From Pirellulales bacterium (GTDB lineage Bacteria > Planctomycetota > Planctomycetia > Pirellulales > UBA1268), in assembly GCA_040877375.1 (NCBI GenBank), contig JBBDNW010000177.1:1609-65608 (forward strand): DNA of 64,000 nucleotides. The letters run 5' to 3'. A model generated the notes under the pieces. That model made no database searches. It had not been told where the DNA came from and saw nothing but the letters and a program-made list of their open reading frames with translations. Positions within the stretch are counted from its first letter, which is position 1, and every line of letters begins with the position of its first letter. Positions 1 to 64,000 of this stretch are shown piece by piece. The translations under genes were made by a program, and so were the position numbers.

Positions 1-224
1 GAAATCGTGTTGCTCATTGTCAGGGCCGACGTCTGGTTGAACTGCAGCGTGCCGTTGGCGACGACGTTGCCAGTGATGCTCGCCCCATCGTTGATGATCG
101 CGGTGTCACCTAGGTCGATCGTGCCCCCGGCCCAAACGCTCGTGTAGGTCGCCGTGGCCGCCACCGCCGTGTCGTGGCAGGCGAACAGGGCCGCCAGCAC
201 TAGCACGGTAGCCGAAAACGTCAT
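1..224 (-). CDS. secreted beta-strand-repeat surface protein, N-terminal fragment (autotransporter-associated repeat-like); continues beyond window
   Basis: Not in the ORF track because it runs off the window. Reverse complement from ATG (224-222) reads MTFSATVLVLAALFACHDTAVAATATYTSVWAGGTIDLGDTAIINDGASITGNVVANGTLQFNQ... This is a signal peptide followed by a G/T/N-rich repeat. Confidence 0.5.
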   Translation of the reverse strand, partial: MTFSATVLVLAALFACHDTAVAATATYTSVWAGGTIDLGDTAIINDGASITGNVVANGTLQFNQTSALTMSNTI

Positions 225-744
225 CCGACTGGTGGAAGCACGGGGAAAAACCTGACAGTGGGCCATTTGTGGAGGATCGATTTCAAGCCGTCATGACTCG
301 AGGATGAGCGGCTGAGGGATTCAGCTCTGCAAGCAGCCGTGAACGCGGGCGTCGGGACACGCACCTTCGAAAGCGGCTGGAAAACAGGAAATCGGCCCAG
401 CAGCGAACGATCCGCTGCCAAACGAAAAACTGCCGCAGGATTGAGAAGGTCAACGCGTCGGATGGACGGCGATGACGGGTGCGAGCAGGAGCGGTTCCAA
501 CGAGAGGGAAAAAAGTGCCCTGCGGGAAAATACCCGGTTGCCGGGGAGTCGTCAATCAGGCCGGCCGCCTCGACACGCGAACCGACCGTCGGCAGCGCCG
601 CTTCCTGAGTCAGAAACCCAACGGCGCAAGCCGTGGGGACCGCGGAAGATTTCCGCGGGGGCCGTTCTGAACGGGGGGTTGAGGGATTCATCCTCTCATC
701 GATACCTTTAGGGTTTACTTCCAGCGAAGGGGGGGCTTCCTGTC

Positions 745-1827
745 GTGAAGTTGGCAGACATGAGCACCGGCCCGGACATGAGCGCAGGCAACAGCGCATC
801 CGATCGCGGGACTTCACACCGGATGTTCCCCGGAAGGGCCACTGGCTTCTCTGCACGGGCCAGCGGGTTCTCCGGAAGGGCCAGCGGTTTTTCACTCATC
901 GAGATTCTGATCGTCGTGGCGATCATCGCCACGCTCGTCGGCCTGCTGCTGCCGGCGGTGCAGAGCGCTCGCGAGACCGCCCGACGCACGAGTTGCATGA
1001 GCAACTTAAGGCAGATCGGCACCGGCCTGCACAGCTTTCACGCCGCCCGCGGCTTTTTTCCAACGGCTGTCTCCGGGGGCGGAGTCCGCCACTACTGGAC
1101 AGCCCAGATGCTGCCCTACCTGGAAGAGAACCCGTTGGCGGGCATCTACGACTACACGGTGGCGTGCAACGACATCAAAAACCGTGAGGCCGTCCAGGAA
1201 TCGCCGCGGTTCACGCGCTGTCCGTCGACCCCTGGCGCACCTCTCCAGCACCCGAAGTTCAAGACCGGGACGCCCGCCTGGGGGGCGGCGGCGACGGATT
1301 ACGCCGGCTCCGATGGCCCGAGCAGCACCCTCTGGACCGCCCCGGCCGTGATCTCGTTTCCGATGCCGGGCAGCATCGACGGCTTTATGAAGGGCGGGGT
1401 CAAACCTGGTGAAAAGGGCTGGCGAATCGGCAGGATCACCGATGGCACGGCGAAGAGCATTGCCGTGTTCGAGGCCGCCGGTCGGCCCCAGGTCTGGGCC
1501 TTCGGTGGCATGATCGCCGATTCGGGGCTCGCCGCCAGCCCGTCCGGTAAATACGTCTTGCGGTGCGGCTGGGCTGATCCCAACCAGGTCGCCGTGAAGG
1601 GCTTCCGGCAGGACTTGTCCCAGGTCGACCCTGTAAGCCAATGCAAGTCGCCGGGGCCGCAACTGGTCAACGGCAGCAACAACTCCGGTATCTACGCCTT
1701 TCACCCCGGCGGGGCGAACGTGCTGTTCGCCGACGGATCGACGCGATTCCTGGACGATACGATGAGAGCCGACGTGGTGGCGGCGCTGCTCACCGTGCAG
1801 GCCGCCGACATGGCGGTCATGCCCTGA
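745..1827 (+). CDS. DUF1559 family protein with prepilin-type N-terminal cleavage/methylation domain and H-X9-DG C-terminal motif
   Basis: GFSLIEILIVVAIIATLVGLLLPAVQSARETARRTSCMSNLRQIG is a type IV pilin-like N-terminus. C-terminal FHPGGANVLFADGSTRFL is the H-X9-DG motif. The true start is probably ATG 823 (MFPGRATGFS...). Confidence 0.9.
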   Translation: MKLADMSTGPDMSAGNSASDRGTSHRMFPGRATGFSARASGFSGRASGFSLIEILIVVAIIATLVGLLLPAVQSARETARRTSCMSNLRQIGTGLHSFHAARGFFPTAVSGGGVRHYWTAQMLPYLEENPLAGIYDYTVACNDIKNREAVQESPRFTRCPSTPGAPLQHPKFKTGTPAWGAAATDYAGSDGPSSTLWTAPAVISFPMPGSIDGFMKGGVKPGEKGWRIGRITDGTAKSIAVFEAAGRPQVWAFGGMIADSGLAASPSGKYVLRCGWADPNQVAVKGFRQDLSQVDPVSQCKSPGPQLVNGSNNSGIYAFHPGGANVLFADGSTRFLDDTMRADVVAALLTVQAADMAVMP

Positions 1828-1833
1828 ATACCA

Positions 1834-3096
1834 GTGAGACGCATGCGAGTGAACGACCGCAGACCATTGTCCAGCACCTCGGCTCCGCGGGAATATCGCG
1901 GCACCGTGCTAACGCTTCTTGTCGCAGCGATCGCCGTCGTTGTCGGCTCCACCTGCGAGGCGCAGCAGTCGCCTGCTTCAAAAAAACCACCTCGGCCCGA
2001 GCGCACGGCGGCAACGCGTGACGTCGCCGCCAGCCGGCTGCGGGACATCTACCGCGGGGCCTCGCAGGCATGGCCGCCGCCCCACGTCGATCCAGGAATC
2101 GAGTGGCGCGAGATTGGTCTTCTTCCGGAGGTTATCCATCCCGAGTCGAATCCCGTGAGCATCGAGAAGGTGGCGCTGGGACGCACGCTCTTCTTCGATG
2201 CCCGCCTCTCGTCGAGCGGCAAGCTGGCCTGTGTCTCGTGCCACGAGCCGAGCCTCGGATGGGCTGATGGCCGGGGCGTGAGTGAGCCGCGCGGCAAAGG
2301 CCCCGGCAGGAACGCTCCGACGATCCGCAATACGGCCTTCCAGTCAGCGCTCTTCTGGGACGGCAGGGCGGCCAGTCTCGAGGAGCAGATCGAGGAGGCG
2401 CTCACGAATCCGGCGGAGATGGACGCCGACCGCGATCAAGTGGTCGATCTGCTTGCGACGATCCCGGGCTATCGAAAGCTCCACGATGACGCGTTTCCGG
2501 GGCAGCCGATCGAGTTTACGGCCGTGGTCGAGGCGATCGCCTGCTTCGAGCGAACAGTCGTGGGCGGACGATCGCGATTCGACGCCTTCATGAAGGGGGA
2601 TGCCGCCGCGCTCTCTGATGAGGAAGTCCTCGGTCTCGACCTCTTTCGGCGTGAGGCCCGGTGCATGAACTGCCACCACGGCCCCCCTTTCAGCGACGGC
2701 CGCTTTCACGACCTCGGCCTGAGCCACCACGGGCGCACCAACGAAGACCTCGGCCGCTATCGGATCACCCACGATCCGGTCGACAAGGGCCGCTTCCGCA
2801 CCCCCACGCTCCGCGACATCACGCAGACGTCGCCCTACATGCACAACGGCATGTTCGAACTGCGGGGCGTGCTCGCGATGTATAACGCAGGCATGGTGAC
2901 GCTGAAGCGGCAGCCGTTCGAGCGGGATGATCAGGAGTTTCCGATCAAGTCACCGCACCTGAAGCCGCTGGGGCTGAACCGCCAGGATCTGGCCGACCTC
3001 GCCGCTTTCCTGGCAACGCTCGAGGAGCCACCCCGCGGGATGCGGCCGCCAAGGCTCCCTGGGCTCGAGGGCCCTCCCGTCAGCGAGGAACGGTGA
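1834..3096 (+). CDS. di-haem cytochrome c peroxidase (CCP/MauG family)
   Basis: Two CxxCH haem motifs (CVSCHEP, CMNCHHG). LGRTLFFDARLSSSG...GWADG is typical of bacterial CCP. N-terminal signal/anchor present. Alternative start at ATG 1843. Confidence 0.9.
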   Translation: MRRMRVNDRRPLSSTSAPREYRGTVLTLLVAAIAVVVGSTCEAQQSPASKKPPRPERTAATRDVAASRLRDIYRGASQAWPPPHVDPGIEWREIGLLPEVIHPESNPVSIEKVALGRTLFFDARLSSSGKLACVSCHEPSLGWADGRGVSEPRGKGPGRNAPTIRNTAFQSALFWDGRAASLEEQIEEALTNPAEMDADRDQVVDLLATIPGYRKLHDDAFPGQPIEFTAVVEAIACFERTVVGGRSRFDAFMKGDAAALSDEEVLGLDLFRREARCMNCHHGPPFSDGRFHDLGLSHHGRTNEDLGRYRITHDPVDKGRFRTPTLRDITQTSPYMHNGMFELRGVLAMYNAGMVTLKRQPFERDDQEFPIKSPHLKPLGLNRQDLADLAAFLATLEEPPRGMRPPRLPGLEGPPVSEER

Positions 3097-6000
3097 CGGC
3101 TCGCCGAGCGGCGGTGACGGCCGCGTTGGAGAGTCCGTGGATGTGCACCTTGCCCTCGGCATCCGCGGTGACGAGCGTCGTGCCATCAGGACTCAGGGCC
3201 AGCGCCCGGGGCACATCCGGCTGCCCCGGCAGACGGCAGACTTCGGAGCCCGAGTCCACGTCCCAGATGCGGACTGTGGCATCCGTCCCGGCCGTCACGA
3301 TCCGGCGGCCGTCGGGGCTCCACAGCACCTTTTCGACGCGGCCTTCATGACCGCGGAAGACGCGGAGTTCCTCCCCGGTTGTGATGTCCCAGAGGCGGGC
3401 GGTCTCATCCAGCGAACCCGTCACGAGGCGGGTGCCTTTGGAATCGAAGGCGATGGACCGCACCTGGTCGCTGTGGCCGACGAGTTTGGCCAACTGCTCT
3501 CCAGTTGCAAAGTCGTCGAGATGAACGGTGCCGATCGCCATTCCGGCGGCCAGCACCCGCCCGTCGGGGCTGGCTGCGAGGCAGTTGATGATGCCGCGCG
3601 GGCCCGTAGCCGCCATCACCTGGCCGGTCGCCGCGTCGTGCAGTTCTGGTTTCACGTATGCCAGTCGTGTGCCATTGAGGCCGAACACCGCGGCAACGTC
3701 GATGTCGAGAGACGTCCGCCGCGCGGAGAACTCCAGAAGCTTGTCTCCCGTGTTTACGTTCCAGACTGTCGCGACGCCCTCGTGCGAGGTGGTCGCGAGC
3801 CGTGATCCGTCGGGGCTGAACGTCATCGTCACGGCGCCATGCGTGTGGTCCCCGAGCGAGGAGAAAACTTCCCCGGTGTCCGTTCGCCAGATACAGACAT
3901 TCCCTTTCGCTCCAGACGTCTTGGACGCAGCCGCGAGGAGCCCGCCATCGGGGCTGTAGGCGACCTCGGTCACGCTGCCCGCCGCGCCGCGGAGCGTGCG
4001 GAGTCGGTCCAACGTTCGCGGGTCCCAGACTTCGATGTCGCCGGTCTCCTGGGGGGCGATGGCCAGTTGGCTGCCATCCGGACTGAACACGGCGGCCGTC
4101 ATCCCGCGCACGTCCGCGAGCACGGCGAGCGGCTCCGTCGCCGATCGGGACCAGATCCGCACCGTGCTATCGTCTGAGCCGGAGGCGAGCGTCTCGCCGT
4201 CGGGCCGGAACGCGAGCGTCGTGATCAGCCCGTCGTGCCCCATCAGATCCTGCTCGCAGGTGAACGTCTGCGTGTTCCAGAGCCGAATATGTCCGTTGGC
4301 GGTTCCCTCGGCGATCTGCCTGCCATCGGAACTGTACGCCACCGCCGTGACCGCCGTGGCGTGGCCCGGCAGGCTCGCGATCAGTTGCCCATCGGCGGCG
4401 CTCCACACGCGCAGCTCGTGTTCCTCGCCTGTCATGACGAGCCGGGCGTCATCCGGACTGAACGTGAGGAAGGCGGACGTCGGCCCGAGCCCCCGCGGCT
4501 TCGTGATGGAGCACAGCCGTCGCCCGTCGCCGGCGTCGTGCACGAGCACATCGAAGGGTTTTTTCGCCCCATTCACGACGACGGCAATCCGCTCGCCGTG
4601 GGGACTGAACTGAAACGCGGGAATCTCCGCATCGTTGCCGCCACACCAGGTGATGAACCCGCCGCTATCTGCATCCCAGAGCCCAAGTGCACCGCTGTCA
4701 TTCTGAATGACCATGCGGCTGGCGTCGGGGCTAAACACCGCCAGCTTGAGCCGTCCCCGATGCCCGTCGAGGACGACCTCGTCGCGTCCCGTTGCCCGTG
4801 CCACGATGCGGACGCTGCCGTCCTGGGCATGCACAGCCAGCCGTGTGCCGTCGTGGCTCATGGCCAGCGGCACGAGCGAGCCGGCCGATGGGCTGCCGAC
4901 GTCGCTCCCCAGGCCTGCGGGGCCGCGCCAGACCCGCACCCAATCCTCGTCCTGCGGTGCGAGGGGGACGTAGTGGTGGCGGTCGTCCGCGGAGAAAAAA
5001 GCGAGTGAGAGGCGATGGATTCCAACGTGGGATGTCGGGTGCTCGAGAAGCGACTGGACTGTCTTGGAGAGGTTTCGGTCCAGCTTCGCAACTGCTGCCA
5101 TTCCCAGCACGCTGCCATCTGGACTGTAGATGACCTCGCGGACCTGCCCCTTCCCAACGTTGATGGCGACCAGGGCCTCATCGATTCCTGCGCCCAGCAC
5201 CCGCATCTCGAGCGGTAGCGGCATCCCCGCGAGCGGGAGCGTGTCGTCGTAGATTTGGCGTGCCATTCGCAGGTTGTGGCTGTCTAGACACCCCCGGAGC
5301 GAACGCAGATTGGAGATATAGAGCTGCCGCATCGCCTCCCGGTTGGCGACATCGGCCCGCCCCCGCTCCGCGACCGCGAGCACCCGCTGCTGCTCGGCAC
5401 GCACCGCAAACATCGAGATGCCAACGATCGCGATCAGGAGCGCTGCCACCATGCCTACCGCCGCCATGGCCGCAAGCCTGTGCCGCCGCGCCAGCCGCAC
5501 GACCGAGTCGATCAGCCGCGGCGGGCTGGCGGTGATCGCTTCGCCACGAAGATATCGGCCCAGATCGGCCTCGAGTTCGGCCGCGCTGGAATACCGTCGG
5601 CCACGGTCCTTCTCTAAGCATTTCGCGACGATTGTCGTCAGCTCGCCGCGGAGTCTTGGATTGACGGTGGAGAGCAACGGCGGCTCCACCTCATTGACGA
5701 CGCGGGCCACCTCGTAGACCGCCAGACGCTTGAGGTCGTAGGGCTGCCTGCCGGCGAGGAGTTCGTAGAAGACGACGCCTAGAGAATAGACATCGGCCCG
5801 CACATCGAGGTCGGCGGTCGTGCCATCGAACTGCTCGGGGCACATGTAAAACAGCGTTCCCACGAGCTGCCCGAGATCGGTGTGCATCGTGGTGAGCGCC
5901 AGATCGCCGTCGGTGCTTCGAGCCACGCCGAAATCGATGATCTTTGGCTGCCCTTGAGCATCGACGAGGATGTTGCCCGGCTTGAGGTCGCGATGGATCA

Positions 6001-6517
6001 CGCCCCGTTGATGGCCGTGGGCGACCGCGCGGCAGACCTCTCGAAAAAGCGTCACGCGGTCGCGAACCGCGAGGCTGTGCCTGTTCGCAAAACTGGTGAT
6101 CGAGAGGGCCTCCTCGATGTATTCCATGACGAAATACGGCACCGTGCAGCCGGGCAACTCCTGCATCCCCACGGTGTAGATGCGGGCGATTCCCGGATGG
6201 GTGAGCCGCCCGAGGATCTGGGCCTCGTACTCGAACCGCTGCGCCGCGGTGGCTGAGAGCAGTCCGGGGCGGATCACTTTGACGGCGACGGACCGGCAGG
6301 GCATCTCCTGCAGCCCCTCGTAGACCCGCCCCATGCCCCCCTCGGCGATGAACCTTACGATCGCCACGTCGCCGAGCCGCGCGCCGGGCACGAGGTCGCC
6401 CACCGTCGAAGCAGCAGGAGACGGCCGCAGCAAATCGGTCAGCCCAGCGGCACTGAGCCCGCCGTTGATAATCGAATCGACCCGCACAGCGGGTGGATGC
6501 GGTTCGGATCGCTCCAT
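3080..6517 (-). CDS. Ser/Thr protein kinase with TM segment and long C-terminal WD40 beta-propeller region
   Basis: Kinase motifs VAVKVI, HRDLKPGNIL, DFGVA and PEQ. TM segment AAMAAVGMVAALLIAIVGISMF. Many WD40-like units (GH...SPDG...D.T.R.WD). Confidence 0.9.
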   Translation of the reverse strand: MERSEPHPPAVRVDSIINGGLSAAGLTDLLRPSPAASTVGDLVPGARLGDVAIVRFIAEGGMGRVYEGLQEMPCRSVAVKVIRPGLLSATAAQRFEYEAQILGRLTHPGIARIYTVGMQELPGCTVPYFVMEYIEEALSITSFANRHSLAVRDRVTLFREVCRAVAHGHQRGVIHRDLKPGNILVDAQGQPKIIDFGVARSTDGDLALTTMHTDLGQLVGTLFYMCPEQFDGTTADLDVRADVYSLGVVFYELLAGRQPYDLKRLAVYEVARVVNEVEPPLLSTVNPRLRGELTTIVAKCLEKDRGRRYSSAAELEADLGRYLRGEAITASPPRLIDSVVRLARRHRLAAMAAVGMVAALLIAIVGISMFAVRAEQQRVLAVAERGRADVANREAMRQLYISNLRSLRGCLDSHNLRMARQIYDDTLPLAGMPLPLEMRVLGAGIDEALVAINVGKGQVREVIYSPDGSVLGMAAVAKLDRNLSKTVQSLLEHPTSHVGIHRLSLAFFSADDRHHYVPLAPQDEDWVRVWRGPAGLGSDVGSPSAGSLVPLAMSHDGTRLAVHAQDGSVRIVARATGRDEVVLDGHRGRLKLAVFSPDASRMVIQNDSGALGLWDADSGGFITWCGGNDAEIPAFQFSPHGERIAVVVNGAKKPFDVLVHDAGDGRRLCSITKPRGLGPTSAFLTFSPDDARLVMTGEEHELRVWSAADGQLIASLPGHATAVTAVAYSSDGRQIAEGTANGHIRLWNTQTFTCEQDLMGHDGLITTLAFRPDGETLASGSDDSTVRIWSRSATEPLAVLADVRGMTAAVFSPDGSQLAIAPQETGDIEVWDPRTLDRLRTLRGAAGSVTEVAYSPDGGLLAAASKTSGAKGNVCIWRTDTGEVFSSLGDHTHGAVTMTFSPDGSRLATTSHEGVATVWNVNTGDKLLEFSARRTSLDIDVAAVFGLNGTRLAYVKPELHDAATGQVMAATGPRGIINCLAASPDGRVLAAGMAIGTVHLDDFATGEQLAKLVGHSDQVRSIAFDSKGTRLVTGSLDETARLWDITTGEELRVFRGHEGRVEKVLWSPDGRRIVTAGTDATVRIWDVDSGSEVCRLPGQPDVPRALALSPDGTTLVTADAEGKVHIHGLSNAAVTAARRAVTVPR

Positions 6518-6560
6518 GGCGAATCATCCGTAGAAGTCGGCCGCTGGCTTGTGATCGAAT

Positions 6561-7472
6561 CTATCCTAGCCGAAGCCGCCAGCGGGACCGGCGCCGCAGA
6601 TGGGCCAGAACCCCAACGCTGGCCGCGGCGCACCCAAGCAACGCGATGGCCTCTGGTTCCGGCGTAAGGACCGTCTCCGGGTCAGTACCGAATCCGAACA
6701 GGTGGTTCGGGCTGACGTCGGCGACGGTGAAGCCGGTCAGATCAGGCGAGGTGAACACGAACGTGGCCGAGTTCCGCACAAGCACGAGGCCGTTGAGACT
6801 CTTATTGTGGACCGTCAGATCGCCGGCGGCGCGGTAGATCCCGAAGTCAGCCCCATCGACGATATTCCCGTTGAACTTGTTGAAAAAGGTGCCCGATGTG
6901 GTGCCGTTGTTGCCCGCCGTGCCGATGCCAAAGCCCAGTTGGGGAAACTGCATGACGTCCCACTGCGACAATCCGAGCGACCACGATTTGAACTGCCAGG
7001 AGTTGTCGTTCGTTTTGGTGGCGACGAGATTGGACGACAGATGCGGGCCGGTGCCACTCGGGATCACGCCGCCGGGGGACGGCGGCGAGTAGTTGATGGG
7101 CACGTCGGGGGCGGCGGTGAAGACCTGCCAGGCGGAGCCCGTGCCCGACATCGAGGTGAGCGTCGGCCGGACACCGCCGGATTTCACAATGTCAAAATAG
7201 AAACTCGTCAGCAGGTCTGACGGGTATGCCGAATCGGCCGATGAGGTGTTCTCGAGCATCACGGTGAGCGTGGTGTTGCTGATCGTGAGCGTGGCGCGGC
7301 TGGCGATCGGTGTGCCGCTCATCGACGTGCCGGATGACGTCAGCGTGGTGGTGTTCAAGATGTCGCCTCGGGCCGGTAACGTCGCCAAAGCCACCACAGT
7401 GGCTGCGGCGAGCGCGGCCGCGGCCGCGACGGAATGGAGGAGATGACAGACGGGGTGCTGGGCGACGTTCAT
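6561..7472 (-). CDS. PEP-CTERM sorting-domain surface protein
   Basis: The C-terminus PEPEAIALLGCAAASVGVLAHLRRRSR combines PEP, a TM helix and a basic tail. Signal peptide runs from MNVAQHPV... (ATG at 7472-7470). The ORF-track start at 7526 is probably too long. Confidence 0.8.
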   Translation of the reverse strand: MNVAQHPVCHLLHSVAAAAALAAATVVALATLPARGDILNTTTLTSSGTSMSGTPIASRATLTISNTTLTVMLENTSSADSAYPSDLLTSFYFDIVKSGGVRPTLTSMSGTGSAWQVFTAAPDVPINYSPPSPGGVIPSGTGPHLSSNLVATKTNDNSWQFKSWSLGLSQWDVMQFPQLGFGIGTAGNNGTTSGTFFNKFNGNIVDGADFGIYRAAGDLTVHNKSLNGLVLVRNSATFVFTSPDLTGFTVADVSPNHLFGFGTDPETVLTPEPEAIALLGCAAASVGVLAHLRRRSRWRLRLG

Positions 7473-7785
7473 GGTGGGACTCCGCGTAAGCCAGGGGATT
7501 GCTCGCGGCTTCCACTGCCTGGTCACGCGCCGACATGGCTATCGGCGCAACAAAAAAGCCGCCGCGATCCGCACCCCTCGTGGGTGACGAATCACGCCGG
7601 CTTACGTCCCGACGAACCTCCCGGCGGGCCGGGCTGTTCTTCGTGAGGTGCGTCTGCCAGTCGAAGATTGGATCAGGGCCTACGGGCAATGCCGTCTTTC
7701 CCGATCCGTGGGGATGCTAGGCGCGGGCCAGTGCCGAAGGCAAACGGGCGGCCTGCTCGGGCGAAATCCACCGCCGGCCAACTGT

Positions 7786-8697
7786 TCAAGCCGCGTGACG
7801 CAGCCTCGGAGCCGCAGCCACTGGGGCAGCGACGGTAATTGAGTGATCACGGCCGAGGACGGCGTAGAGCGAATCACTCGTCGGCGAGCGGTCGAAGACA
7901 TTCATCCGCTTCACCTCGAGACCGGCAGCCGCGGCCATCGCCGCGAGCGTGCGGGGCGTGAAGTAGTTGACATGATCAGGCCAGCGGTAGCCGCACCATT
8001 TTGACCCACGGAGGTGGCGGCCGACGGAGTTGTAGTTGGGCACCTTGATCACGACCCGTCCGTCGTGGGTCAGCCGTTCGCGGCACCTGCGCAGCAGCGG
8101 CAAGGGTTCGATCTCATGCTCGAGAATGCAGGACAACACGACGACGTGGACACTGCCCCGATCGAGTTGGCCAAGCCCTTCGATCCCGGTGCCGTGGATG
8201 CAACGGCCACCCCGGCCGCGGAGCGCAAACTCCGCGATACCGGCCAGCTGCGTTGAAATCTCGATGCCGATAGGCTCCAGCCGCGCGGCCACGTCTTGTG
8301 GCACCCGGCCGATGACCCGCATGGCAAGCGTGCCCTGTGCGCAGCCGACGTCGACGAGTCGGATCGATCCGTCGTCGTCGCTGCCGAACTCACGCACGAG
8401 CGACTGCACGATCGAAGCGACCTTGTCACGCTTGAGGAATCGCTGCCGAAACGTCTTCAGGGCGCTGCTGAGCGCATAGAGCTTTGGTTCGGCGCGGCGG
8501 CGGCGGTGTGACTCCTCGGCATGGGTCACTTCCCAGGCAAACTCGTCACGAAACCGCTCTTGGGCCGGGGGATTGGCGAGATAGACGAAGCCCGTCTCCT
8601 CGCATCGACGCAGCTGCCAGGGCGACGGTGCGTCACCGAGGGGCGTGGCGCGAGAGTCTCGTTCAAGGAGCGGACAGGGGCGTGACGGCGTGATCAT
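7786..8697 (-). CDS. class I SAM-dependent methyltransferase
   Basis: Glycine-rich SAM motif VDVGCAQGTLAMRV with a downstream acidic loop. Length is about 300 aa. Confidence 0.7.
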   Translation of the reverse strand: MITPSRPCPLLERDSRATPLGDAPSPWQLRRCEETGFVYLANPPAQERFRDEFAWEVTHAEESHRRRRAEPKLYALSSALKTFRQRFLKRDKVASIVQSLVREFGSDDDGSIRLVDVGCAQGTLAMRVIGRVPQDVAARLEPIGIEISTQLAGIAEFALRGRGGRCIHGTGIEGLGQLDRGSVHVVVLSCILEHEIEPLPLLRRCRERLTHDGRVVIKVPNYNSVGRHLRGSKWCGYRWPDHVNYFTPRTLAAMAAAAGLEVKRMNVFDRSPTSDSLYAVLGRDHSITVAAPVAAAPRLRHAA

Positions 8698-8827
8698 CGC
8701 GGAGACTCCAGAAGCACGGCGCGAGCGATACGGGGTCTATCGGCAAAGCCAGCCCCGTTTCCCCAGTTCGTACGACTGCGATGATCGGACGCTGCCGTCG
8801 CCCTTGTTGCCCAGCTTGCCTTCCCGC

Positions 8828-8940
8828 CAGGAAGCCCCAAGCGCGAGCGCGGGGAAGATGCCCGCCACCCCGAACCGTTTCGCGCTATCGACACGGTCGC
8901 CACCCGTATTCCCATCGCTCGCGCTCCGGGCTTTTTGGGA
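8828..8940. repeat. REPIN-like inverted doublet repeat (family A, copy 1)
   Basis: Left arm GGAAGCCCCAAGCGCGAGCGCGGGGAAG and right arm ATTCCCATCGCTCGCGCTCCGGGCTT are imperfect inverted repeats (22/27). The spacer is about 55 nt. Homologous copies lie at 45121-45232 (inverted) and 49748-49857. Confidence 0.85.
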
Positions 8941-8943
8941 AGC

Positions 8944-8981
8944 AAAAAAAGAAACGGGCGGCATCACAATGGATGCCGCCC
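8944..8981 (-). terminator. Rho-independent terminator downstream of the HU gene
   Basis: Perfect 10-bp stem GGGCGGCATC/GATGCCGCCC (8956-8981) with a 6-nt loop. On the minus strand it is followed by GTTTCTTTTTTT. Confidence 0.75.
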
Positions 8982-9013
8982 GTCGATTGCTCGCGAACTG
9001 TCTATTTCCTGGC

Positions 9014-9343
9014 TTAGGGGGAAACCATGGCCTTGAGGTTCTTCAAGGCGCGAACGCGGACCTTGACGCTGGCCGGCTTGGCCGGACGGTCCTGCAGTTC
9101 GCCGGTGAACGGGTTTTTAACACCCTTCTGTGCTGGGCGGGCCGGAACCTTGCGACGCTCAATCTTCACGAGTCCGGGGATCGAGAACACGCCGATCCCT
9201 GAGCCCTTGAGGGCCTTTTGGATCTCGGTGGTCAGCGACTCCAGAACTGCCACGACGTCCTTCTTCGGAAGGTTTGTCGTCTCGGAGATGCTCCGCATGA
9301 TCTCCGTCTTTGTCATCGGCTTGCTTCCCGACTTCTTCGCCAT
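9014..9343 (-). CDS. HU/IHF-family DNA-binding protein
   Basis: MTKTEIMRSISETTNLPKKDVVAVLESLTTEIQKALK...NPFTGE...VRVRALKNLK matches the HU fold pattern, including the beta-arm R-x-G-x-NP-x-TGE-like segment. Confidence 0.85.
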   Translation of the reverse strand: MAKKSGSKPMTKTEIMRSISETTNLPKKDVVAVLESLTTEIQKALKGSGIGVFSIPGLVKIERRKVPARPAQKGVKNPFTGELQDRPAKPASVKVRVRALKNLKAMVSP

Positions 9344-9659
9344 CGCCAGTCCTCCAAAATGTCAGAGTTGAGTGCGGTAGGAGCCCCACCGCCGTCAGAA
9401 AATCTCGGCTCAAAAGGCCGAACGAGACGCCGATTAGACTTTGCGGGTCTGAAAATGCAACCCAAAAAAAGCATCCGTCCCTGAAAAAAGGCCATTTTCC
9501 TGGCTTCGGGGCGTGTTTTTCTCCACGGTGCGGTCGTGAATAGCTCGATTGTTCGTGGAAAACCCCGCGATTCAAGGAGCGGATGGCACGCGGCACACCC
9601 GTTTGGGTGCAGGTGGTACGATCCCACGAGACGGTTGGTCGCCAGTCATCCGTGATTCC

Positions 9660-12600
9660 ATGTCAGTGCCCGTCCTTCAACGCCAACGCCGAACCCCCGC
9701 CTTGCCGAGCGGCGGATACACGTGGGCGGCTCCCGTGATGCTCGCTGTCGTGCTCCTGGCTTCGATGCTCTTGGCTTCGATGCTCTTGGCTTCGATGCTC
9801 TTGGCTTCGATGCTCAAGTTGCACGCGGCCGACGATGCCGGGGAGCGACTCTTCGACAACGCAGCCGATTCCGCGGCCGACGACGACAACGGCGTGTTTC
9901 TGCCGGCTGATCGCGTCAAGGAGCGGCAGCTCGACCGGGCCAGGCGTCTCGTCGACGGGGACGGATGGACCGACGCGGCCGCGTTGATCGACGAGTTGCT
10001 CGCGGATGATCGCGATGCGTTCGTTCAGGGCGGCACGGTCGGGGCCACTCGACGCAGCATTCGCAGCGAGGCGACCCGGCTCTTGGAAGGTATGCCCCAG
10101 CAAGGCCGCGACGCGTATGCACTTCTCTGCCGAAGCCGCGCGGAGCGGGCGTTGGCGGAAGCCTTCGCTCGCGACGACTCCGCAGGCGTCGTCGCGGTGG
10201 CCCGCCGCTGGCTCAACACGCCGGCGGGTCGCAAGGCGGCGCTGGTGACGGCATTCGAGGCGCTCGAGGCGGGGGAGCCGCTCGAGGCGCTGGTGTGGAT
10301 TGAGCGACTCACGGGATTTGGCGACGCTCTCGCGCTCGAGCCGACGCTCGCGTTGATGCGGGCGGCGGCAGGCCGCCGAGCGGGTGACCCAGAGGCGGCC
10401 GACATGCTTCGGATTGCCCGACGACGTGCCGCCGGCCCCGTGCGGGTCGGTGGCCGGGACGTGTCGCTTTCCCAGGACGACGGCGGCGCCACCGACTGGC
10501 TCGGAGTATTCGATGGATCGGGCGTCGCTGCCCACCGCACTGAAGGCGACTGGCTGCAGCCCCGCGGCAATGCTGCTCGTAACGCGATTGTCGAGGCGAC
10601 CCGGCCCCTCCTGGTGCCGCGATACCGAGTGCCGCTGACGCGTCATCCGGAGGAGTCACGCCTGCTCGAGAAGCGTCGTCGGGGCATCGTCGTGGGCGGC
10701 GACTTCGCCATTCCCGCCGCGATCCCGCTAGCAATCGACGGCACCATCGTCACGCACACCCAGTTTGGCATCCTCGCGATCGACTTCGAGACGGGCAATC
10801 GGCTCTGGCTCCGCTCCTCGTTTGCCCCATCCGCCGCAGCGTCGGTCGGCGAAAGCGGACTGGAATCAGGATTGGCCCGCGTGTTCGACGATGCGACGAG
10901 CGGCTGCCTGTCGAGCGACGGCCGGCATATCTTCGCCGTTGAGAGCCACCCTGATGCCCTGACGCCGCCGGCGGCGGGAGTGCTCGAGGCCAGACTCGGT
11001 CGCGGCGACGGGGGTGGGTGGCGTGGCGGCAACACCCTCACGGCGTACGACGTCGCCGCGAGAGGAAACATCCGCTGGCGGCTGCCGGCGGCTGATGCGG
11101 GAGCAGCCCTGTCGATGTGGTACATGGCCGCGCCGCTCGTAGTGGGCGATGACCTGTTCGTGCTCGTCGAGGAGAGCGGTCAACTGCGGCTCGACGTGCT
11201 CGATGCAGCGTTGGGAACGGTGCGCTGGTCCCAGCCACTTGCCGATCTCGATGAGCGGCAGTCGGCAGCCGCCCCCGAGTCGTTCGGACGCCGCCTGGCC
11301 GGTTTGACCCCGGCGTTTGCCGCCGGCGTGCTCGTGTGTCCGCTGGGCGGTGGTGTCGTCGTCGCGGTCGACGTGGCGACCCGCACGCTGCTCTGGGCCC
11401 ATCACTATCCAGTTTCCACTGCCGTCGCTGAGATGCCGGCCGGCATGGGCCGTCTGGGGGCGGTCGCGGAGGGCAAGGAAGAGGAGGCGGCTTTCCGGCG
11501 GCACGATTCTCTGCCGGTGATCGCGGGCGGCCGCGTGCTGCTGGCGGCGTATGACTCGGAGGAGCTGATTTGTCTTGGACTCCGCGACGGCGCGTCGGTA
11601 TGGCGGGAGCCGGTTCGAGGTCGCTGGCATCTGGCCGGCGTCGTCGATGGCAGGGTCGTGATCGTCGGTCGCGACGGCGTCGAGGCGCGGGCGGCCGACT
11701 CCGGACTGCGGCTCTGGGAGCGGCCGCACCCGGCCGGCATCAAACCCAGCGGGCGCGGCATCCTCACCGCCACGAGCTATTTCCTGCCACTCGACTCGGC
11801 GGAAGTCGTGGAAGTCGCCGTCGCCGACGGCTCAGTAGTCTCGAGGCATGCCGCCCGCGGGGCCGTCGCCCCCGGCAACCTCGTCGCCCACCGGGGTGAG
11901 ATCATCTCCCGCGGGGTGGACGCGATCGACGTCTATCACCAGGCGAATCCGCTCGAGTCGAGGATCGAAACGGCGCTCCGCGACCGACCCGATGATGCGT
12001 GGGCATCTTATTGGAAGGGGCAGCTGCAACTCGACGGCGGCGACGTGGCTGCGGGGCTCGCGCGGTTGCGGCAGTCGGCCGGCACCGCGGCCATTCGCGT
12101 GCCACCCGGGGCCATCGCCGATGCGATTGTCTATGGCATGCGTCGCGACTTCCCGGAGGCGGCCCGCCGTTGGGCGGAGTGGCCGGAGCCCATCGCAGCG
12201 GCGAGTGAAGTGGTTCGCGTGGTAGTCGACGGCTTTCTGGCTCGCGGTGACTTGAGAGCCGCCTGGCAGGCCTGCCAGGGGGTGCTGCGAACCGACGACG
12301 GGCCGCAGCCTTTGGAACTCCTCACTGATCAATCTGATCCGCAACTCGAAGTGCATCCCGATCGGTGGGTTCGAGGTCGGCTCGCCGAACTGGCGGCCCG
12401 CGCCCCCGAGCCGCTTCGGGAAGAGATCGCCGCCGACTTGCGGCAGCTGGTGGCGGAAGCCGCCGCCGAGCCCGCGGGCTCGAGGCAGCTCCGCAGGCTG
12501 CAGACCATCGTCGATCGGCTGGGCGGCCATGCGGTCGCGGGCGTTGCCCGGGAGGCGTTGCTCGCCGCGATCGATCGTCGGGCCGTCGCTGAGGGCGACC

Positions 12601-14303
12601 TCCCACGCAGCCTGGAGTTGCGGCGGGAGTTCGTGCGGTTCAACTCCGACCGCCCCCGGCCCAACAGCCTGCCGCCCGACAGCCCGGATGCGCCGGCATG
12701 GCCGCTGGGCCTGGTCGCGGTGCGCAATCCGCGGGGTGAACGGACGCACGCAACGGACGGTATCGGCAGCCAGATCGTGTCGTTGCCACTGGTCGGCTCG
12801 AGTGCACCGGTCATCGACGGCATCGCCGTCAGATACGACATGCAGCAGCGGCGGCTGCTGGTCTCCGATGGTTTTGGTCGCCGTCTCACCGAACCACTGC
12901 CGATCGACGGCGCGAGATTGACCGCCGGCGTGCCTTGGCTCGGCCAGTCAGTCTTCATCGAGCCGTCGGTCGTAGGCCGGCTGTTGTTTGTGCGGAGCGA
13001 CCGGGCCCTCGTGGCCTTCGACATCGGCGCGGCCGCCGGCGAGGGCCGCATGATCTGGCGGCATTCCCTGCGACAGGAACGGGGCCGGAATCTGGCGATC
13101 GTGCGTCCTGCGGTCGGTGCAAGCGGACGGGTGGCCCGCGACGGCGGCGTGCCCCTGGGCCGGAGGATCACCGAACCCGACGACCTTGCCGGACCCGTGT
13201 CGGTGCAGGGAGCGGCTGCTCGTGCCTGCGGCGTGCTCGTGCCCGATGGCCACATGGTGACGCTGCTCGATCCGGTGTCGGGGCACGTGCTCTGGGAGCG
13301 CCGGGGTCTGCCCGGCGTGTCGGACTGGATCTGCGACGACGAGTTCGCATGCGGTTGCACCGTGAATGGTCGCGGCTCGGTGGTGCTTTCCATGAACGAC
13401 GGCCGGCTGGCCCATTCAGTCGATCTCCCCCATCGCCGCCAGCGGCTCGGCTCGCACGGTCGACGCATCGTGGCGATCACGCCGCTCGACGAGGGACCCA
13501 TCGCCGAGCGGGTCAGGCTCGACCTCATCGACACCATCGACCGCGAGGCACGGCCGATCGGAGAGTTCGTCGGCACGGCCCGAGCCGCGCCGGTTGGTGG
13601 CGACCATCTCGCCGTGGTCGAACCGGGAGGTGAGTTCACGGTGTTCGACCTTGCCGCCGGCGGCGTTGCCATTCGCTGCCGGTTGCCGGGCATGATGAGC
13701 CATCCTCAAACGCTGGTCGTGACGCCCTGGAACGATCGGTATCTCGTGATCGTCGGCGGCGGCAACAGTCCCCCGGGCCTGCCCGATGACGAGGCTGCCG
13801 GCGAGACGGTTTTTCCCCTCCAAGAACTGCTCATGTCCGGCGGCCCGACGGCGGCCACGGCGTGCTCCGTGTGGGCGGTGGGACGGACCGACGGTCGGCT
13901 CCTCTGGCCGGTGCCGGCGACGATCGCGCGGCACAGCCTGCCCGTCGCGCAGCCGGCCGCACTGCCGGTGCTGCTGTTCTGCCGACAGATGGCCGCGGCC
14001 GGCACTGGAAAGCAGCACGTCAGCCTCTTGTGTCTCGACAAGCGGACGGGCCATGCCATCCTCGACGAGACTCGGCTCGATGTGCAGCAACACATGTTTG
14101 TCGGCTGTGAACTGGTCGGCAGCCCCGAGGACCACACCATCACGATCCGGGGCGTTAACCAGACGACCCGACCGGTCGTCCTCGAGTTTACTGGCGAGCC
14201 GGTAGCGCCGATGCCGCCGTTTCAGGCGCAGGCCTGGCCGCCGTCGTCGCGTCGCGGCATGGAGGGCCTGGAGCAGTCGCAACTGGCCGATCCAGATCGA
14301 TGA
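9660..14303 (+). CDS. giant membrane-anchored protein with two PQQ-like (BamB-like) beta-propeller regions and helical linkers
   Basis: Start taken at ATG 9660 (MSVPVLQRQRR...), followed by a hydrophobic anchor. The signature xxAxDxxTGxxxW recurs: LAIDFETGNRLW, LDVLDAALGTVRW, VVAVDVATRTLLW, LICLGLRDGASVW, ARAADSGLRLW, VTLLDPVSGHVLW. Confidence 0.8.
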   Translation: MSVPVLQRQRRTPALPSGGYTWAAPVMLAVVLLASMLLASMLLASMLLASMLKLHAADDAGERLFDNAADSAADDDNGVFLPADRVKERQLDRARRLVDGDGWTDAAALIDELLADDRDAFVQGGTVGATRRSIRSEATRLLEGMPQQGRDAYALLCRSRAERALAEAFARDDSAGVVAVARRWLNTPAGRKAALVTAFEALEAGEPLEALVWIERLTGFGDALALEPTLALMRAAAGRRAGDPEAADMLRIARRRAAGPVRVGGRDVSLSQDDGGATDWLGVFDGSGVAAHRTEGDWLQPRGNAARNAIVEATRPLLVPRYRVPLTRHPEESRLLEKRRRGIVVGGDFAIPAAIPLAIDGTIVTHTQFGILAIDFETGNRLWLRSSFAPSAAASVGESGLESGLARVFDDATSGCLSSDGRHIFAVESHPDALTPPAAGVLEARLGRGDGGGWRGGNTLTAYDVAARGNIRWRLPAADAGAALSMWYMAAPLVVGDDLFVLVEESGQLRLDVLDAALGTVRWSQPLADLDERQSAAAPESFGRRLAGLTPAFAAGVLVCPLGGGVVVAVDVATRTLLWAHHYPVSTAVAEMPAGMGRLGAVAEGKEEEAAFRRHDSLPVIAGGRVLLAAYDSEELICLGLRDGASVWREPVRGRWHLAGVVDGRVVIVGRDGVEARAADSGLRLWERPHPAGIKPSGRGILTATSYFLPLDSAEVVEVAVADGSVVSRHAARGAVAPGNLVAHRGEIISRGVDAIDVYHQANPLESRIETALRDRPDDAWASYWKGQLQLDGGDVAAGLARLRQSAGTAAIRVPPGAIADAIVYGMRRDFPEAARRWAEWPEPIAAASEVVRVVVDGFLARGDLRAAWQACQGVLRTDDGPQPLELLTDQSDPQLEVHPDRWVRGRLAELAARAPEPLREEIAADLRQLVAEAAAEPAGSRQLRRLQTIVDRLGGHAVAGVAREALLAAIDRRAVAEGDLPRSLELRREFVRFNSDRPRPNSLPPDSPDAPAWPLGLVAVRNPRGERTHATDGIGSQIVSLPLVGSSAPVIDGIAVRYDMQQRRLLVSDGFGRRLTEPLPIDGARLTAGVPWLGQSVFIEPSVVGRLLFVRSDRALVAFDIGAAAGEGRMIWRHSLRQERGRNLAIVRPAVGASGRVARDGGVPLGRRITEPDDLAGPVSVQGAAARACGVLVPDGHMVTLLDPVSGHVLWERRGLPGVSDWICDDEFACGCTVNGRGSVVLSMNDGRLAHSVDLPHRRQRLGSHGRRIVAITPLDEGPIAERVRLDLIDTIDREARPIGEFVGTARAAPVGGDHLAVVEPGGEFTVFDLAAGGVAIRCRLPGMMSHPQTLVVTPWNDRYLVIVGGGNSPPGLPDDEAAGETVFPLQELLMSGGPTAATACSVWAVGRTDGRLLWPVPATIARHSLPVAQPAALPVLLFCRQMAAAGTGKQHVSLLCLDKRTGHAILDETRLDVQQHMFVGCELVGSPEDHTITIRGVNQTTRPVVLEFTGEPVAPMPPFQAQAWPPSSRRGMEGLEQSQLADPDR
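9753..9812 (+). repeat. in-frame 15-bp x4 tandem repeat (LLASM)4 inside the signal-anchor
   Basis: The sequence ctcYtggcttcgatg is repeated four times head to tail. Confidence 0.95.
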
Positions 14304-14329
14304 ATCGGTTTCCGGCATAGAATGCCCGG

Positions 14330-15415
14330 ATGACCAAACACGACGCCGCGACTCCGAATGGCCGTCCTCATCGCTCCATCGGAGTGAGTGCGTGGGTCGT
14401 CGGATGTGCGTGCGCGGCGGTCGTCGTTTCGGGTGGCCGCTGTGCCGCCGAGGAGCCCGCGCGGCACCGCGTCGATGAGATCGTGGCGCAGGGGCTCGAC
14501 TGGCTCGAGGCGAAGCAGTCGCGCCGCGGCAGTTGGGCCGCCAACGAGGGCCGCTATCCGACGGCGATGACGGCCTTGGCCGGCACAGCGCTGTTGATGG
14601 AGGGCTCGACGACGTCGCAGGGCCCCCACGCCGAGGCGATCCGCCTGGCCGTCGACTATCTCGCCAGCCGTTCGCGGCCCAACGGGCTGATCGGCGATCC
14701 CAAGACGGACGACCGCTACACCTATGGTCACGGCTTCTCGATGCTCTTCCTGTCGCAGGTGCTCGGCGAGGAGGAGGATGAGCGGCGGCGCGATGAACTC
14801 GTGCAGGTGCTCACGAAGGCGGTGGTCTTCTCCGGCCGGGCCCAGACCAAGGATGGCGGCTGGGGCTATGTCAGTGCGAAGGACGGCCACGACTTCGACG
14901 AGGGCTCGACCACGATCACGCAGGTGCAGGGGTTGCGCGGGTGCCGCAACGCTGGCATTCCCGTGCCCCGCGAGATCATCGACAAGGCGATCAGCTACAT
15001 CCACGCCTGCACCCTGCCCGACGGCGGCGTGCAATACAGTTCCAAGGGGGGCGGCGGCCGGCCCGCGATCTCGGCGGCCGCGATCGCCTCGCTCTTCAAC
15101 GCCGGCGAAGAGGACGACACCCACGTGCCCCGCATGCTCGACTACGCGAAGCGACACCTCGGCAACATCGCCAACAACAGCTTCGGCCATTGGCACTATG
15201 CCCACTTCTACTACGCGCAGGTGATGTATCGAGAGGGGGACCCCACGTGGGAGTCGTACCGCGGGCAGGTGGAAAAGCGGCTGGTCTCCGAGGCACAGAA
15301 AGACCGCGACGGCGTGTTCTGGCCGCAGGGGTACATTGGCAACGTCTATACCACCGCCACTAATCTCGTGATCCTGCAACTCGACAAGGGTTCGCTCCCG
15401 ATCTATCAGCGGTGA
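14330..15415 (+). CDS. exported prenyltransferase/squalene-cyclase-repeat (alpha-alpha toroid) protein
   Basis: Signal peptide present. Repeated QxxxGxW-like units ([29 protein letters not shown]) are typical of terpene cyclase/prenyltransferase repeats. Confidence 0.75.
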
Positions 15416-15470
15416 CCCGCCCCCCGCCAGCCGCCGCCGAGCCCGAACCACTCCCGGAGAATCGTCCCGC

Positions 15471-16511
15471 ATGAGTCATCCCGTTGTTTCCGCCGTCGAT
15501 CGGCTGCACGAGGCGCACGCCCGCATCCTCGAACAGTTGTCGAGGGTCATCGTCGGGCAGCGGGAGGTGATCGACGAACTTCTCATCAGCCTGTTCAGCC
15601 GCGGACATTGCCTGCTCGAGGGCGTGCCCGGGCTCGCCAAGACGCTGCTCGTCAGCACGCTTGCCCGGAGTCTCGACCTCTCCTTCAGCCGCATTCAGTT
15701 TACGCCCGATCTCATGCCGGCCGACATCATCGGCACCGACGTGCTGGAGGAGGATCGTGTCACCGGCATGCGACAGCCGCGGTTTCTCGAGGGGCCGCTG
15801 TTTGCCAACGTGGTGCTCGCCGACGAGATCAACCGCACGCCCCCGAAGACGCAGGCCGCGCTGTTGGAGGCGATGCAGGAGCGGCAGGTGAGCGTGGGAC
15901 GCGTGCAGCACGCGCTTGTCGACCCGTTCTTCGTGCTCGCCACCCAGAATCCGATCGAGCAGGAAGGGACCTACCCGCTTCCCGAGGCGCAGCAAGACCG
16001 GTTCATGTTCAAGGTGTTCGTCCGCTATCCGTCGTTCGCCGACGAGTTTGAGATCGCCCGCCGCACCACCGGGCTGCCGACCGAGGAGCCGCAGCCCGTG
16101 CTGTCGGCCGCCGACATCATCGCGCTGCAGCGGAGCGTCCGCGAGGTGCCGGTGAGCGACCATCTCGTCCGCTACGCGCTGGCGATCGTGCGGCAGACGC
16201 GCACCGGCGAGAAGGGAGTGCCCGACTTCGTATCGGACCAGCTCGTGTGGGGCGCGGGGCCGCGGGCCGTGCAGTTCCTCGTCGTGGGCGCGAAGGCCCG
16301 AGCTCTGCTGCAGGGCCGTGCCCACGTCGCCGCCGAAGACATTCAAGCGCTCGCGGCACCGGTGCTCCGGCACCGCATCGTGGTCGGCTTCGCGGCCGAG
16401 AGCGAGGGCGTGACGTCCGACGCGATCATCGGGCGGATCATCGAGTGCACCCCTGCCAGAGAGGACGAGCTGTCGCGTGACCCGCGTTTCCAGACGATAT
16501 TTGCGTCCTGA
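15471..16511 (+). CDS. moxR: MoxR-family AAA+ ATPase
   Basis: Walker A-like [11 protein letters not shown], Walker [24 protein letters not shown] and [20 protein letters not shown] form the canonical MoxR signature. Confidence 0.95.
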
Positions 16512-17394
16512 GGCGATCGCCCGCATCCACCGGCTCGAGCTCCGCGCCCGGGCGGTGGTCGAGGGCGTGCTGGCCGGCCTCCACAAGAGCCCGTTCAAGG
16601 GGCAGTCGGTGGAGTTCTTGCAGCACCGTGAATATGTCCGTGGCGACGACCTTCGCCGGGTCGACTGGAAGGTCTGGGGCCGGCAGGACCGGCTGTACGT
16701 CAAGGAGTATGAGGAGGAGACGAACCTGCGGCTGACCCTGCTCGTCGACGGCTCCACGAGCATGGACTACTCCGGCGCAGCGACGGCCGGCACGACGCGG
16801 CCCACGAAGTTTGAGTGTGCTGCGACGCTCGCCGCGAGCCTCGCCTGGCTCGCGCTCTCGCATGGCGACGCGGTGGGCTGCGGTGTGTTTGACGACCGGC
16901 TGCGGGCCAGCGTGCCGGCGCGGACGAAGCGGTCGCAGTTGACGGGTGTCTGCGAGGTGCTCGAGACGCCCCGCAACGCCGGGGCCGGCGACTTTCTTCG
17001 CGTGCTGCGGGCCGCCGCCGAGACGCTGCCCAAGCGGGGCATGGTGATCGTGATCTCCGACCTCCTCGGTGACCGAGACGGCATCTTCAAGGGATTGCAG
17101 CTCCTCCGGACGCGCGGGCACGACCTGGCGCTGTTGCACGTCATGGACGACGACGAGCTCGACTTTCCCTTCGAGGGGCCGACGCGATTCGAGGGGCTCG
17201 AACTCCCCGCGCACCTTGCCTGCAACCCGCGGGCGCTCCGCGCTGGATATCTGGAGGCGATCGACGGCTTTCTCGCCGATGTCCGCACGCGGGCCACGGC
17301 GATTCGCTGCGATGAGGCGCTGGTTCGCACGGGTGAGCCCGTGGACGCGGCGCTCGTGCGTTTTCTGTCGCGTCGTGCGAGCGCGGCCGTCTAG
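16477..17394 (+). CDS. DUF58 protein (MoxR partner)
   Basis: Hallmark [33 protein letters not shown]. Sits directly after moxR. Start uncertain: GTG 16477 overlaps moxR by 35 nt; TTG 16501 is an alternative. Confidence 0.9.
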
Positions 17395-17411
17395 CCAGAG
17401 CGGAGTGAGCC

Positions 17412-19700
17412 ATGCCGACCTTCGACTTCGCGCCGCTGCTCTGGTGGGGCCTGCCTCTCGTGGCGGTTCCGGTGGCGATCCATCTCATCAACCTTCTGCG
17501 TCACAAGCGGGTGCCGTGGGCCGCGATGGAGTTTCTCGTCGCCAGTCAACGGAAGTATCGAACACGCGTGCTTCTGCGGCAGTTACTTCTCCTCGCCCTG
17601 CGGACGGCGGCCGTGGCAGGGTTTGTGCTCGCGCTGGCGCAGCCGCGCTGGCAACAGGCGATTGGCGGCCTCCTGGGCGGCACCGCGGCGAGCCACGTGG
17701 TCGTCCTCGACGACAGTTATTCGATGGGAGACCAGACGGGTGGTGCAGCCGTAGGAGAGGCCGTGACGGACGCGGCGGAAGGCGACACGCGGCCGGCCAC
17801 CGCGTTTGACCGCGGTCGGCGGGTGGTCGAGCGGATCGCCACGGAGCTCGCGGCGACGACCGGCCGACAGGAGTTGGCCGTGGGGCTCACTTCGGCGCTT
17901 GCCGTCGCGCCCGCCGGAGCCGGGCCGCCGCGGCTGCTCGTGCCGCGGCAGCCGCTCACGCCCGCCGCGGTGCAGTCGGTGCGGGATGCGGTGGCGCAGG
18001 CCCGCGTCTCGGCTGGCAGCGCGGGCCCGTGCGAGGCGTTGGCGACGGCTGCCACGGCCTGCGCGGCCGACGGAGCCGGGGACCGCGTGTTGTGGATCAT
18101 CAGCGACTTTCGCTCCCGTGACTGGTTACGCGCGGAGGAAACCATGGCGACGCTGCGCCGGCTCGCCGCCGATGGCGTGGCGATCCGATTTATCGACTGC
18201 GCCGCCGAGGCGGCCGGCCGGGGCAATCTCGCGATTGAGCGGCTGGAGGTGGTGGGAGGCGTGCCGGCCGCCGGCGTGCTTCTGCCGGTCGAGGTCGAGG
18301 TCCGCAACGACTCTGCCGTGCCGGTACAAGACGTGATGGTCGAGCTTCGCGAGGACGGCGGGGGCCGTCCCGGGGTTCGCATCGACGAGATCCCGGCGGG
18401 CGGCACCGCGGTCCGCCGCTTCGACGTGCGGTTCGCGTCGCCCGGGGGCCATCCGCTCGAGGCAGCGCTGCCGGCCGACGTGCTGCCAGTCGACGACGTC
18501 CGCCGGGCCGTGGTCGAGGTCGTCGATCGCGTCGATGTGCTCGTCATCGATGGCGATCCGCGGGCGGGAGGCGCGGCGGGCGATGCCTTTTACGTCGCGA
18601 CGGCGCTGGCGCCCGGCTCCGGCGCGCCGACGGGCCTGCGGCCGCAGATCAAGTCTCCCCGAGCGCTCGCGACGGCCGACCTCGCGAAGTTCGACGTTGT
18701 CTGGGTGCTCGACGTCGAGCGGCTGGAGGCTGGGGAGATTCTAACGCTCGAGGCCTATGCCCGCGGCGGAGGCGGTGTCGTTTTCTTCTGCGGGCCGCGG
18801 ACCCAGGCGGAGACAGTCAACACGACGCTGTATCGGGGGGGCGTCGGGCTGTTTCCAGTTCCGCTGGCCGGGCCGGTCGATCTCCTCCCCGGCACGGCGG
18901 CGACGCCAGTGCCCGATCTCGTGGTGGAGGACCACCCCGTGGTTGCGGTGCTTTCGGGGCAGCGAAATCCGCTCGTCGATGCGGTGCGGGTTGATCGCGC
19001 CATGACGGTGGAGCGCGGGCATGATCCCGCGGAGCACGGCGTCCGCCGCGTGCTGTCGTTGCGCACCGGGCAGCCGCTCGTGGTCGAGAGGCCATTCGGC
19101 GACGGGCTCATCGTCGCGGTGCTGACCACCGCGGGGCCTACCTGGAACAACTGGGCCCGCGGCAACCCCAGTTGGGTCGTCGTGCTCCTCGAAATGGAAA
19201 GTTATCTGGCGCGGATAAGGAGGCGGGCTGAAACGCTCGCCATCGGTGATCCCATCGCTGTGCGACTCGAATCGGGTATCGATGAGGTCGATGTCGACTT
19301 CCTGGTGCCCCCGGCCGGCGACGTCGTGCGGCAGTCGGCAGCGGTCGCGGAGGGGCAACTGCTCGAGGCACGGCTGCCGGCCGCGCTGGTGGCCGGCGTC
19401 TATGAGGCCCGTTGGCGGAGGGTTGACGGCACCGAGCGACAGCGATTGATCGCGGTCAACGTCGACCCTGCCGAGGGCCGGCTCGAGCGGATCGGTCGCG
19501 AGCGTCTCGACCGCGCTGCCGGTGGCCTACCCTACCGTCTCGACCATGCCGAGACGTTTGCGGCGGCGGCGGGCGGTCTTGGCGGCACGTCGCTGGTGAT
19601 GCCGCTGCTCGCGGCGCTCGTCGTCGTTCTCCTGCTCGAGCAGGCGGTCGCCTATGCGGCCGGATATCATCCCGTCTCCCGCCGAGCGGCGGCGACCTGA
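17412..19700 (+). CDS. BatA-like membrane protein: N-terminal double-TM (aerotolerance-regulator N-terminal) domain plus vWA-like domain
   Basis: FAPLLWWGLPLVAVPVAIHLINLLRHKRVPWAAMEFL is the BatA-type N-terminus. VVVLDDSYSMGD is a MIDAS DxSxS motif. A C-terminal TM helix is present. Confidence 0.8.
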   Translation: MPTFDFAPLLWWGLPLVAVPVAIHLINLLRHKRVPWAAMEFLVASQRKYRTRVLLRQLLLLALRTAAVAGFVLALAQPRWQQAIGGLLGGTAASHVVVLDDSYSMGDQTGGAAVGEAVTDAAEGDTRPATAFDRGRRVVERIATELAATTGRQELAVGLTSALAVAPAGAGPPRLLVPRQPLTPAAVQSVRDAVAQARVSAGSAGPCEALATAATACAADGAGDRVLWIISDFRSRDWLRAEETMATLRRLAADGVAIRFIDCAAEAAGRGNLAIERLEVVGGVPAAGVLLPVEVEVRNDSAVPVQDVMVELREDGGGRPGVRIDEIPAGGTAVRRFDVRFASPGGHPLEAALPADVLPVDDVRRAVVEVVDRVDVLVIDGDPRAGGAAGDAFYVATALAPGSGAPTGLRPQIKSPRALATADLAKFDVVWVLDVERLEAGEILTLEAYARGGGGVVFFCGPRTQAETVNTTLYRGGVGLFPVPLAGPVDLLPGTAATPVPDLVVEDHPVVAVLSGQRNPLVDAVRVDRAMTVERGHDPAEHGVRRVLSLRTGQPLVVERPFGDGLIVAVLTTAGPTWNNWARGNPSWVVVLLEMESYLARIRRRAETLAIGDPIAVRLESGIDEVDVDFLVPPAGDVVRQSAAVAEGQLLEARLPAALVAGVYEARWRRVDGTERQRLIAVNVDPAEGRLERIGRERLDRAAGGLPYRLDHAETFAAAAGGLGGTSLVMPLLAALVVVLLLEQAVAYAAGYHPVSRRAAAT

Positions 19701-19715
19701 AGCCGCCTGCACGTC

Positions 19716-22127
19716 ATGCACGTCATGCCCGCCATGTGTTCACTGCCGTGCCTCCTCGCTGCCGCCGATGTGCGGCATCGTGTCGCGAGCCGGCTCATCG
19801 AGGGCTTCGACGAGTGGTGGCAGATGCCGGCCGCCGTGCTCGCGGTCGTCGCGATCGCCGCGCTCGTGATCTGGATGTATCGCCGCGACGCGGCCGAACT
19901 GCATCCGGCGACGGCGGTGACCCTCGCCGCCCTACGGCTTGCCGCCTTCGCCGCCCTCGCCGCTGCGCTCCTCGACTTCGAGCGAATCGCCGAGCACGAG
20001 ATCGACCTGCCGTCGCGGGTCGCGGTGGTGGTCGATTCGAGCGCGAGTATGTCACTCGCCGACGCGGACGATCCCGCCGCCTCGCGGTCGCGGCAGGCCC
20101 TCGACCTCCTCGACACCGGAGGCCTGCTTCGCGCGCTGCGGTCGCGACACGAGGTGAGCGTGTGGCGGTTTGACGCCGATATCGAACCGGTGCTCCGGCT
20201 ACCCCGTGCCGTCGATGCCGCGGGTGACGAGCCGGCAATGGAGACCCCATGGCGGGAGCGGCTGGCGGCCCGCGGCTACGAAACGAGGCTGGGCGAGGCC
20301 ATCGCTCACGTGGTCGACTCCGAATCGACCGCCGTGCTCGCGGGGGTGATCCTGCTCTCCGACGGCGGCCACAACGCCGGAATCGATCCGCGTGTCGCCG
20401 CGGCCTCCGCCGCCGCCGCCGGCGTGGCGGTGCTGCCCATCGGGATTGGCGCTGATGTGCTCCCGGCCAACGTCCGCATTGCCGACCTGCTGGCACCGTC
20501 CCGCGTCTTTCCCGGCGATCGGTTCGCCGTCACGGCGTTTCTCCAAGCGCAGGGACTCGCGGACCGGCGGGTGCGGGTCGAGCTTTCGGAACGGGCCGCT
20601 GCTGACCAAGGGGCGGGCAGGGTGCTCGACACGGTCGAGGCCGCGCTCGACGCCGATGGCGAACTGGTGCCCGTCCGATTCGATGTGCCGGGGCTCGCGA
20701 CGACCGGACGCCGAACGCTCGTCGTCCGCGTCGATCCTCCGGCTGGCGACCGCACCGCGGCCGACGACATGCAGGTGGCCGACGTCGAGGTGGTCGATCG
20801 CGTCACGCAGGTGCTCTTGATGGCGGGCGGCCCGGGCCGCGAATACCAGTTCATGCGAAATCTGCTCGAGCGCGACAAGAGCTTCGCCGTCGACGTCCTC
20901 CTGGGAACGGCGGCGGCGGGCATCTCCCAGGATGCACGGCGGATTCTCGACGCCTTCCCGGCATCCGATGAGGTGCTCGGCGAGTACGACGCCATCCTCG
21001 CGTTCGACTATGACTGGCGGCTGCTCGATGCCGCGGCGCAGGCGCGGCTCGAGCGGTGGGTGGCCGCCGAGTCGGGTGGACTCGTGCTCTCCGCGGGACC
21101 GGTCTTCATGGATGCCTGGCTGGCCGATCGGCGGACGGCGGTCATTCGCGACTTGTGTCCCGTCGAACTCCGCCGGCCGGGGCAGGTTGTCGCCGGCGAA
21201 TCATTGCACAACGCTGAGCCATGGCCGCTTGAGTTCACCCGCGACGGCCTTGAGTCGGAGTTTCTCTGGCTCGCGGGCAGCCGCGACGCAAGTGAGGAAG
21301 TGTGGCGGGAGTTTCCCGGTGTCTATTCCTGTTTTTCATCTGCGGGCACGAAGCCTGGCGCTACCGTCTACGCGCGGGTCGGTGCGTCGGCCGTCACCGG
21401 GCGGGAGAACATCTATCTTGCGGGGCAGTTCTACGGGTCGGGGATCGTGGTCTCCGTCGGCAGTGGCGAACTCTGGCGTCTGCGGGCGATTGAGGACGCC
21501 GCCTACGAGCGGCTCGCGACGCAACTGGTGCGGCACGTGTCGCAGGGCCGGCTGATGCGCGGGGCCCGCCGCGGACGGCTGATCGTCGACCGTGACCGCT
21601 TCCCGGTGGGCGGCACCGTCACGGTCCGCGTGGTGGCCGCCGACCCAGCGCTTGCGCAACGGGTTTCCTCTTTCCAGGCCGTCGCGCCCGATGGCACGCG
21701 GCTGACGGTGCCGCTGGCCGCCGAGCCGGCGCGGCCGGGGACACTTCAAGGATCGTTTGTCGCGTCGCGCGAAGGAAGCTGGCAGATCGAGGTCGAGACG
21801 CCCCCGGGCGACGGTGGGCCGCTATCGCGACGCATCCAGGTACAGCTGCCGGATCGCGAACTTGCCAACCCAAAACTGAATCGGGGCCTCCTGTCGCAAC
21901 TCGCGGTCGTCAGCGGCGCGACGCCGCGGTTCCTCGCCGATGGCAAACTCACCGCCGAGGCGGTGCGGTCACTCGTCGATTCGATTCCCGATCGTTCACG
22001 ACGCGAATACGAAACTGGTGCGGCTGACGCCGGCTTCAAACAGGCGATTAACTCCATCCTGCTCGCCGCGGGCTGTGGGTTTCTGTGCGTCGAATGGCTC
22101 GTCCGCCGGCTCGCGAGGCTCGCCTGA
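19716..22127 (+). CDS. membrane protein with vWA-like MIDAS motif (BatB-like)
   Basis: N-terminal TM helices, VAVVVDSSASMS (DxSxS) and a C-terminal TM helix. The start may be later (ATG 19824). Confidence 0.65.
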   Translation: MHVMPAMCSLPCLLAAADVRHRVASRLIEGFDEWWQMPAAVLAVVAIAALVIWMYRRDAAELHPATAVTLAALRLAAFAALAAALLDFERIAEHEIDLPSRVAVVVDSSASMSLADADDPAASRSRQALDLLDTGGLLRALRSRHEVSVWRFDADIEPVLRLPRAVDAAGDEPAMETPWRERLAARGYETRLGEAIAHVVDSESTAVLAGVILLSDGGHNAGIDPRVAAASAAAAGVAVLPIGIGADVLPANVRIADLLAPSRVFPGDRFAVTAFLQAQGLADRRVRVELSERAAADQGAGRVLDTVEAALDADGELVPVRFDVPGLATTGRRTLVVRVDPPAGDRTAADDMQVADVEVVDRVTQVLLMAGGPGREYQFMRNLLERDKSFAVDVLLGTAAAGISQDARRILDAFPASDEVLGEYDAILAFDYDWRLLDAAAQARLERWVAAESGGLVLSAGPVFMDAWLADRRTAVIRDLCPVELRRPGQVVAGESLHNAEPWPLEFTRDGLESEFLWLAGSRDASEEVWREFPGVYSCFSSAGTKPGATVYARVGASAVTGRENIYLAGQFYGSGIVVSVGSGELWRLRAIEDAAYERLATQLVRHVSQGRLMRGARRGRLIVDRDRFPVGGTVTVRVVAADPALAQRVSSFQAVAPDGTRLTVPLAAEPARPGTLQGSFVASREGSWQIEVETPPGDGGPLSRRIQVQLPDRELANPKLNRGLLSQLAVVSGATPRFLADGKLTAEAVRSLVDSIPDRSRREYETGAADAGFKQAINSILLAAGCGFLCVEWLVRRLARLA

Positions 22128-22130
22128 CCG

Positions 22131-24353
22131 ATGGCCGTGACCCTGCTACCCGCTGACACTCCCGCGACGCCCCGAGAGGATGCGGCGGTCTCCGCTGCGC
22201 CGCTGGCGGTGCTGCTCGCCTCGATTCGTCGGCAGGCAACCCGCTGGATCTGGGTTGAGTCGCTGGCGCTCGCCCTGCTCGCCGCCCTCGCGGCGGCGTG
22301 GCTCTCGCTTGCGGTTGACTGGCTGGTCGAGCCACCGGCCTGGGTGCGGGCCTGCATCCTCGTAGTCGCGCTGGCGACCATCGTGTGGATCCTCGTGACC
22401 CGACTCGTAACGCGGCTGCGCGTGCCGCTCACCGACGAGTCGCTTGCTCTCGCGATCGAGCGGACGCATCCCGGCTTCCACGACGGGCTCTCGACCGCGG
22501 TCGCGTATGCCCGCCTTCGTACCGGCGGCGATGAATCCGGCGCGGATGAATCCGGCACAGACGAACTCGTCGATCGCGAACTCGTTGATCGCACGATCGC
22601 AGGGGCGGTGACGCTGGTTGACCGCGTGCGTCCCGAGGTGCTCTTCCGGCGCACGCGTCTCATGGGCCTGGCGCTGGCAGCGCTGGCGCTGCTCGGAGCG
22701 ACCACGGCGGCGGCCGCGGCGAGCCCGGGCGTGGCGACTGTTTGGGCGCGGCGGTTCCTGTTACTCACCGATGATCCCTGGCCGCGACGCGTCACGCTTG
22801 AGGCCCCTGACTTCGCCGCGGGGGTTCGGACGGTGGCCCGGGGGTCTGATGTCGACGTGGTGGTGCTCGCGCGGGCGAAGGGAACCATGCCCGACGTCGT
22901 CGAACTCCGCACCCGGAGCCGCGATGGCTGGCGAACCGAGCGCATGGGTACCCGCGGCAGACCCACCGAGGCCGGGCAGGTGTTTGGCCACGTGCTCAAA
23001 CGGGTTGACGACGATCTCACGGTCGACGTGCGTGGGGGCGATGCCCGGCTGCGCGGCCTGAGGATCGTCGTCGCCGATCCACCCGCGGTCGCCGATGTCA
23101 GGATTGTTGCCACGTTGCCAGAGTACCTCGGCGGTGGGTCCCGTCAGCTCGTGCCCAGCCGGCTCGTGCAGGTTCCCCGCGGGGCTGCCGTGGAGTTTGA
23201 GTGCACCTCGACCAAGCCGCTGGCAACCGCCACGCTCGCAGTGCGACAGGCCGGTGGCGAGGCGCGGGCAGAACAGCCGATCGCCAGCCTGAAACGTGGT
23301 GCGGCGGACATGCGGACGATCAGTGGGCGGATTCCCGCGATCGACGCCGACACCGCCGTGCTCGTGCGTCTTACCGACACCGTGGGCCTCGAGAACCGCG
23401 ATCCGCTGGTGGTCGTGTTTTCGGCGGTGCCGGACGAGCGGCCCGAGGTCGCGCTGCGGCTCGTCGGTATCTCGTCGGCGGTCACGCCGCAGGCAGTGCT
23501 GCCCCTTGAGGGCACGATCTCCGACGACCATGCCCTTGGCGGTGCCGCAGTGCTGCTGGCCGCGGGCGAGCTCGACCGCACGCTTCCGATCGCCCGCGTG
23601 CGCGGCGGTGAGCCGCTGGTGGAGTTGCCGGCCGCGCAGCCGGAACTGGTGCCACTGGCCGGCTTGGGGCTGGCCGTGGGTGCGCGGCTCGAGGTCGTCG
23701 TGTCGGCCCGCGACACCTGTACCCTCGACGGTGAACCGAACGAGGGACGAAGTGACCGCTGGACGCTGGACGTGGTCACCCCTGAATCGCTGCGAGCGAT
23801 GCTCGAGGCCCGCGAGATCCTGCTCCGCCGCCGGTTTGAGGCGACGATCGATGATTGTGCGAAGGTCCGTGACGTCGTGGCGAACGAATCGCGAACCGAT
23901 GACGCCGGGTCGCTTTCAACCGCGCTGGCCCGGTGTGGCGAGGCGACCGCCCGCGCCATCGGCGAGACGTCCGAGATTGCCGCCGAGTTTCGGGGCATCG
24001 GCCGGGAGCTGGCCAACAACGCCTTGCTCACGCCGGAGATCGAGGCCCGACTGGTGACGCAGATTGCCGCTCCCCTCTCGGCCCTCGTTGATGGCGAACT
24101 CGCCGCGGTGGCCCGGGCTTCCCGAGGGCCCGCGGGCAGCGGTAGTGCCGCCGGCGATCAGCGGGGTGTGGTGCGGCTCCTTGACGTAGCGCTGGCCCGC
24201 ATGCGGGCGGTGCTCGAGCGGATGCTTGAACTCGAGTCGGTCAACGAGGTGATCGAGCGGCTCCGCAGCGTGATCCGCACGCAGGAGCAGATCCGCGCGG
24301 AGACGCTCGAACGACAGCGGAAGCGCGGCCGCGAAGCTTTGGAGTCGCCATGA
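22131..24353 (+). CDS. hypothetical membrane protein (740 aa)
   Basis: Two N-terminal TM helices followed by a large soluble region. Begins 3 nt after the previous stop. Codon usage is consistent with its neighbours. Confidence 0.6.
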   Translation: MAVTLLPADTPATPREDAAVSAAPLAVLLASIRRQATRWIWVESLALALLAALAAAWLSLAVDWLVEPPAWVRACILVVALATIVWILVTRLVTRLRVPLTDESLALAIERTHPGFHDGLSTAVAYARLRTGGDESGADESGTDELVDRELVDRTIAGAVTLVDRVRPEVLFRRTRLMGLALAALALLGATTAAAAASPGVATVWARRFLLLTDDPWPRRVTLEAPDFAAGVRTVARGSDVDVVVLARAKGTMPDVVELRTRSRDGWRTERMGTRGRPTEAGQVFGHVLKRVDDDLTVDVRGGDARLRGLRIVVADPPAVADVRIVATLPEYLGGGSRQLVPSRLVQVPRGAAVEFECTSTKPLATATLAVRQAGGEARAEQPIASLKRGAADMRTISGRIPAIDADTAVLVRLTDTVGLENRDPLVVVFSAVPDERPEVALRLVGISSAVTPQAVLPLEGTISDDHALGGAAVLLAAGELDRTLPIARVRGGEPLVELPAAQPELVPLAGLGLAVGARLEVVVSARDTCTLDGEPNEGRSDRWTLDVVTPESLRAMLEAREILLRRRFEATIDDCAKVRDVVANESRTDDAGSLSTALARCGEATARAIGETSEIAAEFRGIGRELANNALLTPEIEARLVTQIAAPLSALVDGELAAVARASRGPAGSGSAAGDQRGVVRLLDVALARMRAVLERMLELESVNEVIERLRSVIRTQEQIRAETLERQRKRGREALESP

Positions 24354-25951
24354 TCGAGTCCCGAGATCACCGAGCGTTGTGTATTGCCGCCCTCCCGCTG
24401 CTTTTGTCCACGGGAGCGATCGTCTTCCCGTCCATGGCCGCCGAGACGCCGCCGGCACATGCTGCGCTCGCCGCCCGCGAAGCCGAACTGCTCGAGCAGT
24501 ACCGTGAACTCGAGCGGTCGTTTCTCCGGCTGGCCGACCTGCTCGTCGCCACCGATCCACGTCGGGCCGCGGTCTTGCGGTCGACGTTTGACCGGGCCCG
24601 TGAGGGGCAGGTGGGCGACCGGGTGGCGGCGATCGTGACGCTGCTCGAGCAGGGCCAACTGCTGAAGGCGGGCACGAGTCAGCAGGATGCGATCGATCAG
24701 TTTCGGGCGTTGCTCCAGCTGCTCGAATCGGGGGCGGGCGAGTCACGGATCGCCGACACGAAGAAGGAGGTGCGGGCCTTCATCGGGCGGGTCACGAAAC
24801 TGATCGCGAAACAAAAAGACATCGAGGGCTCGACGGAGGCCGGCGATGCGGAGGCGAAGTTGGCCGAACGGCAGCGGGCGGCTGCCGACGAAGCGGGAGC
24901 GCTTGGCGAAGAGATCGACTCCTTCGCGCGGCGGATCGACGACCTTGACCCCGCGGCCGGCGGCGAGAAGGCCGCGGAGGCGGGTGCCGAAGGTCCTGCG
25001 GATCGGCACTCCACGCCGCCCGCCGAGGGGGGCGATGGCGAGCCGGGGCAGCCCTCTGGTGACGCAGGTGAAGCCAAGGACGCGGCTGGTGATCCGCCGG
25101 CCGAGGGCGACGACGACGCGGCCCGCGCGCGGCGGACGCGGCAGCGGCTGCAGGCTGCGGAGCAGCGGATGCAACAGGCCCGGGAGCGGCTCGACGAAGC
25201 CAAACGTCGCGACGCGCGACGCGAGCAGGAGAAGGCGATCGAGGAACTGGAGACCGCCCGGGCGGAACTGGAAGAGATCCTCCGGCAACTCCGCGAACAG
25301 GAAGTGGAGCGGCTGCTGGTCAACCTCGAGTCTCGCCTGCGCGGGATGCTCCGGGCCGAACGGTCGGTGCTCGCCGATGCGGAGAAGCTCGTGGCGGCAG
25401 ACGCCTCTCAATCCGAACGCGAGCGGCAGCTCGAGGCCGCCCGGCTCGGCCGCGAGCAGACGACGATCACGACCGAGGCCGCGAAGGCGATGACGCTGGT
25501 GCGCGACGACGGCACCGCGGTCGCGATCCCCCAGGCACTCGAGCAGGTCCACGACGACTCCGTGCAGGCGGCGGCCCGACTCGGTCGCGGCGACGCTGGC
25601 CGCGAGACGATCGGGATCGTGGGCGACATCGTGACCGGTCTCGAGGAGATGCTCGCGGCGGTCGAGAAGGCGCAGCAATCGCAGAAGAAGGAGGAGGAGG
25701 CCGGGGGAGCTCCCGGGGGCCGGGCCGGCGAGCCGGGGGAACAGCCGCTGGTCGACAAGCTCGCGGAGCTCAAGATGCTCCGCTCACTGCAGATGCGGGT
25801 CAACACCCGCACCCGGCGGTTCGCACAGGTCCTCGACGACACCGACCACGCCGCACAGCCCGAAGTCCGCGCCGTTCTCGACCGGCTGGCCGAACGGCAG
25901 CGGGCGATCGAGCGGGCCGCGCGAGACATTGTGTCGGGCCTGGTGGAGTAG
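24350..25951 (+). CDS. exported acidic coiled-coil protein (533 aa)
   Basis: ATGA overlap with the upstream gene. Signal peptide present. Long E/R/A/Q-rich heptad-like stretches. Confidence 0.6.
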   Translation: MIESRDHRALCIAALPLLLSTGAIVFPSMAAETPPAHAALAAREAELLEQYRELERSFLRLADLLVATDPRRAAVLRSTFDRAREGQVGDRVAAIVTLLEQGQLLKAGTSQQDAIDQFRALLQLLESGAGESRIADTKKEVRAFIGRVTKLIAKQKDIEGSTEAGDAEAKLAERQRAAADEAGALGEEIDSFARRIDDLDPAAGGEKAAEAGAEGPADRHSTPPAEGGDGEPGQPSGDAGEAKDAAGDPPAEGDDDAARARRTRQRLQAAEQRMQQARERLDEAKRRDARREQEKAIEELETARAELEEILRQLREQEVERLLVNLESRLRGMLRAERSVLADAEKLVAADASQSERERQLEAARLGREQTTITTEAAKAMTLVRDDGTAVAIPQALEQVHDDSVQAAARLGRGDAGRETIGIVGDIVTGLEEMLAAVEKAQQSQKKEEEAGGAPGGRAGEPGEQPLVDKLAELKMLRSLQMRVNTRTRRFAQVLDDTDHAAQPEVRAVLDRLAERQRAIERAARDIVSGLVE

Positions 25952-25990
25952 GGGGAATCCGGCATGGATAAAGTGAAGCGTTGGTAAATC

Positions 25991-26100
25991 GGGGCGGGGT
26001 GCTACCCGGATTCCCCGCGCTTGTGCTTGGGGCTTCCTGACGGGAGCGAGGGGTCGGCGAACGCTCGAGGAGCCTCGGGCCGGCGCGGCCCACAGCGACA
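25991..26100. repeat. modular hairpin repeat (family B, copy 1)
   Basis: ggggcggggtgctacccg-TTCCCCGCGCTTGTGCTTGGGGCTTCC-tgacgggag...ggggtcggcgaacgctcgaggagc...; homologous to 58504-58630. Confidence 0.85.
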
Positions 26101-26177
26101 ATCCGCAGGGCCGCGACTATCATAGAATGGTTCGCGACGCTGACCGCGGACATCTCCGGCGGTCTGTGGAGTTGTGC

Positions 26178-27260
26178 ATGACATCGCCGTCTGGCCGCCG
26201 TCTCGCCCGTGCCATCGTGCTCGGCGTGTGCCTTGGCGCCGGTCGCTGTGCTCTCGTGGCAGCGATGCCCGCCGGCATCGCCGATCCCGAACTCGCCCGC
26301 GAGCCGTCGTGGCGCATCCCGCCGGTCGAGGAGGTTCGCGACCGGGCTCTCGCCTGGCTCGCGGCCGCCGAGTCTGCGGGGCAGCCTTCGGCAGCAGCGA
26401 CGCGGGCCCGTGCGGCCTGGGGGGCTGCCGACGGTCGGCCGCGTGTCGACGTGCTCGACGCCGTGATGGAGACCGTGAGCTGCGGCGAGCCACGGGCCGA
26501 GGCGATCCGGACGGCCGCGGCCGGCGACCCTGATCTCTCCTGGCTGGACGATTCCGTGACGACGCCCTTCGTGCGGGACGCCGTGAAACTCTGGTGGGGT
26601 CGCGAGCTGGTGCGGCGTGACCGTTTCGACGACGCCATGCCCCTGCTCGTGGGCCTCGACGTGGCCGCCGCGGTCGATCCCGCCACGCTGCTCTTTCATC
26701 GAGCGGCCTGCCAGCACTGGCTCCTCGCCGTGGACGACGCGCTCGAAAGCCTCGACCGACTGCTCGAGCGCGAACACGAGATCCCGGTGCGCTATGCCCG
26801 CGTGGCACGCCTGCTGCGGGTCGATATGGCGGCGCTCGACCGCGATTCGCTCGACCACATTGCCCGCCGGATGCGCGACGTCACCCGCCGGCTCGACCTC
26901 GGCCGGGCCGGCTCCGCGACCCGCGATGTTCAAGACGGCGTGATCGAGTCGCTCGACAAACTCATCGAGCAGCTGCAGGACCAGCAACAGCAGCAGGGGG
27001 GCGGTGGAGCCGCAGGTGCCGGAGGCGGCCCGGGGCAGGGGGCCGCCGGCAAGCCGATGGAAGACAGCCGACCTGCCGGAGGCCGCGGCCCAGGCGACGT
27101 GCAGGGGCGCGATCTGGGCGTGGGCGACGACTGGGGCCGGCTTCCGCCCCACGATCGCGAACAGGCGCTGCAGCAGATTGGACGCGAGTTTCCACCGCAC
27201 TACCGGGAGGCGATCGAACAGTATTTCAAGCGGCTCGCGTCCGGCGGGGAGGACCGCTGA
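26178..27260 (+). CDS. exported hypothetical protein with Q/G-rich linker
   Basis: Signal peptide MTSPSGRRLARAIVLGVCLGAGRCALVAA. QDQQQQQGGGGAAGAGGGPGQG linker. C-terminal FPPHYREAIEQYFKRLA. Confidence 0.6.
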   Translation: MTSPSGRRLARAIVLGVCLGAGRCALVAAMPAGIADPELAREPSWRIPPVEEVRDRALAWLAAAESAGQPSAAATRARAAWGAADGRPRVDVLDAVMETVSCGEPRAEAIRTAAAGDPDLSWLDDSVTTPFVRDAVKLWWGRELVRRDRFDDAMPLLVGLDVAAAVDPATLLFHRAACQHWLLAVDDALESLDRLLEREHEIPVRYARVARLLRVDMAALDRDSLDHIARRMRDVTRRLDLGRAGSATRDVQDGVIESLDKLIEQLQDQQQQQGGGGAAGAGGGPGQGAAGKPMEDSRPAGGRGPGDVQGRDLGVGDDWGRLPPHDREQALQQIGREFPPHYREAIEQYFKRLASGGEDR

Positions 27261-27262
27261 GC

Positions 27263-28510
27263 GTGCAGGCCGTGATTTTTTTTCGTCGCCGAACCCTCGT
27301 GGCCGTCTGCGGAGCCGGGGTTGCCATCTCGAGCTGGGGCGTGGCGTCGGTGGCGGCGGCACCCGCGGCCGACGTGGCGGTCCGCGTCGAGATGACGGAT
27401 GGTTCGGTCGTGGAAGGACTGCTCGAGGCGATCGACAAGTCGCAGGTGACGCTCGAACTGGCGGCCGGGCGGCGGGAGATGTTGCTGGCCACCATCCGCA
27501 GGATCGGAAGGCATCCGCCGCCTGGAGCGGACCCGCTGGTTGCCGCACTGCCGGTGGAGGTGATGGGTGCTGATGGCGCGCGGATCACCGGCGACGATTT
27601 TCTCTGGGAGGGCGATACGGCTGTGATCGTGCGGGGGGCCGAGCGGATCGAGTTGCCGATCGACCGCGTGAAGACGGTGGCCTGGGGGGCACGGCCGGTC
27701 GAGGGTCCTGCTGCGGCCGAGCGCGGGGCATGGATGGCGGCGGTACCCGCCGAGCCTGCGGCCGACTTGGTCGCCGTGTCGCGGGAAGGCGGCTTCGAAC
27801 TTGTCGAGTGTGCGATCACAGCAGTGTCGCCGGAGGTGGTGACGGTGGTGCTCGACGGAGAACGGATTCCGGTCAAACGTGGCAAGGTGCTCGGCCTCGT
27901 CTGGGTTCGGCCGATGACTGCGGGCAGCGGCAGCCGAGTGACGATCGCCGGAGGCAGCCTGACGGCCGCGACCGTGGAGTGGACGGCGGAAAAGCTCGTG
28001 CTCGATGGGACGGTGCGAATCCCCGGCGGTCTTATCGAATCGATCGATTACGCCGCCGGCCGCACAGTCAGCCTCGCGGCACTGCCGCCAGCGACGGTTT
28101 CGGCCGAACCATTTTTCGGAGCGCTCGCGTCGGTCGATGGCCTCGCGACGTTTTTCGCGCCGCGGCTGGTGCCGGCGCCCGGCGCGAAGGCCGCCGACGA
28201 AGCGGGGGCGAACCGCTCGCTGCTCATGCGGCCGCGAACCCGCGCCGTGTGGCTGGTGCCCGCCGATAGCCAGCGATTTCGCGCGGCGGTTGTCCGCGTG
28301 GCCGCGGGGCAGGCAGGGGGGGCCGTGCGAGTCGCGGTGTTGGCCGACGACCGTGCGGTGTGGGAACAACGGCTCGACGCCGCGGCGGTCGGCGGCCTGC
28401 CGATCGACGTCGACATGACGGCTGCCCGCCGGCTGACCCTCGTGGTCGATTTCGTTCCCGGCAACATGGGGTGCCCCGTGCGGTTTGACGGCGCGGTCTT
28501 CGAAAAATGA
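27263..28510 (+). CDS. exported hypothetical protein (415 aa)
   Basis: GTG start 2 nt after the previous stop. Signal peptide MQAVIFFRRRTLVAVCGAGVAISSWGVASVAAA. Confidence 0.55.
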   Translation: MQAVIFFRRRTLVAVCGAGVAISSWGVASVAAAPAADVAVRVEMTDGSVVEGLLEAIDKSQVTLELAAGRREMLLATIRRIGRHPPPGADPLVAALPVEVMGADGARITGDDFLWEGDTAVIVRGAERIELPIDRVKTVAWGARPVEGPAAAERGAWMAAVPAEPAADLVAVSREGGFELVECAITAVSPEVVTVVLDGERIPVKRGKVLGLVWVRPMTAGSGSRVTIAGGSLTAATVEWTAEKLVLDGTVRIPGGLIESIDYAAGRTVSLAALPPATVSAEPFFGALASVDGLATFFAPRLVPAPGAKAADEAGANRSLLMRPRTRAVWLVPADSQRFRAAVVRVAAGQAGGAVRVAVLADDRAVWEQRLDAAAVGGLPIDVDMTAARRLTLVVDFVPGNMGCPVRFDGAVFEK

Positions 28511-30258
28511 TCCCGACTCTGCTCTTTCTGCGACGCGGTATTCCGGCCTGGCGGCGAATCGTAGCAGCGCTGATCGTCATGGCCGGCAGTGGTGCCACTG
28601 CACGGGCCTTCGACGTCGATCCCGTGGTGCTCGAGGCGGAGCGGAGCCGCATCGAAGCCATTCGGCGGGCATCCACCGCGGCCGTGTCAATCTTCGCTGG
28701 TGACGCGGGGGGCGGTTCGGGCGTGCTGCTCACCCCCGACGGCTACGCGGCCACCAACTTTCACGTGGTGCAGCCCGCCGGCGCCGCGATGACCTGCGGA
28801 CTGGCCGACGGACGGCTCTACGACGCCGTGCTCGTGGGGATCGATCCGACCGGCGACCTGGCGCTCGTGAAACTGCTCGGCCGCGACGACTTCCCCTGCG
28901 CCGTGCTCGCCGACAGCGATCTGGTGGAGGTGGGAGATTTCTGTTTCGCCGCGGGCAACCCCTTCCTGCTGGCCACCGACCTCAAGCCTTCGATCAGCGC
29001 CGGGATCGTGTCGGGCGTGCACCGCTACCAGTTCCCGGCCGGCACGATCCTTGAATACACCGACTGCCTGCAGGTTGACGCTGCGATCAATCCGGGCAAC
29101 TCCGGGGGTGGGCTGTTTGACGCCACTGGTCGGCTCATCGGCGTCAACGGCAGGGCGTCGTTCGAGAAGCGCGGCCGCGTGAACGTGGGAGCCGGATATG
29201 CGATCTCGTCAAATCAAGTGCGGAACTTCCTCGGCTGTCTGAGGGCGGGGCGAATCTGCGATCACGCGACGCTCGGCGCGACCGTGGCGACGAGCGCTGA
29301 AAGTCGCGTCGTTGTCTCCGACATCCTCGAATCATCTGACGCCTGGCGGCGGGGCCTGCGGTATGACGACGAGATCATCGCGCTTGCCGGCCGGCCGGTC
29401 CGCACCGTGAACGCCTTCAAGAATGTGCTCGGAACGCTGCCGGCGGGCTGGCAGGTGCCGCTGGTCTACCGGCGCGGGGGCCGTCGCACCGAAGTGCTCG
29501 TGCGGCTCGCCGGCATCCACGCCCCCGCCCAGCTGGCGACGATCGTCGCGGGAGGTGCGGAGGAGGAGAAGCCGCGGCCCGGTGCGGATGCTGCGCGGCC
29601 AGAACTCCCCGCCGCGGTCCGCAGTGTTTACGACGCCCGTCCCGGATTCGCCAACCACCACTTCAACGTGGTTGAGCGCGACCGGGTGGCCGCCGCCATG
29701 GTCGCAGTTCGCGACGCCACGGCGCTGGGGCCGTGGGTGCTTTCCGGAAGGCTTGCGACGGGGGACGAGTTTCGCATCGAGCTCTCCGACACGGCCGCGT
29801 CGATCGATCTCCCGACGGGCACCTCGACACTTACCGTCGACGACGCGCTCGATCGCAACCCGGTGCCCCCTGGGAGCGGTGGCATGCTCGCGGCGCTCGT
29901 GCTCTGGCGGCAACTCGTCACCGCGGGCCCCGCCGCCGTCGGACGGACCACCTACTGGGGCACAGCACCACGCGATCCCAGCGCCCTGGGCGACGCGGCG
30001 ATCGTCGACTTTGTCGACGTGCTGGAGTCGGCCACGTCGGGCGTCGAAGCGCGGTTCGCCGTGGACGGCGGCCGGGTGGTGTCGATCGATCTCTGGACGA
30101 GCCCCGATGCCGAACCATGCGAGGTGAGACTCGTGTGGGACGAGTTGGGGGAAGGGGAGCCGCCGCCGACGCCCGCGCGGCTGGAGGTCAGGCGGGGCGG
30201 ACAGGAGTTTGGCACGTTCGTGATCGAGCCGTCCGCACCCCGGGGAAAGGCACCATGA
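28507..30258 (+). CDS. HtrA/S1C-type trypsin-like serine protease with PDZ domain (catalytic triad intact)
   Basis: ATGA-coupled start. Signal peptide present. His in GSGVLLTPDGYAATNFHVV, Asp in DLALVKL, Ser in INPGNSGGGLFD. PDZ-like segment RGLRYDDEIIALAGRPV. Confidence 0.85.
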   Translation: MIPTLLFLRRGIPAWRRIVAALIVMAGSGATARAFDVDPVVLEAERSRIEAIRRASTAAVSIFAGDAGGGSGVLLTPDGYAATNFHVVQPAGAAMTCGLADGRLYDAVLVGIDPTGDLALVKLLGRDDFPCAVLADSDLVEVGDFCFAAGNPFLLATDLKPSISAGIVSGVHRYQFPAGTILEYTDCLQVDAAINPGNSGGGLFDATGRLIGVNGRASFEKRGRVNVGAGYAISSNQVRNFLGCLRAGRICDHATLGATVATSAESRVVVSDILESSDAWRRGLRYDDEIIALAGRPVRTVNAFKNVLGTLPAGWQVPLVYRRGGRRTEVLVRLAGIHAPAQLATIVAGGAEEEKPRPGADAARPELPAAVRSVYDARPGFANHHFNVVERDRVAAAMVAVRDATALGPWVLSGRLATGDEFRIELSDTAASIDLPTGTSTLTVDDALDRNPVPPGSGGMLAALVLWRQLVTAGPAAVGRTTYWGTAPRDPSALGDAAIVDFVDVLESATSGVEARFAVDGGRVVSIDLWTSPDAEPCEVRLVWDELGEGEPPPTPARLEVRRGGQEFGTFVIEPSAPRGKAP

Positions 30259-30360
30259 TCCGCAGCGTGGTCGTGATGGCGCTGTGCTGCGTGGCCTGCC
30301 CCGTGCTGGTCGCCGCCGAGGGCGTCGTGGCAGGCGACGGCCGCGGCGGCGGCCCGCAAG

Positions 30361-31269
30361 GTGGTGAAGATCCATGGGGCGGGGGGCGTCCGCGGCCTGG
30401 AGTCGTATCAGTCGGGGATGCTGGTGTCGCCGGACGGCCGGATAGTGACCTCGATGAGCACCGTGCTCGATTCCGATGAGATCGATTGCGTGCTCGATGA
30501 CGGCCGGCGGTTTCGGGGCACGCTGGTGGGAGTCGATCCGCGGCGGGAGATCGCGCTGCTCACGATTCCCGCGACCGATCTCCCGGCCTTCACGCTCGAG
30601 GCTACCGACCGGGTGGTCGCCGGCACGCGGATCCTCGCGCTCTCAAACCTCTTCGCCGTGGCAGCAGGCGATGAACGGGTGAGCGTGCAGCGGGGCGTGG
30701 TGGCGGCGGTCGTGCCACTCGCGGCCCGGCGCGGCGCCGCGGAGGCTCCCTATACCGGCGACGTCTACGTGCTCGACTGTACGACCAATAATCCGGGATC
30801 GCCCGGTGGAGCGGTGGTCGACTCACGCGGGCGGCTTATCGGTATGCTTGGCAAGGAGCTGCGCTCGACGGCGGGCGGCATCTGGCTCAACTACGCGCTG
30901 CCCGTCGATGAAATCGCCCGCGGCTGTGAGGCGATCATGTCCGGCACCGCCGCAGAGCAGCCTGCTGGCAGGCCTCTGGAGTCGCTCGATCTGCGGGCCA
31001 TCGGCATCGTGCTCGTGCCGGATCTGATCGACCGCACGCCGCCCTTCGTCGAGTCGGTTGTCGCCGACTCCATCGCTGCGCAGGCGGGGCTCCGCGCCGA
31101 TGATCTCGTGATCGCCGTCGGGGCCGCGTCGGTGGCGTCTCGGGCGGCAGTGCAGCAGGCTGTCGGCGGAATTGAGCCGGGCGACCCGGTGCGGCTGTCT
31201 GTGATCCGCGATGGCGCCGTGGTTGAGTGCGACGTGGGCCCGCGGCCCCGGGGTCGGGAGAAGCTATGA
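30361..31269 (+). CDS. HtrA-like PDZ protein, catalytically degenerate; probable 5' extension to ATG 30255 across a frameshift
   Basis: The trypsin-fold pattern is retained, but TSMSTVL replaces TNxHVV and NNPGSPGGAVV replaces NPGNSGGPL. PDZ segment AAQAGLRADDLVIAVG. See the frameshift finding. Confidence 0.7.
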   Translation: MVKIHGAGGVRGLESYQSGMLVSPDGRIVTSMSTVLDSDEIDCVLDDGRRFRGTLVGVDPRREIALLTIPATDLPAFTLEATDRVVAGTRILALSNLFAVAAGDERVSVQRGVVAAVVPLAARRGAAEAPYTGDVYVLDCTTNNPGSPGGAVVDSRGRLIGMLGKELRSTAGGIWLNYALPVDEIARGCEAIMSGTAAEQPAGRPLESLDLRAIGIVLVPDLIDRTPPFVESVVADSIAAQAGLRADDLVIAVGAASVASRAAVQQAVGGIEPGDPVRLSVIRDGAVVECDVGPRPRGREKL

Positions 31270-33302
31270 GGTCTTTAGTGCAGCCACGTCGCAGCACAGG
31301 GCTCGCGGTCGCGGTGCAGTTGTTCCTGATGCGCGTGGCTGTCATGGCTGTCATGGCACTGGCGGCGCCGGCGGTTGGGGGGGAGCCGACCCTCGCCGAG
31401 GAGGCGGCCTTTCGCGCGGCGGTGGCCCGCGTGGCGGGGGCCGTCGTCCGCATCGAGCCCGCCGTGGGAACGCGGGCCACGCTTTCGGCGGCAGCCGAGG
31501 CCGGCGGCGCGTCGGGGCCGTCTACGGGGCTAGTCATCGATCCGGCGGGGCTCATTCTGGCGACCACGTTTGCCGTGCCTGAGGATGCGACGGAAGCGAT
31601 CGTCGTGCTTGCCGACGGTGAACGGCGGGCCGCGAAGCCGCGGGGCCGTGACCTTGCGCGGGGCATCGTGCTGCTCGAGACCACGCCACTTCCCACGGCA
31701 CCCGCGGTCGAGGCGGTGCCGCGCCGGGACCTCGCGCCGGGGCAGTGGACGATCGCGGTTGGTCGGGCCTGGACCGCGGCCGAACCGAGCGTCGCCGTCG
31801 GTATCCTGTCGGCCGTCGACCGCGGCTGGGGGCTCGCGGTGCAGACCGACGCATCCGTCTCGCCGATGAACTACGGCGGCCCGCTCGTCGATATCGCCGG
31901 CCGTGTGATCGGCATCCTCGCGCCGCTGCCGGCCGACACCGCGGGCATGAAGCTCGGCACCGAGCTCTACGACGCCGGCATCGGTTTCGCCGTGCCGCTC
32001 GAAGATCTGCTCCACGATCTGCCGCGGCTGGCCCGTGGTGAGTCGCTTGGTCGCGGAATCCTGGGCATCAGCTACCGCTCGCGTGACGAGATCAACGGCG
32101 AACCCGTGCTCGCATCGGTGCGGCAGGGGTCGCCCGCGGCCCGCGCGGGATTGCGGGCCGGCGATCGAATCGTGGAGATCGGAGGCCGGCCCGTGGCACG
32201 AATCGCCGATGTGCGTCATGGGCTCGTGCCACAGCACTCCGGCGACGAAGTCGAACTCGTGATCGAGCGGCAGGCAGCCGCCGGAGAGTCTGCGAGGCTG
32301 ACAGTGAAGGTGACCCTCGCCGCGGCGCTGCCGCCGTGGAGACGGGCCGTGCTCGGCATGACCGCGGTGCCAGAGGACGACGAGTCGGCACCCATGCAGG
32401 TGGCGTGGGTGTTGCCGGGCGGACCGGCCGACCGGGCGGGGCTCGCGGCGGGTGTCATCGTGACGTCGATCGGGGCGGTGACGGACGAGACGATTCCCCC
32501 GCTTGTGAAGCCATCGGCCACCGCGATTGCCGGGTTTCTCGCGGGCATGGAACCGGGGCAGCGAGTCCGGGTGACGGTGGAAGCGGACGGCACGCCGACG
32601 CAGGCCGAGCTGGAGTTGGCCGCGCTGCCCGGCGAGGTTCCTGATACCGGGCCGCCGTACGGGCCGACGATGGGCGACCCGCTGACAGGCCCGACCGATG
32701 CCGTGCGGGTTGTCCGGCTCGAGGCGGCGGAGATGGCCGACCCGCCGCTGGCGGTGATTCCTCGTGGCGGTCGGGATGCGGTCGCCGTGCTCGTTTACCT
32801 CGGGCTCCCGCATGGACCGGTCGCGGACGACGAGGCGACGAGGTGGAAGGCAGCCGTTGCTGAATCGGGCGTGGCCATCATCCTGCCCGGATCATCAGAC
32901 AATCGCCAGTGGAGTCGCGACGACATCCCCGCAGTGCTCCGCTCCCTCCAGTCGCTGCATGCGAAGCGGCCCATCGACCCGGCCCGCGTGGCAGTCGCCG
33001 GCAGTGGGGCAGGGGGGGCGTTTGCCTGGCTCGTCGCCGAACGGCTTGGCGCCGCGTGCCGTGGCATCGCGATCGTCGATGCCACCATGCCCCGAGCGTT
33101 CACGATCGAGCCCTCGCAGCCGGGCGACTCGCAGTGGATCCTGCTGGGAGCGGGGAGCGAATCGCTCCAGCGGCGTCTGGAAGACGACCGGCGGCGACTC
33201 GAGCGGGCCGGATATCCCGTCGGTTCGCTCGTGGTCAACGCCGATGAAACGGCGTCTGCCACGGTCCTTTCTCGGTGGGCGTCGCTATTAGGACTTCTCT
33301 GA
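31266..33302 (+). CDS. HtrA-like pseudoprotease with two PDZ domains and an alpha/beta-hydrolase-like C-terminal region
   Basis: ATGA-coupled start (MRSLVQPRR..., signal peptide). ATTFAV replaces TNxHV and VQTDASVSPMNYGGPLVD replaces TDAAINPGNSGGPL. PDZ segments SPAARAGLRAGDRIVEIGG and GPADRAGLAAGVIVTSIG. C-terminal VAVAGSGAGGAFAW. Confidence 0.75.
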   Translation: MRSLVQPRRSTGLAVAVQLFLMRVAVMAVMALAAPAVGGEPTLAEEAAFRAAVARVAGAVVRIEPAVGTRATLSAAAEAGGASGPSTGLVIDPAGLILATTFAVPEDATEAIVVLADGERRAAKPRGRDLARGIVLLETTPLPTAPAVEAVPRRDLAPGQWTIAVGRAWTAAEPSVAVGILSAVDRGWGLAVQTDASVSPMNYGGPLVDIAGRVIGILAPLPADTAGMKLGTELYDAGIGFAVPLEDLLHDLPRLARGESLGRGILGISYRSRDEINGEPVLASVRQGSPAARAGLRAGDRIVEIGGRPVARIADVRHGLVPQHSGDEVELVIERQAAAGESARLTVKVTLAAALPPWRRAVLGMTAVPEDDESAPMQVAWVLPGGPADRAGLAAGVIVTSIGAVTDETIPPLVKPSATAIAGFLAGMEPGQRVRVTVEADGTPTQAELELAALPGEVPDTGPPYGPTMGDPLTGPTDAVRVVRLEAAEMADPPLAVIPRGGRDAVAVLVYLGLPHGPVADDEATRWKAAVAESGVAIILPGSSDNRQWSRDDIPAVLRSLQSLHAKRPIDPARVAVAGSGAGGAFAWLVAERLGAACRGIAIVDATMPRAFTIEPSQPGDSQWILLGAGSESLQRRLEDDRRRLERAGYPVGSLVVNADETASATVLSRWASLLGLL

Positions 33303-33331
33303 TCGCGCGACCACTTTCCCCACTGCTGGCC

Positions 33332-34039
33332 ATGGACGGCCGCCTTGCCTCGGGCCTCCGCATCGTCTTTATCGACAACGACCTGATCGTCGTCGACAAG
33401 CCGTCGGGCATGCCGAGTGTTCCCGCTCGCACGCCGCTCGATCCACCCGACGTCGCCCGCGTGCTCGCGGCCTCCTACGGCCCGCTCGAGGCGGTGCACC
33501 GGCTCGACCGCGACACGTCGGGTCTGATCGTGCTGGCGCGGTCCCGCGAGGTACGGCGGCTCCTGGGACGAGCCTTCGAGGTGGGGACTATTTCGAAGCG
33601 GTATCTCGCGGTCGTGCACGGCACGCCGCCGGCCGATGAGGGCACGATTCATCTTCCGCTGGCCGATGATCCTGGCCGCGGGCCGCGGAAGCGGGTCGAC
33701 CCGATCGGCGGACGTCGGGCGACGACGCGGTGGTGGATCCGTGCGCGGCGTGCCGCAGGCTCAACAGCAGGCTGCGGCGACCTGCTCACGCTGGTCGAAC
33801 TCGAACCCGTGACCGGCCGGTCGCACCAACTCCGCGTGCATCTCGCTTGGCTCGGATGTCCGTTGGTCAACGACCGTCTCTACGGCCGCGGAGTGGACGG
33901 CCCGCTGGCGCTGCAGGCGATGTCGATCGCATTTTCCCATCCGCGGACGGCCGTCCCCCTGTCGCTGTCGGTCGCTCCCGCCGTGGGACCTCCCTGGTCA
34001 TCGTTTACGCTGGGGTCGGCATCAGCGCCGAGCGGCTGA
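33332..34039 (+). CDS. RluA-family pseudouridine synthase
   Basis: DNDLIVVDKPSGMPSVP and HRLDRDTSGLIVLARS (catalytic Asp motif). Start taken at ATG 33332 rather than the track's 33275. Confidence 0.85.
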   Translation: MDGRLASGLRIVFIDNDLIVVDKPSGMPSVPARTPLDPPDVARVLAASYGPLEAVHRLDRDTSGLIVLARSREVRRLLGRAFEVGTISKRYLAVVHGTPPADEGTIHLPLADDPGRGPRKRVDPIGGRRATTRWWIRARRAAGSTAGCGDLLTLVELEPVTGRSHQLRVHLAWLGCPLVNDRLYGRGVDGPLALQAMSIAFSHPRTAVPLSLSVAPAVGPPWSSFTLGSASAPSG

Positions 34040-35321
34040 CCTGCTGCCAGTAGCGGGAAAACCGCCCGAGGTCGGTCACCCGCGAGCGATCGCAGAAGGT
34101 TGGCCACGGTACCGTCCGCATTGGGAGCGCGGCCGCGATCGCCTCGGCGGCCGTTCGTGTCCGCGGGCATGACGTCTCGGCTACGGCGACCGCATCGCAG
34201 GCGAGGGCGGCCGCCCGCGTCGGGACCACCGTCCGCGGATCACCCGCGACGATCTCGACGCCGGGTACATCCGCGAGGCACTCAAACAGAAACACGAGCC
34301 GCTTGAGCGACGGGCGTTCCTCCGTGAGCCACGCGTTGTCGACGACAAACAGCCGGGGCGACTCCGGGAAAGCCGCGGCCGCCGGGCTCGTCGCCGCAGC
34401 GGAGTCGAGTGTCAGCCAGACGAGCGGCCGCACGGCCGGAGCGGCGCGGGCCGCCGGCTGCCGGGGCTTGATCCGGAGTGGCGGCCTGGAGATCGCAACG
34501 CCGCCTGCCACGAACAAGCGGTCGGCGAGGTCTTCGTAGGTTCCCTCCACGTCGCATGCACCAAGCACGGGGCAACTGCGGCAGTGCTCCCCGGCGGTAA
34601 ACGACTCGAGATTCTCCCGATTGAAAATGTAAGGCTTCGCGGAGAACGTGCCAGCGACCCATTGCCACGAGAGGTGGTTGCTCGCCGGATCACCGTCGAG
34701 CAGGTGTTCGAGAAACCAGTCGGCGCCGGCCCGCCAGCGGACGCCGCGGGCATGCACCAGCCACGAGGCGAGCCACATGCGTTCGTGGTTGTGCAGCCAG
34801 CCGGTCTCGTGCAGTCTCTGCACGAACCGGTCGATGCAGCGCATGCCGGTGCGGGCTTCGAGGACGTCGTCGGGCAGGCGGTCGAGCGGGGGAATCTTCG
34901 ACGCCGCGGCGGGCTGTTCGATGTCCCGGTTGATCGCGTCGCCGAGCGCCAGCTGGACCTGCCGCCAGTAGTCCCGCCAGCCGAGTTCCGACACGAGCTT
35001 CGTGGCCTGCTCGGGTCGGTCGACACGGGCGAGCGCGGCGTCACGGACCTCCGCGAGTGCGAGCACACCGTGTCGAATCCAGGGCGAGAGCATAGTCACC
35101 GCACCCGAGACGTGGTTGCGGGTGCGCTCGTAGGCGACCGGGTCGATCGCGGCCAGCCTTTCGAGGGCGGCCCGGCGGCCACCGCGGACGGCGGCCGCCG
35201 GCAGGCTGCGCCCCGGCCCTGACGTAGCCTCGGGAAAGGCCGCCGCGAGGGCCTCCGTGAGCTCATCACGAGGCATGCCGACGAGCGGCGTGAGATCCGT
35301 CGCCAAAGGTTTGTCGCCCAC
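34005..35321 (-). CDS. photolyase/cryptochrome-related FAD-binding protein with apparently permuted domain order
   Basis: N-terminal half carries FAD-domain motifs: MLSPWIRHG, LGWRDYW, TGWLHNHERMWLASWL, DGDPASNHLSWQWVAG, KPY. C-terminal ~170 aa resemble the photolyase alpha/beta domain (LVWLTLDS...RLFVVD...KRLVFLFECL). Confidence 0.75.
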   Translation of the reverse strand: MGDKPLATDLTPLVGMPRDELTEALAAAFPEATSGPGRSLPAAAVRGGRRAALERLAAIDPVAYERTRNHVSGAVTMLSPWIRHGVLALAEVRDAALARVDRPEQATKLVSELGWRDYWRQVQLALGDAINRDIEQPAAASKIPPLDRLPDDVLEARTGMRCIDRFVQRLHETGWLHNHERMWLASWLVHARGVRWRAGADWFLEHLLDGDPASNHLSWQWVAGTFSAKPYIFNRENLESFTAGEHCRSCPVLGACDVEGTYEDLADRLFVAGGVAISRPPLRIKPRQPAARAAPAVRPLVWLTLDSAAATSPAAAAFPESPRLFVVDNAWLTEERPSLKRLVFLFECLADVPGVEIVAGDPRTVVPTRAAALACDAVAVAETSCPRTRTAAEAIAAALPMRTVPWPTFCDRSRVTDLGRFSRYWQQVSRSALMPTPA

Positions 35322-35809
35322 ACGAATCTCCCTGGAAGTTGTCGGCTCGGTTCATGGCGTGAGCCTGCTGGCACCGTAGCCGTCTGCTGCGACCATGGGC
35401 AGTCCCTTGCCGGGAAACTGCGCTCGGCTCCTCCCGCCGCGGGAGAAGTAACGGTGGCCGCGGTCACCGTGAACATCGCTTAATTGGCGGCGAAACGCCA
35501 TCTGAGCCACGTCGCCATTGCCCCCCGTCGGGCACGGCATGGGGTTTGCTTCCTTATGAGTTGTCGCTCACGTGCCACGTGGGTCGGTGCGGCCGGCCCG
35601 CCGCTGCGGTTTGCGCCCGCCTCTGGCATACCGTCCGCAAGGATGCCGCACACGGTCTGGGTGGGTAATCCGCCTTACTCGCCCAGGCCGCGGCATGCGG
35701 CCACGCAGTGGCCCCCCACGGCGCTGAAATCGTCCCGCGGTTGGTGTGGGCGGCGGAGCGCGAGTAGCCTTGCGGCTGCTCTGCACAGCACGCGTCCGGG
35801 AAGCCGCAT

Positions 35810-36157
35810 GTGAAACTCATTATCGCGATCATCCAGCCAGGCAAACTCGAGAGCGTCAAGCAGGCACTCTCGGAAGTCGAGGTGTTTCGGCTCACGGTGC
35901 TCGACGTGCAGGGTTTCGGCCGACAGCGCGGCCACGCGGAGACGTACCGCGGCCATGAGATCTCGGTGAACCTGTTGCGGAAAGTGCAGCTCCAGATCGC
36001 CGTCAACGACGACTTCGTCGAGCCGACGATCGCGGCGATCGTGAAGGGTGGCCGATCTGGTGAGCTCGGTGAGATTGGCGACGGGAAGATCTTCGTTCTT
36101 CCCATGGATGAGTGCGTCCGCATCCGCACCGGCGAGCGCGGCGGCGAGGCGATCTAA
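35810..36157 (+). CDS. glnB: nitrogen regulatory protein P-II
   Basis: GTG start. MKLIIAIIQPGKLESVK...GFGRQRGHAETYRGHE (T-loop Tyr) ...IGDGKIFV...RIRTGE. Confidence 0.9.
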   Translation: MKLIIAIIQPGKLESVKQALSEVEVFRLTVLDVQGFGRQRGHAETYRGHEISVNLLRKVQLQIAVNDDFVEPTIAAIVKGGRSGELGEIGDGKIFVLPMDECVRIRTGERGGEAI

Positions 36158-36194
36158 CGCCTTCCGTTCAGGCTGCCTGCGAGTTCGGCGATGC

Positions 36195-36440
36195 CTGCCG
36201 TCAGGAAGCCCCAAGCGCAATCGCGGGGACTACGGGCGGCCTCGAGACGATGCCGGATTGGTTCGCCGGCGGTGGCATGCTCGCCGCCGGGGGATTTTGC
36301 TACAGGATGCTCGCTTGGCCGACGGGGCATTGCTCGTGAGTCGCAAAGATTCCCCGGCGTCTGCGCGTGCCTCCGACCGGCTCCTCACGATCGGGAGAGT
36401 GTGTCTCCCGACAGGAAGCCCCAAGCGCGAGCGCGAGGCG
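36195..36440. repeat. two partial copies of the 27-nt core repeat with flanks
   Basis: GGAAGCCCCAAGCGCAATCGCGGGGA at 36204-36229 and GGAAGCCCCAAGCGCGAGCGCGAGG at 36414-36438. Both are preceded by a (c)tcccg(t/a)ca flank, as in family B. Confidence 0.8.
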
Positions 36441-36444
36441 TCTG

Positions 36445-38019
36445 TCATGGCCGCTGCGGGTGGAGGCGGGGCGTCGCGCCGAGGGCGAGGCGATTGGTGG
36501 CGGCGAGGAAGGCCTTCGCCGAGGCTTCGAGCGAGTCGGTCGAGACGCCGCGGCCACGTTGCATCTGGCCCGCGTGCTCCAACTCCACCGTCACCTCGGC
36601 CTGCGCGTCCTTGCCGACCGTTACCGCCTGCACGCGGAAGTCGCGGCACACGGTCGTGATCCCGGTGAGTTTCTCGATTGCCAGGAAGATCCCGTCGATT
36701 GGGCCGTCACCCGCCGTGATCGACACCGACTTGGGCACGCCCTCCTGATGCACCCGCAGCGTCACCGTGGGTGCGGAGCCGGAATCGCTCGAGAGACTGT
36801 AGCCCTCGTAGACGAACTGCTCTGGGAGCGTTGAAAACTGCTGCTCGCAGAGCGCGGCGACGTCGCCGTCGTAGATCTCCTTCTTCCGGTCGGCCAGCAG
36901 CTTGAATCGCTCGAACACCGTCTGCAGCTGCTCGGGCGTGAGCTGGTAGCCGAGGGCTTTCGCCCGATCAGCGAGTGCCGCGCGGCCGCTGTGCTTGCCC
37001 AGCACGAGGTCGGTTCGCTCCAGCCCCACGTCCTCGGGCCGCATGATCTCGTAGGTCCGCCGCTCCTTGAGCATGCCGTCCTGGTGGATGCCCGCCTCGT
37101 GGGCAAAGGCATTGCGACCGACGATCGCCTTGTTGCGAGGCACCTGAATGCCGGTGATGTTGGCCACCAGGCGGCTGGTGGGCACGAGCTTCTGGGTGTT
37201 GATGCGCGTGTCGCAGTTGTAGTGATCGCCGCGTGTCCGCAACGCCATCACGACCTCCTCCAGCGAGCAGTTGCCCGCTCGCTCGCCGATCCCGTTGATC
37301 GTGCACTCGATCTGCCCCGCCCCTGCCTCCACGGCCGCGAGGCTGTTGGCCACGGCAAGGCCAAGGTCGTCGTGGCAGTGGGTGCTGATCACCGCCTTGT
37401 CGATGTTGGGCACCCGGTCCACAAGGCTCTTGATCACGCGGTGCATCTGCATCGGCGTCGCGTAGCCCACGGTATCGGGAATGTTGACGGTCGTGGCACC
37501 GGCCGCGATCACCGCCTCGACCACGCGGCAGAGGAAGTCGATCTCGGTCCGGGCCGCATCCTCGGGAGAGAACTCAACGTCTCCGCAGAGCGTGCGAGCC
37601 CGGCTCACGCCGGCGACGGCCCGGGCAAGCACCTCGTCTTCGTTCATCCGCAGTTTGAACTCGCGGTGGATCGAACTCGTGGCGAGAAACACGTGGATTC
37701 GCGGCTGGCGGGCATGCTGGAGGGCTTCCCAGGCGCGATCGATGTCGGCGTCGTTGCAGCGGGCCAGGCCGCAGATGGTGGCCCCCGACACGGCTCCCGC
37801 GATGTCGCGAACACTCGCGAAGTCGCCAGGCGAGGCGATCGGGAAGCCCGCTTCGATCACGTCAACGCCGAGCGACACCAGCGCCTGCGCGATCTCCATT
37901 TTCTCGGTCAGGTTCATGCTCGCGCCGGGCGATTGCTCGCCGTCGCGGAGCGTGGTGTCGAAGATCCGGATGGTGCGGGGCGTGGTCATGGGAGGGTCCG
38001 TGGTGGCGGCGGTGGGCAC
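36445..38019 (-). CDS. leuA: 2-isopropylmalate synthase
   Basis: [32 protein letters not shown] and a C-terminal LeuA dimerisation/regulatory region. 524 aa. Confidence 0.95.
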
Positions 38020-38190
38020 GCCGATGCCGGGAGGGCAGGGGCGGCAGGCCGACGATCACCCATCGTAGCCGGCGATTTCGCCGCCGGCACCCCGCCACCT
38101 CAGCCCCCCGTCGGCCGTGGTGTTTTGTAGACTCGGATGGCTTGATGACATGGCTTATGTCTACCGGCCCCATGAAGGAGCACCACCAGG

Positions 38191-38490
38191 ATGACGCTGC
38201 GCGAGTTCCAGGACCTGATCCGCACGATGTATCACGAGAAGGACGCATCGCGCGGCGTGGAGGGGACCTTCATGTGGCTGACTGAGGAGATCGGCGAACT
38301 GGCCACCGCGCTTCGGAGCGGAACCCACGACGAGCAGTCGCTCGAGTTTGCCGACGTGCTCGCATGGCTGGCCACGATCGCCAACGTGGTGGGTGTCGAC
38401 CTCGACGAGGCAGTTCGCCGCAAGTACGGCACCGGCTGCCCTGGGTGCGGGCAGTTTGCCTGTAGTTGCCCCGACGCGGAGAAGCCATGA
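38191..38490 (+). CDS. MazG-like nucleotide pyrophosphohydrolase domain protein (99 aa)
   Basis: WLTEEIGELATAL....EFADVLAWLATIANVVGVDLDEAV is the EExxE/D all-alpha NTP-PPase pattern. Cys-rich tail CPGCGQFACSC. Confidence 0.75.
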   Translation: MTLREFQDLIRTMYHEKDASRGVEGTFMWLTEEIGELATALRSGTHDEQSLEFADVLAWLATIANVVGVDLDEAVRRKYGTGCPGCGQFACSCPDAEKP

Positions 38491-40664
38491 GTCGGCGGGC
38501 AGTCTTGGGTGGCGTGATCGCGGTTTTCCTGTTGGCGGCGCATGCCGCCTGCCCGGTGTGTGGCGGCGATGCGACGCAACTTCACGTCACTGCGGGAATC
38601 GGCGGCGTGAGGCGGACGGCCGCGTGGACGCCCCTGGTCGTGTCATCCTCCGCTGAAGTCCTGCAACCGGGCGAGGTGATCCACGTGGCCGTCGAGGATT
38701 CGGAGGGCCAGTTCGTCCGCTCGCCGCCGATGGTCGTGATGGCCGACGCCACCGGCGAGTCGCGGGCGCGATCGTGCGTGCGGTTCGGAAGGCCCTCGGG
38801 CCGGGTGCGAGTCGAGCGCGGTGCCCCGGTCGGCAACGCCGCCGGCCCCGCGGTCGAGGAGGTGCGGCTCGGTGAGCCGATCCTCTCCACGGAGAGTGTG
38901 CTTGTGGTGTACGGCGACCTGCCGGTTGCGGTGCGGGCCGCCCGGCTCGTCGATCGTGAGCACGGGACGCAGACCAGGGTGATCGCCGTCGATCCGCGGG
39001 GTCGTTTCGTGGAGGGGGCGTTGGCCCGCGACTACGACGCTGCCGACACGATCATTGTTTGCGGCCGCGCGGTAGGATCGCTTCCCACCGACGTGGTCGC
39101 CGGGATCGACGCCTGGGTTTGTAGCGGCGGACGGCTGGTCTTCATTGCCGGCGGCTCAGCACCGCTGGTCGCCGGCATGGTCGGCACCGTCGCCGGATGG
39201 CTGCCGGGAACCTTCGAACGGATGGTGCCGCTGCGCCGGTTGGGGGCGATCGAGTCGCATGCCCGGGCAGACGGTCTCGCGGATCGTGTCCCTCCGACAG
39301 GCCTGATGGCACCGCTCTTTGGCACAGCGCGCGTGGACGGCGCTGGTGTCGTCGAGGTCGCCGCTGGCGAAGGCGCGTCGTCTGTCCCGCTCGTGGTACG
39401 GCGCTGCCGGGGCCTCGGCACGATCACCTGGCTCGGGATCGACATCGACGAGGAACCGCTGCGGGGCTGGAAGGGTTGGGAAACGCTCCTGTTCGCGATG
39501 CTCGGTGGCCGGACACGATCCGAGGGTGCAGGCGAGATGTTGGAGGGGTGCGTTGACCTCGCCGGGCAGTTGCGGGCGGCGCTTGATACGCTCCCGACCG
39601 GTGGCAGCGGCAAGTCGTCGCGGCCGGTCCCCTTCGAGTTGATCGCCGCACTGGGCATCATCTACGTCCTCTGCCTCTATCCGTTCGACTGGTGGCTGGT
39701 GTCGCGGGGAGGCCGTCCATGGCTCTCATGGATCACGCTGCCAGCCCTCGCCGCCGCATTCACGGGTGGAGCCTGGGCGCTGACGGCCTGGTGGGGAGGC
39801 GGAAGGCCGGCCGGAGCAGACGTCGCCGAGATCATCGACGTCGATGCGGTGAGCGGACAGGCCCGCGGTGCGTCGTGGACCGCCGTCTTCTCTCCCGACA
39901 ACAATGTGCTCGATGCATCAGCCGCCGTGCCGGCTGCCTGGGCTGATGGCGACGTGGCGGTGTCGTGGTTCGCCGACTCTGGCCGAGGCTTCGCCGGCGT
40001 CGAATCGACGGCCCCGCATCCCTCCCTCGCCGCCACCGACTACGGTTACGGCGAGTCGCTTGCGAGCCTCGAAGACGCCCCGCTCGCCGCCGCATCGAGC
40101 CGCCTCTTCGAGGCGGGATGGGCCGCGGTGGTGCCGTTGCCCGTCGTCACATCCTCGCTCCACCGGACGTCGCAGGGCACCTTGGGAGGCGGAGTCGCCC
40201 ACCACCTGCCTTTCGTTCTCGAGGAGTGCCGGCTTCTGCACGCGGGCTGGCTCTACGACGTCGGCACGTTGCGGCCCGGCGACCGCTACGACACCGAAAC
40301 CGGTAGGGGGCCGAGGTCGCTGGCCAGCGCCATCACCCGCCGTGCCGCGATCCGGGAGCGGGAGATGGCCCCGCGCTGGGATACCGCGTCGACCGACGTC
40401 GGCCGGATCCTCGAAGTGGCGGCTTTCCATGCCGCTGCCGGCGGCACCGGCTACACCGTCTGCGGTGCCGGTCGACTCGGCCGGCTCGACTTGTCGCCCG
40501 TGCTGTCGCTCGACCGTGCGGTGCTCGTGGGCGTGGCGGCCGCAGGAGAGCGGGGCACGACCTGGCACCTCGCGCTCGAGGGTGCTGGGACTATCGACGC
40601 GCTGCCCGCCACTGCCACGCTCTGTCGAATCGTGATCCCCCTCGCTGCGGAGCCAGTCCCATGA
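38487..40664 (+). CDS. hypothetical exported/membrane protein (725 aa)
   Basis: ATGA-coupled to the MazG-like gene. Signal peptide MSRRAVLGGVIAVFLLAAHA. Central TM helices (LIAALGIIYVLCLYPFDWWLV, WLSWITLPALAAAFTGGAWALTAWW). Confidence 0.6.
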   Translation: MSRRAVLGGVIAVFLLAAHAACPVCGGDATQLHVTAGIGGVRRTAAWTPLVVSSSAEVLQPGEVIHVAVEDSEGQFVRSPPMVVMADATGESRARSCVRFGRPSGRVRVERGAPVGNAAGPAVEEVRLGEPILSTESVLVVYGDLPVAVRAARLVDREHGTQTRVIAVDPRGRFVEGALARDYDAADTIIVCGRAVGSLPTDVVAGIDAWVCSGGRLVFIAGGSAPLVAGMVGTVAGWLPGTFERMVPLRRLGAIESHARADGLADRVPPTGLMAPLFGTARVDGAGVVEVAAGEGASSVPLVVRRCRGLGTITWLGIDIDEEPLRGWKGWETLLFAMLGGRTRSEGAGEMLEGCVDLAGQLRAALDTLPTGGSGKSSRPVPFELIAALGIIYVLCLYPFDWWLVSRGGRPWLSWITLPALAAAFTGGAWALTAWWGGGRPAGADVAEIIDVDAVSGQARGASWTAVFSPDNNVLDASAAVPAAWADGDVAVSWFADSGRGFAGVESTAPHPSLAATDYGYGESLASLEDAPLAAASSRLFEAGWAAVVPLPVVTSSLHRTSQGTLGGGVAHHLPFVLEECRLLHAGWLYDVGTLRPGDRYDTETGRGPRSLASAITRRAAIREREMAPRWDTASTDVGRILEVAAFHAAAGGTGYTVCGAGRLGRLDLSPVLSLDRAVLVGVAAAGERGTTWHLALEGAGTIDALPATATLCRIVIPLAAEPVP

Positions 40665-41602
40665 TCGAGACGATCGACCTCACCAAGAAGTACGGCGATT
40701 TCTTCGCGCTTGAGTCGCTCGACCTGAAGCTCGAGCAGGGAGATCTCTTCGGCTTCATCGGCCCCAACGGCGCCGGCAAGACAACGACGATCCGAATCCT
40801 CTCGACACTCCTGTCGCCGACATGGGGCGAGGCCTACGTCTGCGGCTATTCCATCTACACGCATCCGCGGGAGATCCGCCGGGCGATCGGGTATATGCCT
40901 GACATCTTCGGCGTGTATGACGACATGCGGGTGATCGAGTATCTCGAGTTTTTCGCGGCGGCGTATCGGATCGACGGGCCCGCGCGGCGGCGTGTGGCGG
41001 AGCGGTCGCTGGAACTCGTCGACCTCGTGTCGAAGCGGGATGAGCTGGTGACGAGCCTTTCCCGCGGCATGACGCAGCGGCTCGGCCTGGCCCGCGTGCT
41101 GCTCCACGATCCGCAGGTGCTGCTCCTCGATGAGCCCGCCAGCGGCCTCGACCCGCGGGCCCGGATCGAGATGCGAAACCTGCTCAAGCAGCTGCAGGGC
41201 ATGGGCAAGACGATCCTCGTCTCGAGCCACATCCTTCCGGAGCTCGCCGATATCTGCAATCGCGTCGGCATCATCGAGTATGGCCGGCTGCTCGCCTGTG
41301 GAGATGTGCAGGATCTGTTGGCCCGCGTCCGCGGCCGGCCTACGGTGAGGATCCGCGTCGTCGGGTCGCCGGAGGCGGCGGCCAAGGCTTTGGAGCGTTG
41401 CCCGGAGGTGGCCGCGGTGACGGTGAAGGACGGCGAGGTGGTGGTGGCGATCGCCGACGGCGTCACCGACCCATCGCCGATCGCGGCTCGGCTGGTCACT
41501 GAAGGACACGGCCTCGTCGCCATGCGGGAGCAGGACGTCAACCTCGAAACCGCATTTCTAGAACTCACCCGGGGATCGCTCGCCAAGCCGCCGGCTGGCT
41601 GA
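40661..41602 (+). CDS. ABC transporter ATP-binding protein (ABC-2/GldA-like subfamily)
   Basis: Walker A GPNGAGKTT, signature LSRGMTQRL, Walker B LLLDEPASGLD, H-loop SSHIL. ATGA-coupled start. Confidence 0.92.
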   Translation: MIETIDLTKKYGDFFALESLDLKLEQGDLFGFIGPNGAGKTTTIRILSTLLSPTWGEAYVCGYSIYTHPREIRRAIGYMPDIFGVYDDMRVIEYLEFFAAAYRIDGPARRRVAERSLELVDLVSKRDELVTSLSRGMTQRLGLARVLLHDPQVLLLDEPASGLDPRARIEMRNLLKQLQGMGKTILVSSHILPELADICNRVGIIEYGRLLACGDVQDLLARVRGRPTVRIRVVGSPEAAAKALERCPEVAAVTVKDGEVVVAIADGVTDPSPIAARLVTEGHGLVAMREQDVNLETAFLELTRGSLAKPPAG

Positions 41603-41682
41603 ACGACATGCCCATACGCGATGTTTTGTTATCTTTTCAGGAGCCGCTGCGGCGCCTGTCACGAGCCATTTGGAGGAGAGTC

Positions 41683-42435
41683 ATGAGGATCCTGCCGATC
41701 GTTTGCCTGGTGATCGTGGCCGCCGTCGGTGGCGGCCGGGCAGGGGCGCAGGAACGGCTCGCCACCCCGCCGCCGGCGGGTGCGGCCTCCGCCTCGGCGC
41801 AAGACATGGGCTACGCGATGGGTTTTCGGATCGGCCAGCAGATCCTCGCCGAACAGCAAGAGATCGGCTCGCCCGTCGATCAGATGGGGCTTGCCGCAGG
41901 CCTTGCCGACGCGGTGTCGGGTAAAAAGCCGCTGCTCGACGAACCGCAGTTTCGCGTCGCTATGGCGAGCCTCGAGGTGGCCATGCGGCGGCAGCAGGAG
42001 AGAATTGCCGAGCGGATGCGGGCGGCTGCGAAGACGAATCTCACCGTGGGCGGTGAGTATCTCAAGAAAAAGGCCGCGGAGCCGAACGTAAAGTCATTGC
42101 CCAGCGGCCTGCTCTACGAGGTGCTCAAGCAGGGCGACGGACCGCAGCCGACGCTCGACGATGTTGTCGTCGCCCACTATTCGGGAAAGCACATCGACGG
42201 CAAGGAGTTTGACGGGACCGACCCAGCCAGTGAGCCGGCGGAGTTTCCTCTGCGCGGCGTCGTGCCGGGCTGGCAGGAGGCGCTGCCCCTGATGAAGGCC
42301 GGCTCCACGTGGCGCATTCACCTGCCGGCGCCGCTCGCCTACGGTGCGCAGGGCTCGCCCCCCGCGATCGAACCCAACGAGGTGCTCGTGTTCGACATCG
42401 AACTCATCCGCAGCAAGCCCGCGCCGGAGCGTTGA
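41683..42435 (+). CDS. exported FKBP-type peptidyl-prolyl cis-trans isomerase (FkpA/Mip-like)
   Basis: GGAGGAG RBS lies before ATG 41683. Signal peptide MRILPIVCLVIVAAVGG. FKBP core VVAHYSGKHIDGKEFD...GVVPGWQEALPLMKAGSTWRIHLPAPLAYG. Confidence 0.9.
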   Translation: MRILPIVCLVIVAAVGGGRAGAQERLATPPPAGAASASAQDMGYAMGFRIGQQILAEQQEIGSPVDQMGLAAGLADAVSGKKPLLDEPQFRVAMASLEVAMRRQQERIAERMRAAAKTNLTVGGEYLKKKAAEPNVKSLPSGLLYEVLKQGDGPQPTLDDVVVAHYSGKHIDGKEFDGTDPASEPAEFPLRGVVPGWQEALPLMKAGSTWRIHLPAPLAYGAQGSPPAIEPNEVLVFDIELIRSKPAPER

Positions 42436-42437
42436 CG

Positions 42438-43658
42438 ATGCGGCCTACAGGGCTGGGAATCGCGCTGGTTGTGGTATGGGCCGTGGGCGTTGCCGCCGCT
42501 GCCGCCGGGCCGCAGGATGACGACTATGCCGCGGCCCGTGAGCGAATGGTCACTGACGACATCGCGGCGGGGGGCGTCAGCGATCCGCGGGTTCTCGAGA
42601 GCCTGCGGACCACGCCTCGACACGAGTTTTTACCCCCTGCGCAGTGGCCCCGGGCCTATTTCGACATGGCCCTGCCGATCGGGGAATCGCAGACGATCTC
42701 AGGCCCGTTCGTCGTTGCGTCGATGACCGAGAAGCTCGAACCGAAACCGGGCGACCGCGTGCTTGAGATTGGCACGGGCAGCGGATATCAGGCTGCGGTG
42801 CTGGCTCCGCTCGTCGCGACCGTCTATTCGATCGAGATTATGAAGCCCCTGGCCGACCGGGCTGCGCGGACGCTCAAGCGACTCGGCTACTCCAACGTCG
42901 TCACCAAGGCTGGCGACGGTTACCAAGGCTGGCCCGAGCACGCGCCCTTCGACGGGATCATCGTCACCTGTTCTCCGGAAGACGTGCCGCAGCCGCTGCT
43001 TGAGCAGCTTGCCGAGGGAGGGCGGATGGTCATTCCAGTCGGCGAGCGGTTCGATCAGAAGCTGGTGCGGATCACGAAGCGGCAGGGAGTGCTCGTCCGG
43101 GAGACACTCGAGCCGACGCTCTTTGTGCCGATGACCGGCGCCGCCGAGGAGTCGCGCCGAGTAAAGCCCGACGGCGGGCGTCCGGCGATCCGCAATGGCG
43201 GCTTCGAGCAGGCGGTCGACGAGGGTGAGTTGCCGGAGGCGTGGTACTACGCTCGGCAGTGCGAGCTTGTCTCGGACGGGGCAGGGGAGGGCACGCGGCA
43301 CCTGCGGCTGGCAAACGCCGAACCCGGCAGGCCCGCGCAGATCTTTCAGGGCTTCGCCATCGACGGGAGTCAGGTGTCTCGGCTGCGGGTAAGGCTGATG
43401 GTCCGCGGGCGGAAGCTGGTCGCCGGCCGAAGCGACGACGAGCAGCCGGTCGTAATCGTGAAGTTTCTCGACGAAGGTCGAAAGCGGTCGTCCATCATGC
43501 GGATGGGGCCGTGGAGCGGGACGTTTTCATGGAAACAGGTCGAGGAGGTCGCCGCTGTGCCGGCCTGGGCCCGCGAGGCGAGCCTGATGGTTGGCCTGGG
43601 GGGCGCCACGGGAACGCTCGACGCCGATCAGGTGGCGGTGTCGGCGGAGCCCCGCTGA
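42438..43658 (+). CDS. pcm: protein-L-isoaspartate O-methyltransferase with N-terminal signal/anchor and ~190-aa C-terminal extension
   Basis: QTISGPFVVASM, LEIGTGSGYQAAVLA and the GG..VIPVG pattern. Start taken at ATG 42438 (MRPTGLGIALVVVWAVGVAAAAAG), 2 nt after the FKBP stop. Confidence 0.85.
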   Translation: MRPTGLGIALVVVWAVGVAAAAAGPQDDDYAAARERMVTDDIAAGGVSDPRVLESLRTTPRHEFLPPAQWPRAYFDMALPIGESQTISGPFVVASMTEKLEPKPGDRVLEIGTGSGYQAAVLAPLVATVYSIEIMKPLADRAARTLKRLGYSNVVTKAGDGYQGWPEHAPFDGIIVTCSPEDVPQPLLEQLAEGGRMVIPVGERFDQKLVRITKRQGVLVRETLEPTLFVPMTGAAEESRRVKPDGGRPAIRNGGFEQAVDEGELPEAWYYARQCELVSDGAGEGTRHLRLANAEPGRPAQIFQGFAIDGSQVSRLRVRLMVRGRKLVAGRSDDEQPVVIVKFLDEGRKRSSIMRMGPWSGTFSWKQVEEVAAVPAWAREASLMVGLGGATGTLDADQVAVSAEPR

Positions 43659-43885
43659 GGCTTGCGGCGGGGATTCGGACCGGGAAACGGGATGTTTTCC
43701 CCTATTTTTCATGGTGATTTGCTGGCGGGTCAAGGAGGCGATGCTCCCAAGAATCCACCCGAAATATCTTTCCCAGCCTCCTTGCTTTGCCTAATCGACA
43801 AACTACTCTTGGCAAAGACTGCGCTCTAGCCCCTTGAAACCGGTTCGGGGCCGGCGACGTCTGACTTCGAAATATTAAAGGGAGA

Positions 43886-44983
43886 TTGATCGTCATGCTG
43901 GCTCAGAGTCGCTGGATCAGGATCGCGGGTGTGCTTTCGTTCGTCGCGGTTGTCGCGGCGGCTTGTGACGTGCAGGCTGGGTGGAATCATCGCTATCGCG
44001 GCTACGGTTCGTCCGGCGGTTCGTCCGGTGATTCTTCGGGTGGCTCGGCCGGCGGTTCGTCCGGTGGGAGCTTCGGCTCGTACGGCGGCGGCTCGTCTGG
44101 CGGCAGCTACGGCTCGTCCGGCTCGCACGGCAGTTGGGGTTCACACCACGCCCAGAAGCGGGCAATGCGGGCCTACCGCCATGGCAGCCATGGGTCGTCA
44201 GGCGGCAGCTACGGTTCGTACGGTTCCTCGGGCGGCTCAGCCGGTGGTTCGTCTGGTGGCTCCTCGGGCGGTTCGGCCGGCGGATCGTACGGCGGTTCGT
44301 ACAGTGGCTACTCGACATCGTCGGCCGTCCAGGGCTACTCCTCCGCGATGCCGATCGAGTCGTACCGCGCGATCAACGAGACTCCCTCGATGACCGGCGG
44401 CGAGATCATCGGTGTTCCCTCGGCGACGCCCAACTCACTCGACTCGACGTCGCGTGAGATGGTTCCGACCGACGGAGGCTTGCTCGTGGTCCAGGTTCCG
44501 GCCGAGGCCACGGTCTACGTCAACGGCTCGAAGACGACGTCGCAGGGTGGCGTTCGCCGCTTCCTGTCGCGCGGCCTCGTGGCCGGCCAGAAGTATGAGT
44601 TCGTGGTCCGGATGGCGATCGACGGCGGCAAAGAAGCGACCAAGGTCGTTTCGCTGACCGCCGGCCAGCAGTCGAGCGTGTCGTTCATGGCGGCTGCTTC
44701 CGATGTGAAGACAACCGTCACGCTGCGTGTTCCCACCGACGCCAAGGTCTGGCTCGCCGGCAACGCCACGGCCTCGACGGGCGAGGTTCGCACTTTTGAG
44801 ACATCGAGCCTGTCGAACGGCACCAGCTGGAAGGGCTATGAGATCCGCGTCGCGACCGTTGTTGACGGCCGCGAGCAGGCCGTGTCGAAGGTCATCGACC
44901 TCGCCGCTGGCGACTCGGTCGATCTGACGCTCGACCCGGCGGCCCGCGTCGCCTCGGCCGAGACCACCGCCTCGGTCAACTGA
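43886..44983 (+). CDS. TIGR03000-type (planctomycete) domain protein with G/S/Y-rich low-complexity region
   Basis: AAAGGGAG RBS. Signal peptide present. About 150 aa of (GGS/GSY)n. Two C-terminal domains with patterns LLVVQVPAEATVYVNGSKTTSQGGVRRFLSRGL..G.KYEF and TLRVPTDAKVWLAGNATASTGEVRTFETS. Confidence 0.75.
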   Translation: MIVMLAQSRWIRIAGVLSFVAVVAAACDVQAGWNHRYRGYGSSGGSSGDSSGGSAGGSSGGSFGSYGGGSSGGSYGSSGSHGSWGSHHAQKRAMRAYRHGSHGSSGGSYGSYGSSGGSAGGSSGGSSGGSAGGSYGGSYSGYSTSSAVQGYSSAMPIESYRAINETPSMTGGEIIGVPSATPNSLDSTSREMVPTDGGLLVVQVPAEATVYVNGSKTTSQGGVRRFLSRGLVAGQKYEFVVRMAIDGGKEATKVVSLTAGQQSSVSFMAAASDVKTTVTLRVPTDAKVWLAGNATASTGEVRTFETSSLSNGTSWKGYEIRVATVVDGREQAVSKVIDLAAGDSVDLTLDPAARVASAETTASVN

Positions 44984-45018
44984 TCGAGCAGCATACGGAT
45001 CGAATGCGTTTACACGAG

Positions 45019-45056
45019 ACTCCCGCGTGGCCCAGTGCCGCGCGGGAGTTTTTTTA
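45019..45056 (+). terminator. Rho-independent terminator
   Basis: ACTCCCGCG...CGCGGGAGT 9-bp stem followed by TTTTTTT, about 35 nt after the stop at 44983. Confidence 0.75.
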
Positions 45057-45061
45057 TGGGT

Positions 45062-45232
45062 GGGAGCAAGTGGCGGGCGTATTCCCCGCGCTCGCGCTTG
45101 GGGCTTCCTGGCGGTACCCCCAAAAAGCCCGGAGCGCGAGCGATGGGAATCCGGATAGCGACTTCGTTGGTTGTGAGGAGCGGGTTGGGATGGGGTACGT
45201 ATTCCCCGCGCTCGCGCTTGGGGCTTCCTGGC
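45062..45232. repeat. family A repeat: half element plus full REPIN-like doublet (inverted orientation)
   Basis: Core TTCCCCGCGCTCGCGCTTGGGGCTTCC at 45082-45108 and 45202-45228. Module 2 (AAGCCCGGAGCGCGAGCGATGGGAAT) at about 45125-45150. Confidence 0.85.
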
Positions 45233-45360
45233 GGTGCGACTGGCGCATTCGTCACGAGCGACCCACGCCGGAGGTCACGGACTGCATGGGAATCGCAACC
45301 TAAGGTTTCTTCGAGGGCGAGTGCAGCCGACCCGTTGGGCGGTCCGATTGCCTTCAATGG

Positions 45361-45978
45361 ATGCCCGTTGTCTTGGTGGCCACCCCCATGAACGCCCCAC
45401 TCCCGAAGCAGCCCGAATGGTCGACGGTGGCACGAGCCACGGCGACGGTCGCGCTGCTCGTCTGGCTCGCGGCTGTGATCGTGCCGCCGCTGGCCGGGCC
45501 CGCGCCGGCGAGCGAACTGGCCGGCTGGATCCTGCAACCGCTGCGGCCACTCGTCGGCGCGGTCTATCTCGGCCACGGCTACCGGTTCTTCGCACCGAAT
45601 CCAGGACCGGGCCATTCGCTGCTCTGGACGATGACGATGCCCGATGGCTCGACCCGAAGTGGCCGGATTCCCGACAACGTCGCCGACCGGCCGCGGCTGC
45701 TCTATCACCGCCGCTTCATGGTCAGTGAAAAGATCGCCGCGCTAGTGCCGCCATCCGACGCTCCCGCGGAGGTTCGCGAACAGGCACGGCGGGAGTGGCA
45801 GCCGCTCGTGAAGGGTGTCGCCGTCAATCTGCTTCGCAGGGAGGGCGGCCTGAGCGTGCGAATCGACACGGTCGAGCACTACCTGCCCGATCCCCAGGAA
45901 GTGATCTCGGCCGCGGTCACGAGTGACGCCGTGACGCCCTTGGGCACCTACGCCTGGGCGGAAAGGAGCGGGCCGTGA
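45361..45978 (+). CDS. hypothetical membrane-anchored protein, translationally coupled to the HTTM gene
   Basis: One TM helix (VALLVWLAAVIVPPLAG). GTGA overlap with the next gene. Start uncertain (ATG 45361 or 45388). Confidence 0.55.
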   Translation: MPVVLVATPMNAPLPKQPEWSTVARATATVALLVWLAAVIVPPLAGPAPASELAGWILQPLRPLVGAVYLGHGYRFFAPNPGPGHSLLWTMTMPDGSTRSGRIPDNVADRPRLLYHRRFMVSEKIAALVPPSDAPAEVREQARREWQPLVKGVAVNLLRREGGLSVRIDTVEHYLPDPQEVISAAVTSDAVTPLGTYAWAERSGP

Positions 45979-46982
45979 GGACCAACGACCACATTCACCA
46001 CACGAGCGCTACCGCAGCTCCCCGCGGCTGGTTTGCCGAATGGGCGGCCGGGTGGAATGCCTTTTGGTTCACTCCATGTGATCCGCTGCCACTGGCCGCG
46101 ATCCGGATCGCGACGGGCCTGCTTCTGACCTGGTCGTGCGTCGTCTGGCTGCTCGATGTCGATGCCTTCTTCGGTGACCGCGGCTGGATGTCGCCGACGC
46201 AGGTCTGGCGGATGAACGACCAGCCGTGGCAGTGGAGTTGGTACTTCGCAGGCTCGTCGCCGACGATGATTCGGGTGCTGGCCGGCGTGTCGCTGGCCGC
46301 CGCGGTCGCGCTCACGATCGGGCTCGCAACGCCGTTGGCGGCGGTGGTGTCGTTCGCGGGCCTCGTCAGCGCTGCCAATCGCGCCCCGCTCAATGTGTTT
46401 GGCCTCGACGACACGCTCGGGCTGCTGCTCGTCGGCCTGGTGATCGGGCCGAGCGGCTGCCGCTGGTCGGTCGATCGGCTGCTCGCCGGGGCAGAGCAGG
46501 GCAGGGCGGGGGAGTCGGCGGCCTCGGTCAGGGCCAATGTCGCCCTGCGGCTTATCCAGGTGCATCTCTGTGTCGTCTACCTCTTCTCCGGCGCCGGCAA
46601 ACTCCTCGGGGCGAGCTGGTGGGAGGGGACAGCCCTCTGGGGCGCGATCGCCAACGACATGTATCGCACCTTCGACCTACGGAGCCTCGCCCGGCACCCG
46701 CTCGTGATCAACGTCCTGACGCTCACCACCCTCTTTTGGGAGGTGGCCTACCCGGCGCTCGTCTGGCCCCGGCTCACCCGCAGGCTGTTTCTGGCGCTGG
46801 CGGTGGCGGTCCACTTGGGGATCGGCCTGACCATGGGCATGATGGAGTTTGGGCTGGCCATGATCACGGCCAACATGGCCTTTGTGCCCGCCGGTGTCTT
46901 CCGCCAACTCGTGCGTTTGTTCGTCCCGTCTGATTCATCCCCGTCCAGGCACCTTCCAGGAATCCCATCGAGACTTTCATGA
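45975..46982 (+). CDS. HTTM-domain (vitamin-K-dependent gamma-carboxylase-like) integral membrane protein
   Basis: AAAGGAG RBS. The N-terminal WNAFWFTPCDPLPLAAIRIATGLLL pattern and multi-TM topology are typical of HTTM. Confidence 0.6.
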   Translation: MRTNDHIHHTSATAAPRGWFAEWAAGWNAFWFTPCDPLPLAAIRIATGLLLTWSCVVWLLDVDAFFGDRGWMSPTQVWRMNDQPWQWSWYFAGSSPTMIRVLAGVSLAAAVALTIGLATPLAAVVSFAGLVSAANRAPLNVFGLDDTLGLLLVGLVIGPSGCRWSVDRLLAGAEQGRAGESAASVRANVALRLIQVHLCVVYLFSGAGKLLGASWWEGTALWGAIANDMYRTFDLRSLARHPLVINVLTLTTLFWEVAYPALVWPRLTRRLFLALAVAVHLGIGLTMGMMEFGLAMITANMAFVPAGVFRQLVRLFVPSDSSPSRHLPGIPSRLS

Positions 46983-48025
46983 TCGACACCCTCGCAGTGG
47001 TTGGCGCCACCGGCGCCGTGGGCCGCATCATCGTTGACATGCTCGTCGCCAGGAAGTTTCCGGCGAAGCAGATCAAACTGCTGGCCTCAGCGCGTTCGGC
47101 CGGCCAGCCGATGCAGGTGGGCGGCCAGACGTTCGACGTCGAGGTGCTCGGCCCCGATTCGTTCAAGGGCGTGGATATCGCGATCGGCAGCACGCCCGAT
47201 GAGGTGGCGGCTGAGTTTGTGCCGTGGGCGGTGGAGCAGGGGACCGTCGTGGTGGACGAGAGCGCCTTCTACCGGATGAATCCCGAGGTGCCGCTCGTGA
47301 TCCCCGAGGTCAACCCCGAGGCGATCGCCACGCACAAGGGGATCATCGCCAGCCCCAACTGTTCGACGACCCAGATGGTGATGGTGATGAAGCCGCTGCA
47401 CGACGCCGCGCGGGTGACGCGGGTGATCGTCAGCACCTATCAGGCGGTCAGCGGCGCTGGCTTGGCCGCGACGCGTGAACTGGAGCAGGCGACGACGGCC
47501 TGGCTCGCCCGCGAGGCTGAGCCGCGGCAGATTTTTCCGTACCCCATCGCCGCCAATCTCATCCCCCAGATCGGCTCCCCGCGGCCAAACGGCTTCACGA
47601 GCGAGGAGATGAAGATGGTGCTCGAGACGCGGAAGATTCTGGGCGACGAGTCGATCGCCGTGAGCGCAACCTGCGTGCGCGTGCCGGTCGCCAATGGCCA
47701 CAGCGAGTCGATCCTCATCGAGACGGAGAAGAAGCTCACGGCCGACGAGGCCCGCCGATTGCTCGCCGCGTTTCCCGGGATCGTGGTCGAGGACGATCTC
47801 GCCGCGAAGCGGTATCCGATGCCGCGGCAGGCGACCGGCTACGACGCGGTGTTCGTGGGCCGGATTCGCGAGGACATCTCCTGCGTGAACGGCATCGCAC
47901 TGTGGTGCGTGTCGGACAACCTCCGCAAGGGAGCGGCGACCAACGCGGTGCAGATCGCCGAATACCTCGCCAAGCACGGCGTGCGGCCCGCCGACATGAG
48001 GGCGGGCCACACGGTGCGGGCATGA
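46979..48025 (+). CDS. asd: aspartate-semialdehyde dehydrogenase
   Basis: VVGATGAVG NAD motif. Active-site IASPNCSTTQMV. 348 aa. Confidence 0.95.
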   Translation: MIDTLAVVGATGAVGRIIVDMLVARKFPAKQIKLLASARSAGQPMQVGGQTFDVEVLGPDSFKGVDIAIGSTPDEVAAEFVPWAVEQGTVVVDESAFYRMNPEVPLVIPEVNPEAIATHKGIIASPNCSTTQMVMVMKPLHDAARVTRVIVSTYQAVSGAGLAATRELEQATTAWLAREAEPRQIFPYPIAANLIPQIGSPRPNGFTSEEMKMVLETRKILGDESIAVSATCVRVPVANGHSESILIETEKKLTADEARRLLAAFPGIVVEDDLAAKRYPMPRQATGYDAVFVGRIREDISCVNGIALWCVSDNLRKGAATNAVQIAEYLAKHGVRPADMRAGHTVRA

Positions 48026-48858
48026 CGAGCCCGTCCAGCGGCGATGTCTCGCTGGCTCGTGGCCGGCGCATCGCCCTCCGGCTGGCCTACGACGGCACCC
48101 GCTACTCGGGCTGGCAGACGCAGCCCGGACTGGCGACGGTGCAGGGGACGATCGCCGAGGCGATCCGGTCGGTGTCGGGCGAGGAGATCCTGCCCAGAGG
48201 AGCGAGCCGCACAGATGCGGGCGTCCATGCACTCGATCAGGTCGCGGCGTTCACCTCGCTGAGCGGTCACTCTGCCACTGTCTGGGTGCGGGCGCTCAAC
48301 GCGGTGCTTCCGTCGGACATCACCGTCCGCGAGGGGCGTGAGGTCGCCCTTGACTTCGATCCGGTGACGGCGGCGGTCGCTAAGCGATATCGGTTTCGGA
48401 TTCACGACGCCCGCTGGCGGCCCGTGCTTGAGCGGCATCTGGTCTGGCACTGGCGGAGCCGGCTCGCCGTCGACCGCATGCGGGAGGCTGCCGCGGCGCT
48501 GGTGGGCGAACACGATTTCACGAGTTTCGAGAGCACCCTTTCCCCGCGGCTCTCGAAAGTTCGCACGATTCACTCCCTCGCGGTCGACCGGCCGCTGTTG
48601 CCCCACGATGCGGACGGCTCCGAGGTCTGGATCGAGGTTGAAGGCAACGGTTTTCTGTACAACATGGTGCGGATCATCGCCGGCTCGCTGGTGCTGGTCG
48701 GCGCGGGACGGCGGCCGCCCGAGTGGCTCGGGAAGGCGCTTGCGGCCCGCAGTCGGCCGGCTGCCGGCCCGACAGCGCCGCCGCAGGGTCTCGTGCTCGC
48801 GTCGATCCAGCTCGATTCCGGGTGGGAATCGCACACCTCCGCAGTGGAACATGGATGA
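48022..48858 (+). CDS. truA: tRNA pseudouridine(38-40) synthase
   Basis: ATGA overlap with asd. RIALRLAYDGTRYSGWQTQ and catalytic SRTDAGVHA. The track's longer 5' extension overlaps asd and is rejected. Confidence 0.9.
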   Translation: MTSPSSGDVSLARGRRIALRLAYDGTRYSGWQTQPGLATVQGTIAEAIRSVSGEEILPRGASRTDAGVHALDQVAAFTSLSGHSATVWVRALNAVLPSDITVREGREVALDFDPVTAAVAKRYRFRIHDARWRPVLERHLVWHWRSRLAVDRMREAAAALVGEHDFTSFESTLSPRLSKVRTIHSLAVDRPLLPHDADGSEVWIEVEGNGFLYNMVRIIAGSLVLVGAGRRPPEWLGKALAARSRPAAGPTAPPQGLVLASIQLDSGWESHTSAVEHG

Positions 48859-49703
48859 TGGCCAAACTCCCCGAACGCATCGGCTCCCTGAAACTCATCC
48901 AGCAGATCGGCGTCGGCAAGCACTGCCAGGTCTGGGAGGCCCTCGACGAGCCGGCCCGGAAGAAGGTGGCGATCAAGGTGGTCGTCCCCGACATGGCACA
49001 GGACGTCGGCCAGCGGAAGCTCCTCGAGCACGAGCTCAAGGTCGCCAAGTCGCTCGACCATCCGACGATCATCAAGATCGACCGGTTCGCGGAGGAGGGC
49101 GGGCTTCCGCTGCTCGTGATGGAGTATTTTCCGGCGGCCAACCTCAAGAAGCAGATCGCGGCCGGCGTCGACTCACTCGCGCCGCGGCTCCAGCGGATCG
49201 TGACGGAGATCGCGCTGGCGCTCGATCACATGCACGCCCGCGGCTGGGTGCATCGCGATGTGAAGCCAGACAACGTGCTGGCGGCCGCCGACGGCCAGAC
49301 GAAGGTCATCGATCTCGCGATCGCAGCCCGGTCGTCGGGGATGCTCGGCAAACTCCTCGGCGGCAAAACCCCGCCGCAGGGCTCGCCGAGCTACATGTCG
49401 CCCGAGCAGATCCGCGGGTCGGCTCTCGACGCCCGGTCCGACATCTATTCCTTCGGCTGCGTGCTCTTCGAACTCCTCGCGGGCCGGCCGCCCTATACGG
49501 CGACCGACACCAACGACCTGCTCAACAAGCACGTTTCCGCGCCGGTGCCGGCGGTGGATGCGTTGAACAAGAACGCCACGACGAGCATTTCGAAATACCT
49601 GCGACAGATGCTCGCCAAGAAGCCCGCGGAACGGCCAGCCTCGATGAAGGATGTGCTCAAGCAGTTGCGATCGATCAGGCTTCTTGAACGTGCCACGGTC
49701 TGA
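48855..49703 (+). CDS. stand-alone Ser/Thr protein kinase domain protein (282 aa)
   Basis: ATGATG overlap with the truA stop. GVGKHCQVWEA, VAIKVV and HRDVKPDNVL. DLAIA occupies the DFG position. SPSYMSPEQ. Confidence 0.85.
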   Translation: MMAKLPERIGSLKLIQQIGVGKHCQVWEALDEPARKKVAIKVVVPDMAQDVGQRKLLEHELKVAKSLDHPTIIKIDRFAEEGGLPLLVMEYFPAANLKKQIAAGVDSLAPRLQRIVTEIALALDHMHARGWVHRDVKPDNVLAAADGQTKVIDLAIAARSSGMLGKLLGGKTPPQGSPSYMSPEQIRGSALDARSDIYSFGCVLFELLAGRPPYTATDTNDLLNKHVSAPVPAVDALNKNATTSISKYLRQMLAKKPAERPASMKDVLKQLRSIRLLERATV

Positions 49704-49747
49704 CGGGGCGTCGGAAATCGAAGCGGCGTGAGCCATACGACTCCTAT

Positions 49748-49857
49748 CAAGAAGCCCCAAGCGCGAGCGCGGGGAAGACGCCCTCCACCCCAACCCGCTC
49801 CTCACGATCGCCGAAGTCGCCACCCCGATTCCCATCGCTCGCGCTCCGGGCTTCTTG
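49748..49857. repeat. REPIN-like inverted doublet repeat (family A, copy 3)
   Basis: AGAAGCCCCAAGCGCGAGCGCGGGGAAG ... ATTCCCATCGCTCGCGCTCCGGGCTTC; collinear with 8828-8940. Confidence 0.85.
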
Positions 49858-49980
49858 AAACGGCCGCGGTTCTTCCCGCCAATGCCCCTCAAAACGTTGG
49901 CCGATTTCCCGGTTGACGCGGGGTTTCCGCGGCGGGGAAACTCTAGGGTTTGAGGATCCCGTCCCCGCGAGAGACCCCCG

Positions 49981-50952
49981 ATGGCCGCCGGACTGCATCG
50001 ACTGCCGCTGGAAAAACCGATCTACGAGATCGAGGACCGGATCGCCAGCCTCGAGGCCGCGCCGCTCGGGGGCCAGCAGCAGGAGCAACTCCGCCGGCTG
50101 AAGCGGGAACTCGTCGAGGTTCAGAAGAAGGTCTTCGGCAGCCTCGACCCCTGGCAGACCGTCGAGGTGTCGCGGCACCCAAACCGTCCGAAGACGAGCG
50201 ACTACCTCGACCTCGTGTTCGACGAGTTCGTGGAGCTTCACGGCGACAAGTCGTTCGGCGACGACCCGGCGATCCTCTCCGGCTTTGCCAAGCTCGACCA
50301 ATACAAAGTGATGGTGATCGGCCACCAGAAGGGCAAGACGCTCGCGGAGCGGCAGGCCTGCCACTTCGGCTGCGCGCATCCGGAGGGCTACCGCAAGGCG
50401 ATGGGCAAGATGCGGCTGGCGGCCAAATATGGTCTGCCGGTGATCTGCCTGATCGACACGCCCGGCGCCTATCCGGGGATCGGGGCCGAGGAGCGCGGCC
50501 AAGCCCAGGTGATCGCCGAGAGCATGTTTTTGATGGCGACGCTCCCGGTGCCGATCGTCTGCGTGGTGATCGGTGAAGGGGGATCCGGCGGAGCGCTTGG
50601 GATCGGCGTGGGCGATCGGGTGGCCGTCATGGAGCATGCCTACTACAGCGTGATCAGCCCTGAGGGGTGCGCCGGCATTCTCTGGAAGAGCGTCGAGTTC
50701 AAGGCCGAGGCGGCCCGGGCCCTGCGGTTCCGATCGGCCGACTTGAAGGAGTTTGGTGTGATCGACGCCGTGATCGAGGAGCCGGCAGGGGGCGCCCATC
50801 GGCATCCGCGGCGGATGGCGGCCCGGCTGAAGATGTATCTGGCGAGGTCGCTCCGCGAGCTGCTGGCCCGGCCGCGTGACCAGCTCGTGTCGGAGCGGTA
50901 CGACAAGTTTCGCCGGATGGGAAAGTTTCTCGACGACTCCGTAGCGGGCTGA
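49981..50952 (+). CDS. accA: acetyl-CoA carboxylase carboxyltransferase subunit alpha
   Basis: LEKPIYEIEDRIASLE, RHPNRP, IDTPGAYPG..AEERGQ, GEGGSGGALG. Confidence 0.95.
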   Translation: MAAGLHRLPLEKPIYEIEDRIASLEAAPLGGQQQEQLRRLKRELVEVQKKVFGSLDPWQTVEVSRHPNRPKTSDYLDLVFDEFVELHGDKSFGDDPAILSGFAKLDQYKVMVIGHQKGKTLAERQACHFGCAHPEGYRKAMGKMRLAAKYGLPVICLIDTPGAYPGIGAEERGQAQVIAESMFLMATLPVPIVCVVIGEGGSGGALGIGVGDRVAVMEHAYYSVISPEGCAGILWKSVEFKAEAARALRFRSADLKEFGVIDAVIEEPAGGAHRHPRRMAARLKMYLARSLRELLARPRDQLVSERYDKFRRMGKFLDDSVAG

Positions 50953-51017
50953 CGCGACGGGGAGTACCGCACGGCCACGCTCCCCCAAGACGGCGGGGGT
51001 GTGGTAGTCTTCCCGCC

Positions 51018-54000
51018 ATGAACGAAGCGGCAGCGAGCGGCACGACAGAGCAGGGGACCCCCGGTGGTCTCGACGCCTTCATCGCCCGCTGGGGAACGAG
51101 CGCCGGCGCGGAGCGGGCCAACTACCAGATTTTTCTCGCCGAGCTCTGCGACGTGCTCGGCGTGCCGCGGCCCGAGCCAAGCGTGGCCGACGAGGCGGCC
51201 AACCGCTACGTCTTCGACAAGGCCGTCACGTTTCAAAACCCCGACGGCAAGACGTCGACCGGCTACATCGATCTCTACCGCAGGGGGGCGTTTGTCTGCG
51301 AGACGAAGCAGTCGGTGGCCAAGCCCGAGAAGGATCCGCTTTCCGTGGCCGATCCGGCCGCGCCCAAGGCCCGCCGCAAGAGCGGCACGAGCGTCCGCGG
51401 CACCGTCGGCTGGGACGATTCGATGATCGCGGCCCGGGGCCAGGCCGAGGGCTACGTGCGAGCGCTTGCCGACGACAACCCACCGTTTCTGCTGGTGATC
51501 GACATCGGCCACTCGTTTGAGCTCTACGCCGACTTCTCGCGGCTCGGGAAGGTCTACACGGCGTTTCCCGACGCCCGCAGCCACCGTTTCTCGCTCGACG
51601 ATCTCCGCGACGAGGGCCTCCGCGAGCGGCTGAAAATGCTCTGGCTCGATCCGCTCGCGCTCGACCCGGCCCGTCATGCGGCCAAGGTCACCCGTGAGAT
51701 CGCCGCCCGGATCGCCGTGCTCGCACGCCGGCTGGAGGCGAAGGACTATGAGCCGGAGCAGGTGGCCTGGTTTCTGATCCGCTGCTTGTTCACGTTTTTC
51801 TCGGAAGACGTCTGCCTGACGCCCCGGGGCGGGTTCACGAGTCTCTTGGAGAGCATGAAGGAATCGCCCGAGCAGTTTGTGCCGCTCGTTTCGGAAGTCT
51901 GGAAGACGATGGGGCAGGGGGGCTTTTCAACGGCGCTCCGCACGCGGATCAAGCAGTTCAAGGGCACGATCTTCCGCGAGCACGATCCGCTGCCGCTCGA
52001 TGCCGACGAAATTGCCCTCCTGATCGATGCCGGCAAATCCGACTGGAAAGACGTGGAGCCGGCGATCTTCGGCACGCTTTTGGAGCGGGCTCTCGATCCC
52101 CGCGAGCGTCACAAGCTCGGCGCCCACTTCACGCCGCGGGCGTATGTCGAGCGGCTCGTCGTGCCCACGATCATCGAGCCGGTCCGCGACGACTGGGAGG
52201 CGGCCCGGGCGGCGAGCCTAACCGAGGCCAACGCGGGGCGACTCGACAACGCGAAGGCCGAGACGCGGAAGTTTCTCGACGGCCTCACGGCCATGAAGGT
52301 GCTCGACCCGGCCTGCGGCACTGGCAACTTTCTTTATGTGTCGATGGTGAAGCTCAAGGAGATCGAGGCGGAGGCCCGCGACTGGCTCGCGCAGCTCGGC
52401 GAGACGCAGACCGACCTTGAGCACATGGAGCGGACGGTCGATCCGCAGCAGTTTCTGGGGATCGAGATCAATCCCCGTGCGGTGGCGATCGCGGAAGTGG
52501 TGCTCTGGATCGGCTGGCTGCAGTGGCACTTGCGCGACCGCAAGAGCCCCGACAGTTTTTCGGAGCCGATCCTGCAGGCCTACGGCAACATCGAATGCCG
52601 CGACGCGCTGCTGGAATACGACAAGAAGGAACTCGTCCGCGACGAGTCAGGCAAACCCGTCACGCGGTGGGACGGCGTGACGACGAAGAAGCATCCGGTG
52701 ACGGGCGAGGACGTGCCAGACGACACGGCACGGGTATCCGTCGAGCGGTACGTGAACCCACGGAAGGCCGAGTGGCCGCAGGCGGATTTTGTCGTGGGCA
52801 ACCCGCCGTTTCTGGGGCCGGGCCGGATGCGGGCTGCCTTTGGGGACGGCTATACCGACGCAGTCAGAGATACCTATCCAGAAGTTCCCGAATCGTCGGA
52901 CTACGTCATGTATTGGTGGCACAAGGCTGCCGAGTTGCTGTCAGTCCGTAAGCTCCGTCGGTTTGGCCTCATCACGACAAACAGCATACGGCAATCGTTT
53001 GCCCGGCGCGTCATCCAGGCGTTCATGGGAGATTCGCCGAGAAGAGGATCGGAGTTGGTCAGCCTTGCGTTTGCGATTCCGGATCATCCGTGGGTTGACT
53101 CTGCCGACGGCGCTGCCGTGCGAATCGCTATGACCGTCGGATGTCGCGGCAAGACAGTTGGGCAACTGTCGGAGGTCACCGCTGAAGAAGAGGCTGTGGA
53201 CGAGCATGTCCCGGTCACTCTGGTCACACGATCTGGTTTTTTGTCAGCGGATCTCCGCGTGGGCGCGTCCGCATCCGTAGCAATCGAACTTGTTGCAAAC
53301 TCAGGGCTCGCGAACAGAGGGTTCTGTCTATTCGGCTCGGGATTCATTGTTTTGCTGGATCGCGCGCGAGAGCTCGGCCTTGGTCGCACGGTTGGTCTCG
53401 ACCGTCACATCCGGCCTTACCGCAATGGCAAGGATCTGACGCAGAGCCCCAGAGGCGTGTTCGTCATCGATCTTTTCGGGCTGTCGGAGCAGCAAGTGCA
53501 GGAGCAATTTCCCGATTGCTACCAGCACGTCGCGATGACGGTGAAGCCCGAACGAGCCGAAAACAAGCGTGAAAGCCGCCGGCGATTGTGGTGGGTGTTT
53601 GGTGAGCCAAACAAGCAACTGCGGCTCATGCTTCAGGGATTAGATCGGTACATCGCGACTTCAGAAACAGCCAAGTACCGGGTTTTTCAATTTTTGGACC
53701 GAGCTATAGCCCCCGACAACATGCTCGTAGCCATAGCATCCGACGACTCATTTTTACTGGGTCTCATGTCGAGCCGCATTCATGTCGTGTGGGCGCTGGC
53801 CGCAGGCGGGAGGCTCGGGGTCGGGAACGACCCTCGCTACAACAAAACCGCTTGCTTCGATCCATTCCCATTCCCAGCGGCGACCGACTCCCAGAAACAA
53901 AAAATCCGCGAGCTCGGCGAGGCGCTCGACGCGCATCGTAAGAAGCAGCAGGCGGCGCATCCGGGGCTGACGATCACGGGGATGTACAACGTCCTCGAAA

Positions 54001-54611
54001 AGCTCCGCTCAGGCGAAGCCCTCACCATCAAGGACAAGAAGATCCACGACGACGGCCTCGTGAGCGTGCTCAAGAAGATCCACGACGACCTCGATGCCGC
54101 TGTGTTCGACGCCTACGGCTGGCCGGCCACGCTCACCGACGACGAGATCCTGGAGCGGCTCGTAGCCTTGAACCACGAGCGGGCCGCCGAGGAAAAGCGC
54201 GGCCTCATCCGCTGGCTGCGGCCCGAGTTTCAAAACAGTTCTCGCACCAAGGCGGGCGGCGGCGACGTGCAGCAGACGCTCGCTGAGGCTGACATCGATG
54301 ACGACGACGCGGACGACGACACCACCGAGCCCGGCGTCGAAAAGCCTAAACGAGGCAGGGGGGCTGCCAAGAAGTCGGCCGGCCGGGTGGCCAAGGCTCC
54401 GAAGGCGTCGAAGCAGTCCTGGCCCAAGGACCTCGCCGAGCAGACGCGGGCCGTTCGCAGCGCGCTCGCAGCCGTGGGCGGGATCATGACAGCCGCCGAC
54501 GTCGCCAAGCAGTTCAAAAATGCGAAGTCGCCGCGCGTGGAAGAAATCCTCGCCACCCTCGTGGCCTTGGGCCACGCCCGCCGCACTGATGACGGCTACG
54601 CGTCGGCGTGA
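51018..54611 (+). CDS. MmeI-family type IIL restriction-modification enzyme (fused PD-ExK nuclease, N6-adenine methyltransferase, specificity domain)
   Basis: Nuclease motif YIDLYRRGAFVCETK (D85-x9-E95-x-K97) has the same spacing as I recall for MmeI D70/E80/K82. LIRCLFTFFSEDV, SDWKDVEPAIFGTLLERAL...LGAHFTP, motif I VLDPACGTGNFL, motif IV VVGNPPFLG (52791-52817). Confidence 0.8.
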   Translation: MNEAAASGTTEQGTPGGLDAFIARWGTSAGAERANYQIFLAELCDVLGVPRPEPSVADEAANRYVFDKAVTFQNPDGKTSTGYIDLYRRGAFVCETKQSVAKPEKDPLSVADPAAPKARRKSGTSVRGTVGWDDSMIAARGQAEGYVRALADDNPPFLLVIDIGHSFELYADFSRLGKVYTAFPDARSHRFSLDDLRDEGLRERLKMLWLDPLALDPARHAAKVTREIAARIAVLARRLEAKDYEPEQVAWFLIRCLFTFFSEDVCLTPRGGFTSLLESMKESPEQFVPLVSEVWKTMGQGGFSTALRTRIKQFKGTIFREHDPLPLDADEIALLIDAGKSDWKDVEPAIFGTLLERALDPRERHKLGAHFTPRAYVERLVVPTIIEPVRDDWEAARAASLTEANAGRLDNAKAETRKFLDGLTAMKVLDPACGTGNFLYVSMVKLKEIEAEARDWLAQLGETQTDLEHMERTVDPQQFLGIEINPRAVAIAEVVLWIGWLQWHLRDRKSPDSFSEPILQAYGNIECRDALLEYDKKELVRDESGKPVTRWDGVTTKKHPVTGEDVPDDTARVSVERYVNPRKAEWPQADFVVGNPPFLGPGRMRAAFGDGYTDAVRDTYPEVPESSDYVMYWWHKAAELLSVRKLRRFGLITTNSIRQSFARRVIQAFMGDSPRRGSELVSLAFAIPDHPWVDSADGAAVRIAMTVGCRGKTVGQLSEVTAEEEAVDEHVPVTLVTRSGFLSADLRVGASASVAIELVANSGLANRGFCLFGSGFIVLLDRARELGLGRTVGLDRHIRPYRNGKDLTQSPRGVFVIDLFGLSEQQVQEQFPDCYQHVAMTVKPERAENKRESRRRLWWVFGEPNKQLRLMLQGLDRYIATSETAKYRVFQFLDRAIAPDNMLVAIASDDSFLLGLMSSRIHVVWALAAGGRLGVGNDPRYNKTACFDPFPFPAATDSQKQKIRELGEALDAHRKKQQAAHPGLTITGMYNVLEKLRSGEALTIKDKKIHDDGLVSVLKKIHDDLDAAVFDAYGWPATLTDDEILERLVALNHERAAEEKRGLIRWLRPEFQNSSRTKAGGGDVQQTLAEADIDDDDADDDTTEPGVEKPKRGRGAAKKSAGRVAKAPKASKQSWPKDLAEQTRAVRSALAAVGGIMTAADVAKQFKNAKSPRVEEILATLVALGHARRTDDGYASA

Positions 54612-54660
54612 CGCACGATCTGCCACCCAGACACTCCGCTCCGGGGTTTTCTGCCGATGT

Positions 54661-54695
54661 TTCCAAAATGCACACATTGTGTGTAATATGGGCTA
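54661..54695 (+). promoter_or_regulatory. putative sigma70-type promoter with overlapping palindromic operator for brnTA
   Basis: TTCCAA (54661-66), 17-nt spacer, TAATAT (54684-89). The spacer contains the perfect palindrome CACACA-T-TGTGTG (54671-83). The ATG lies 6 nt after the -10 box, which suggests a leaderless mRNA. Confidence 0.4.
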
Positions 54696-54974
54696 ATGTC
54701 GCAGTTCGATTGGAACGATGAAAAAAGCCGAGCTCTCAAAGCTGAGCGGGGCATCTCGTTTGAGGACGTGGTTTTTTACGTGGCGGCTGGTGGGCTGCTC
54801 GACGTGCTAGATCATCCAAATCCAGGAGCCTACCCAGGCCAGCGCATCTTGATCGTGGATATCGACGGATACGCCTTCGTCGTTCCGTTCGTGGCTGACG
54901 GCGACGTGCTGTTCTTGAAGACGATCATTCCGAGCAGAAAAATGACAAAGCGTTACTTCGGAGGCAGGCGATGA
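54696..54974 (+). CDS. brnT: BrnT-family (DUF497) type II toxin
   Basis: FDWNDEKSRALKAERGISFEDV at the N-terminus and LKTIIPSRKMTKRY at the C-terminus match the DUF497/BrnT pattern. 92 aa. Overlaps the antitoxin gene. Confidence 0.75.
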   Translation: MSQFDWNDEKSRALKAERGISFEDVVFYVAAGGLLDVLDHPNPGAYPGQRILIVDIDGYAFVVPFVADGDVLFLKTIIPSRKMTKRYFGGRR

Positions 54975-55258
54975 AAAAACTCGATCGTGACGAAGCCCGG
55001 CTGCTGGCATCGGTGGAACGCGGAGACTGGAAGCGGTCCGGAACGGTGGCCAAGGACATGGCGCGGCTTCAGGCGGCCGCGCGGGCGACCGTGCGGAAGG
55101 ACAAGCGAGTGAACATTCGGATCACCGCCCGGGATCTCGCGCACTTGCAGAGAGCAGCCGTGGAGGAAGGGATTCCTTACCAGACGTTCATCTCGAGTAT
55201 CTTGCACAAATACATTGCCGGCCGGCTCGTCGAGCGGCCACGGCCGACGTCAGCCTGA
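54971..55258 (+). CDS. brnA: BrnA/CopG-type antitoxin
   Basis: ATGA overlap with brnT. C-terminal RHH-like NIRITARDLAHLQRAAVEEGIPYQTFISSILHKYIAGRL is typical of BrnA-type antitoxins. Confidence 0.75.
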   Translation: MKKLDRDEARLLASVERGDWKRSGTVAKDMARLQAAARATVRKDKRVNIRITARDLAHLQRAAVEEGIPYQTFISSILHKYIAGRLVERPRPTSA

Positions 55259-55354
55259 TTTTCGGAGCTTTCAAACGCTCAGTTCCAGGGTTTCCCGCAG
55301 ATTCGCTCCCGCGTCTTCGACCGTGGCGCCTTGGGCGATTCTTCCGGATGCCAC

Positions 55355-55804
55355 TCAGCGGGCATTGTACAGATAGAGCACTGCGGCCCAGCCACTTGGC
55401 AGGAGTCGCGGCGCGTGGTCGAGGGACTTGGCGTAGCGCACCGCCAGAGACAGGAACGTTTTGGCGTGGAAGAACGCCTCGAGGATCGGCCGTGTTTCGT
55501 TGAGCCAGTCACGGTTCATTTCCGGGCTGAAGTTCTTCCCAGTTCCTGCCGCAACGATCTCCAGGAACCAGTCGTTGAGGCCCCGGCCCTGATCGTGCTT
55601 GCGGAGGGCTTCAACGATCTGCAGGGTCAGGCTCTGTAGGCCCAGGACTTTCCAGCTCTGGTGGTAGAGGCGGTAAAAGGGATCCTCGAAGCCCCAGTGG
55701 GAGTCCGACTCCTCCAGGAGTGTTTCCAGCGCAGGCAGATCCGCCTTGAGCGACTGCAGAAGCGGCTCGGTTTCGTGATCGATGTCTTTCGGTTCAGTGG
55801 ACAT
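55355..55804 (-). CDS. hypothetical protein (149 aa), downstream partner of the DCTPP1/MazG-like gene
   Basis: GAGGGA RBS lies 5 nt before the ATG. Begins 41 nt after the upstream gene. I recognise no motif (HWGFEDPFYRLYHQSWKV...). Confidence 0.6.
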   Translation of the reverse strand: MSTEPKDIDHETEPLLQSLKADLPALETLLEESDSHWGFEDPFYRLYHQSWKVLGLQSLTLQIVEALRKHDQGRGLNDWFLEIVAAGTGKNFSPEMNRDWLNETRPILEAFFHAKTFLSLAVRYAKSLDHAPRLLPSGWAAVLYLYNAR

Positions 55805-55845
55805 GCGATTCCCTCACGCGGGTAGCGGTCCCAGCGGACGCTGGG

Positions 55846-56226
55846 TCAGCCCCCGCCGAGTTCCGTGTACTTACAAGCGTTGCCCCGGGCGAGAGTGACC
55901 GGGTATTTCCGCTCGTTCGCCGTCAGCTTGGCGGTGATCGCCTCGGCCAAGTCGATACCCAGCCGGTCGGCGAGGAGCATGGCGAACATCACGACGTCGG
56001 CGATCTCCTCGGCCACACCAGCCCGTTTGGCGGCGTCGGCCAGATCCTGATCGACCTCGGCGTCGGTTTTCCAGAGAAACCGCTCCTGGAGTTCGGCGGC
56101 CTCGATGGCGACCGCTGCCGCTAGGTTCTTCGGCGTGTGAAACTCCGCCCAGTCGCGGGCGTCCCGAAACTGGCAGACGGCCACCACGAGGTCGGCGAGC
56201 GTGACGGTGGAAGGGAGATGAGACAT
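55846..56226 (-). CDS. DCTPP1/MazG-like all-alpha nucleoside-triphosphate pyrophosphohydrolase
   Basis: FRDARDWAEFHTPKNLAAAVAIEAAELQERFLWK...EEIADVVMFAMLLADRLGIDLAEAITAKLTANERKYP. Start taken at ATG 56226 (MSHLPSTV...). Confidence 0.8.
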   Translation of the reverse strand: MSHLPSTVTLADLVVAVCQFRDARDWAEFHTPKNLAAAVAIEAAELQERFLWKTDAEVDQDLADAAKRAGVAEEIADVVMFAMLLADRLGIDLAEAITAKLTANERKYPVTLARGNACKYTELGGG

Positions 56227-56451
56227 GCGGTGAGAATAGCCAATCAGCCCCGATTCCGCCCCTCTCCCCAACGTCCGATAATGTCTCTTATGTCCGTTTG
56301 GGCCTAGACGTTTTCGCCTTGTTTTCAAGCTCATTCGCCCTGCACCCCTGCCGCTCGTCAGGGCTCAAGAGTCATGACGGCCCGGGGATCGATGTTGTGG
56401 CGACGCCCGCGTGACGTCGCCGAGCTGCTGAGGCGACGTGCCGACAACACA

Positions 56452-57288
56452 TCAGCGGATGGGAAGTGGCGTCTGCGCGCCAACCGGAAATTGCCCCGGC
56501 ATCTGTTGTTGCTGCGGCCGGTTCAGAAACCCGCTCGTTGCTGGCGGTGTTGGATGTGCCGGCTGCACGGGTGCGGTCGTCGGTCCGCCCCAAGCGGCTG
56601 GCGAGGTGAATCCGGCTGGCACGGCCTGCTGCCCCCCCTGCCCCAGCGTCGCGGGCCCGGCGGCGTTGCCCGTCCAAGCGGTCGGCGAGGTGACGCTCTC
56701 CCAGATGGCCTTGAACGCAGACGGCTGGGCCAAGCCGCCCGGCGGTGGCGGAGGAGCGACACCGGCTCCCGGCTGCCGGAACTGTTCTTCAAACTGCTTC
56801 ACGAATGGCTGCACCGGCTCCACGATGTTCGGGGGGAGCAGTTCATCGGCCCGGACGATGATCTCGGCCACGAGTCGGCCGCTGCGACTGCCGACGATCT
56901 GGTTGCGGTAGGCAGGGGCCAAGGTAACGGCGAAGAAGGTGACCACGACGCAGATCAGTCCGCCCTTCGCTAGGCCGAAGACCAGACCGAGCTGATGGTC
57001 GAACGCCGAGAGGTGGACGGCGCTGATCGCACCTGAGATCACGCGGAAGACGAGCCACACCGCCAGCGAGGTGCCCACGTAAATCGCCAGCATCGCGATC
57101 AGACGATTCCAGGGCGCCTGCTGACCAACGAAAGGGGCCAGGGAACCGCCGAACCGCAGGGCCAGAAAACTGCTGGCCGCGATGCCGGCGATCCACGCGA
57201 GTTGCCAGACAATACCCTTAAAATAGCCGAGCACCGCGGCTGCGGCGAGGATGCCGAGCATCACCAGGTCGTAGCCTTCGATCGCCAT
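56452..57288 (-). CDS. cvpA: CvpA-family membrane protein with P/G/Q-rich C-terminal tail
   Basis: MAIEGYDLVMLGILAAAAVLGYFKGIVWQLAWIAG followed by 4 TM helices is typical of CvpA. Start taken at ATG 57288. Confidence 0.75.
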   Translation of the reverse strand: MAIEGYDLVMLGILAAAAVLGYFKGIVWQLAWIAGIAASSFLALRFGGSLAPFVGQQAPWNRLIAMLAIYVGTSLAVWLVFRVISGAISAVHLSAFDHQLGLVFGLAKGGLICVVVTFFAVTLAPAYRNQIVGSRSGRLVAEIIVRADELLPPNIVEPVQPFVKQFEEQFRQPGAGVAPPPPPGGLAQPSAFKAIWESVTSPTAWTGNAAGPATLGQGGQQAVPAGFTSPAAWGGPTTAPVQPAHPTPPATSGFLNRPQQQQMPGQFPVGAQTPLPIR

Positions 57289-57646
57289 CGAGCAGCATCT
57301 CCTGAGGACCGCAAGTTTGCGGGAGGCGGAGTGTAGGGGCCGGGCGGCTGGGCAACGAAGCCCAGAAACCCGATTCTTTTGAGCTGATATGAAGCCAGCG
57401 ACGCCACAATCGGCAACCATTTCCCAAAGCCCCTAGGCGATTCATTTTATCGCTCGCGCGGCCTTTCAGTCCGCGCAGACCACCCATAACTCCCATTCCA
57501 CTGTTTTTCGCTCACCGCCACGGGCGCAGGTCTGGGTGACGACCGTTCCGAACGTTTGCTTTCGGCGGTGCAGGGGATGCCACGCGGTGTCGGCTGTCCC
57601 TTTGTCAGGCAACGGTCGATACGAACGAAGGTTTGCGCCGATCGGA

Positions 57647-58417
57647 ATGGAGTCCGCTCGGCTGCTTTCTTGGGGGAATCTCGTAGTGCCCGGCTTCCGC
57701 GAGCACATCACCGGCTCATCCATCGTGGGCGCGAGCTATGGCGCTGCCGCCTGGTATCTGGGCGACATGCCCCCGATGACCTGCGCCCTGGGAGCAGGGC
57801 TCTGCGCTGTATCTGGCATGCTCCCCGACCTCGACAGCGGGCCGGGCCTGCCGCTCCGCGAGAGCGTGGCGTTCGCCGCGGCCCTCGTCCCGCTGCTGAT
57901 GATTCACCGATTTCAGCAGTGGGGGCTGCCGCTCGAGGCGATGATTCTCTCCGGGGCGGCTATTTATTTGGCGGTTCGGTTCGGGCTGACGTGGCTACTC
58001 GAAAACCATGCGCGGCACCGCGGCATGTTTCACAGCCTGCCCGCGGCGGCGATCGCGGGCCAAGTGACGTTCCTCGCGTTCTCCTCGGAAGAGCCACTTC
58101 ACCGCTACTTCGTCTCCAGCGCAGTGTTGCTCGGCTTTCTCTCGCATCTAGTGCTCGACGAGATCTGGGCCGTGAGGCAGGGACTGTTCGGGCCGAAGGT
58201 CAAGAAGTCGTTCGGAACAGCGATGAAGTTTGCCGGTCCAGAACTCTGGCCGAACTTGCTCTCGTATGCGATCGTGATCGTGTTGGGTGCCATCGCTGCC
58301 GGTGATGCGGCCTGGACCGAGCGGATGGCCAACGTCCGTCAGCAGATGCAGCAGGCCACACGCCCATTCCAGCAGCAGCAACTACAGCAACAACAGCCGT
58401 GGCAGTTCCGGCGATAG
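57647..58417 (+). CDS. DUF457/YdjM-like membrane-bound metal-dependent hydrolase
   Basis: Multi-TM protein. Conserved His/Asp positions HITGS, PDLDS, HRGMFHSL and SHLVLDE. Q-rich tail. Start taken at ATG 57647. Confidence 0.65.
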   Translation: MESARLLSWGNLVVPGFREHITGSSIVGASYGAAAWYLGDMPPMTCALGAGLCAVSGMLPDLDSGPGLPLRESVAFAAALVPLLMIHRFQQWGLPLEAMILSGAAIYLAVRFGLTWLLENHARHRGMFHSLPAAAIAGQVTFLAFSSEEPLHRYFVSSAVLLGFLSHLVLDEIWAVRQGLFGPKVKKSFGTAMKFAGPELWPNLLSYAIVIVLGAIAAGDAAWTERMANVRQQMQQATRPFQQQQLQQQQPWQFRR

Positions 58418-58503
58418 AACGCACCTCGAGCGCATTCGCATGCAGGAGAGCGGCGAGGTGGCAATACAAGTAAGATGAGTGGGCCCTCACGGCGGTGTGG
58501 AGC

Positions 58504-58630
58504 GGGGCGGGGTGCTACCCGCATTCCCCGCGCTTGCGCTTGGGGCTTCCTGACGGGAGGCACGGGGGTCGGCGAACGCTCGAGGAGCGCCTGAGCCGCC
58601 GCGGCCCTCAGCGACGAGACTTTTGCCGCG
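58504..58630. repeat. modular hairpin repeat (family B, copy 2)
   Basis: Collinear with 25991-26100. Its 3' part (58583-58629) is 47/47 identical to 61716-61762. Confidence 0.9.
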
Positions 58631-58751
58631 GCGACACACGTTACGTTGAATATGGTCTCACTTGGCTGGATCGCCGGCTCGGAGCCGGTCGGCCCTTGTT
58701 TCGTGGCGGTGGCGACTGGATCATGGATCGACCTTCGTCTGAAACCCCGCT

Positions 58752-59714
58752 GTGCGCACCATGCTCCTCGCCACCACGCTGCCCAACGCGACGGCCTTCG
58801 CCAGCCTCGTCGTGGAGTTGGTGCTCATCTCAGCCGCTGCATTCGCGGGGGGGTCGTCGCTGGCATTCCTGTCCCTCGGCCACCGGCCGATGCAGGTGCT
58901 CCTGTCGCTGACCGGGGGTGTGCTGCTCGGTGTCGGCATGCTCCACCTGCTGCCCCACGCCTGGATGCAGCTTGACCGCGACATCGAAAAAACAATGGGG
59001 TGGGTACTGACCGGCTTCTTTCTGATGTTTCTGCTCGAACGGGCCTTTCACGGGCATGCCCACCACACCGCCGACGGCAGTTGCGACCATGATCACGATG
59101 ATCACGATGGTCACGATGGTCACGATGGTCACGATGGTCACGATGGTCATGCCGCCCCGGCCCCTGCCGGCCGGTCCTTCGCGTGGTGCGGGGCGTTTGC
59201 GGGCCTCGCGCTGCACAGCCTCGCCGATGGAGCTGCTCTGGCGGCCTCGGTGGGGTCGGATGCAGCCCACGGCGTCGGCCTCCTGGCGGGCTTCGCCACC
59301 TTTCTCGCGATCCTGCTCCACAAGCCATTCGACGCGGGCATCATCGCCACGCTGATGATCGACGCGGGAGCGTCGCCGCGGACAAGGCTCGTGGTCAACG
59401 CGCTCTACGCGGCCGTCGTGCCGCTCGGTGCCTTCGGCTTCCTCACGAGCCTCACGCTCTTCGGCGGGCGGCAGGACGCGGTGCTCGGCATCGCCATGGC
59501 GATGGCGGCTGGCGCGTTTCTGTGCATCGCCGCGGCGGACCTCCTGCCGGAGGTGCAGTTTCACAGCCACGACCGCGTGCTGCTGACCACTGCCCTCGCG
59601 ATGGGATTAGCGATCGCCTGGGGTATCACTGCCCTGGAGCGGTCATCGCATGCCCACGGTGCCCATGTGCAGCGCGGCGCGATTCCGGCCAACGCTCCCG
59701 CTCACGACCGCTAA
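58752..59714 (+). CDS. ZIP-family divalent metal transporter with His/Asp-rich loop
   Basis: LHSLADGAALAAS and ILLHKPFDAGII ZIP motifs. Loop DHDHDDHDGHDGHDGHDGHDGH is encoded by a 9-bp repeat at about 59086-59150. Alternative start at ATG 58761. Confidence 0.85.
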   Translation: MRTMLLATTLPNATAFASLVVELVLISAAAFAGGSSLAFLSLGHRPMQVLLSLTGGVLLGVGMLHLLPHAWMQLDRDIEKTMGWVLTGFFLMFLLERAFHGHAHHTADGSCDHDHDDHDGHDGHDGHDGHDGHAAPAPAGRSFAWCGAFAGLALHSLADGAALAASVGSDAAHGVGLLAGFATFLAILLHKPFDAGIIATLMIDAGASPRTRLVVNALYAAVVPLGAFGFLTSLTLFGGRQDAVLGIAMAMAAGAFLCIAAADLLPEVQFHSHDRVLLTTALAMGLAIAWGITALERSSHAHGAHVQRGAIPANAPAHDR

Positions 59715-60304
59715 ATCGGGCCGCCAACCGTGGTGGTGGCTGCGTCGCGGCCCCCCGGTTCGACGTCGAGCCCCCGCGCGAGCCGCTCACGCCGCACCTC
59801 TTCGACGATGTCATCGATCAGCCGCTGCTGGCCACGGATGGCGGGCATCTGCGCCTGAAAACACCACGCGATCGCCGCCGCCAGACCGAGGCCGCCGATG
59901 AGGTGCGGCGTCACCCAGTCACGGCTCGCGCGGCGGCCGGCCGCAGGATCGGCTGCTCCGCCCAACGCCACGATCACCACCACGGCGAGCGTGCCCAGGA
60001 GCGCGAATGGAAACGCCCCCCGCTTGAGCCCCGCGCTGCGGGTGATGAGTTTGTGGTCAAGCCCGTAGGCCTCCACGACCTCGCGGCACCAGCGTCCTGT
60101 CCCGATGAAGTAGGTGACCGTCAGGCTGTTGACGAGCACCACGCTGAGCGCCGCGAAGACGCCTGACAGACGATGAACGGTGCCCCAGCGGAGCACTGCG
60201 GGGTCGGTGACGCCATGCAGGTCCCCAAGCCATAGCCCCAGGACCGCGGTCGCAGCCAGCAGCGTGAGGGCGAAAAGCGCCGCTCGTGTGAACACCCTCT
60301 CCAT
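59711..60304 (-). CDS. hypothetical 4-TM membrane protein
   Basis: MERVFTRAALFALTLLAATAVLGLWL... with four hydrophobic helices. The convergent 4-nt overlap with the ZIP gene is the only unusual point. Confidence 0.5.
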   Translation of the reverse strand: MERVFTRAALFALTLLAATAVLGLWLGDLHGVTDPAVLRWGTVHRLSGVFAALSVVLVNSLTVTYFIGTGRWCREVVEAYGLDHKLITRSAGLKRGAFPFALLGTLAVVVIVALGGAADPAAGRRASRDWVTPHLIGGLGLAAAIAWCFQAQMPAIRGQQRLIDDIVEEVRRERLARGLDVEPGGRDAATTTVGGPI

Positions 60305-60430
60305 GCCGATCGATCCTCCGCGCGTGTCTCGTTTTCCGGTCCACCCCACATCGCGCCGGGTGACGCGTGCGTGGACTCATCAAACGTTATAGGCTGTCCG
60401 ACACCACCGACGCCATCAATCTCTTCCGCA

Positions 60431-61516
60431 ATGACGCAGCCCAATCTTCCGCCCGTGCTCGCGCTGACCTGCGGCGACCCTGCCGGAATCGGTCCGGAAG
60501 TGGTCGTCCTGGCATGGGCAGCCACTCCTGCGCACGCAACCGCACGGCTGCGGGTCTTCGCCGAACCGGCGCTGCTGGCCGACGTGCTTGCTCGCCGCCG
60601 GGGCATGCCCGCACTCGCCGTGGAGCGGGTGGCAGTCGACGATCCACGCGCTTCCGACAGCCGCACGCTGCTTGTCGTCGATCCCGGAACCGCAGCCGTC
60701 GGTGGTGGACTCCCCGACGCGGGAGTGATCTCGGCTGCCGGAGGCGCGGCGGCGGCGCGAGCCGTCGAGACGGCATTCGCGGCGACGCGGCGCGGGCTAG
60801 CCGATGCCATCGTCACGGGGCCACTTCATAAGGAGGCGTTGCACGCGGCCGGCTACGACGTGCCCGGTCATACAGAACTCCTCGCGCGGGCCTGCGGACT
60901 GCCCGACGCGGCGGCGTCGATGATGCTCTGGCTGCCGGCCGATCCACAGGCGGGCCGCGCGGCGGGCCTCGGGGTCGTCCACGCCACGCTTCACGAATCG
61001 CTGCGGTCCGCCGTCGAGCGGCTGTCGTCCTCCGGTATCGAGGCCGCGGGATTACGGCTGGCGGGCCTGCTCGCGGCGCTGCTCAACCGCCCGCCGCGCA
61101 TCGCGGTAGCTGCGCTCAACCCGCACGGCGGAGAGGGTGGGCTGTTTGGCGACGACGAGTCGCGGATCGTGGCTCCCGCCGTGGCGCGGCTCGCAGCCGC
61201 GGGCGTGGCCGTGACGGGCCCCCTGCCGGCCGACACGCTCTTCCTGCGGGCGAGCCGCGGGGAGTTCGACGGCGTGGTCGCGCTGTATCACGATCAAGGT
61301 CACATCCCCATCAAACTGCTCGGCATGCACCACGCGGTGAACATCACGCTCGGGCTGCCACTGGTGCGCACGAGCGTCGCGCACGGCACCGGCTTCGACA
61401 TTGTCGGCCGTGGCCTGGCGGATCCGTCGAGCATGCTCTCAGCCATCGACGCCGCCGAGAAGTTGGTCGCGTCGGGCCGGCCTACCGCCCGATCAAGTGG
61501 GCCTTCTTGGCGTTAA
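60431..61516 (+). CDS. pdxA: 4-hydroxythreonine-4-phosphate dehydrogenase
   Basis: LALTCGDPAGIGPEV, GHTELLA, NPHGGEGG, HDQG, SVAHGT. Start taken at ATG 60431. Confidence 0.9.
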   Translation: MTQPNLPPVLALTCGDPAGIGPEVVVLAWAATPAHATARLRVFAEPALLADVLARRRGMPALAVERVAVDDPRASDSRTLLVVDPGTAAVGGGLPDAGVISAAGGAAAARAVETAFAATRRGLADAIVTGPLHKEALHAAGYDVPGHTELLARACGLPDAAASMMLWLPADPQAGRAAGLGVVHATLHESLRSAVERLSSSGIEAAGLRLAGLLAALLNRPPRIAVAALNPHGGEGGLFGDDESRIVAPAVARLAAAGVAVTGPLPADTLFLRASRGEFDGVVALYHDQGHIPIKLLGMHHAVNITLGLPLVRTSVAHGTGFDIVGRGLADPSSMLSAIDAAEKLVASGRPTARSSGPSWR

Positions 61517-61644
61517 GGCAAGCTGAGTCCGGAACAGCCTTGGCCTGAAGGCACCTCGCGTTGAGGAGGAACTGCGAGAGTACTTTACCTGTGGAATCCT
61601 CTGCTTCGGATTCGCCAGGGCACTCTGCACAACGTGCGGTGAGG

Positions 61645-61775
61645 GCGCATCCGAGTTTGGTATGGCGCGAGATGGCACCTTGGAGGAGGTAGGCAAGGGG
61701 TCGGCGAACGCTCTTAGGAGCGCCTGAGCCGCCGCGGCCCTCAGCGACGAGACTTTTGCCGCCCCCGAGCCGGCG
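61645..61775. repeat. modular repeat (family B/C hybrid, copy 3)
   Basis: The 5' part GCGCATCCGAGTTTGG...GAGATGGCACC...GGGGTCGGCGAACGCTC is an inverted homolog of 63410-63495. The 3' part is identical to family B copy 2. Confidence 0.85.
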
Positions 61776-61823
61776 ATACACGTAAGCGGATGCGGCCACC
61801 GATATGGCGGTCTGTTCTCCGTC

Positions 61824-62684
61824 TCAACCGGTTTCAGACGCCGCCATGCGCCGCCATTTTTCGAGATCGGGCACGGTGTCATCGGCGCGGTCGCCGTGCG
61901 GAATCACCTCCTGGAGATCCACTTCAGGGTTGGCAAGGGCGGCGACCGACTCGAGGATCATGTCTGGGCCGTAAGCATAGCGGGCCAGATCGCGCTTCTT
62001 GGTCGAGCCGCTGAGTACAAGGATCGTCCGGTATCCCATCTGCACGCCGCCTAGAATGTCGGTCTCCATCGTGTCGCCCACCATGATCGTCTCGCTGGTT
62101 GCCAGGCCAAGCTCCTTGCGGGCAGCCCGCATCATGATGGGGCTTGGCTTGCCGATGCTGAGGGCCTTCGTGCCGGTGGCTGTCTCAAGGTAGGCCACCG
62201 TCGCTCCGCAACCCGGCCTCGTGCCGTTCTTGGTGGGGCAGTTGGGATCGAGGTTCGTTGCAATGAGCTTGGCACCGCCCAGAATCATCGTCACGGCGGT
62301 TTCGAGCATGTCGAGCGTGACCGTCCGGCCCTCGCCGACCACAACGAAATCGGGCGCGTGATCGACCACTGTATAGCCATTGTGGTGAAGCGCGTTGAGA
62401 AGCCCCCCTTCCCCGATGGCAAACGCCGTGCCTTCCGGCTTGTGCATGGCGAGGTACCGTGCCGTCGCCATCGAGCAGGTGAAGATGTGTTTCTCTTCAG
62501 CGGGGATCCCCATGCGGACGAGTTTCATGGCCACGTCTCGTTTGGTTCGCTGGCTGTTGTTCGTGAGGAACACGAACGGAATGCTTTCCCGGAGTAGCCG
62601 CCGAATAAACAGATCGGCCCCAGGAATCAGTTCGCCGCCGCGATGGACGACCCCGTCCATATCGATCAAATACCCGCGCTTCAT
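61824..62684 (-). CDS. HAD-IIA family hydrolase (NagD-like sugar-phosphatase type)
   Basis: YLIDMDGVVHRG (DxDG), FLTNNS and GDTMETDILGG. Start taken at ATG 62684. Confidence 0.85.
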   Translation of the reverse strand: MKRGYLIDMDGVVHRGGELIPGADLFIRRLLRESIPFVFLTNNSQRTKRDVAMKLVRMGIPAEEKHIFTCSMATARYLAMHKPEGTAFAIGEGGLLNALHHNGYTVVDHAPDFVVVGEGRTVTLDMLETAVTMILGGAKLIATNLDPNCPTKNGTRPGCGATVAYLETATGTKALSIGKPSPIMMRAARKELGLATSETIMVGDTMETDILGGVQMGYRTILVLSGSTKKRDLARYAYGPDMILESVAALANPEVDLQEVIPHGDRADDTVPDLEKWRRMAASETG

Positions 62685-63409
62685 AGTATCTCCAGGTCTT
62701 GATGGCACCGGGAAAGAGCCCGGTGACTGAGGTGGGAATCAAGAACTATCACGACGTCGGCGCCTTCCCTCGAACGAGGAAACGCCGGATGGGAGTCGGA
62801 CTGTCCAAGAGATGTGCAAACCCCGTGCCGTGCCCCCAATGACCTCCGCCGAAGCCCTTTTTTTAATCGGCTTCATCACGTGTGCCCTAGCCGTAGGCGT
62901 CCTGCCCGTTTCCTGGGCAGAGCATCGGGTTGGCGATGCATGAGCAAACAAGGCCTGCGGACCGGATGGTCGATGGGCCTTTTCTGCTGCGTGACCCCGT
63001 GTGCCCTCATGTTCACCGCGCTCGCCGCGTTTCTCACGCGGCCCCGAGTCCGCCCGCATTGTGGCACGGCGTCATCCCGCCGGTGCCCGCGGCGGTGGGT
63101 GATCTCCGTGCCGAAACGGTTGCGCGGAATCCTCGCCGATCGGGCTTCCACGTTTCTTGTGGGGCAGCGGACTGGCTCTGAAGCCGGGGAAGTCGCCGTT
63201 TGGGGCCTGTTTTTTGGTAAGGGCACAGACCGACTCCGGCTTCACATTCGGCGGGAGCTTCAGAGCGCGTGGATGTCGATCACCGGCAGTTCGTTGGCTG
63301 AGGCCTGCACGACATCTCGGTCATCGTGAGCCTGAACGAGCTCGCCCCAGTCGGTGGGCGGTCCTCTCGCGGGTGACACAGGTGGCGGCCGGGGCGAGGA
63401 AACGCCCAA

Positions 63410-63495
63410 GGCTCCTCGAGCCTTCGCCGACCCCCTTGGCTACCTTCCTTACGGTGCCATCTCGCCGCTCTCCGCAGAAGCAAAATCGGATGCGC
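63410..63495. repeat. inverted copy of the 61645-61724 repeat module
   Basis: Reverse complement reads GCGCATCCGATTTTGC...GAGATGGCACC...GGGGGTCGGCGAAGGCTCGAGGAGCC. By eye it is about three-quarters identical to the left copy. Confidence 0.8.
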
Positions 63496-63496
63496 T

Positions 63497-64000
63497 TTAG
63501 CGCAGCAGGCCGAGGCCGTTGACGTACATCTCGGTGATATCGATCATCCCCTCGGTGGCGGGCTGATAGAAAAATATCGTGGCATCGACAGACCCGTTGA
63601 GCTCCACGTCGTGGAGGTCCATCACGGCGATCGGCTCCGGAGGCGCGTCGGCGACGGGCCGCTTGCCGGGGATCGCCAGCCATTCGATGCGGCGCGGCAC
63701 CAGGTCTCCCCTGCCGATCGACAGGCGGATGCTCCACGGCACGCCATCCGGAAGATCGGCGGGCCCAAGGCCGCCGGGCTCTGCGGCGCGGCCCTTTAGT
63801 TCGGGAAGCACGAGCGGGAGATAGACGGGTTCCCACTGGCCATCGACAACCCACACGGCGATGCCATCGAGGTCACCGGGCGTCGCCTGGGAAAACCGGA
63901 ACCAGTGACGCAGTAGCCGCAGGGTCCGCTGCAGGCCCCCAAGGTAGGCCGTGCCGTCGGCGGCATCCGGTGCGTTGAGCGACGACAGCTTGCCGCGAAC
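63497..64000 (-). CDS. hypothetical protein, C-terminal part (ORF open to window edge)
   Basis: The frame of track ORF 63497..63856 stays open upstream to nt 64000 (...GKLSSLNAPDAADGTAYLGGLQRTLRLLRHWFRF...). I recognise no motif. Confidence 0.5.
   Translation of the reverse strand, partial: VRGKLSSLNAPDAADGTAYLGGLQRTLRLLRHWFRFSQATPGDLDGIAVWVVDGQWEPVYLPLVLPELKGRAAEPGGLGPADLPDGVPWSIRLSIGRGDLVPRRIEWLAIPGKRPVADAPPEPIAVMDLHDVELNGSVDATIFFYQPATEGMIDITEMYVNGLGLLR

Follow-up and report, generated by a model that had tools for sequence, protein, structure and literature searches.

A predicted active HtrA-like protease gene is followed by two conserved triad-less paralogs at the end of a MoxR/VWA operon of Pirellulales

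The three consecutive HtrA-like genes at positions 28507-33302 of the window (the whole stretch of 64,000 nucleotides analysed here), hereafter g1, g2 and g3, encode one catalytically competent HtrA-like protein and two triad-less paralogs, as judged from the sequence; this central claim of the sequence-only reading was confirmed. In hundreds of genomes of Pirellulales (Planctomycetota), these genes stand last in a conserved envelope operon. The analysis leans slightly towards a conserved, co-translated envelope module of Pirellulales in which g1 would be the sole catalytic subunit of a mixed HtrA-type oligomer. New here are: the loss of the nucleophile in the hydrolase domain of g3, the extra C-terminal domain of g1, the g1-g2 fusions and a 5-nt deletion in g2. 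The features of the region are the following:

15471-28510, + strand: upstream part of the operon (Pfam, NCBIfam, hydrophobic segments)
15471-16511, + strand: MoxR AAA_3 ATPase (AAA_3, 4.7e-62)
16477-17394, + strand: DUF58 protein (DUF58, 4.1e-39)
17412-19700, + strand: BatA_N double-TM protein (BatA, 5.3e-13; TIGR02226, 2.3e-16)
19716-22127, + strand: VWA membrane protein (weak VWA match, 3.5e-4)
22131-24353, + strand: uncharacterised protein with predicted TM segments
24350-25951, + strand: uncharacterised protein with an N-terminal hydrophobic signal-like segment
26127-27260, + strand: uncharacterised protein with an N-terminal hydrophobic signal-like segment
27263-28510, + strand: uncharacterised protein with an N-terminal hydrophobic signal-like segment and an NPCBM-like C-terminal domain
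28507-30258, + strand: g1, predicted exported HtrA-like serine protease (Trypsin_2, 3.4e-29; PDZ_2; DegP alignment, E 3e-38)
29506-30255, + strand: g1 C-terminal region, linker and conserved beta-rich domain (invariant LPTGT and PPGSGG motifs)
30255-30329, + strand: exon-like fragment with the g2 signal peptide (MIRSVVVMALCCVACPVLVAAEGVV), out of frame with the remainder of g2 in the window
30329-30331, + strand: site of the 5-nt deletion and frameshift in g2 (nucleotide alignment with the intact g2 of loci L082 and L002)
30331-31269, + strand: mature part of g2, HtrA-like pseudoprotease with one PDZ domain (Trypsin_2, 1.8e-21; PDZ_2, 1.2e-9; PDB alignment)
31266-33302, + strand: g3, predicted exported and apparently doubly dead: pseudoprotease, two PDZ domains, alpha/beta-hydrolase fold (Pfam, PDB alignment)
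32688-33299, + strand: g3 C-terminal alpha/beta-hydrolase-fold domain, nucleophile lost (profile, Pfam, AF2, PDB fold matches)

All three open reading frames described earlier were found, each with Trypsin_2 and PDZ matches in Pfam. The Trypsin_2 E-values were 3.4e-29 (g1), 1.8e-21 (g2) and 1.3e-17 (g3), and phmmer comparison with DegP/DegQ/DegS chains gave 3e-38, 6e-25 and 5e-21, respectively. The PDZ domains attributed to the three proteins were recovered at different strengths: PDZ_2 scored 27.6 bits in g1, marginally over the cut-off of 27, and had E-values of 1.2e-9 in g2 and 6e-17 in g3, the latter also showing two PDZ_6 stretches. N-terminal hydrophobic signal-like segments were present in g1, g3 and the orthologous g2 proteins. 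The layout of g1 comprises this segment, the protease domain (approximately aa 60-250), one PDZ domain (about aa 254-334) and, at the C-terminus, an additional domain (about aa 380-580); in g3, two PDZ domains (approximately aa 262-349 and 363-449) precede the alpha/beta-hydrolase-fold domain (about aa 475-678).

Triad positions were read from phmmer alignments to solved DegP/DegQ chains, and the codons were verified in the nucleotide sequence; these alignments placed an intact triad in g1 and no relocated one in g2 or g3. The g1 motifs TNFHVV, DLALVKL and GNSGGG aligned with TNNHVV (His), DIALIQI (Asp) and GNSGGA (Ser), the triad residues being H86 (nt 28762-4), D117 (nt 28855-7) and S199 (nt 29101-3); H-D-S was kept by g1 in 60 of 60 orthologs/genomes, also in distant loci. 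The triad losses previously proposed for the other two genes stood: in g2 (residues counted from the GTG at 30361), His is replaced by Ser33 (nt 30457), Asp by Glu63 (30547) and Ser by Pro148 (30802); in g3, His is replaced by Phe102 (nt 31569), Asp by Gly133 (31662) and Ser by Tyr203 (31872). The canonical His-Asp-Ser of HtrA/DegP (S1C) was thus found in g1 alone, with S/E/P in g2 and F/G/Y in g3, and the same held across orthologs. A scan for residues conserved at 95% or above (His, Asp, Ser, Cys, Lys, Glu, Thr, Tyr) revealed no such His anywhere in the g2 or g3 ortholog protease domains, excluding a relocated triad.

The degenerate residues, whose conservation in orthologs had been left to be checked, proved to be strongly conserved themselves, indicating that the g2 and g3 pockets matter. 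In g2 (71 orthologs supplied by the genome loci), Ser occupied the His site in 71/72 sequences and Glu the Asp site in 68/72, with Pro (53), Ala (16), Gln (2) or Tyr (1) at the nucleophile site. The close g3 homologs had Phe at the His site and Tyr at the Ser site in 121/121, and the Ser site was Tyr in 78/78 genome loci; among 65 distant cluster representatives plus the window (n=66, relatives at 24-51% identity) it was Tyr in 57 and Phe in 9. The active-site loops are strongly conserved and non-catalytic: NNPG[SA][PA]GG in g2, SPxN[YF]GGPL in g3. Such constancy might suggest that g2 and/or g3 still work as hydrolases through non-canonical groups such as Tyr203 in g3 or Ser33/Glu63 in g2. This is very improbable: the Phe found at the g3 Ser site in 9/66 sequences and in locus L089 indicates that the Tyr203 hydroxyl is dispensable, the g2 nucleophile position varies, and both protease domains lack a conserved His; we know of no trypsin-fold enzyme catalysing with residues of the g2 or g3 type.

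The pairwise identity between g1, g2 and g3 was just 26-29%, indicating that the trio did not arise by recent duplication; on sequence grounds, the dead states are ancient and fixed. The dN/dS values were 0.11 (g1), 0.10 (g2) and 0.26 (g3), as expected from HtrA-derived pseudoproteases under purifying selection, which g2 and g3 appear to be, and not from decaying copies. The possibility that both are functionless, as decaying pseudogenes or artefacts of annotation, suggested by the disappearance of all three triad residues and by the frameshift of g2 in the window, is negligible: conservation over the full length in 593 or more species-level genomes, low dN/dS, replacement residues fixed down to 24% identity and a conserved operon position all oppose it, and dN/dS and conservation together effectively refute decay. 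Public annotations name g2 and g3 'serine protease Do', which would be a functionally wrong name for both. The NCBIfam model TIGR02037 (Do-family serine endopeptidase, DegP/DegQ type) scored 188.2, 111.5 and 130.4 bits for g1, g2 and g3, none reaching the cut-off of 416.2; the g3 label is misleading, its score being far under the curated cut-off.

The alpha/beta-hydrolase-like region noticed at the g3 C-terminus is real, being recovered by profile, by Abhydrolase_3 and by fold matches of the AF2 model. The profile of the domain matched Est8 (E 7e-4), and Abhydrolase_3 matched 29 of the 37 members of the domain set. The AF2 model (pLDDT 89.9, pTM 0.89) placed the nucleophile elbow between strand 117-127 and helix 129-144, and produced 885 PDB matches at E<=1e-3, all of the esterase/PETase type. 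At the elbow, the GDSAGG of esterases is replaced by AGSGAGG, with Gly581 (nt 33006-8) at the nucleophile position (RiAvaGsGaGG in the profile alignment with RIAVAGDSAGG of esterase 4ypv). In the close g3 homologs this column contained Gly (80), Ala (18), Glu (10), Asp (9) and Ser (1), in distant relatives mainly Gly or Gln, and no invariant His was observed in the domain across the aligned homologs. Judged by these residues, the hydrolase domain is also catalytically dead (Ser to Gly), making g3 dead twice over.

The C-terminal domain of g1 did not match any sequence-level family, and a profile search of the PDB produced no match at E<=10. Its AF2 model (pLDDT 82.5, pTM 0.75) had as top Foldseek match the LolA-superfamily structure 3buu, a weak one (E 4.7e-3, TM 0.42-0.46), followed by LolB, LolA and RseB; the domain is tentatively assigned to a LolA/LolB/RseB-like fold.

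The g2 gene was not simply 30361-31269, as had been proposed: its 5' end is frameshifted in the window, and its signal peptide begins at 30255. The MIRSVVVMALCCVACPVLVAAEGVV-type signal peptide is in frame with the domain in the g2 orthologs; in the window, the first in-frame start codon of the protease domain is the GTG at 30361. Alignment revealed 5 nt missing at approximately 30329/30330 (GTCGTG^GCAGG in the window, GTCGTGGCGCCGCAGG in the intact orthologs), the position being ambiguous by about 2 nt due to a GC repeat. This deletion reflects either a mistake in the assembly or a very recent lesion. That g2 was freshly inactivated in the genome of the window, the deletion being real, the signal peptide uncoupled and the module running without exported g2, is a serious possibility, albeit not the favoured one. 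Comparison with two intact orthologs shows the deletion clearly, it sits between short GC repeats, fitting slippage or a microhomology deletion, and homopolymer errors typically affect a single base rather than 5 nt. Conversely, the remaining 302 g2 codons are open, 96% identical to those of L082 (a 90%-related contig with an intact g2 of 339 aa) and have a g1-like dN/dS of 0.10, so that any inactivation would have to be extremely recent; the signal peptide is in frame at all the other loci examined, and assembly/consensus errors are common in 70% GC repeats. A 1.9-kb Logan contig from SRR27977662 (L001), the only exact match to g1, carries a g1 identical to that of the window and stops short of the deletion site; no record of the exact g3 was found. 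The window belongs to a high-GC member of Pirellulales related to the L082 and L002 MAGs. If the deletion is real, this would be a strain without exported g2.

The three genes do not form a cluster of their own but make up the last part of a 12-gene MoxR/VWA operon. The ATGA coupling ascribed to the three genes held for the overlaps themselves: at 28507-28510 the g1 start overlaps the stop of the 27263-28510 gene, at 30255-30258 the ATG of the g2 signal peptide overlaps the g1 stop, and at 31266-31269 the g3 ATG overlaps the g2 stop; it did not hold for the reading frame of g2, whose domain is out of frame with the ATG at 30255. The promoter/terminator scan of 27-35 kb detected nothing beyond shuffled expectation, in keeping with one transcription unit. 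The order g1, g2, g3 was found in 59/59 loci with enough upstream DNA, g1 never being absent there; vwa-u740-u533-u377-u415-g1-g2-g3 was collinear in 36 loci, and the same gene order was kept in loci where g3 identity is only 31-35%. Single-chain g1-g2 fusions were found in P0219 (930 aa) and P0232 (907 aa), with a linker free of signal peptide, in independent JGI and ENA samples and in the same operon context; continuous g1-g2 open reading frames were also present in L067-69 and L078. These fusions support a physical association of g1 and g2.

Constant gene order, start/stop overlaps and g1-g2 fusions lend indirect support to a complex, and the trio probably acts as one mixed assembly. HtrA proteases form trimers joined through their protease domains, and their PDZ domains participate in allosteric regulation. 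In the proposed mechanism, g1, g2 and g3 would combine via their protease domains to form a mixed oligomer of the HtrA type, with the heterotrimer as natural unit: g2 and g3 would serve as scaffold and offer additional PDZ and cleft surfaces for peptide binding, g3 would also bring its non-catalytic alpha/beta-hydrolase domain, and g1 a possibly LolA/RseB-like ligand-binding domain. Accessory domains and dead subunits together would gate the one active site, that of g1, or direct it to its targets, and the module may act on, or be controlled by, the upstream membrane/periplasmic MoxR-DUF58-BatA-VWA (Bat-like) complex. The strictest version, an obligate 1:1:1 HtrA heterotrimer (or higher assembly) with PDZ, dead-esterase and LolA-like domains as sensors, coupled across the inner membrane to the MoxR AAA+/VWA machine, is more doubtful and is put forward tentatively; if true, it would add to the regulated protease complexes of the envelope a type not described before and characteristic of Pirellulales.

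Some observations count against a mixed complex: in a distant lineage (L086), an overlapping g2-g3 pair follows a gene for acetyl-CoA synthetase and no g1 lies closer than 8 kb, so the dead pair may not strictly need an adjoining g1; no physical interaction was detected between MamE and MamO, the precedent discussed below (PMC4794232); and the g2 signal peptide is out of frame in the window. The L086 pair and the missing MamE-MamO contact also fit a rather unlikely alternative, in which g2 and g3 form a non-catalytic pair independent of g1, e.g. a holdase/chaperone of the periplasm or an adaptor with a structural role in the Bat-like VWA complex, and g1 is a co-regulated homo-oligomeric quality-control protease; the conserved cleft loops and PDZ domains of g2 and g3 could indeed hold peptides without cutting them. 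The recurrence of g1-g2 fusion proteins in independent samples, the overlap of the g1 stop with the g2 start and the presence of g1 at each of the 59 loci whose upstream sequence was long enough argue against such independence, and the mixed oligomer remains our preferred reading.

The literature found on Planctomycetes MoxR-DUF58 or HtrA-MoxR operons did not describe this module, which, in at least 593 species-level genomes, combines one predicted live subunit with two that are dead, g3 in two enzyme folds. Pseudoenzymes partnering active relatives are a recurring regulatory theme, for which MamE/MamO is the only characterised bacterial HtrA precedent found, and the trio would be a clean system for studying how catalytically silent subunits tune an HtrA oligomer.

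MamO is a trypsin-fold pseudoprotease required, non-catalytically, for proteolysis by its active partner MamE; it has a domain of the TauE transporter type fused to it and uses two surface His to bind metal, and duplication followed by catalytic loss happened repeatedly in magnetotactic bacteria (PMC4794232). MamE/MamO (MamE1/MamE2) likewise pairs an active HtrA with a selection-retained trypsin-fold paralog, and MamO shares the degenerate triad with g2 and g3. The di-histidine metal site has no counterpart in g2 or g3, where no His is conserved at 95% or above, and Pfam revealed no TauE or other transporter domain in them. The trio also differs in having two dead subunits, both with PDZ domains, in the dead alpha/beta-hydrolase domain of g3, and in its context, a MoxR/VWA operon in Pirellulales instead of the magnetosome island; NCBIfam MamO/MamE models scored 24-122 bits for the trio against a cut-off of 800 (MamO: 24 bits for g2, g3 not reported).

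E. coli DegP/DegQ/DegS (MEROPS S1C) have the same trypsin-like domain with C-terminal PDZ and are exported; like DegP, g1 has the canonical GNSGG serine loop and aligned across protease and PDZ (E 3e-38). These enzymes are homo-oligomers of active subunits, trimer-based and with PDZ-mediated allostery, whereas g2 and g3 are triad-less and g1 and g3 carry extra C-terminal domains. Paralogous protease subunits form obligate mixed oligomers in chloroplast Deg5-Deg8 and FtsH/FtsHi, the latter including inactive subunits. Deg5 and Deg8 are both catalytically competent, and Deg5 is not known to have a PDZ domain; FtsH is an AAA+ metalloprotease unrelated to HtrA; and neither system, unlike the trio, is linked to MoxR/VWA genes. 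In E. coli, RseB, a protein with the LolA fold, gates what the HtrA protease DegS cleaves, and LolA, LolB and RseB structures were the best, weak matches (TM 0.42-0.46, E 4.7e-3) of the g1 C-terminal domain. In g1, the tentative LolA-like domain would be fused to the protease itself, and no RseA or sigma-E components were seen with the trio.

The Bat (aerotolerance) operon of Bacteroides/Leptospira shares the MoxR AAA_3 ATPase, DUF58, BatA_N double-TM and VWA proteins with the operon of the trio. The Bat operons described so far are not known to end in an HtrA trio but have the TPR proteins BatC/BatE at that place; among the open reading frames at 14330-33302, no TPR family was detected (Pfam, NCBIfam), and, unlike in Bat operons, four Pirellulales-specific uncharacterised proteins, predicted to be exported, lie between the VWA genes and the trio. 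The function of the Bat operon is still undefined experimentally (PMC3557215), and a defined, predicted protease activity at the end of one such operon offers a starting point for explaining the Bat-like MoxR-VWA operons.

The trio g1, g2 and g3 (three adjacent HtrA-like genes) comes last in a long + strand operon; the window is ~70% G+C. The operon and its flanks contain the following features:

14330-15415: candidate first operon member of 361 aa, with an N-terminal hydrophobic segment (exported) and a squalene-hopene-cyclase C-terminal (prenyltransferase-like) match
+ strand, in operon order: MoxR (AAA_3, 4.7e-62), DUF58, BatA_N double-TM, VWA membrane protein, four uncharacterised proteins (u740, u533, u377 and u415, named by length in aa), g1, g2, g3
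22131-27260: u740, u533 and u377, without Pfam or NCBIfam match, collinear with the trio in 36 loci
27263-28510: u415, with a hydrophobic, signal-like stretch at the N-terminus and an NPCBM/NEW2-like domain at the C-terminus; stop codon overlapping the start of g1
28507-33302, + strand: g1, g2 and g3, consecutive ORFs of 583, 302 and 678 (or 691) codons
28507-28510, + strand: ATGA overlap of the u415 stop and g1 start
30255-30258, + strand: ATGA overlap of the g1 stop and g2 start
31266-31269, + strand: ATGA overlap of the g2 stop and g3 start
downstream of g3: RluA-type pseudouridine synthase (PF00849, 1.6e-29), starting, as listed, at a GTG that overlaps the end of g3
34005-35321, - strand: FAD_binding_7 photolyase-like gene
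35810-36157: P-II protein
36445-38019, - strand: 524-aa ORF

All three genes of the trio match Pfam Trypsin_2 (E 3.4e-29 in g1, 1.8e-21 in g2 and 1.3e-17 in g3) and PDZ models; the PDZ domains and the ATGA coupling described in the sequence-only reading were thus both recovered, and a scan of the trio region gave no promoter-like sites and no excess of terminator-like sites. Among the neighbours, u740 has predicted TM segments and u533 and u377 carry an N-terminal hydrophobic segment each; by eye, u533 looks acidic and is possibly coiled-coil. The NPCBM match of u415 is weak in the window (6.6e-5, just under the cut-off) and unmarked in its orthologs in three other loci (L087-L089). Upstream of MoxR, an ORF of 1584 codons listed with a TTG start (9549-14303) encodes PQQ/BamB-like beta-propeller repeats. 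On the other side, rluA directly follows g3 in most loci, not all, and the downstream genes of 33275-38019 were matched by size and position with those of L082, a close relative.

The triad positions were read from phmmer alignments to solved DegP/DegQ/DegS structures, with the codons verified, and they bear out the earlier proposal of one competent HtrA-like protease followed by two triad-less paralogs. The motifs TNFHVV, DLALVKL and GNSGGG of g1 align with the His, Asp and Ser motifs of DegP (E 3e-38); TSMSTVL, RREIALL and NNPGSPGGA of g2 align with the triad motifs of a DegP-like protein and a DegQ (E 6e-25), placing Ser33, Glu63 and Pro148 (counted from GTG 30361) at the His, Asp and Ser sites; and ATTFAV, ARGIVLL and SPMNYGGPL of g3 align with the same three motifs, giving Phe102, Gly133 and Tyr203. 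The refuting condition set by the sequence-only reading, an intact triad elsewhere in g2 or g3, did not arise in these alignments, and His is conserved at >=95% at no position of the protease domain (72 g2 and 78 g3 sequences). g1, which scores below the TIGR02037 cut-off, is a divergent HtrA, and g2 and g3, failing the defining triad, are HtrA-derived pseudoproteases.

The degenerate residues, whose conservation the sequence-only reading had left to be checked, are retained in orthologs. A scan of one genome per species gave at least 593 loci, 80 of which were fetched and used to extract orthologs.

Table Residues at the triad sites in orthologs from the fetched loci.
g1: His site, His 60/60; Asp site, Asp 60/60; Ser site, Ser 60/60
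g2: His site, Ser 71/72; Asp site, Glu 68/72; Ser site, Pro 53, Ala 16, Gln 2, Tyr 1
g3: His site, Phe 76/78; Asp site, mostly Gly; Ser site, Tyr 78/78

A separate g3 search returned >500 full-length homologs (54-90% identity), all from Pirellulales/Planctomycetota metagenomes, and Phe102 and Tyr203 were invariant in 121/121. At greater distance, a phmmer search of 1.84 billion cluster representatives with the g3 C-terminal domain gave 306 matches, most of them 620-730 aa long with g3-like architecture. When the window and 65 representatives of only 24-51% identity were aligned, the Ser site held Tyr in 57 and Phe in 9 of the 66 sequences, and none had a His at the His site. The tolerance of Phe indicates that the Tyr hydroxyl is not a nucleophile. 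Pairwise identity among the three paralogs is only 26-29%, hence the duplications are ancient, and dN/dS between the window and L082 (a 90-97% relative) is 0.11 for g1, 0.10 for g2 and 0.26 for g3. The dead states of g2 and g3 are thus old and selected.

The window copy of g2 carries a frameshift. ATG 30255, overlapping the g1 stop, opens a typical signal peptide (MIRSVVVMALCCVACPVLVAAEGVV) whose frame is not that of the protease domain; the domain itself has its first in-frame start at GTG 30361. In all orthologous loci the signal peptide and '...PQ..IAAAARKVVKIYGAGG' share one frame, and the intact g2 of L082 has 339 aa. In the nucleotide alignment the window is 5 nt short (GTCGTG^GCAGG vs GTCGTGGCGCCGCAGG), a deletion within 30255-30361 relative to L082 and to L002, another locus with intact g2. 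The remaining 302 codons are open and under a constraint equal to that of g1, which leaves an assembly error or a very recent lesion.

The g1<g2<g3 order was found by tblastn in 59/59 fetched loci with enough upstream DNA, and 36 have the whole series vwa-u740-u533-u377-u415-g1-g2-g3; three loci with a g3 identity of only 31-35% keep this order too. Fusions of g1 and g2 make up two protein clusters at 90% identity: P0219 (930 aa, 7 member sequences, present on contigs of two JGI samples; L083:5424-8216 and L084:2085-4877) and P0232 (907 aa, JGI and ENA; L085:5140-7863). Each is a single polypeptide with a complete g1 with triad, a linker without signal peptide and a complete g2 with Ser/Glu/Ala or Pro, encoded in the normal operon context. 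L067-69 and L078 likewise have unbroken g1-g2 reading frames, but a hydrophobic remnant persists there and g2 may still be translated separately. Together with the translational coupling and the invariant order, the fusions argue for g1 and g2 working jointly at a fixed stoichiometry. The main rival reading is that g2-g3 is a non-catalytic pair working independently of g1: in a distant lower-GC lineage (L086:8080-11168), overlapping g2 (S/E/A) and g3 (Y/N/Y) genes lie directly behind an acetyl-CoA synthetase gene, with no g1 and no MoxR/VWA genes in the 8 kb upstream. This persistence as a pair supports the g2-g3 link. In L085:2764-7863, genes on the opposite strand (a HepT-like toxin) come before u377-u415-g1g2, so that the MoxR/VWA part and the last five genes may be separable. 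Operon contigs L013, L017, L019, L033, L039, L040, L059, L068, L074, L075 and L079-L081 are titled 'Candidatus Kuenenia stuttgartiensis' or 'uncultured Chitinophagaceae', probably a mislabelling that stems from errors of binning or taxonomy.

The alpha/beta-hydrolase-like C-terminus ascribed to g3 was confirmed by profile and predicted structure. A profile of the last 225 residues matches family-IV esterases, RiAvaGsGaGG aligning with RIAVAGDSAGG and placing Gly581 (full-length numbering) at the nucleophile position; 29/37 members match Abhydrolase_3. The AF2 model of the domain is confident (pLDDT 89.9, pTM 0.89), its strand-helix elbow holds domain residue 128 (Gly581), and all 885 of its Foldseek matches in the PDB at E<=1e-3 are of esterase/PETase type. 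At the nucleophile position the homologs carry Gly, Ala, Glu or Asp (Ser in 1/121), and the domain has no invariant His; g3 is therefore a double pseudoenzyme. Publicly, g3 family members (P0005, P0006, P0405, P0408, P0428 and others) are annotated 'serine protease Do' or 'S1-C subfamily serine protease' with the triad absent, a systematic functional over-annotation. In g1, residues ~380-580 form a conserved C-terminal domain with no PDB relatives found at sequence level; the best matches of its AF2 model (pLDDT 82.5), weak ones, are LolA-superfamily proteins, LolB and RseB, and a LolA/LolB/RseB-like identity is a lead only.

HtrA proteases are trimer-based and PDZ-regulated. A mixed oligomer fits three co-translated, exported paralogs of which one is active, and makes a hetero-oligomer mechanism plausible. 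In such an oligomer g1 would supply the sole active site and perhaps also a LolA-like domain that senses ligands; from the two dead subunits would come scaffolding and clefts for binding peptides, along with three PDZ domains and a non-catalytic hydrolase-fold domain. The most conserved g3 motif, itself picked as one of two search patterns for locus finding, is the dead active-site loop SPxN[YF]GGPL, suggesting that something is still bound in the cleft. The target or regulator would probably be the upstream-encoded Bat-like MoxR/VWA envelope complex.

The module is real, ancient and widespread, and we found no description in the literature of the trio or of the operon in Planctomycetes. The nearest characterised case is MamE/MamO. 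MamO has a metal-binding di-His site and a TauE domain, whereas g2 and g3 have neither; in that system proteolysis by the active HtrA needs the pseudoprotease, non-catalytically, and duplication followed by triad loss occurred three times (PMC4794232).

What the first reader, a model, noticed from the sequence alone, without database searches (positions are those of the whole stretch)
51018..56226. Compact defence-type islet: type IIL R-M, BrnT/BrnA, then a convergent pair of a DCTPP1/MazG-like gene and an unknown
Between two housekeeping genes (accA, cvpA) lie five accessory genes. They are a single-polypeptide restriction-modification enzyme, a type II toxin-antitoxin pair with its own AT-rich promoter, and on the opposite strand an NTP pyrophosphohydrolase followed by a 149-aa unknown. 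Much of 52.85-55.3 kb is visibly AT-richer than the flanks. Clustering of R-M, TA and nucleotide-metabolising genes is the classic signature of defence islands, and uncharacterised genes embedded in them are enriched for new immunity functions. I saw no integrase or tRNA boundary, so the mode of acquisition is unclear.
Basis: partly seen in the sequence, partly recalled or inferred. Interest (0 to 1): 0.55.

Follow-up and report, generated by a model that had tools for sequence, protein, structure and literature searches.

The report
Layered restriction/toxin slot beside an orphan gene
The five genes between accA and cvpA are not one imported defence island: an old restriction enzyme with a swapped DNA-recognition cassette and a recently inserted toxin-antitoxin pair sit beside two long-resident genes, one of which belongs to a large unnamed protein family that elsewhere keeps company with RNA-repair, NAD and CRISPR genes.

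Summary
All five genes sit at the stated coordinates: an MmeI-family type IIL restriction-modification (R-M) enzyme, a BrnT/BrnA-like pair, a DCTPP1-type MazG-like gene and a 149-aa unknown. No tRNA or integrase is nearby.

Ten related Planctomycetota contigs share the flanking synteny.
- **The 149-aa gene** is present in every one, at 88-95% identity.
- **MazG-like** is present in four of the ten.
- **The R-M gene** is an old resident. It is full-length in one relative (L100), runs off the contig end in another (L015), is reduced to tail remnants in three, and is absent in five.
- **The low-GC signal** comes from just two pieces. One is a replaced recognition-domain cassette (aa ~600-950). 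The other is the BrnT/BrnA pair, which displaced a 73-aa HicB-like gene; 19 codons of it remain.

The orphan belongs to a family of about 1000 clusters. It has no hit in Pfam, NCBIfam, PADLOC or PHROGs, and no significant match in PDB or BFVD. Elsewhere the family:
- is fused to Tpt1/KptA and to cREC;
- sits in an RNA-ligase/kinase/RtcA/RlaP operon;
- lies near NAD-salvage and tRNA-repair genes on large IMG/VR contigs;
- lies between cas7 and cas4 in verrucomicrobial type I-C loci.

The islet itself is ordinary. The orphan family is the lead worth following.

The parts
49981..50952 (+). accA, the left core flank
   Evidence: Pfam ACCA 428 bits. Syntenic in relatives at 78-93% identity.
51018..54611 (+). 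MmeI-family type IIL (IIG) single-chain restriction-modification enzyme, 1197 aa
   Evidence: All four Pfam MmeI domains score above cut-off. PADLOC PDLC03627 scores 1508 bits. PDB 5hr4 MmeI, E 5e-36. An orthologue occupies the same slot in L100 (1189 aa) and L015.
51270..51308 (+). Endonuclease motif D85-X9-E95-X-K97
   Evidence: Regex on the translation.
52305..52331 (+). SAM-binding motif I, DPACGTGNF (aa 430-438)
52800..52811 (+). Methyltransferase motif IV, NPPF (aa 595-598)
52818..53867 (+). Replaced recognition-domain (TRD) cassette, aa ~601-950; this is the first low-GC stretch
   Evidence: Identity to the L100 and L015 orthologues is 22-61% across aa 601-900, and 62-78% in the 901-950 boundary block. 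The flanks are 82-100% identical. L100 and L015 are 72-98% identical to each other in the same segment. GC3 is 0.64 here against 0.85-0.86 for the rest of the gene.
54414..54608 (+). C-terminal tail of the R-M protein (aa 1133-1197); the only part surviving in three relatives
   Evidence: tblastn finds remnants covering only aa ~1133-1197 in L014, L016 and L012, the last with two copies.
54671..54689 (+). Inverted repeat CACACA-T-TGTGTG followed by TAATAT, 6 nt upstream of the brnT ATG; a possible operator and -10 element (inference)
   Evidence: Read from the sequence. The consensus promoter scan did not detect it.
54696..54974 (+). BrnT-like (DUF497) toxin, 92 aa; recently inserted
   Evidence: Pfam PF04365 at 27.4 bits, below the 34.5 cut-off. 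Homologues at 82-90% identity are named BrnT family toxin and carry PF04365. The AF2 model has pLDDT 94 and a RelE/YafQ-like fold, Foldseek probability 0.99. GC3 0.65. Absent from all relatives except for a 19-aa remnant in L012.
54971..55258 (+). BrnA/CopG-like antitoxin, 95 aa
   Evidence: Pfam CopG_antitoxin at 22.8 bits, below the 28 cut-off. NCBIfam BrnA at 19 bits, below the cut-off. Overlaps brnT by 4 nt.
55280..55336 (-). 19-codon remnant of the 73-aa HicB/UPF0150-like gene that follows the orphan gene in most relatives
   Evidence: tblastn matches aa 27-45 at 68% identity, E 4e-6 against a 221-nt subject. The intact gene is present in L004-006, L011, L012, L014-016 and L100; L101 holds only its first 33 codons before the contig ends.
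55355..55804 (-). Orphan 149-aa all-alpha protein; lineage-conserved resident and member of a large unnamed family
   Evidence: No hit in Pfam, NCBIfam, PADLOC or PHROGs. 947 and 996 homologous clusters. AF2 pLDDT 89 with 7 helices. No significant PDB or BFVD fold match. Present at this site in all ten relatives.
55846..56226 (-). DCTPP1-type MazG-like all-alpha NTP pyrophosphatase; lies 41 nt upstream of the orphan on the same strand; start codon uncertain (the ORF runs to 56334)
   Evidence: PF12643 at 65 bits. PDB DCTPP1, E 3e-26. ExxE and ExxD motifs present. Present in L004, L011, L017 and L102; absent in L012-L016 and L100.
56452..57420 (-). cvpA, the right core flank
   Evidence: Pfam Colicin_V 75 bits. 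Syntenic in relatives.

Best explanation
The accA-cvpA interval of this Planctomycetota (Planctomycetaceae-like) genome is a chromosomal variable slot built in three layers of different age.

**Layer 1, oldest.** A resident pair on the minus strand: a DCTPP1-type MazG-like nucleotide pyrophosphatase and a 149-aa all-helical orphan. The orphan is fixed at this site in the whole clade.

**Layer 2.** An MmeI-family type IIL enzyme that has long lived in the slot. It has native codon composition and an orthologue in L100 and L015. It is predicted to work like MmeI: one polypeptide recognises an asymmetric site, methylates one strand and cuts about 20 nt away. Its nuclease and methylase motifs are intact. 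The segment right after the NPPF motif (aa ~600-950, the target-recognition domain) is a different allele from that of its orthologues, so its DNA specificity has probably been switched by cassette replacement. In sister genomes the gene has been deleted down to its last ~65 codons, or lost entirely.

**Layer 3, youngest.** A low-GC BrnT/BrnA-like toxin-antitoxin pair inserted between the R-M gene and the orphan. It destroyed a 73-aa HicB-like gene.

**The orphan (inferred, about 0.3 confidence).** It is not defence cargo here. Its family's fusions and neighbourhoods elsewhere suggest a phosphate- or nucleotide-handling module of the NAD+-dependent RNA end-healing / ADP-ribose-derivative network. 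[quoted passage not shown] Pyrophosphatases such as MazG-like or Nudix enzymes would clear the nucleotide products.
For: **Layering of the slot.**
- Synteny across ten related contigs. The orphan is present in all of them. MazG-like is in L004, L011, L017 and L102 only.
- MmeI is full-length in L100 and runs to the contig end in L015. L012, L014 and L016 keep tail-only remnants. It is absent in L004, L011, L013, L017 and L102.
- BrnT/BrnA occurs only in the window and in L001, a 1.8-kb contig with 100% identical proteins, plus a 19-aa remnant in L012.
- The slot is empty in L013 (109 bp) and L102 (48 bp).
- Mosaic R-M gene: sliding identity is 0.82-1.0 in the flanks against 0.22-0.61 across aa 601-900, while L100 and L015 agree with each other there. 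GC3 is 0.64 in the cassette against 0.85-0.86 in the rest of the gene.
- R-M motifs are intact.
- A HicB-like remnant lies at 55280-55336, and the intact gene is present in relatives.

**Orphan family.**
- The Tpt1::domain fusion occurs in 8 clusters that are only 50-61% identical to the query P0169 over the full length. The C-terminal domain is 47% identical to the window protein, E 7e-43.
- L105 carries methyltransferase, RNA ligase, HD+kinase, Tpt1::domain, RtcA and RlaP in a row.
- cREC::domain fusion at 103 bits, encoded next to a cpYpsA SLOG gene and on the same contig as a Metallophos gene, on an integrase-bearing element.
- On IMG/VR contigs the ±4 kb around the gene holds NAD synthase (twice), NAD-dependent ligase, a CCA-adding enzyme, Thg1, nicotinamidase-like Isochorismatase, Nudix, a CTP_transf_like (nucleotidyltransferase-superfamily) protein and YpsA SLOG.
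- Nudix genes lie directly adjacent in L069, L087 and L092.
- The literature places cREC, KptA, Nudix, SLOG and MazG in one NAD+/ADPr and RNA-repair network (PMC9503650, PMC7824862).
Against: **Layering of the slot.**
- All relatives are metagenome contigs or MAGs, so the order of gains and losses is not rooted on a species tree.
- GC3 is also low in the recognition segment of L100 and L015 (0.57-0.73). Low GC may therefore be a general property of this cassette, not proof of a very recent import.
- The specificity change is inferred, not measured.

**Orphan family.**
- The nearest-neighbour census found 129 different Pfam families among 147 neighbours and no obligate partner.
- The informative fusions and operons are a small minority of about 1000 clusters.
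- Three Nudix neighbours among 147 is not statistically compelling.
- No catalytic fold could be recognised.
- H48 is replaced by Tyr in some members, including the Tpt1 fusion P0276.
- In the window genome there is no Tpt1, ligase or cas gene next to it.
Confidence: 0.68

Rival explanations
1. One reading: all five genes form one horizontally acquired defence island, dropped between two housekeeping genes.
For: R-M, TA and a nucleotide-metabolising gene are clustered. The interval varies between relatives. Low-GC DNA is present.
Against: The orphan is at this site in all ten relatives, and MazG-like in four. The orphan, MazG-like and the R-M backbone all have native GC3. There is no integrase, tRNA or bounding repeat. 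Remnants show piecemeal decay and insertion, not a single unit.
Confidence: 0.07
2. MazG-like plus the orphan form a self-contained two-gene anti-phage system. For example, the orphan could sense infection while the pyrophosphatase degrades dNTPs or modified or signalling nucleotides.
For: The two genes are tandem, 41 nt apart on the same strand. The pair is kept in L004, L011, L017 and L102. Nudix genes, which are also nucleotide pyrophosphatases, adjoin the orphan family in three other loci.
Against: Six relatives keep the orphan at 88-91% identity with no MazG-like gene or remnant. MazG-like is not found next to the family outside this clade. Neither protein hits PADLOC.
Confidence: 0.12
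3. The orphan is one partner of a toxin-antitoxin-like pair with the 73-aa HicB/UPF0150-like protein that follows it in most relatives.
For: The 73-aa gene lies immediately downstream on the same strand in at least nine related contigs. One family member (P0241) carries an N-terminal extension that reads like a HicB-type domain. That is my reading; Pfam gives only a weak DUF7387 hit.
Against: The window, L013, L017 and L102 lack an intact 73-aa gene yet keep an intact, highly conserved orphan. The family is 55-60% identical across phyla, which is unusual for TA components. The 73-aa Pfam hit is below the cut-off, at 18 versus 27.3 bits.
Confidence: 0.06
4. The orphan is a CRISPR-Cas accessory protein, linked to type I-C adaptation or crRNA handling. 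It has been retained here as a stand-alone relic or given a different role.
For: In the verrucomicrobial loci L018, L019, L021, L022, L024, L025 and L028 the gene sits just upstream of cas4, cas1 and cas2. Cas7 was identified directly upstream in five of these loci. Arrays of 6-27 repeats follow cas2. The order is kept although Cas7 is only 48-58% identical and Cas1 60-64% identical between loci. L083 (Acidobacteria) has cas2 and a cas4-cas1 fusion beside it.
Against: Only about 8 of 86 non-redundant loci are cas-linked. The window has no cas genes in the ORFs examined around the islet. Most contexts are unrelated to CRISPR.
Confidence: 0.1

Closest known systems
MmeI (type IIL / IIG restriction-modification enzymes; PDB 5hr4)
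   Same: Same four-domain order: N-terminal nuclease, helical spacer, gamma-type N6-adenine methylase, TRD. It has the D-X9-EXK, DPxCGxGxF and NPPF motifs, and no separate methylase or specificity gene.
   Different: It is 1197 aa against 919 aa. The extra ~200-aa C-terminal extension has an acidic/basic low-complexity stretch and a ~65-aa terminal domain. The TRD segment is a different allele from its own orthologues. The recognition site and cut distance are unknown.
BrnT/BrnA type II toxin-antitoxin (DUF497 RNase toxin plus CopG/RHH antitoxin)
   Same: The toxin gene comes first and overlaps the antitoxin gene by 4 nt. The sizes are ~90 aa each. The toxin has a RelE-like fold. Close homologues are named BrnT family toxin.
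   Different: Both proteins score below the Pfam and NCBIfam cut-offs. There is no sequence hit to a solved BrnT structure.
DCTPP1 / RS21-C6 all-alpha (MazG-like) dCTP pyrophosphatase
   Same: PF12643. E 3e-26 to mouse and human DCTPP1. Metal-binding ExxE...ExxD motifs are present.
   Different: It is bacterial, encoded in tandem with the orphan, and its substrate is unknown.
Chromosomal defence hotspots / defence islands
   Same: A fixed chromosomal position between core genes whose content (R-M, several TA-like genes, decaying remnants) differs between close relatives.
   Different: It is very small (0-4.4 kb) and has no mobility genes. Two of the five genes are lineage-conserved residents, not cargo.
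NAD+/ADP-ribose and RNA-repair network domains (KptA/Tpt1, cREC, 2H, Macro, NADAR, SLOG, Nudix) as catalogued in PMC9503650 and PMC7824862
   Same: The orphan's family is fused to KptA/Tpt1 and to cREC. It neighbours SLOG, Nudix, Metallophos, RNA ligase, RtcA, RlaP, NAD synthase and nicotinamidase-like genes.
   Different: It matches none of those domains by sequence or fold. It is a small all-alpha domain that always sits at the extreme C-terminus and ends in a conserved Arg. No text search of the two review papers turned up such a domain.

Membership tests
MmeI family, type IIL/IIG R-M | N-terminal PD-(D/E)XK nuclease with D-X9-E-X-K | tested here: met
   D85-X9-E95-X-K97. Pfam MmeI_N 78.7 bits against a cut-off of 27.
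MmeI family, type IIL/IIG R-M | Helical spacer plus gamma-class N6-adenine methyltransferase, with motif I and motif IV NPPF/Y | tested here: met
   MmeI_hel 40 bits. MmeI_Mtase 105.9 bits. DPACGTGNF at 430-438. NPPF at 595-598.
MmeI family, type IIL/IIG R-M | C-terminal target-recognition domain in the same polypeptide; no separate M or S gene | tested here: met
   MmeI_TRD 41 bits, covering profile positions 134-206 only. PADLOC full-length model 1508 bits. The neighbouring ORFs are accA and brnT.
MmeI family, type IIL/IIG R-M | Cuts ~20/18 nt from an asymmetric site and methylates one strand only | not testable with these tools
   Needs a cleavage assay or a SMRT methylome.
BrnT/BrnA type II TA | Toxin is a DUF497/BrnT family member (PF04365) | tested here: inconclusive
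   The direct score of 27.4 bits is below the 34.5 cut-off. Homologues at 82-90% identity carry PF04365 and the NCBI name 'BrnT family toxin'.
BrnT/BrnA type II TA | RelE-like alpha/beta toxin fold | tested here: met
   AF2 pLDDT 94. The best PDB matches are YafQ/RelE/HigB-type toxins, probability 0.99, TM ~0.5.
BrnT/BrnA type II TA | Adjacent CopG/RHH BrnA antitoxin, with the toxin gene upstream | tested here: inconclusive
   Gene order and the 4-nt overlap fit. CopG_antitoxin scores 22.8 against a cut-off of 28, and NCBIfam BrnA 19 against 60.
BrnT/BrnA type II TA | Ribonuclease toxicity neutralised by the antitoxin | not testable with these tools
   Needs an expression and rescue assay.
MazG-like / DCTPP1 all-alpha NTP pyrophosphatase | PF12643 domain with ExxE...ExxD metal-binding motifs | tested here: met
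   65.3 bits against a cut-off of 27. DCTPP1 E 3e-26. E42xxE45 and E74xxD77.
Defence island (horizontally acquired block) | Presence/absence polymorphism of the genes among close relatives | tested here: met
   Met for the R-M gene, the TA pair, the HicB-like gene and MazG-like. Not met for the 149-aa gene, which is present in all ten relatives.
Defence island (horizontally acquired block) | Compositional deviation across the block | tested here: not met
   Only the TRD cassette (GC3 0.64) and BrnT/BrnA (0.65/0.75) deviate. The R-M backbone is 0.85-0.86, MazG-like 0.83 and the orphan 0.77, against 0.76-0.90 for core genes.
Defence island (horizontally acquired block) | Mobility signatures (integrase, tRNA target, bounding repeats) | tested here: not met
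HEPN superfamily (considered for the orphan) | R-x4-6-H motif in a four-helix bundle; detectable fold similarity | tested here: not met
   The conserved Arg/His pairs are R45-x2-H48 and R105-x7-H113. HEPN chains appear only at Foldseek E ~4. No Pfam HEPN family was hit even at E of 5 or less.
Known NAD+/ADPr-processing domains (Macro, 2H, NADAR, cREC, SLOG, Nudix), considered for the orphan | Sequence or fold match to one of these superfamilies | tested here: not met
   No Pfam or NCBIfam hit. No significant PDB or BFVD fold hit. The link is contextual only.
CRISPR-Cas type I-C accessory gene (considered for the orphan family) | Conserved position inside cas operons with an adjacent array | tested here: met
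   Met for the verrucomicrobial homologues. It does not apply to the window copy, which has no cas neighbours.

The most novel reading that the evidence does not exclude
The 149-aa protein would represent a previously undescribed domain family of about 1000 clusters. It has no match in Pfam, NCBIfam, PHROGs or PADLOC and no significant PDB or BFVD match. It would be a new working part of NAD+-dependent RNA end repair and ADP-ribose-derivative processing. The module always sits at the extreme C-terminus and ends in a conserved Arg. It has been recruited repeatedly: by Tpt1/KptA and cREC fusions, by RNA-ligase/RtcA/RlaP operons on mobile elements, by NAD-salvage and tRNA-repair modules of large phages, and by type I-C CRISPR-Cas operons of Verrucomicrobiota. 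In the CRISPR loci it could act on the cyclic-phosphate ends of crRNAs or of cleaved RNAs.
Probability: 0.3. Interest if true: 0.7.

Novelty: new member of a known kind. Interest (0 to 1): 0.45.

Why it matters
The islet itself is a textbook small defence hotspot. It gives a clean natural example of two known processes in a poorly studied phylum. One is specificity switching of an MmeI-type enzyme by recognition-domain cassette replacement. The other is turnover of addiction modules at a fixed chromosomal site.

The larger payoff is the orphan gene. It is a large, strongly conserved, cross-phylum family that no curated library names. Its recurrent fusions and neighbourhoods point to RNA-end or ADP-ribose chemistry, which sits at the centre of current phage-defence and counter-defence research, and to type I-C CRISPR-Cas. 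The prediction can be tested directly with purified protein and defined substrates.

Tried and rejected
**Naming the orphan**
- Pfam, NCBIfam, PADLOC and PHROGs gave nothing on the window protein.
- Pfam on 30 family members at E of 5 or less gave only scattered noise.
- A profile search of PDB sequences had a best E of 0.27.
- Foldseek of a confident model against PDB and BFVD had best E values of 1.2 and 0.67, with TM ~0.3.
- tblastn against isolate phages and PLSDB plasmids found no match.

**Ideas tested and dropped**
- *HEPN:* raised by weak Foldseek hits to TT1696 and HepT. Rejected because the Rx4-6H motif is absent and the scores are insignificant.
- *An obligate partner gene:* rejected. 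The nearest-neighbour census found 129 Pfam families among 147 neighbours. PADLOC on the same set showed mainly Cas proteins, from one phylum.

**Islet boundaries**
- The promoter and terminator scan found 0 promoters and fewer terminators than in shuffled sequence.
- The tRNA scan found none.
- The repeat search found only short chance matches.

**Literature**
- A search for a type I-C accessory gene of this kind found nothing relevant.
- The 2016 Burroughs & Aravind RNA-repair survey is not held in the library. I could not check whether the domain was named there.

Full report
**1. What is in the sequence**

- **51018-54611 (+).** This encodes a 1197-aa protein with all four MmeI Pfam domains above their cut-offs. 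It matches the PADLOC type IIG model PDLC03627 over its full length at 1508 bits. MmeI itself (PDB 5hr4) is its only solved relative, at E 5e-36. The nuclease motif D85-X9-E95-X-K97, SAM motif I (DPACGTGNF, 430-438) and motif IV (NPPF, 595-598) are all intact.
- **54696-54974 and 54971-55258 (+).** These overlap by 4 nt. They hit BrnT_toxin and CopG_antitoxin, but below the curated cut-offs.
  - Homologues of the toxin at 82-90% identity carry PF04365, and NCBI names them 'BrnT family toxin'.
  - A confident model (pLDDT 94) best matches YafQ/RelE-type toxins, the fold class to which BrnT belongs.
- **55846-56226 (-).** This is a MazG-like protein (PF12643, 65 bits). Its closest solved relative is DCTPP1/RS21-C6, at E 3e-26.
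- **55355-55804 (-).** This encodes the 149-aa unknown, which has no hit in Pfam, NCBIfam, PADLOC or PHROGs.
- **Boundaries.** No tRNA, no Pfam integrase domain in the seven proteins scanned and no bounding repeat mark the interval.

**2. The AT-rich signal has two separate sources**
- Windows of 500 nt fall to GC 0.56-0.60. The window mean is 0.675 with sd 0.035.
- The dip occurs only at ~52.8-53.9 kb and ~54.5-55.25 kb.
- Gene by gene, GC3 (GC at third codon positions) is as follows:

| Segment | GC3 |
|---|---|
| R-M gene, first 600 codons | 0.86 |
| R-M gene, codons 601-950 | 0.64 |
| R-M gene, remainder | 0.85 |
| brnT | 0.65 |
| brnA | 0.75 |
| 149-aa orphan | 0.77 |
| MazG-like | 0.83 |
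| flanking core genes | 0.76-0.90 |

**3. Comparison with relatives splits the 'islet' into layers**

A genome-collection scan with the orphan family, look-ups of close homologues and tblastn of the window proteins gave ten distinct related Planctomycetota contigs. All share the order zip-ydjM-cvpA ... accA-kinase.
- **The orphan** is present in every one, next to cvpA. It is 88-95% identical, against 78-93% for accA and 52-77% for cvpA.
- **MazG-like** is present in L004, L011, L017 and L102. It is absent, with no detectable remnant, in L012-L016 and L100.
- **The slot between the orphan and accA** differs in nearly every genome:

| Genome | Slot content |
|---|---|
| L102 | empty (48 bp) |
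| L013 | empty (109 bp) |
| L011 | a 73-aa HicB/UPF0150-like gene only |
| L100 | the 73-aa gene plus a full-length MmeI orthologue (1189 aa) |
| L015 | the 73-aa gene plus an MmeI orthologue running to the contig end |
| L014, L016 | the 73-aa gene plus only the last ~65 codons of MmeI |
| L012 | the 73-aa gene, MmeI tail remnant in two copies, a 19-aa BrnT remnant and a DUF433-like ORF |
| L004 | the 73-aa gene plus a weakly GNAT-like 217-aa gene |
| L017 | DUF433-like ORF, an 814-aa unknown and the GNAT-like gene |

- **In the window**, the 73-aa gene is reduced to 19 codons at 55280-55336. BrnT/BrnA, found in no relative apart from the L012 remnant, occupies its place.
- **Conclusions.** The R-M gene is an old resident that is being lost in sister lineages. 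The TA pair is a recent insertion. The orphan, and less strictly MazG-like, belong to the lineage's stable gene set.

**4. The R-M gene is a mosaic**
- Aligned with the L100 and L015 orthologues, the window protein is 82-100% identical over aa 51-600.
- It is 86-94% identical over aa 951-1050.
- It is only 22-61% identical over aa 601-900.
- L100 and L015 are 72-98% identical to each other in that same segment.
- The breakpoint lies directly after the NPPF motif. The replaced block covers the end of the methylase domain and the recognition domain.
- All three genes have low GC3 in this block. The cassette therefore seems to circulate with its own composition.
- From what is known of MmeI-family enzymes, where specificity resides in the TRD, the likely consequence is a different recognition sequence. 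That is an inference.

**5. The orphan family**
- **Size and conservation.**
  - It has 947 clusters at 90% identity and 996 representative clusters at 50% identity, 640 of them below E 1e-10.
  - All are unnamed and lack Pfam domains.
  - Members are spread over Planctomycetota, Verrucomicrobiota, Acidobacteriota, Myxococcota/Desulfobacterota and other phyla.
  - Nine lie on IMG/VR contigs of 72-392 kb.
  - Conservation is high, at 55-60% identity across phyla.
- **Conserved positions.**
  - Over 366 sequences, D41, Y44, R45, Y47, H48, S50, K52, Q57, T60, G87, N97, W100, P106, A110, H113 and the very last residue R149 are each conserved in at least 95% of sequences.
  - In longer proteins the domain is always at the extreme C-terminus.
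- **Structure.**
  - The AF2 model is confident (pLDDT 89, pTM 0.85) and has seven helices.
  - It matches nothing significant in PDB or BFVD.
- **No obligate partner.** A census of 147 nearest neighbours from 74 non-redundant loci found 129 different Pfam families.

**6. Contexts that point to a function**

- **(a) Fusions with Tpt1/KptA RNA 2'-phosphotransferase.**
  - These occur in eight clusters that are only 50-61% identical to the query P0169 over the full length, so the architecture is old and selected.
  - The fused domain is 47% identical to the window protein.
  - One fusion lies in L105, in the gene series methyltransferase, RNA ligase (PF09414), HD+AAA_33 kinase, Tpt1::domain, RtcA cyclase, RlaP.
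  - That series sits beside relaxase- and TraG-like genes. It is a canonical RNA-repair operon on a mobile element; RlaP is discussed as RNA-ligase-associated in PMC12776372.
- **(b) A cREC::domain fusion.**
  - It scores 103 bits.
  - It is encoded next to a circularly permuted YpsA SLOG gene and on the same contig as a Metallophos gene, behind an integrase.
- **(c) Neighbours on the IMG/VR contigs.** The ±4 kb around the gene holds NAD synthase (twice), NAD-dependent DNA ligase, a CCA-adding enzyme, Thg1, a nicotinamidase-like Isochorismatase (directly adjacent in L097), Nudix (adjacent in L092), a CTP_transf_like (nucleotidyltransferase-superfamily) protein and a YpsA SLOG protein (adjacent in L098).
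- **(d) Further Nudix neighbours.** Nudix genes also adjoin the gene in L069 and L087.
- **(e) Verrucomicrobial type I-C CRISPR-Cas loci.**
  - In seven verrucomicrobial loci the gene sits just upstream of cas4-cas1-cas2, with Cas7c identified directly upstream in five of them.
  - Arrays of 6-27 typical I-C repeats follow cas2.
  - The order persists although Cas7 is 48-58% and Cas1 60-64% identical between loci.
  - An acidobacterial locus has cas2 and a cas4-cas1 fusion beside it.
- **(f) Integrase-adjacent copies.** Other copies lie just after an integrase and a small ORF.

Published surveys place KptA, cREC, SLOG, Nudix and MazG together in NAD+/ADP-ribose and RNA-repair conflict systems (PMC9503650, PMC7824862). 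Text searches of those two papers did not turn up a helical domain of this kind.

**7. Proposed mechanism**

*Shown*
- The layered history of the slot.
- Intact catalytic motifs in the R-M enzyme.
- The TRD allele difference.
- The displacement of the HicB-like gene.
- The family's fusions and neighbourhoods.

*Inferred*
- The R-M enzyme acts like MmeI, with an altered specificity.
- The TA pair is autoregulated through the inverted repeat upstream of brnT.
- The orphan handles a phosphate-bearing RNA end or an ADP-ribose-derived by-product at the Tpt1 step. Nucleotide pyrophosphatases (MazG-like here, Nudix elsewhere) would act on the released nucleotides.
- From my own knowledge, not tested here: type I-C pre-crRNA cleavage by Cas5 leaves 2',3'-cyclic phosphate ends. 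That would give such an activity something to do in a cas operon.

I put about 0.3 on this functional area for the orphan. I put about 0.8 on the layered-slot account of the islet.

**8. Verdict**
- The finding is real and well described, but its framing as one compact acquired defence islet is only partly right.
- The R-M and TA parts are ordinary members of known families in a typical variable slot.
- The MazG-like gene is a known type.
- The 149-aa gene is the novel element: a member of a large unnamed family with a coherent but indirect link to RNA repair, NAD+/ADP-ribose chemistry and type I-C CRISPR-Cas.

Noticed in passing
L018, L019, L021, L022, L024, L025, L028 (e.g. L019:4982-8404; arrays at L024:9681-11427, L021:9862-10748, L025:9201-9566): Homologues of the 149-aa gene sit inside complete type I-C CRISPR-Cas operons of Verrucomicrobiota, just upstream of cas4, with arrays after cas2. 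Cas7 was identified directly upstream in five of the seven loci. The position is kept although Cas7 is only 48-58% identical between loci.
   Followed up: partly
L105:4596-9856: An RNA-repair operon on a mobile element carries methyltransferase, RNA ligase, HD+kinase, Tpt1 fused to the orphan domain, RtcA and RlaP. Replic_Relax and TraG-like genes follow.
   Followed up: partly
L108:32-7164: An integrase-bearing element carries an HTH protein, a circularly permuted YpsA SLOG protein, a 119-aa ORF, cREC fused to the orphan domain, a Metallophos phosphoesterase and HicA.
   Followed up: no
window 54018-54611 (aa ~1000-1197 of the R-M protein): The MmeI-family protein has a ~200-aa C-terminal extension that MmeI lacks. 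It contains an acidic run (DDDDADDD), a lysine-rich stretch and a terminal ~65-aa domain. That terminal domain alone survives in L014, L016 and twice in L012, which may mean it has a function of its own.
   Followed up: partly
L040:5998-6444 and 9050-9490: Two copies of the orphan family (52-54% identical to the window protein) lie 3 kb apart in one Planctomycetota MAG contig.
   Followed up: no
L102:404-870 (same in L103): Two small overlapping genes of 79 and 76 aa lie upstream of MazG-like in the relatives with an empty slot. The second reads like a truncated PIN/VapC-type toxin (my reading, not tested). This suggests a second TA insertion point on the cvpA side.
   Followed up: no
L017:6592-10446: In this relative the slot holds a DUF433-like 105-aa ORF (my reading, not tested), an 814-aa protein with no assignment and a weakly GNAT-like 217-aa gene shared with L004.
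   Followed up: no
window 9001-9750 and 62251-63000: Two other stretches of the window have GC below 0.60, comparable to the dips in the islet.
   Followed up: no
L069:6255-6971 and L087:6405-7004: Nudix ORFs with near-identical Nudix-box motifs (19 of 20 residues: GGSEPDEEPLLTAKRELQEE and GGIEPDEEPLLTAKRELQEE) follow the orphan homologue in a Planctomycetaceae MAG and in a deltaproteobacterial MAG. This suggests the pair moved together.
   Followed up: no
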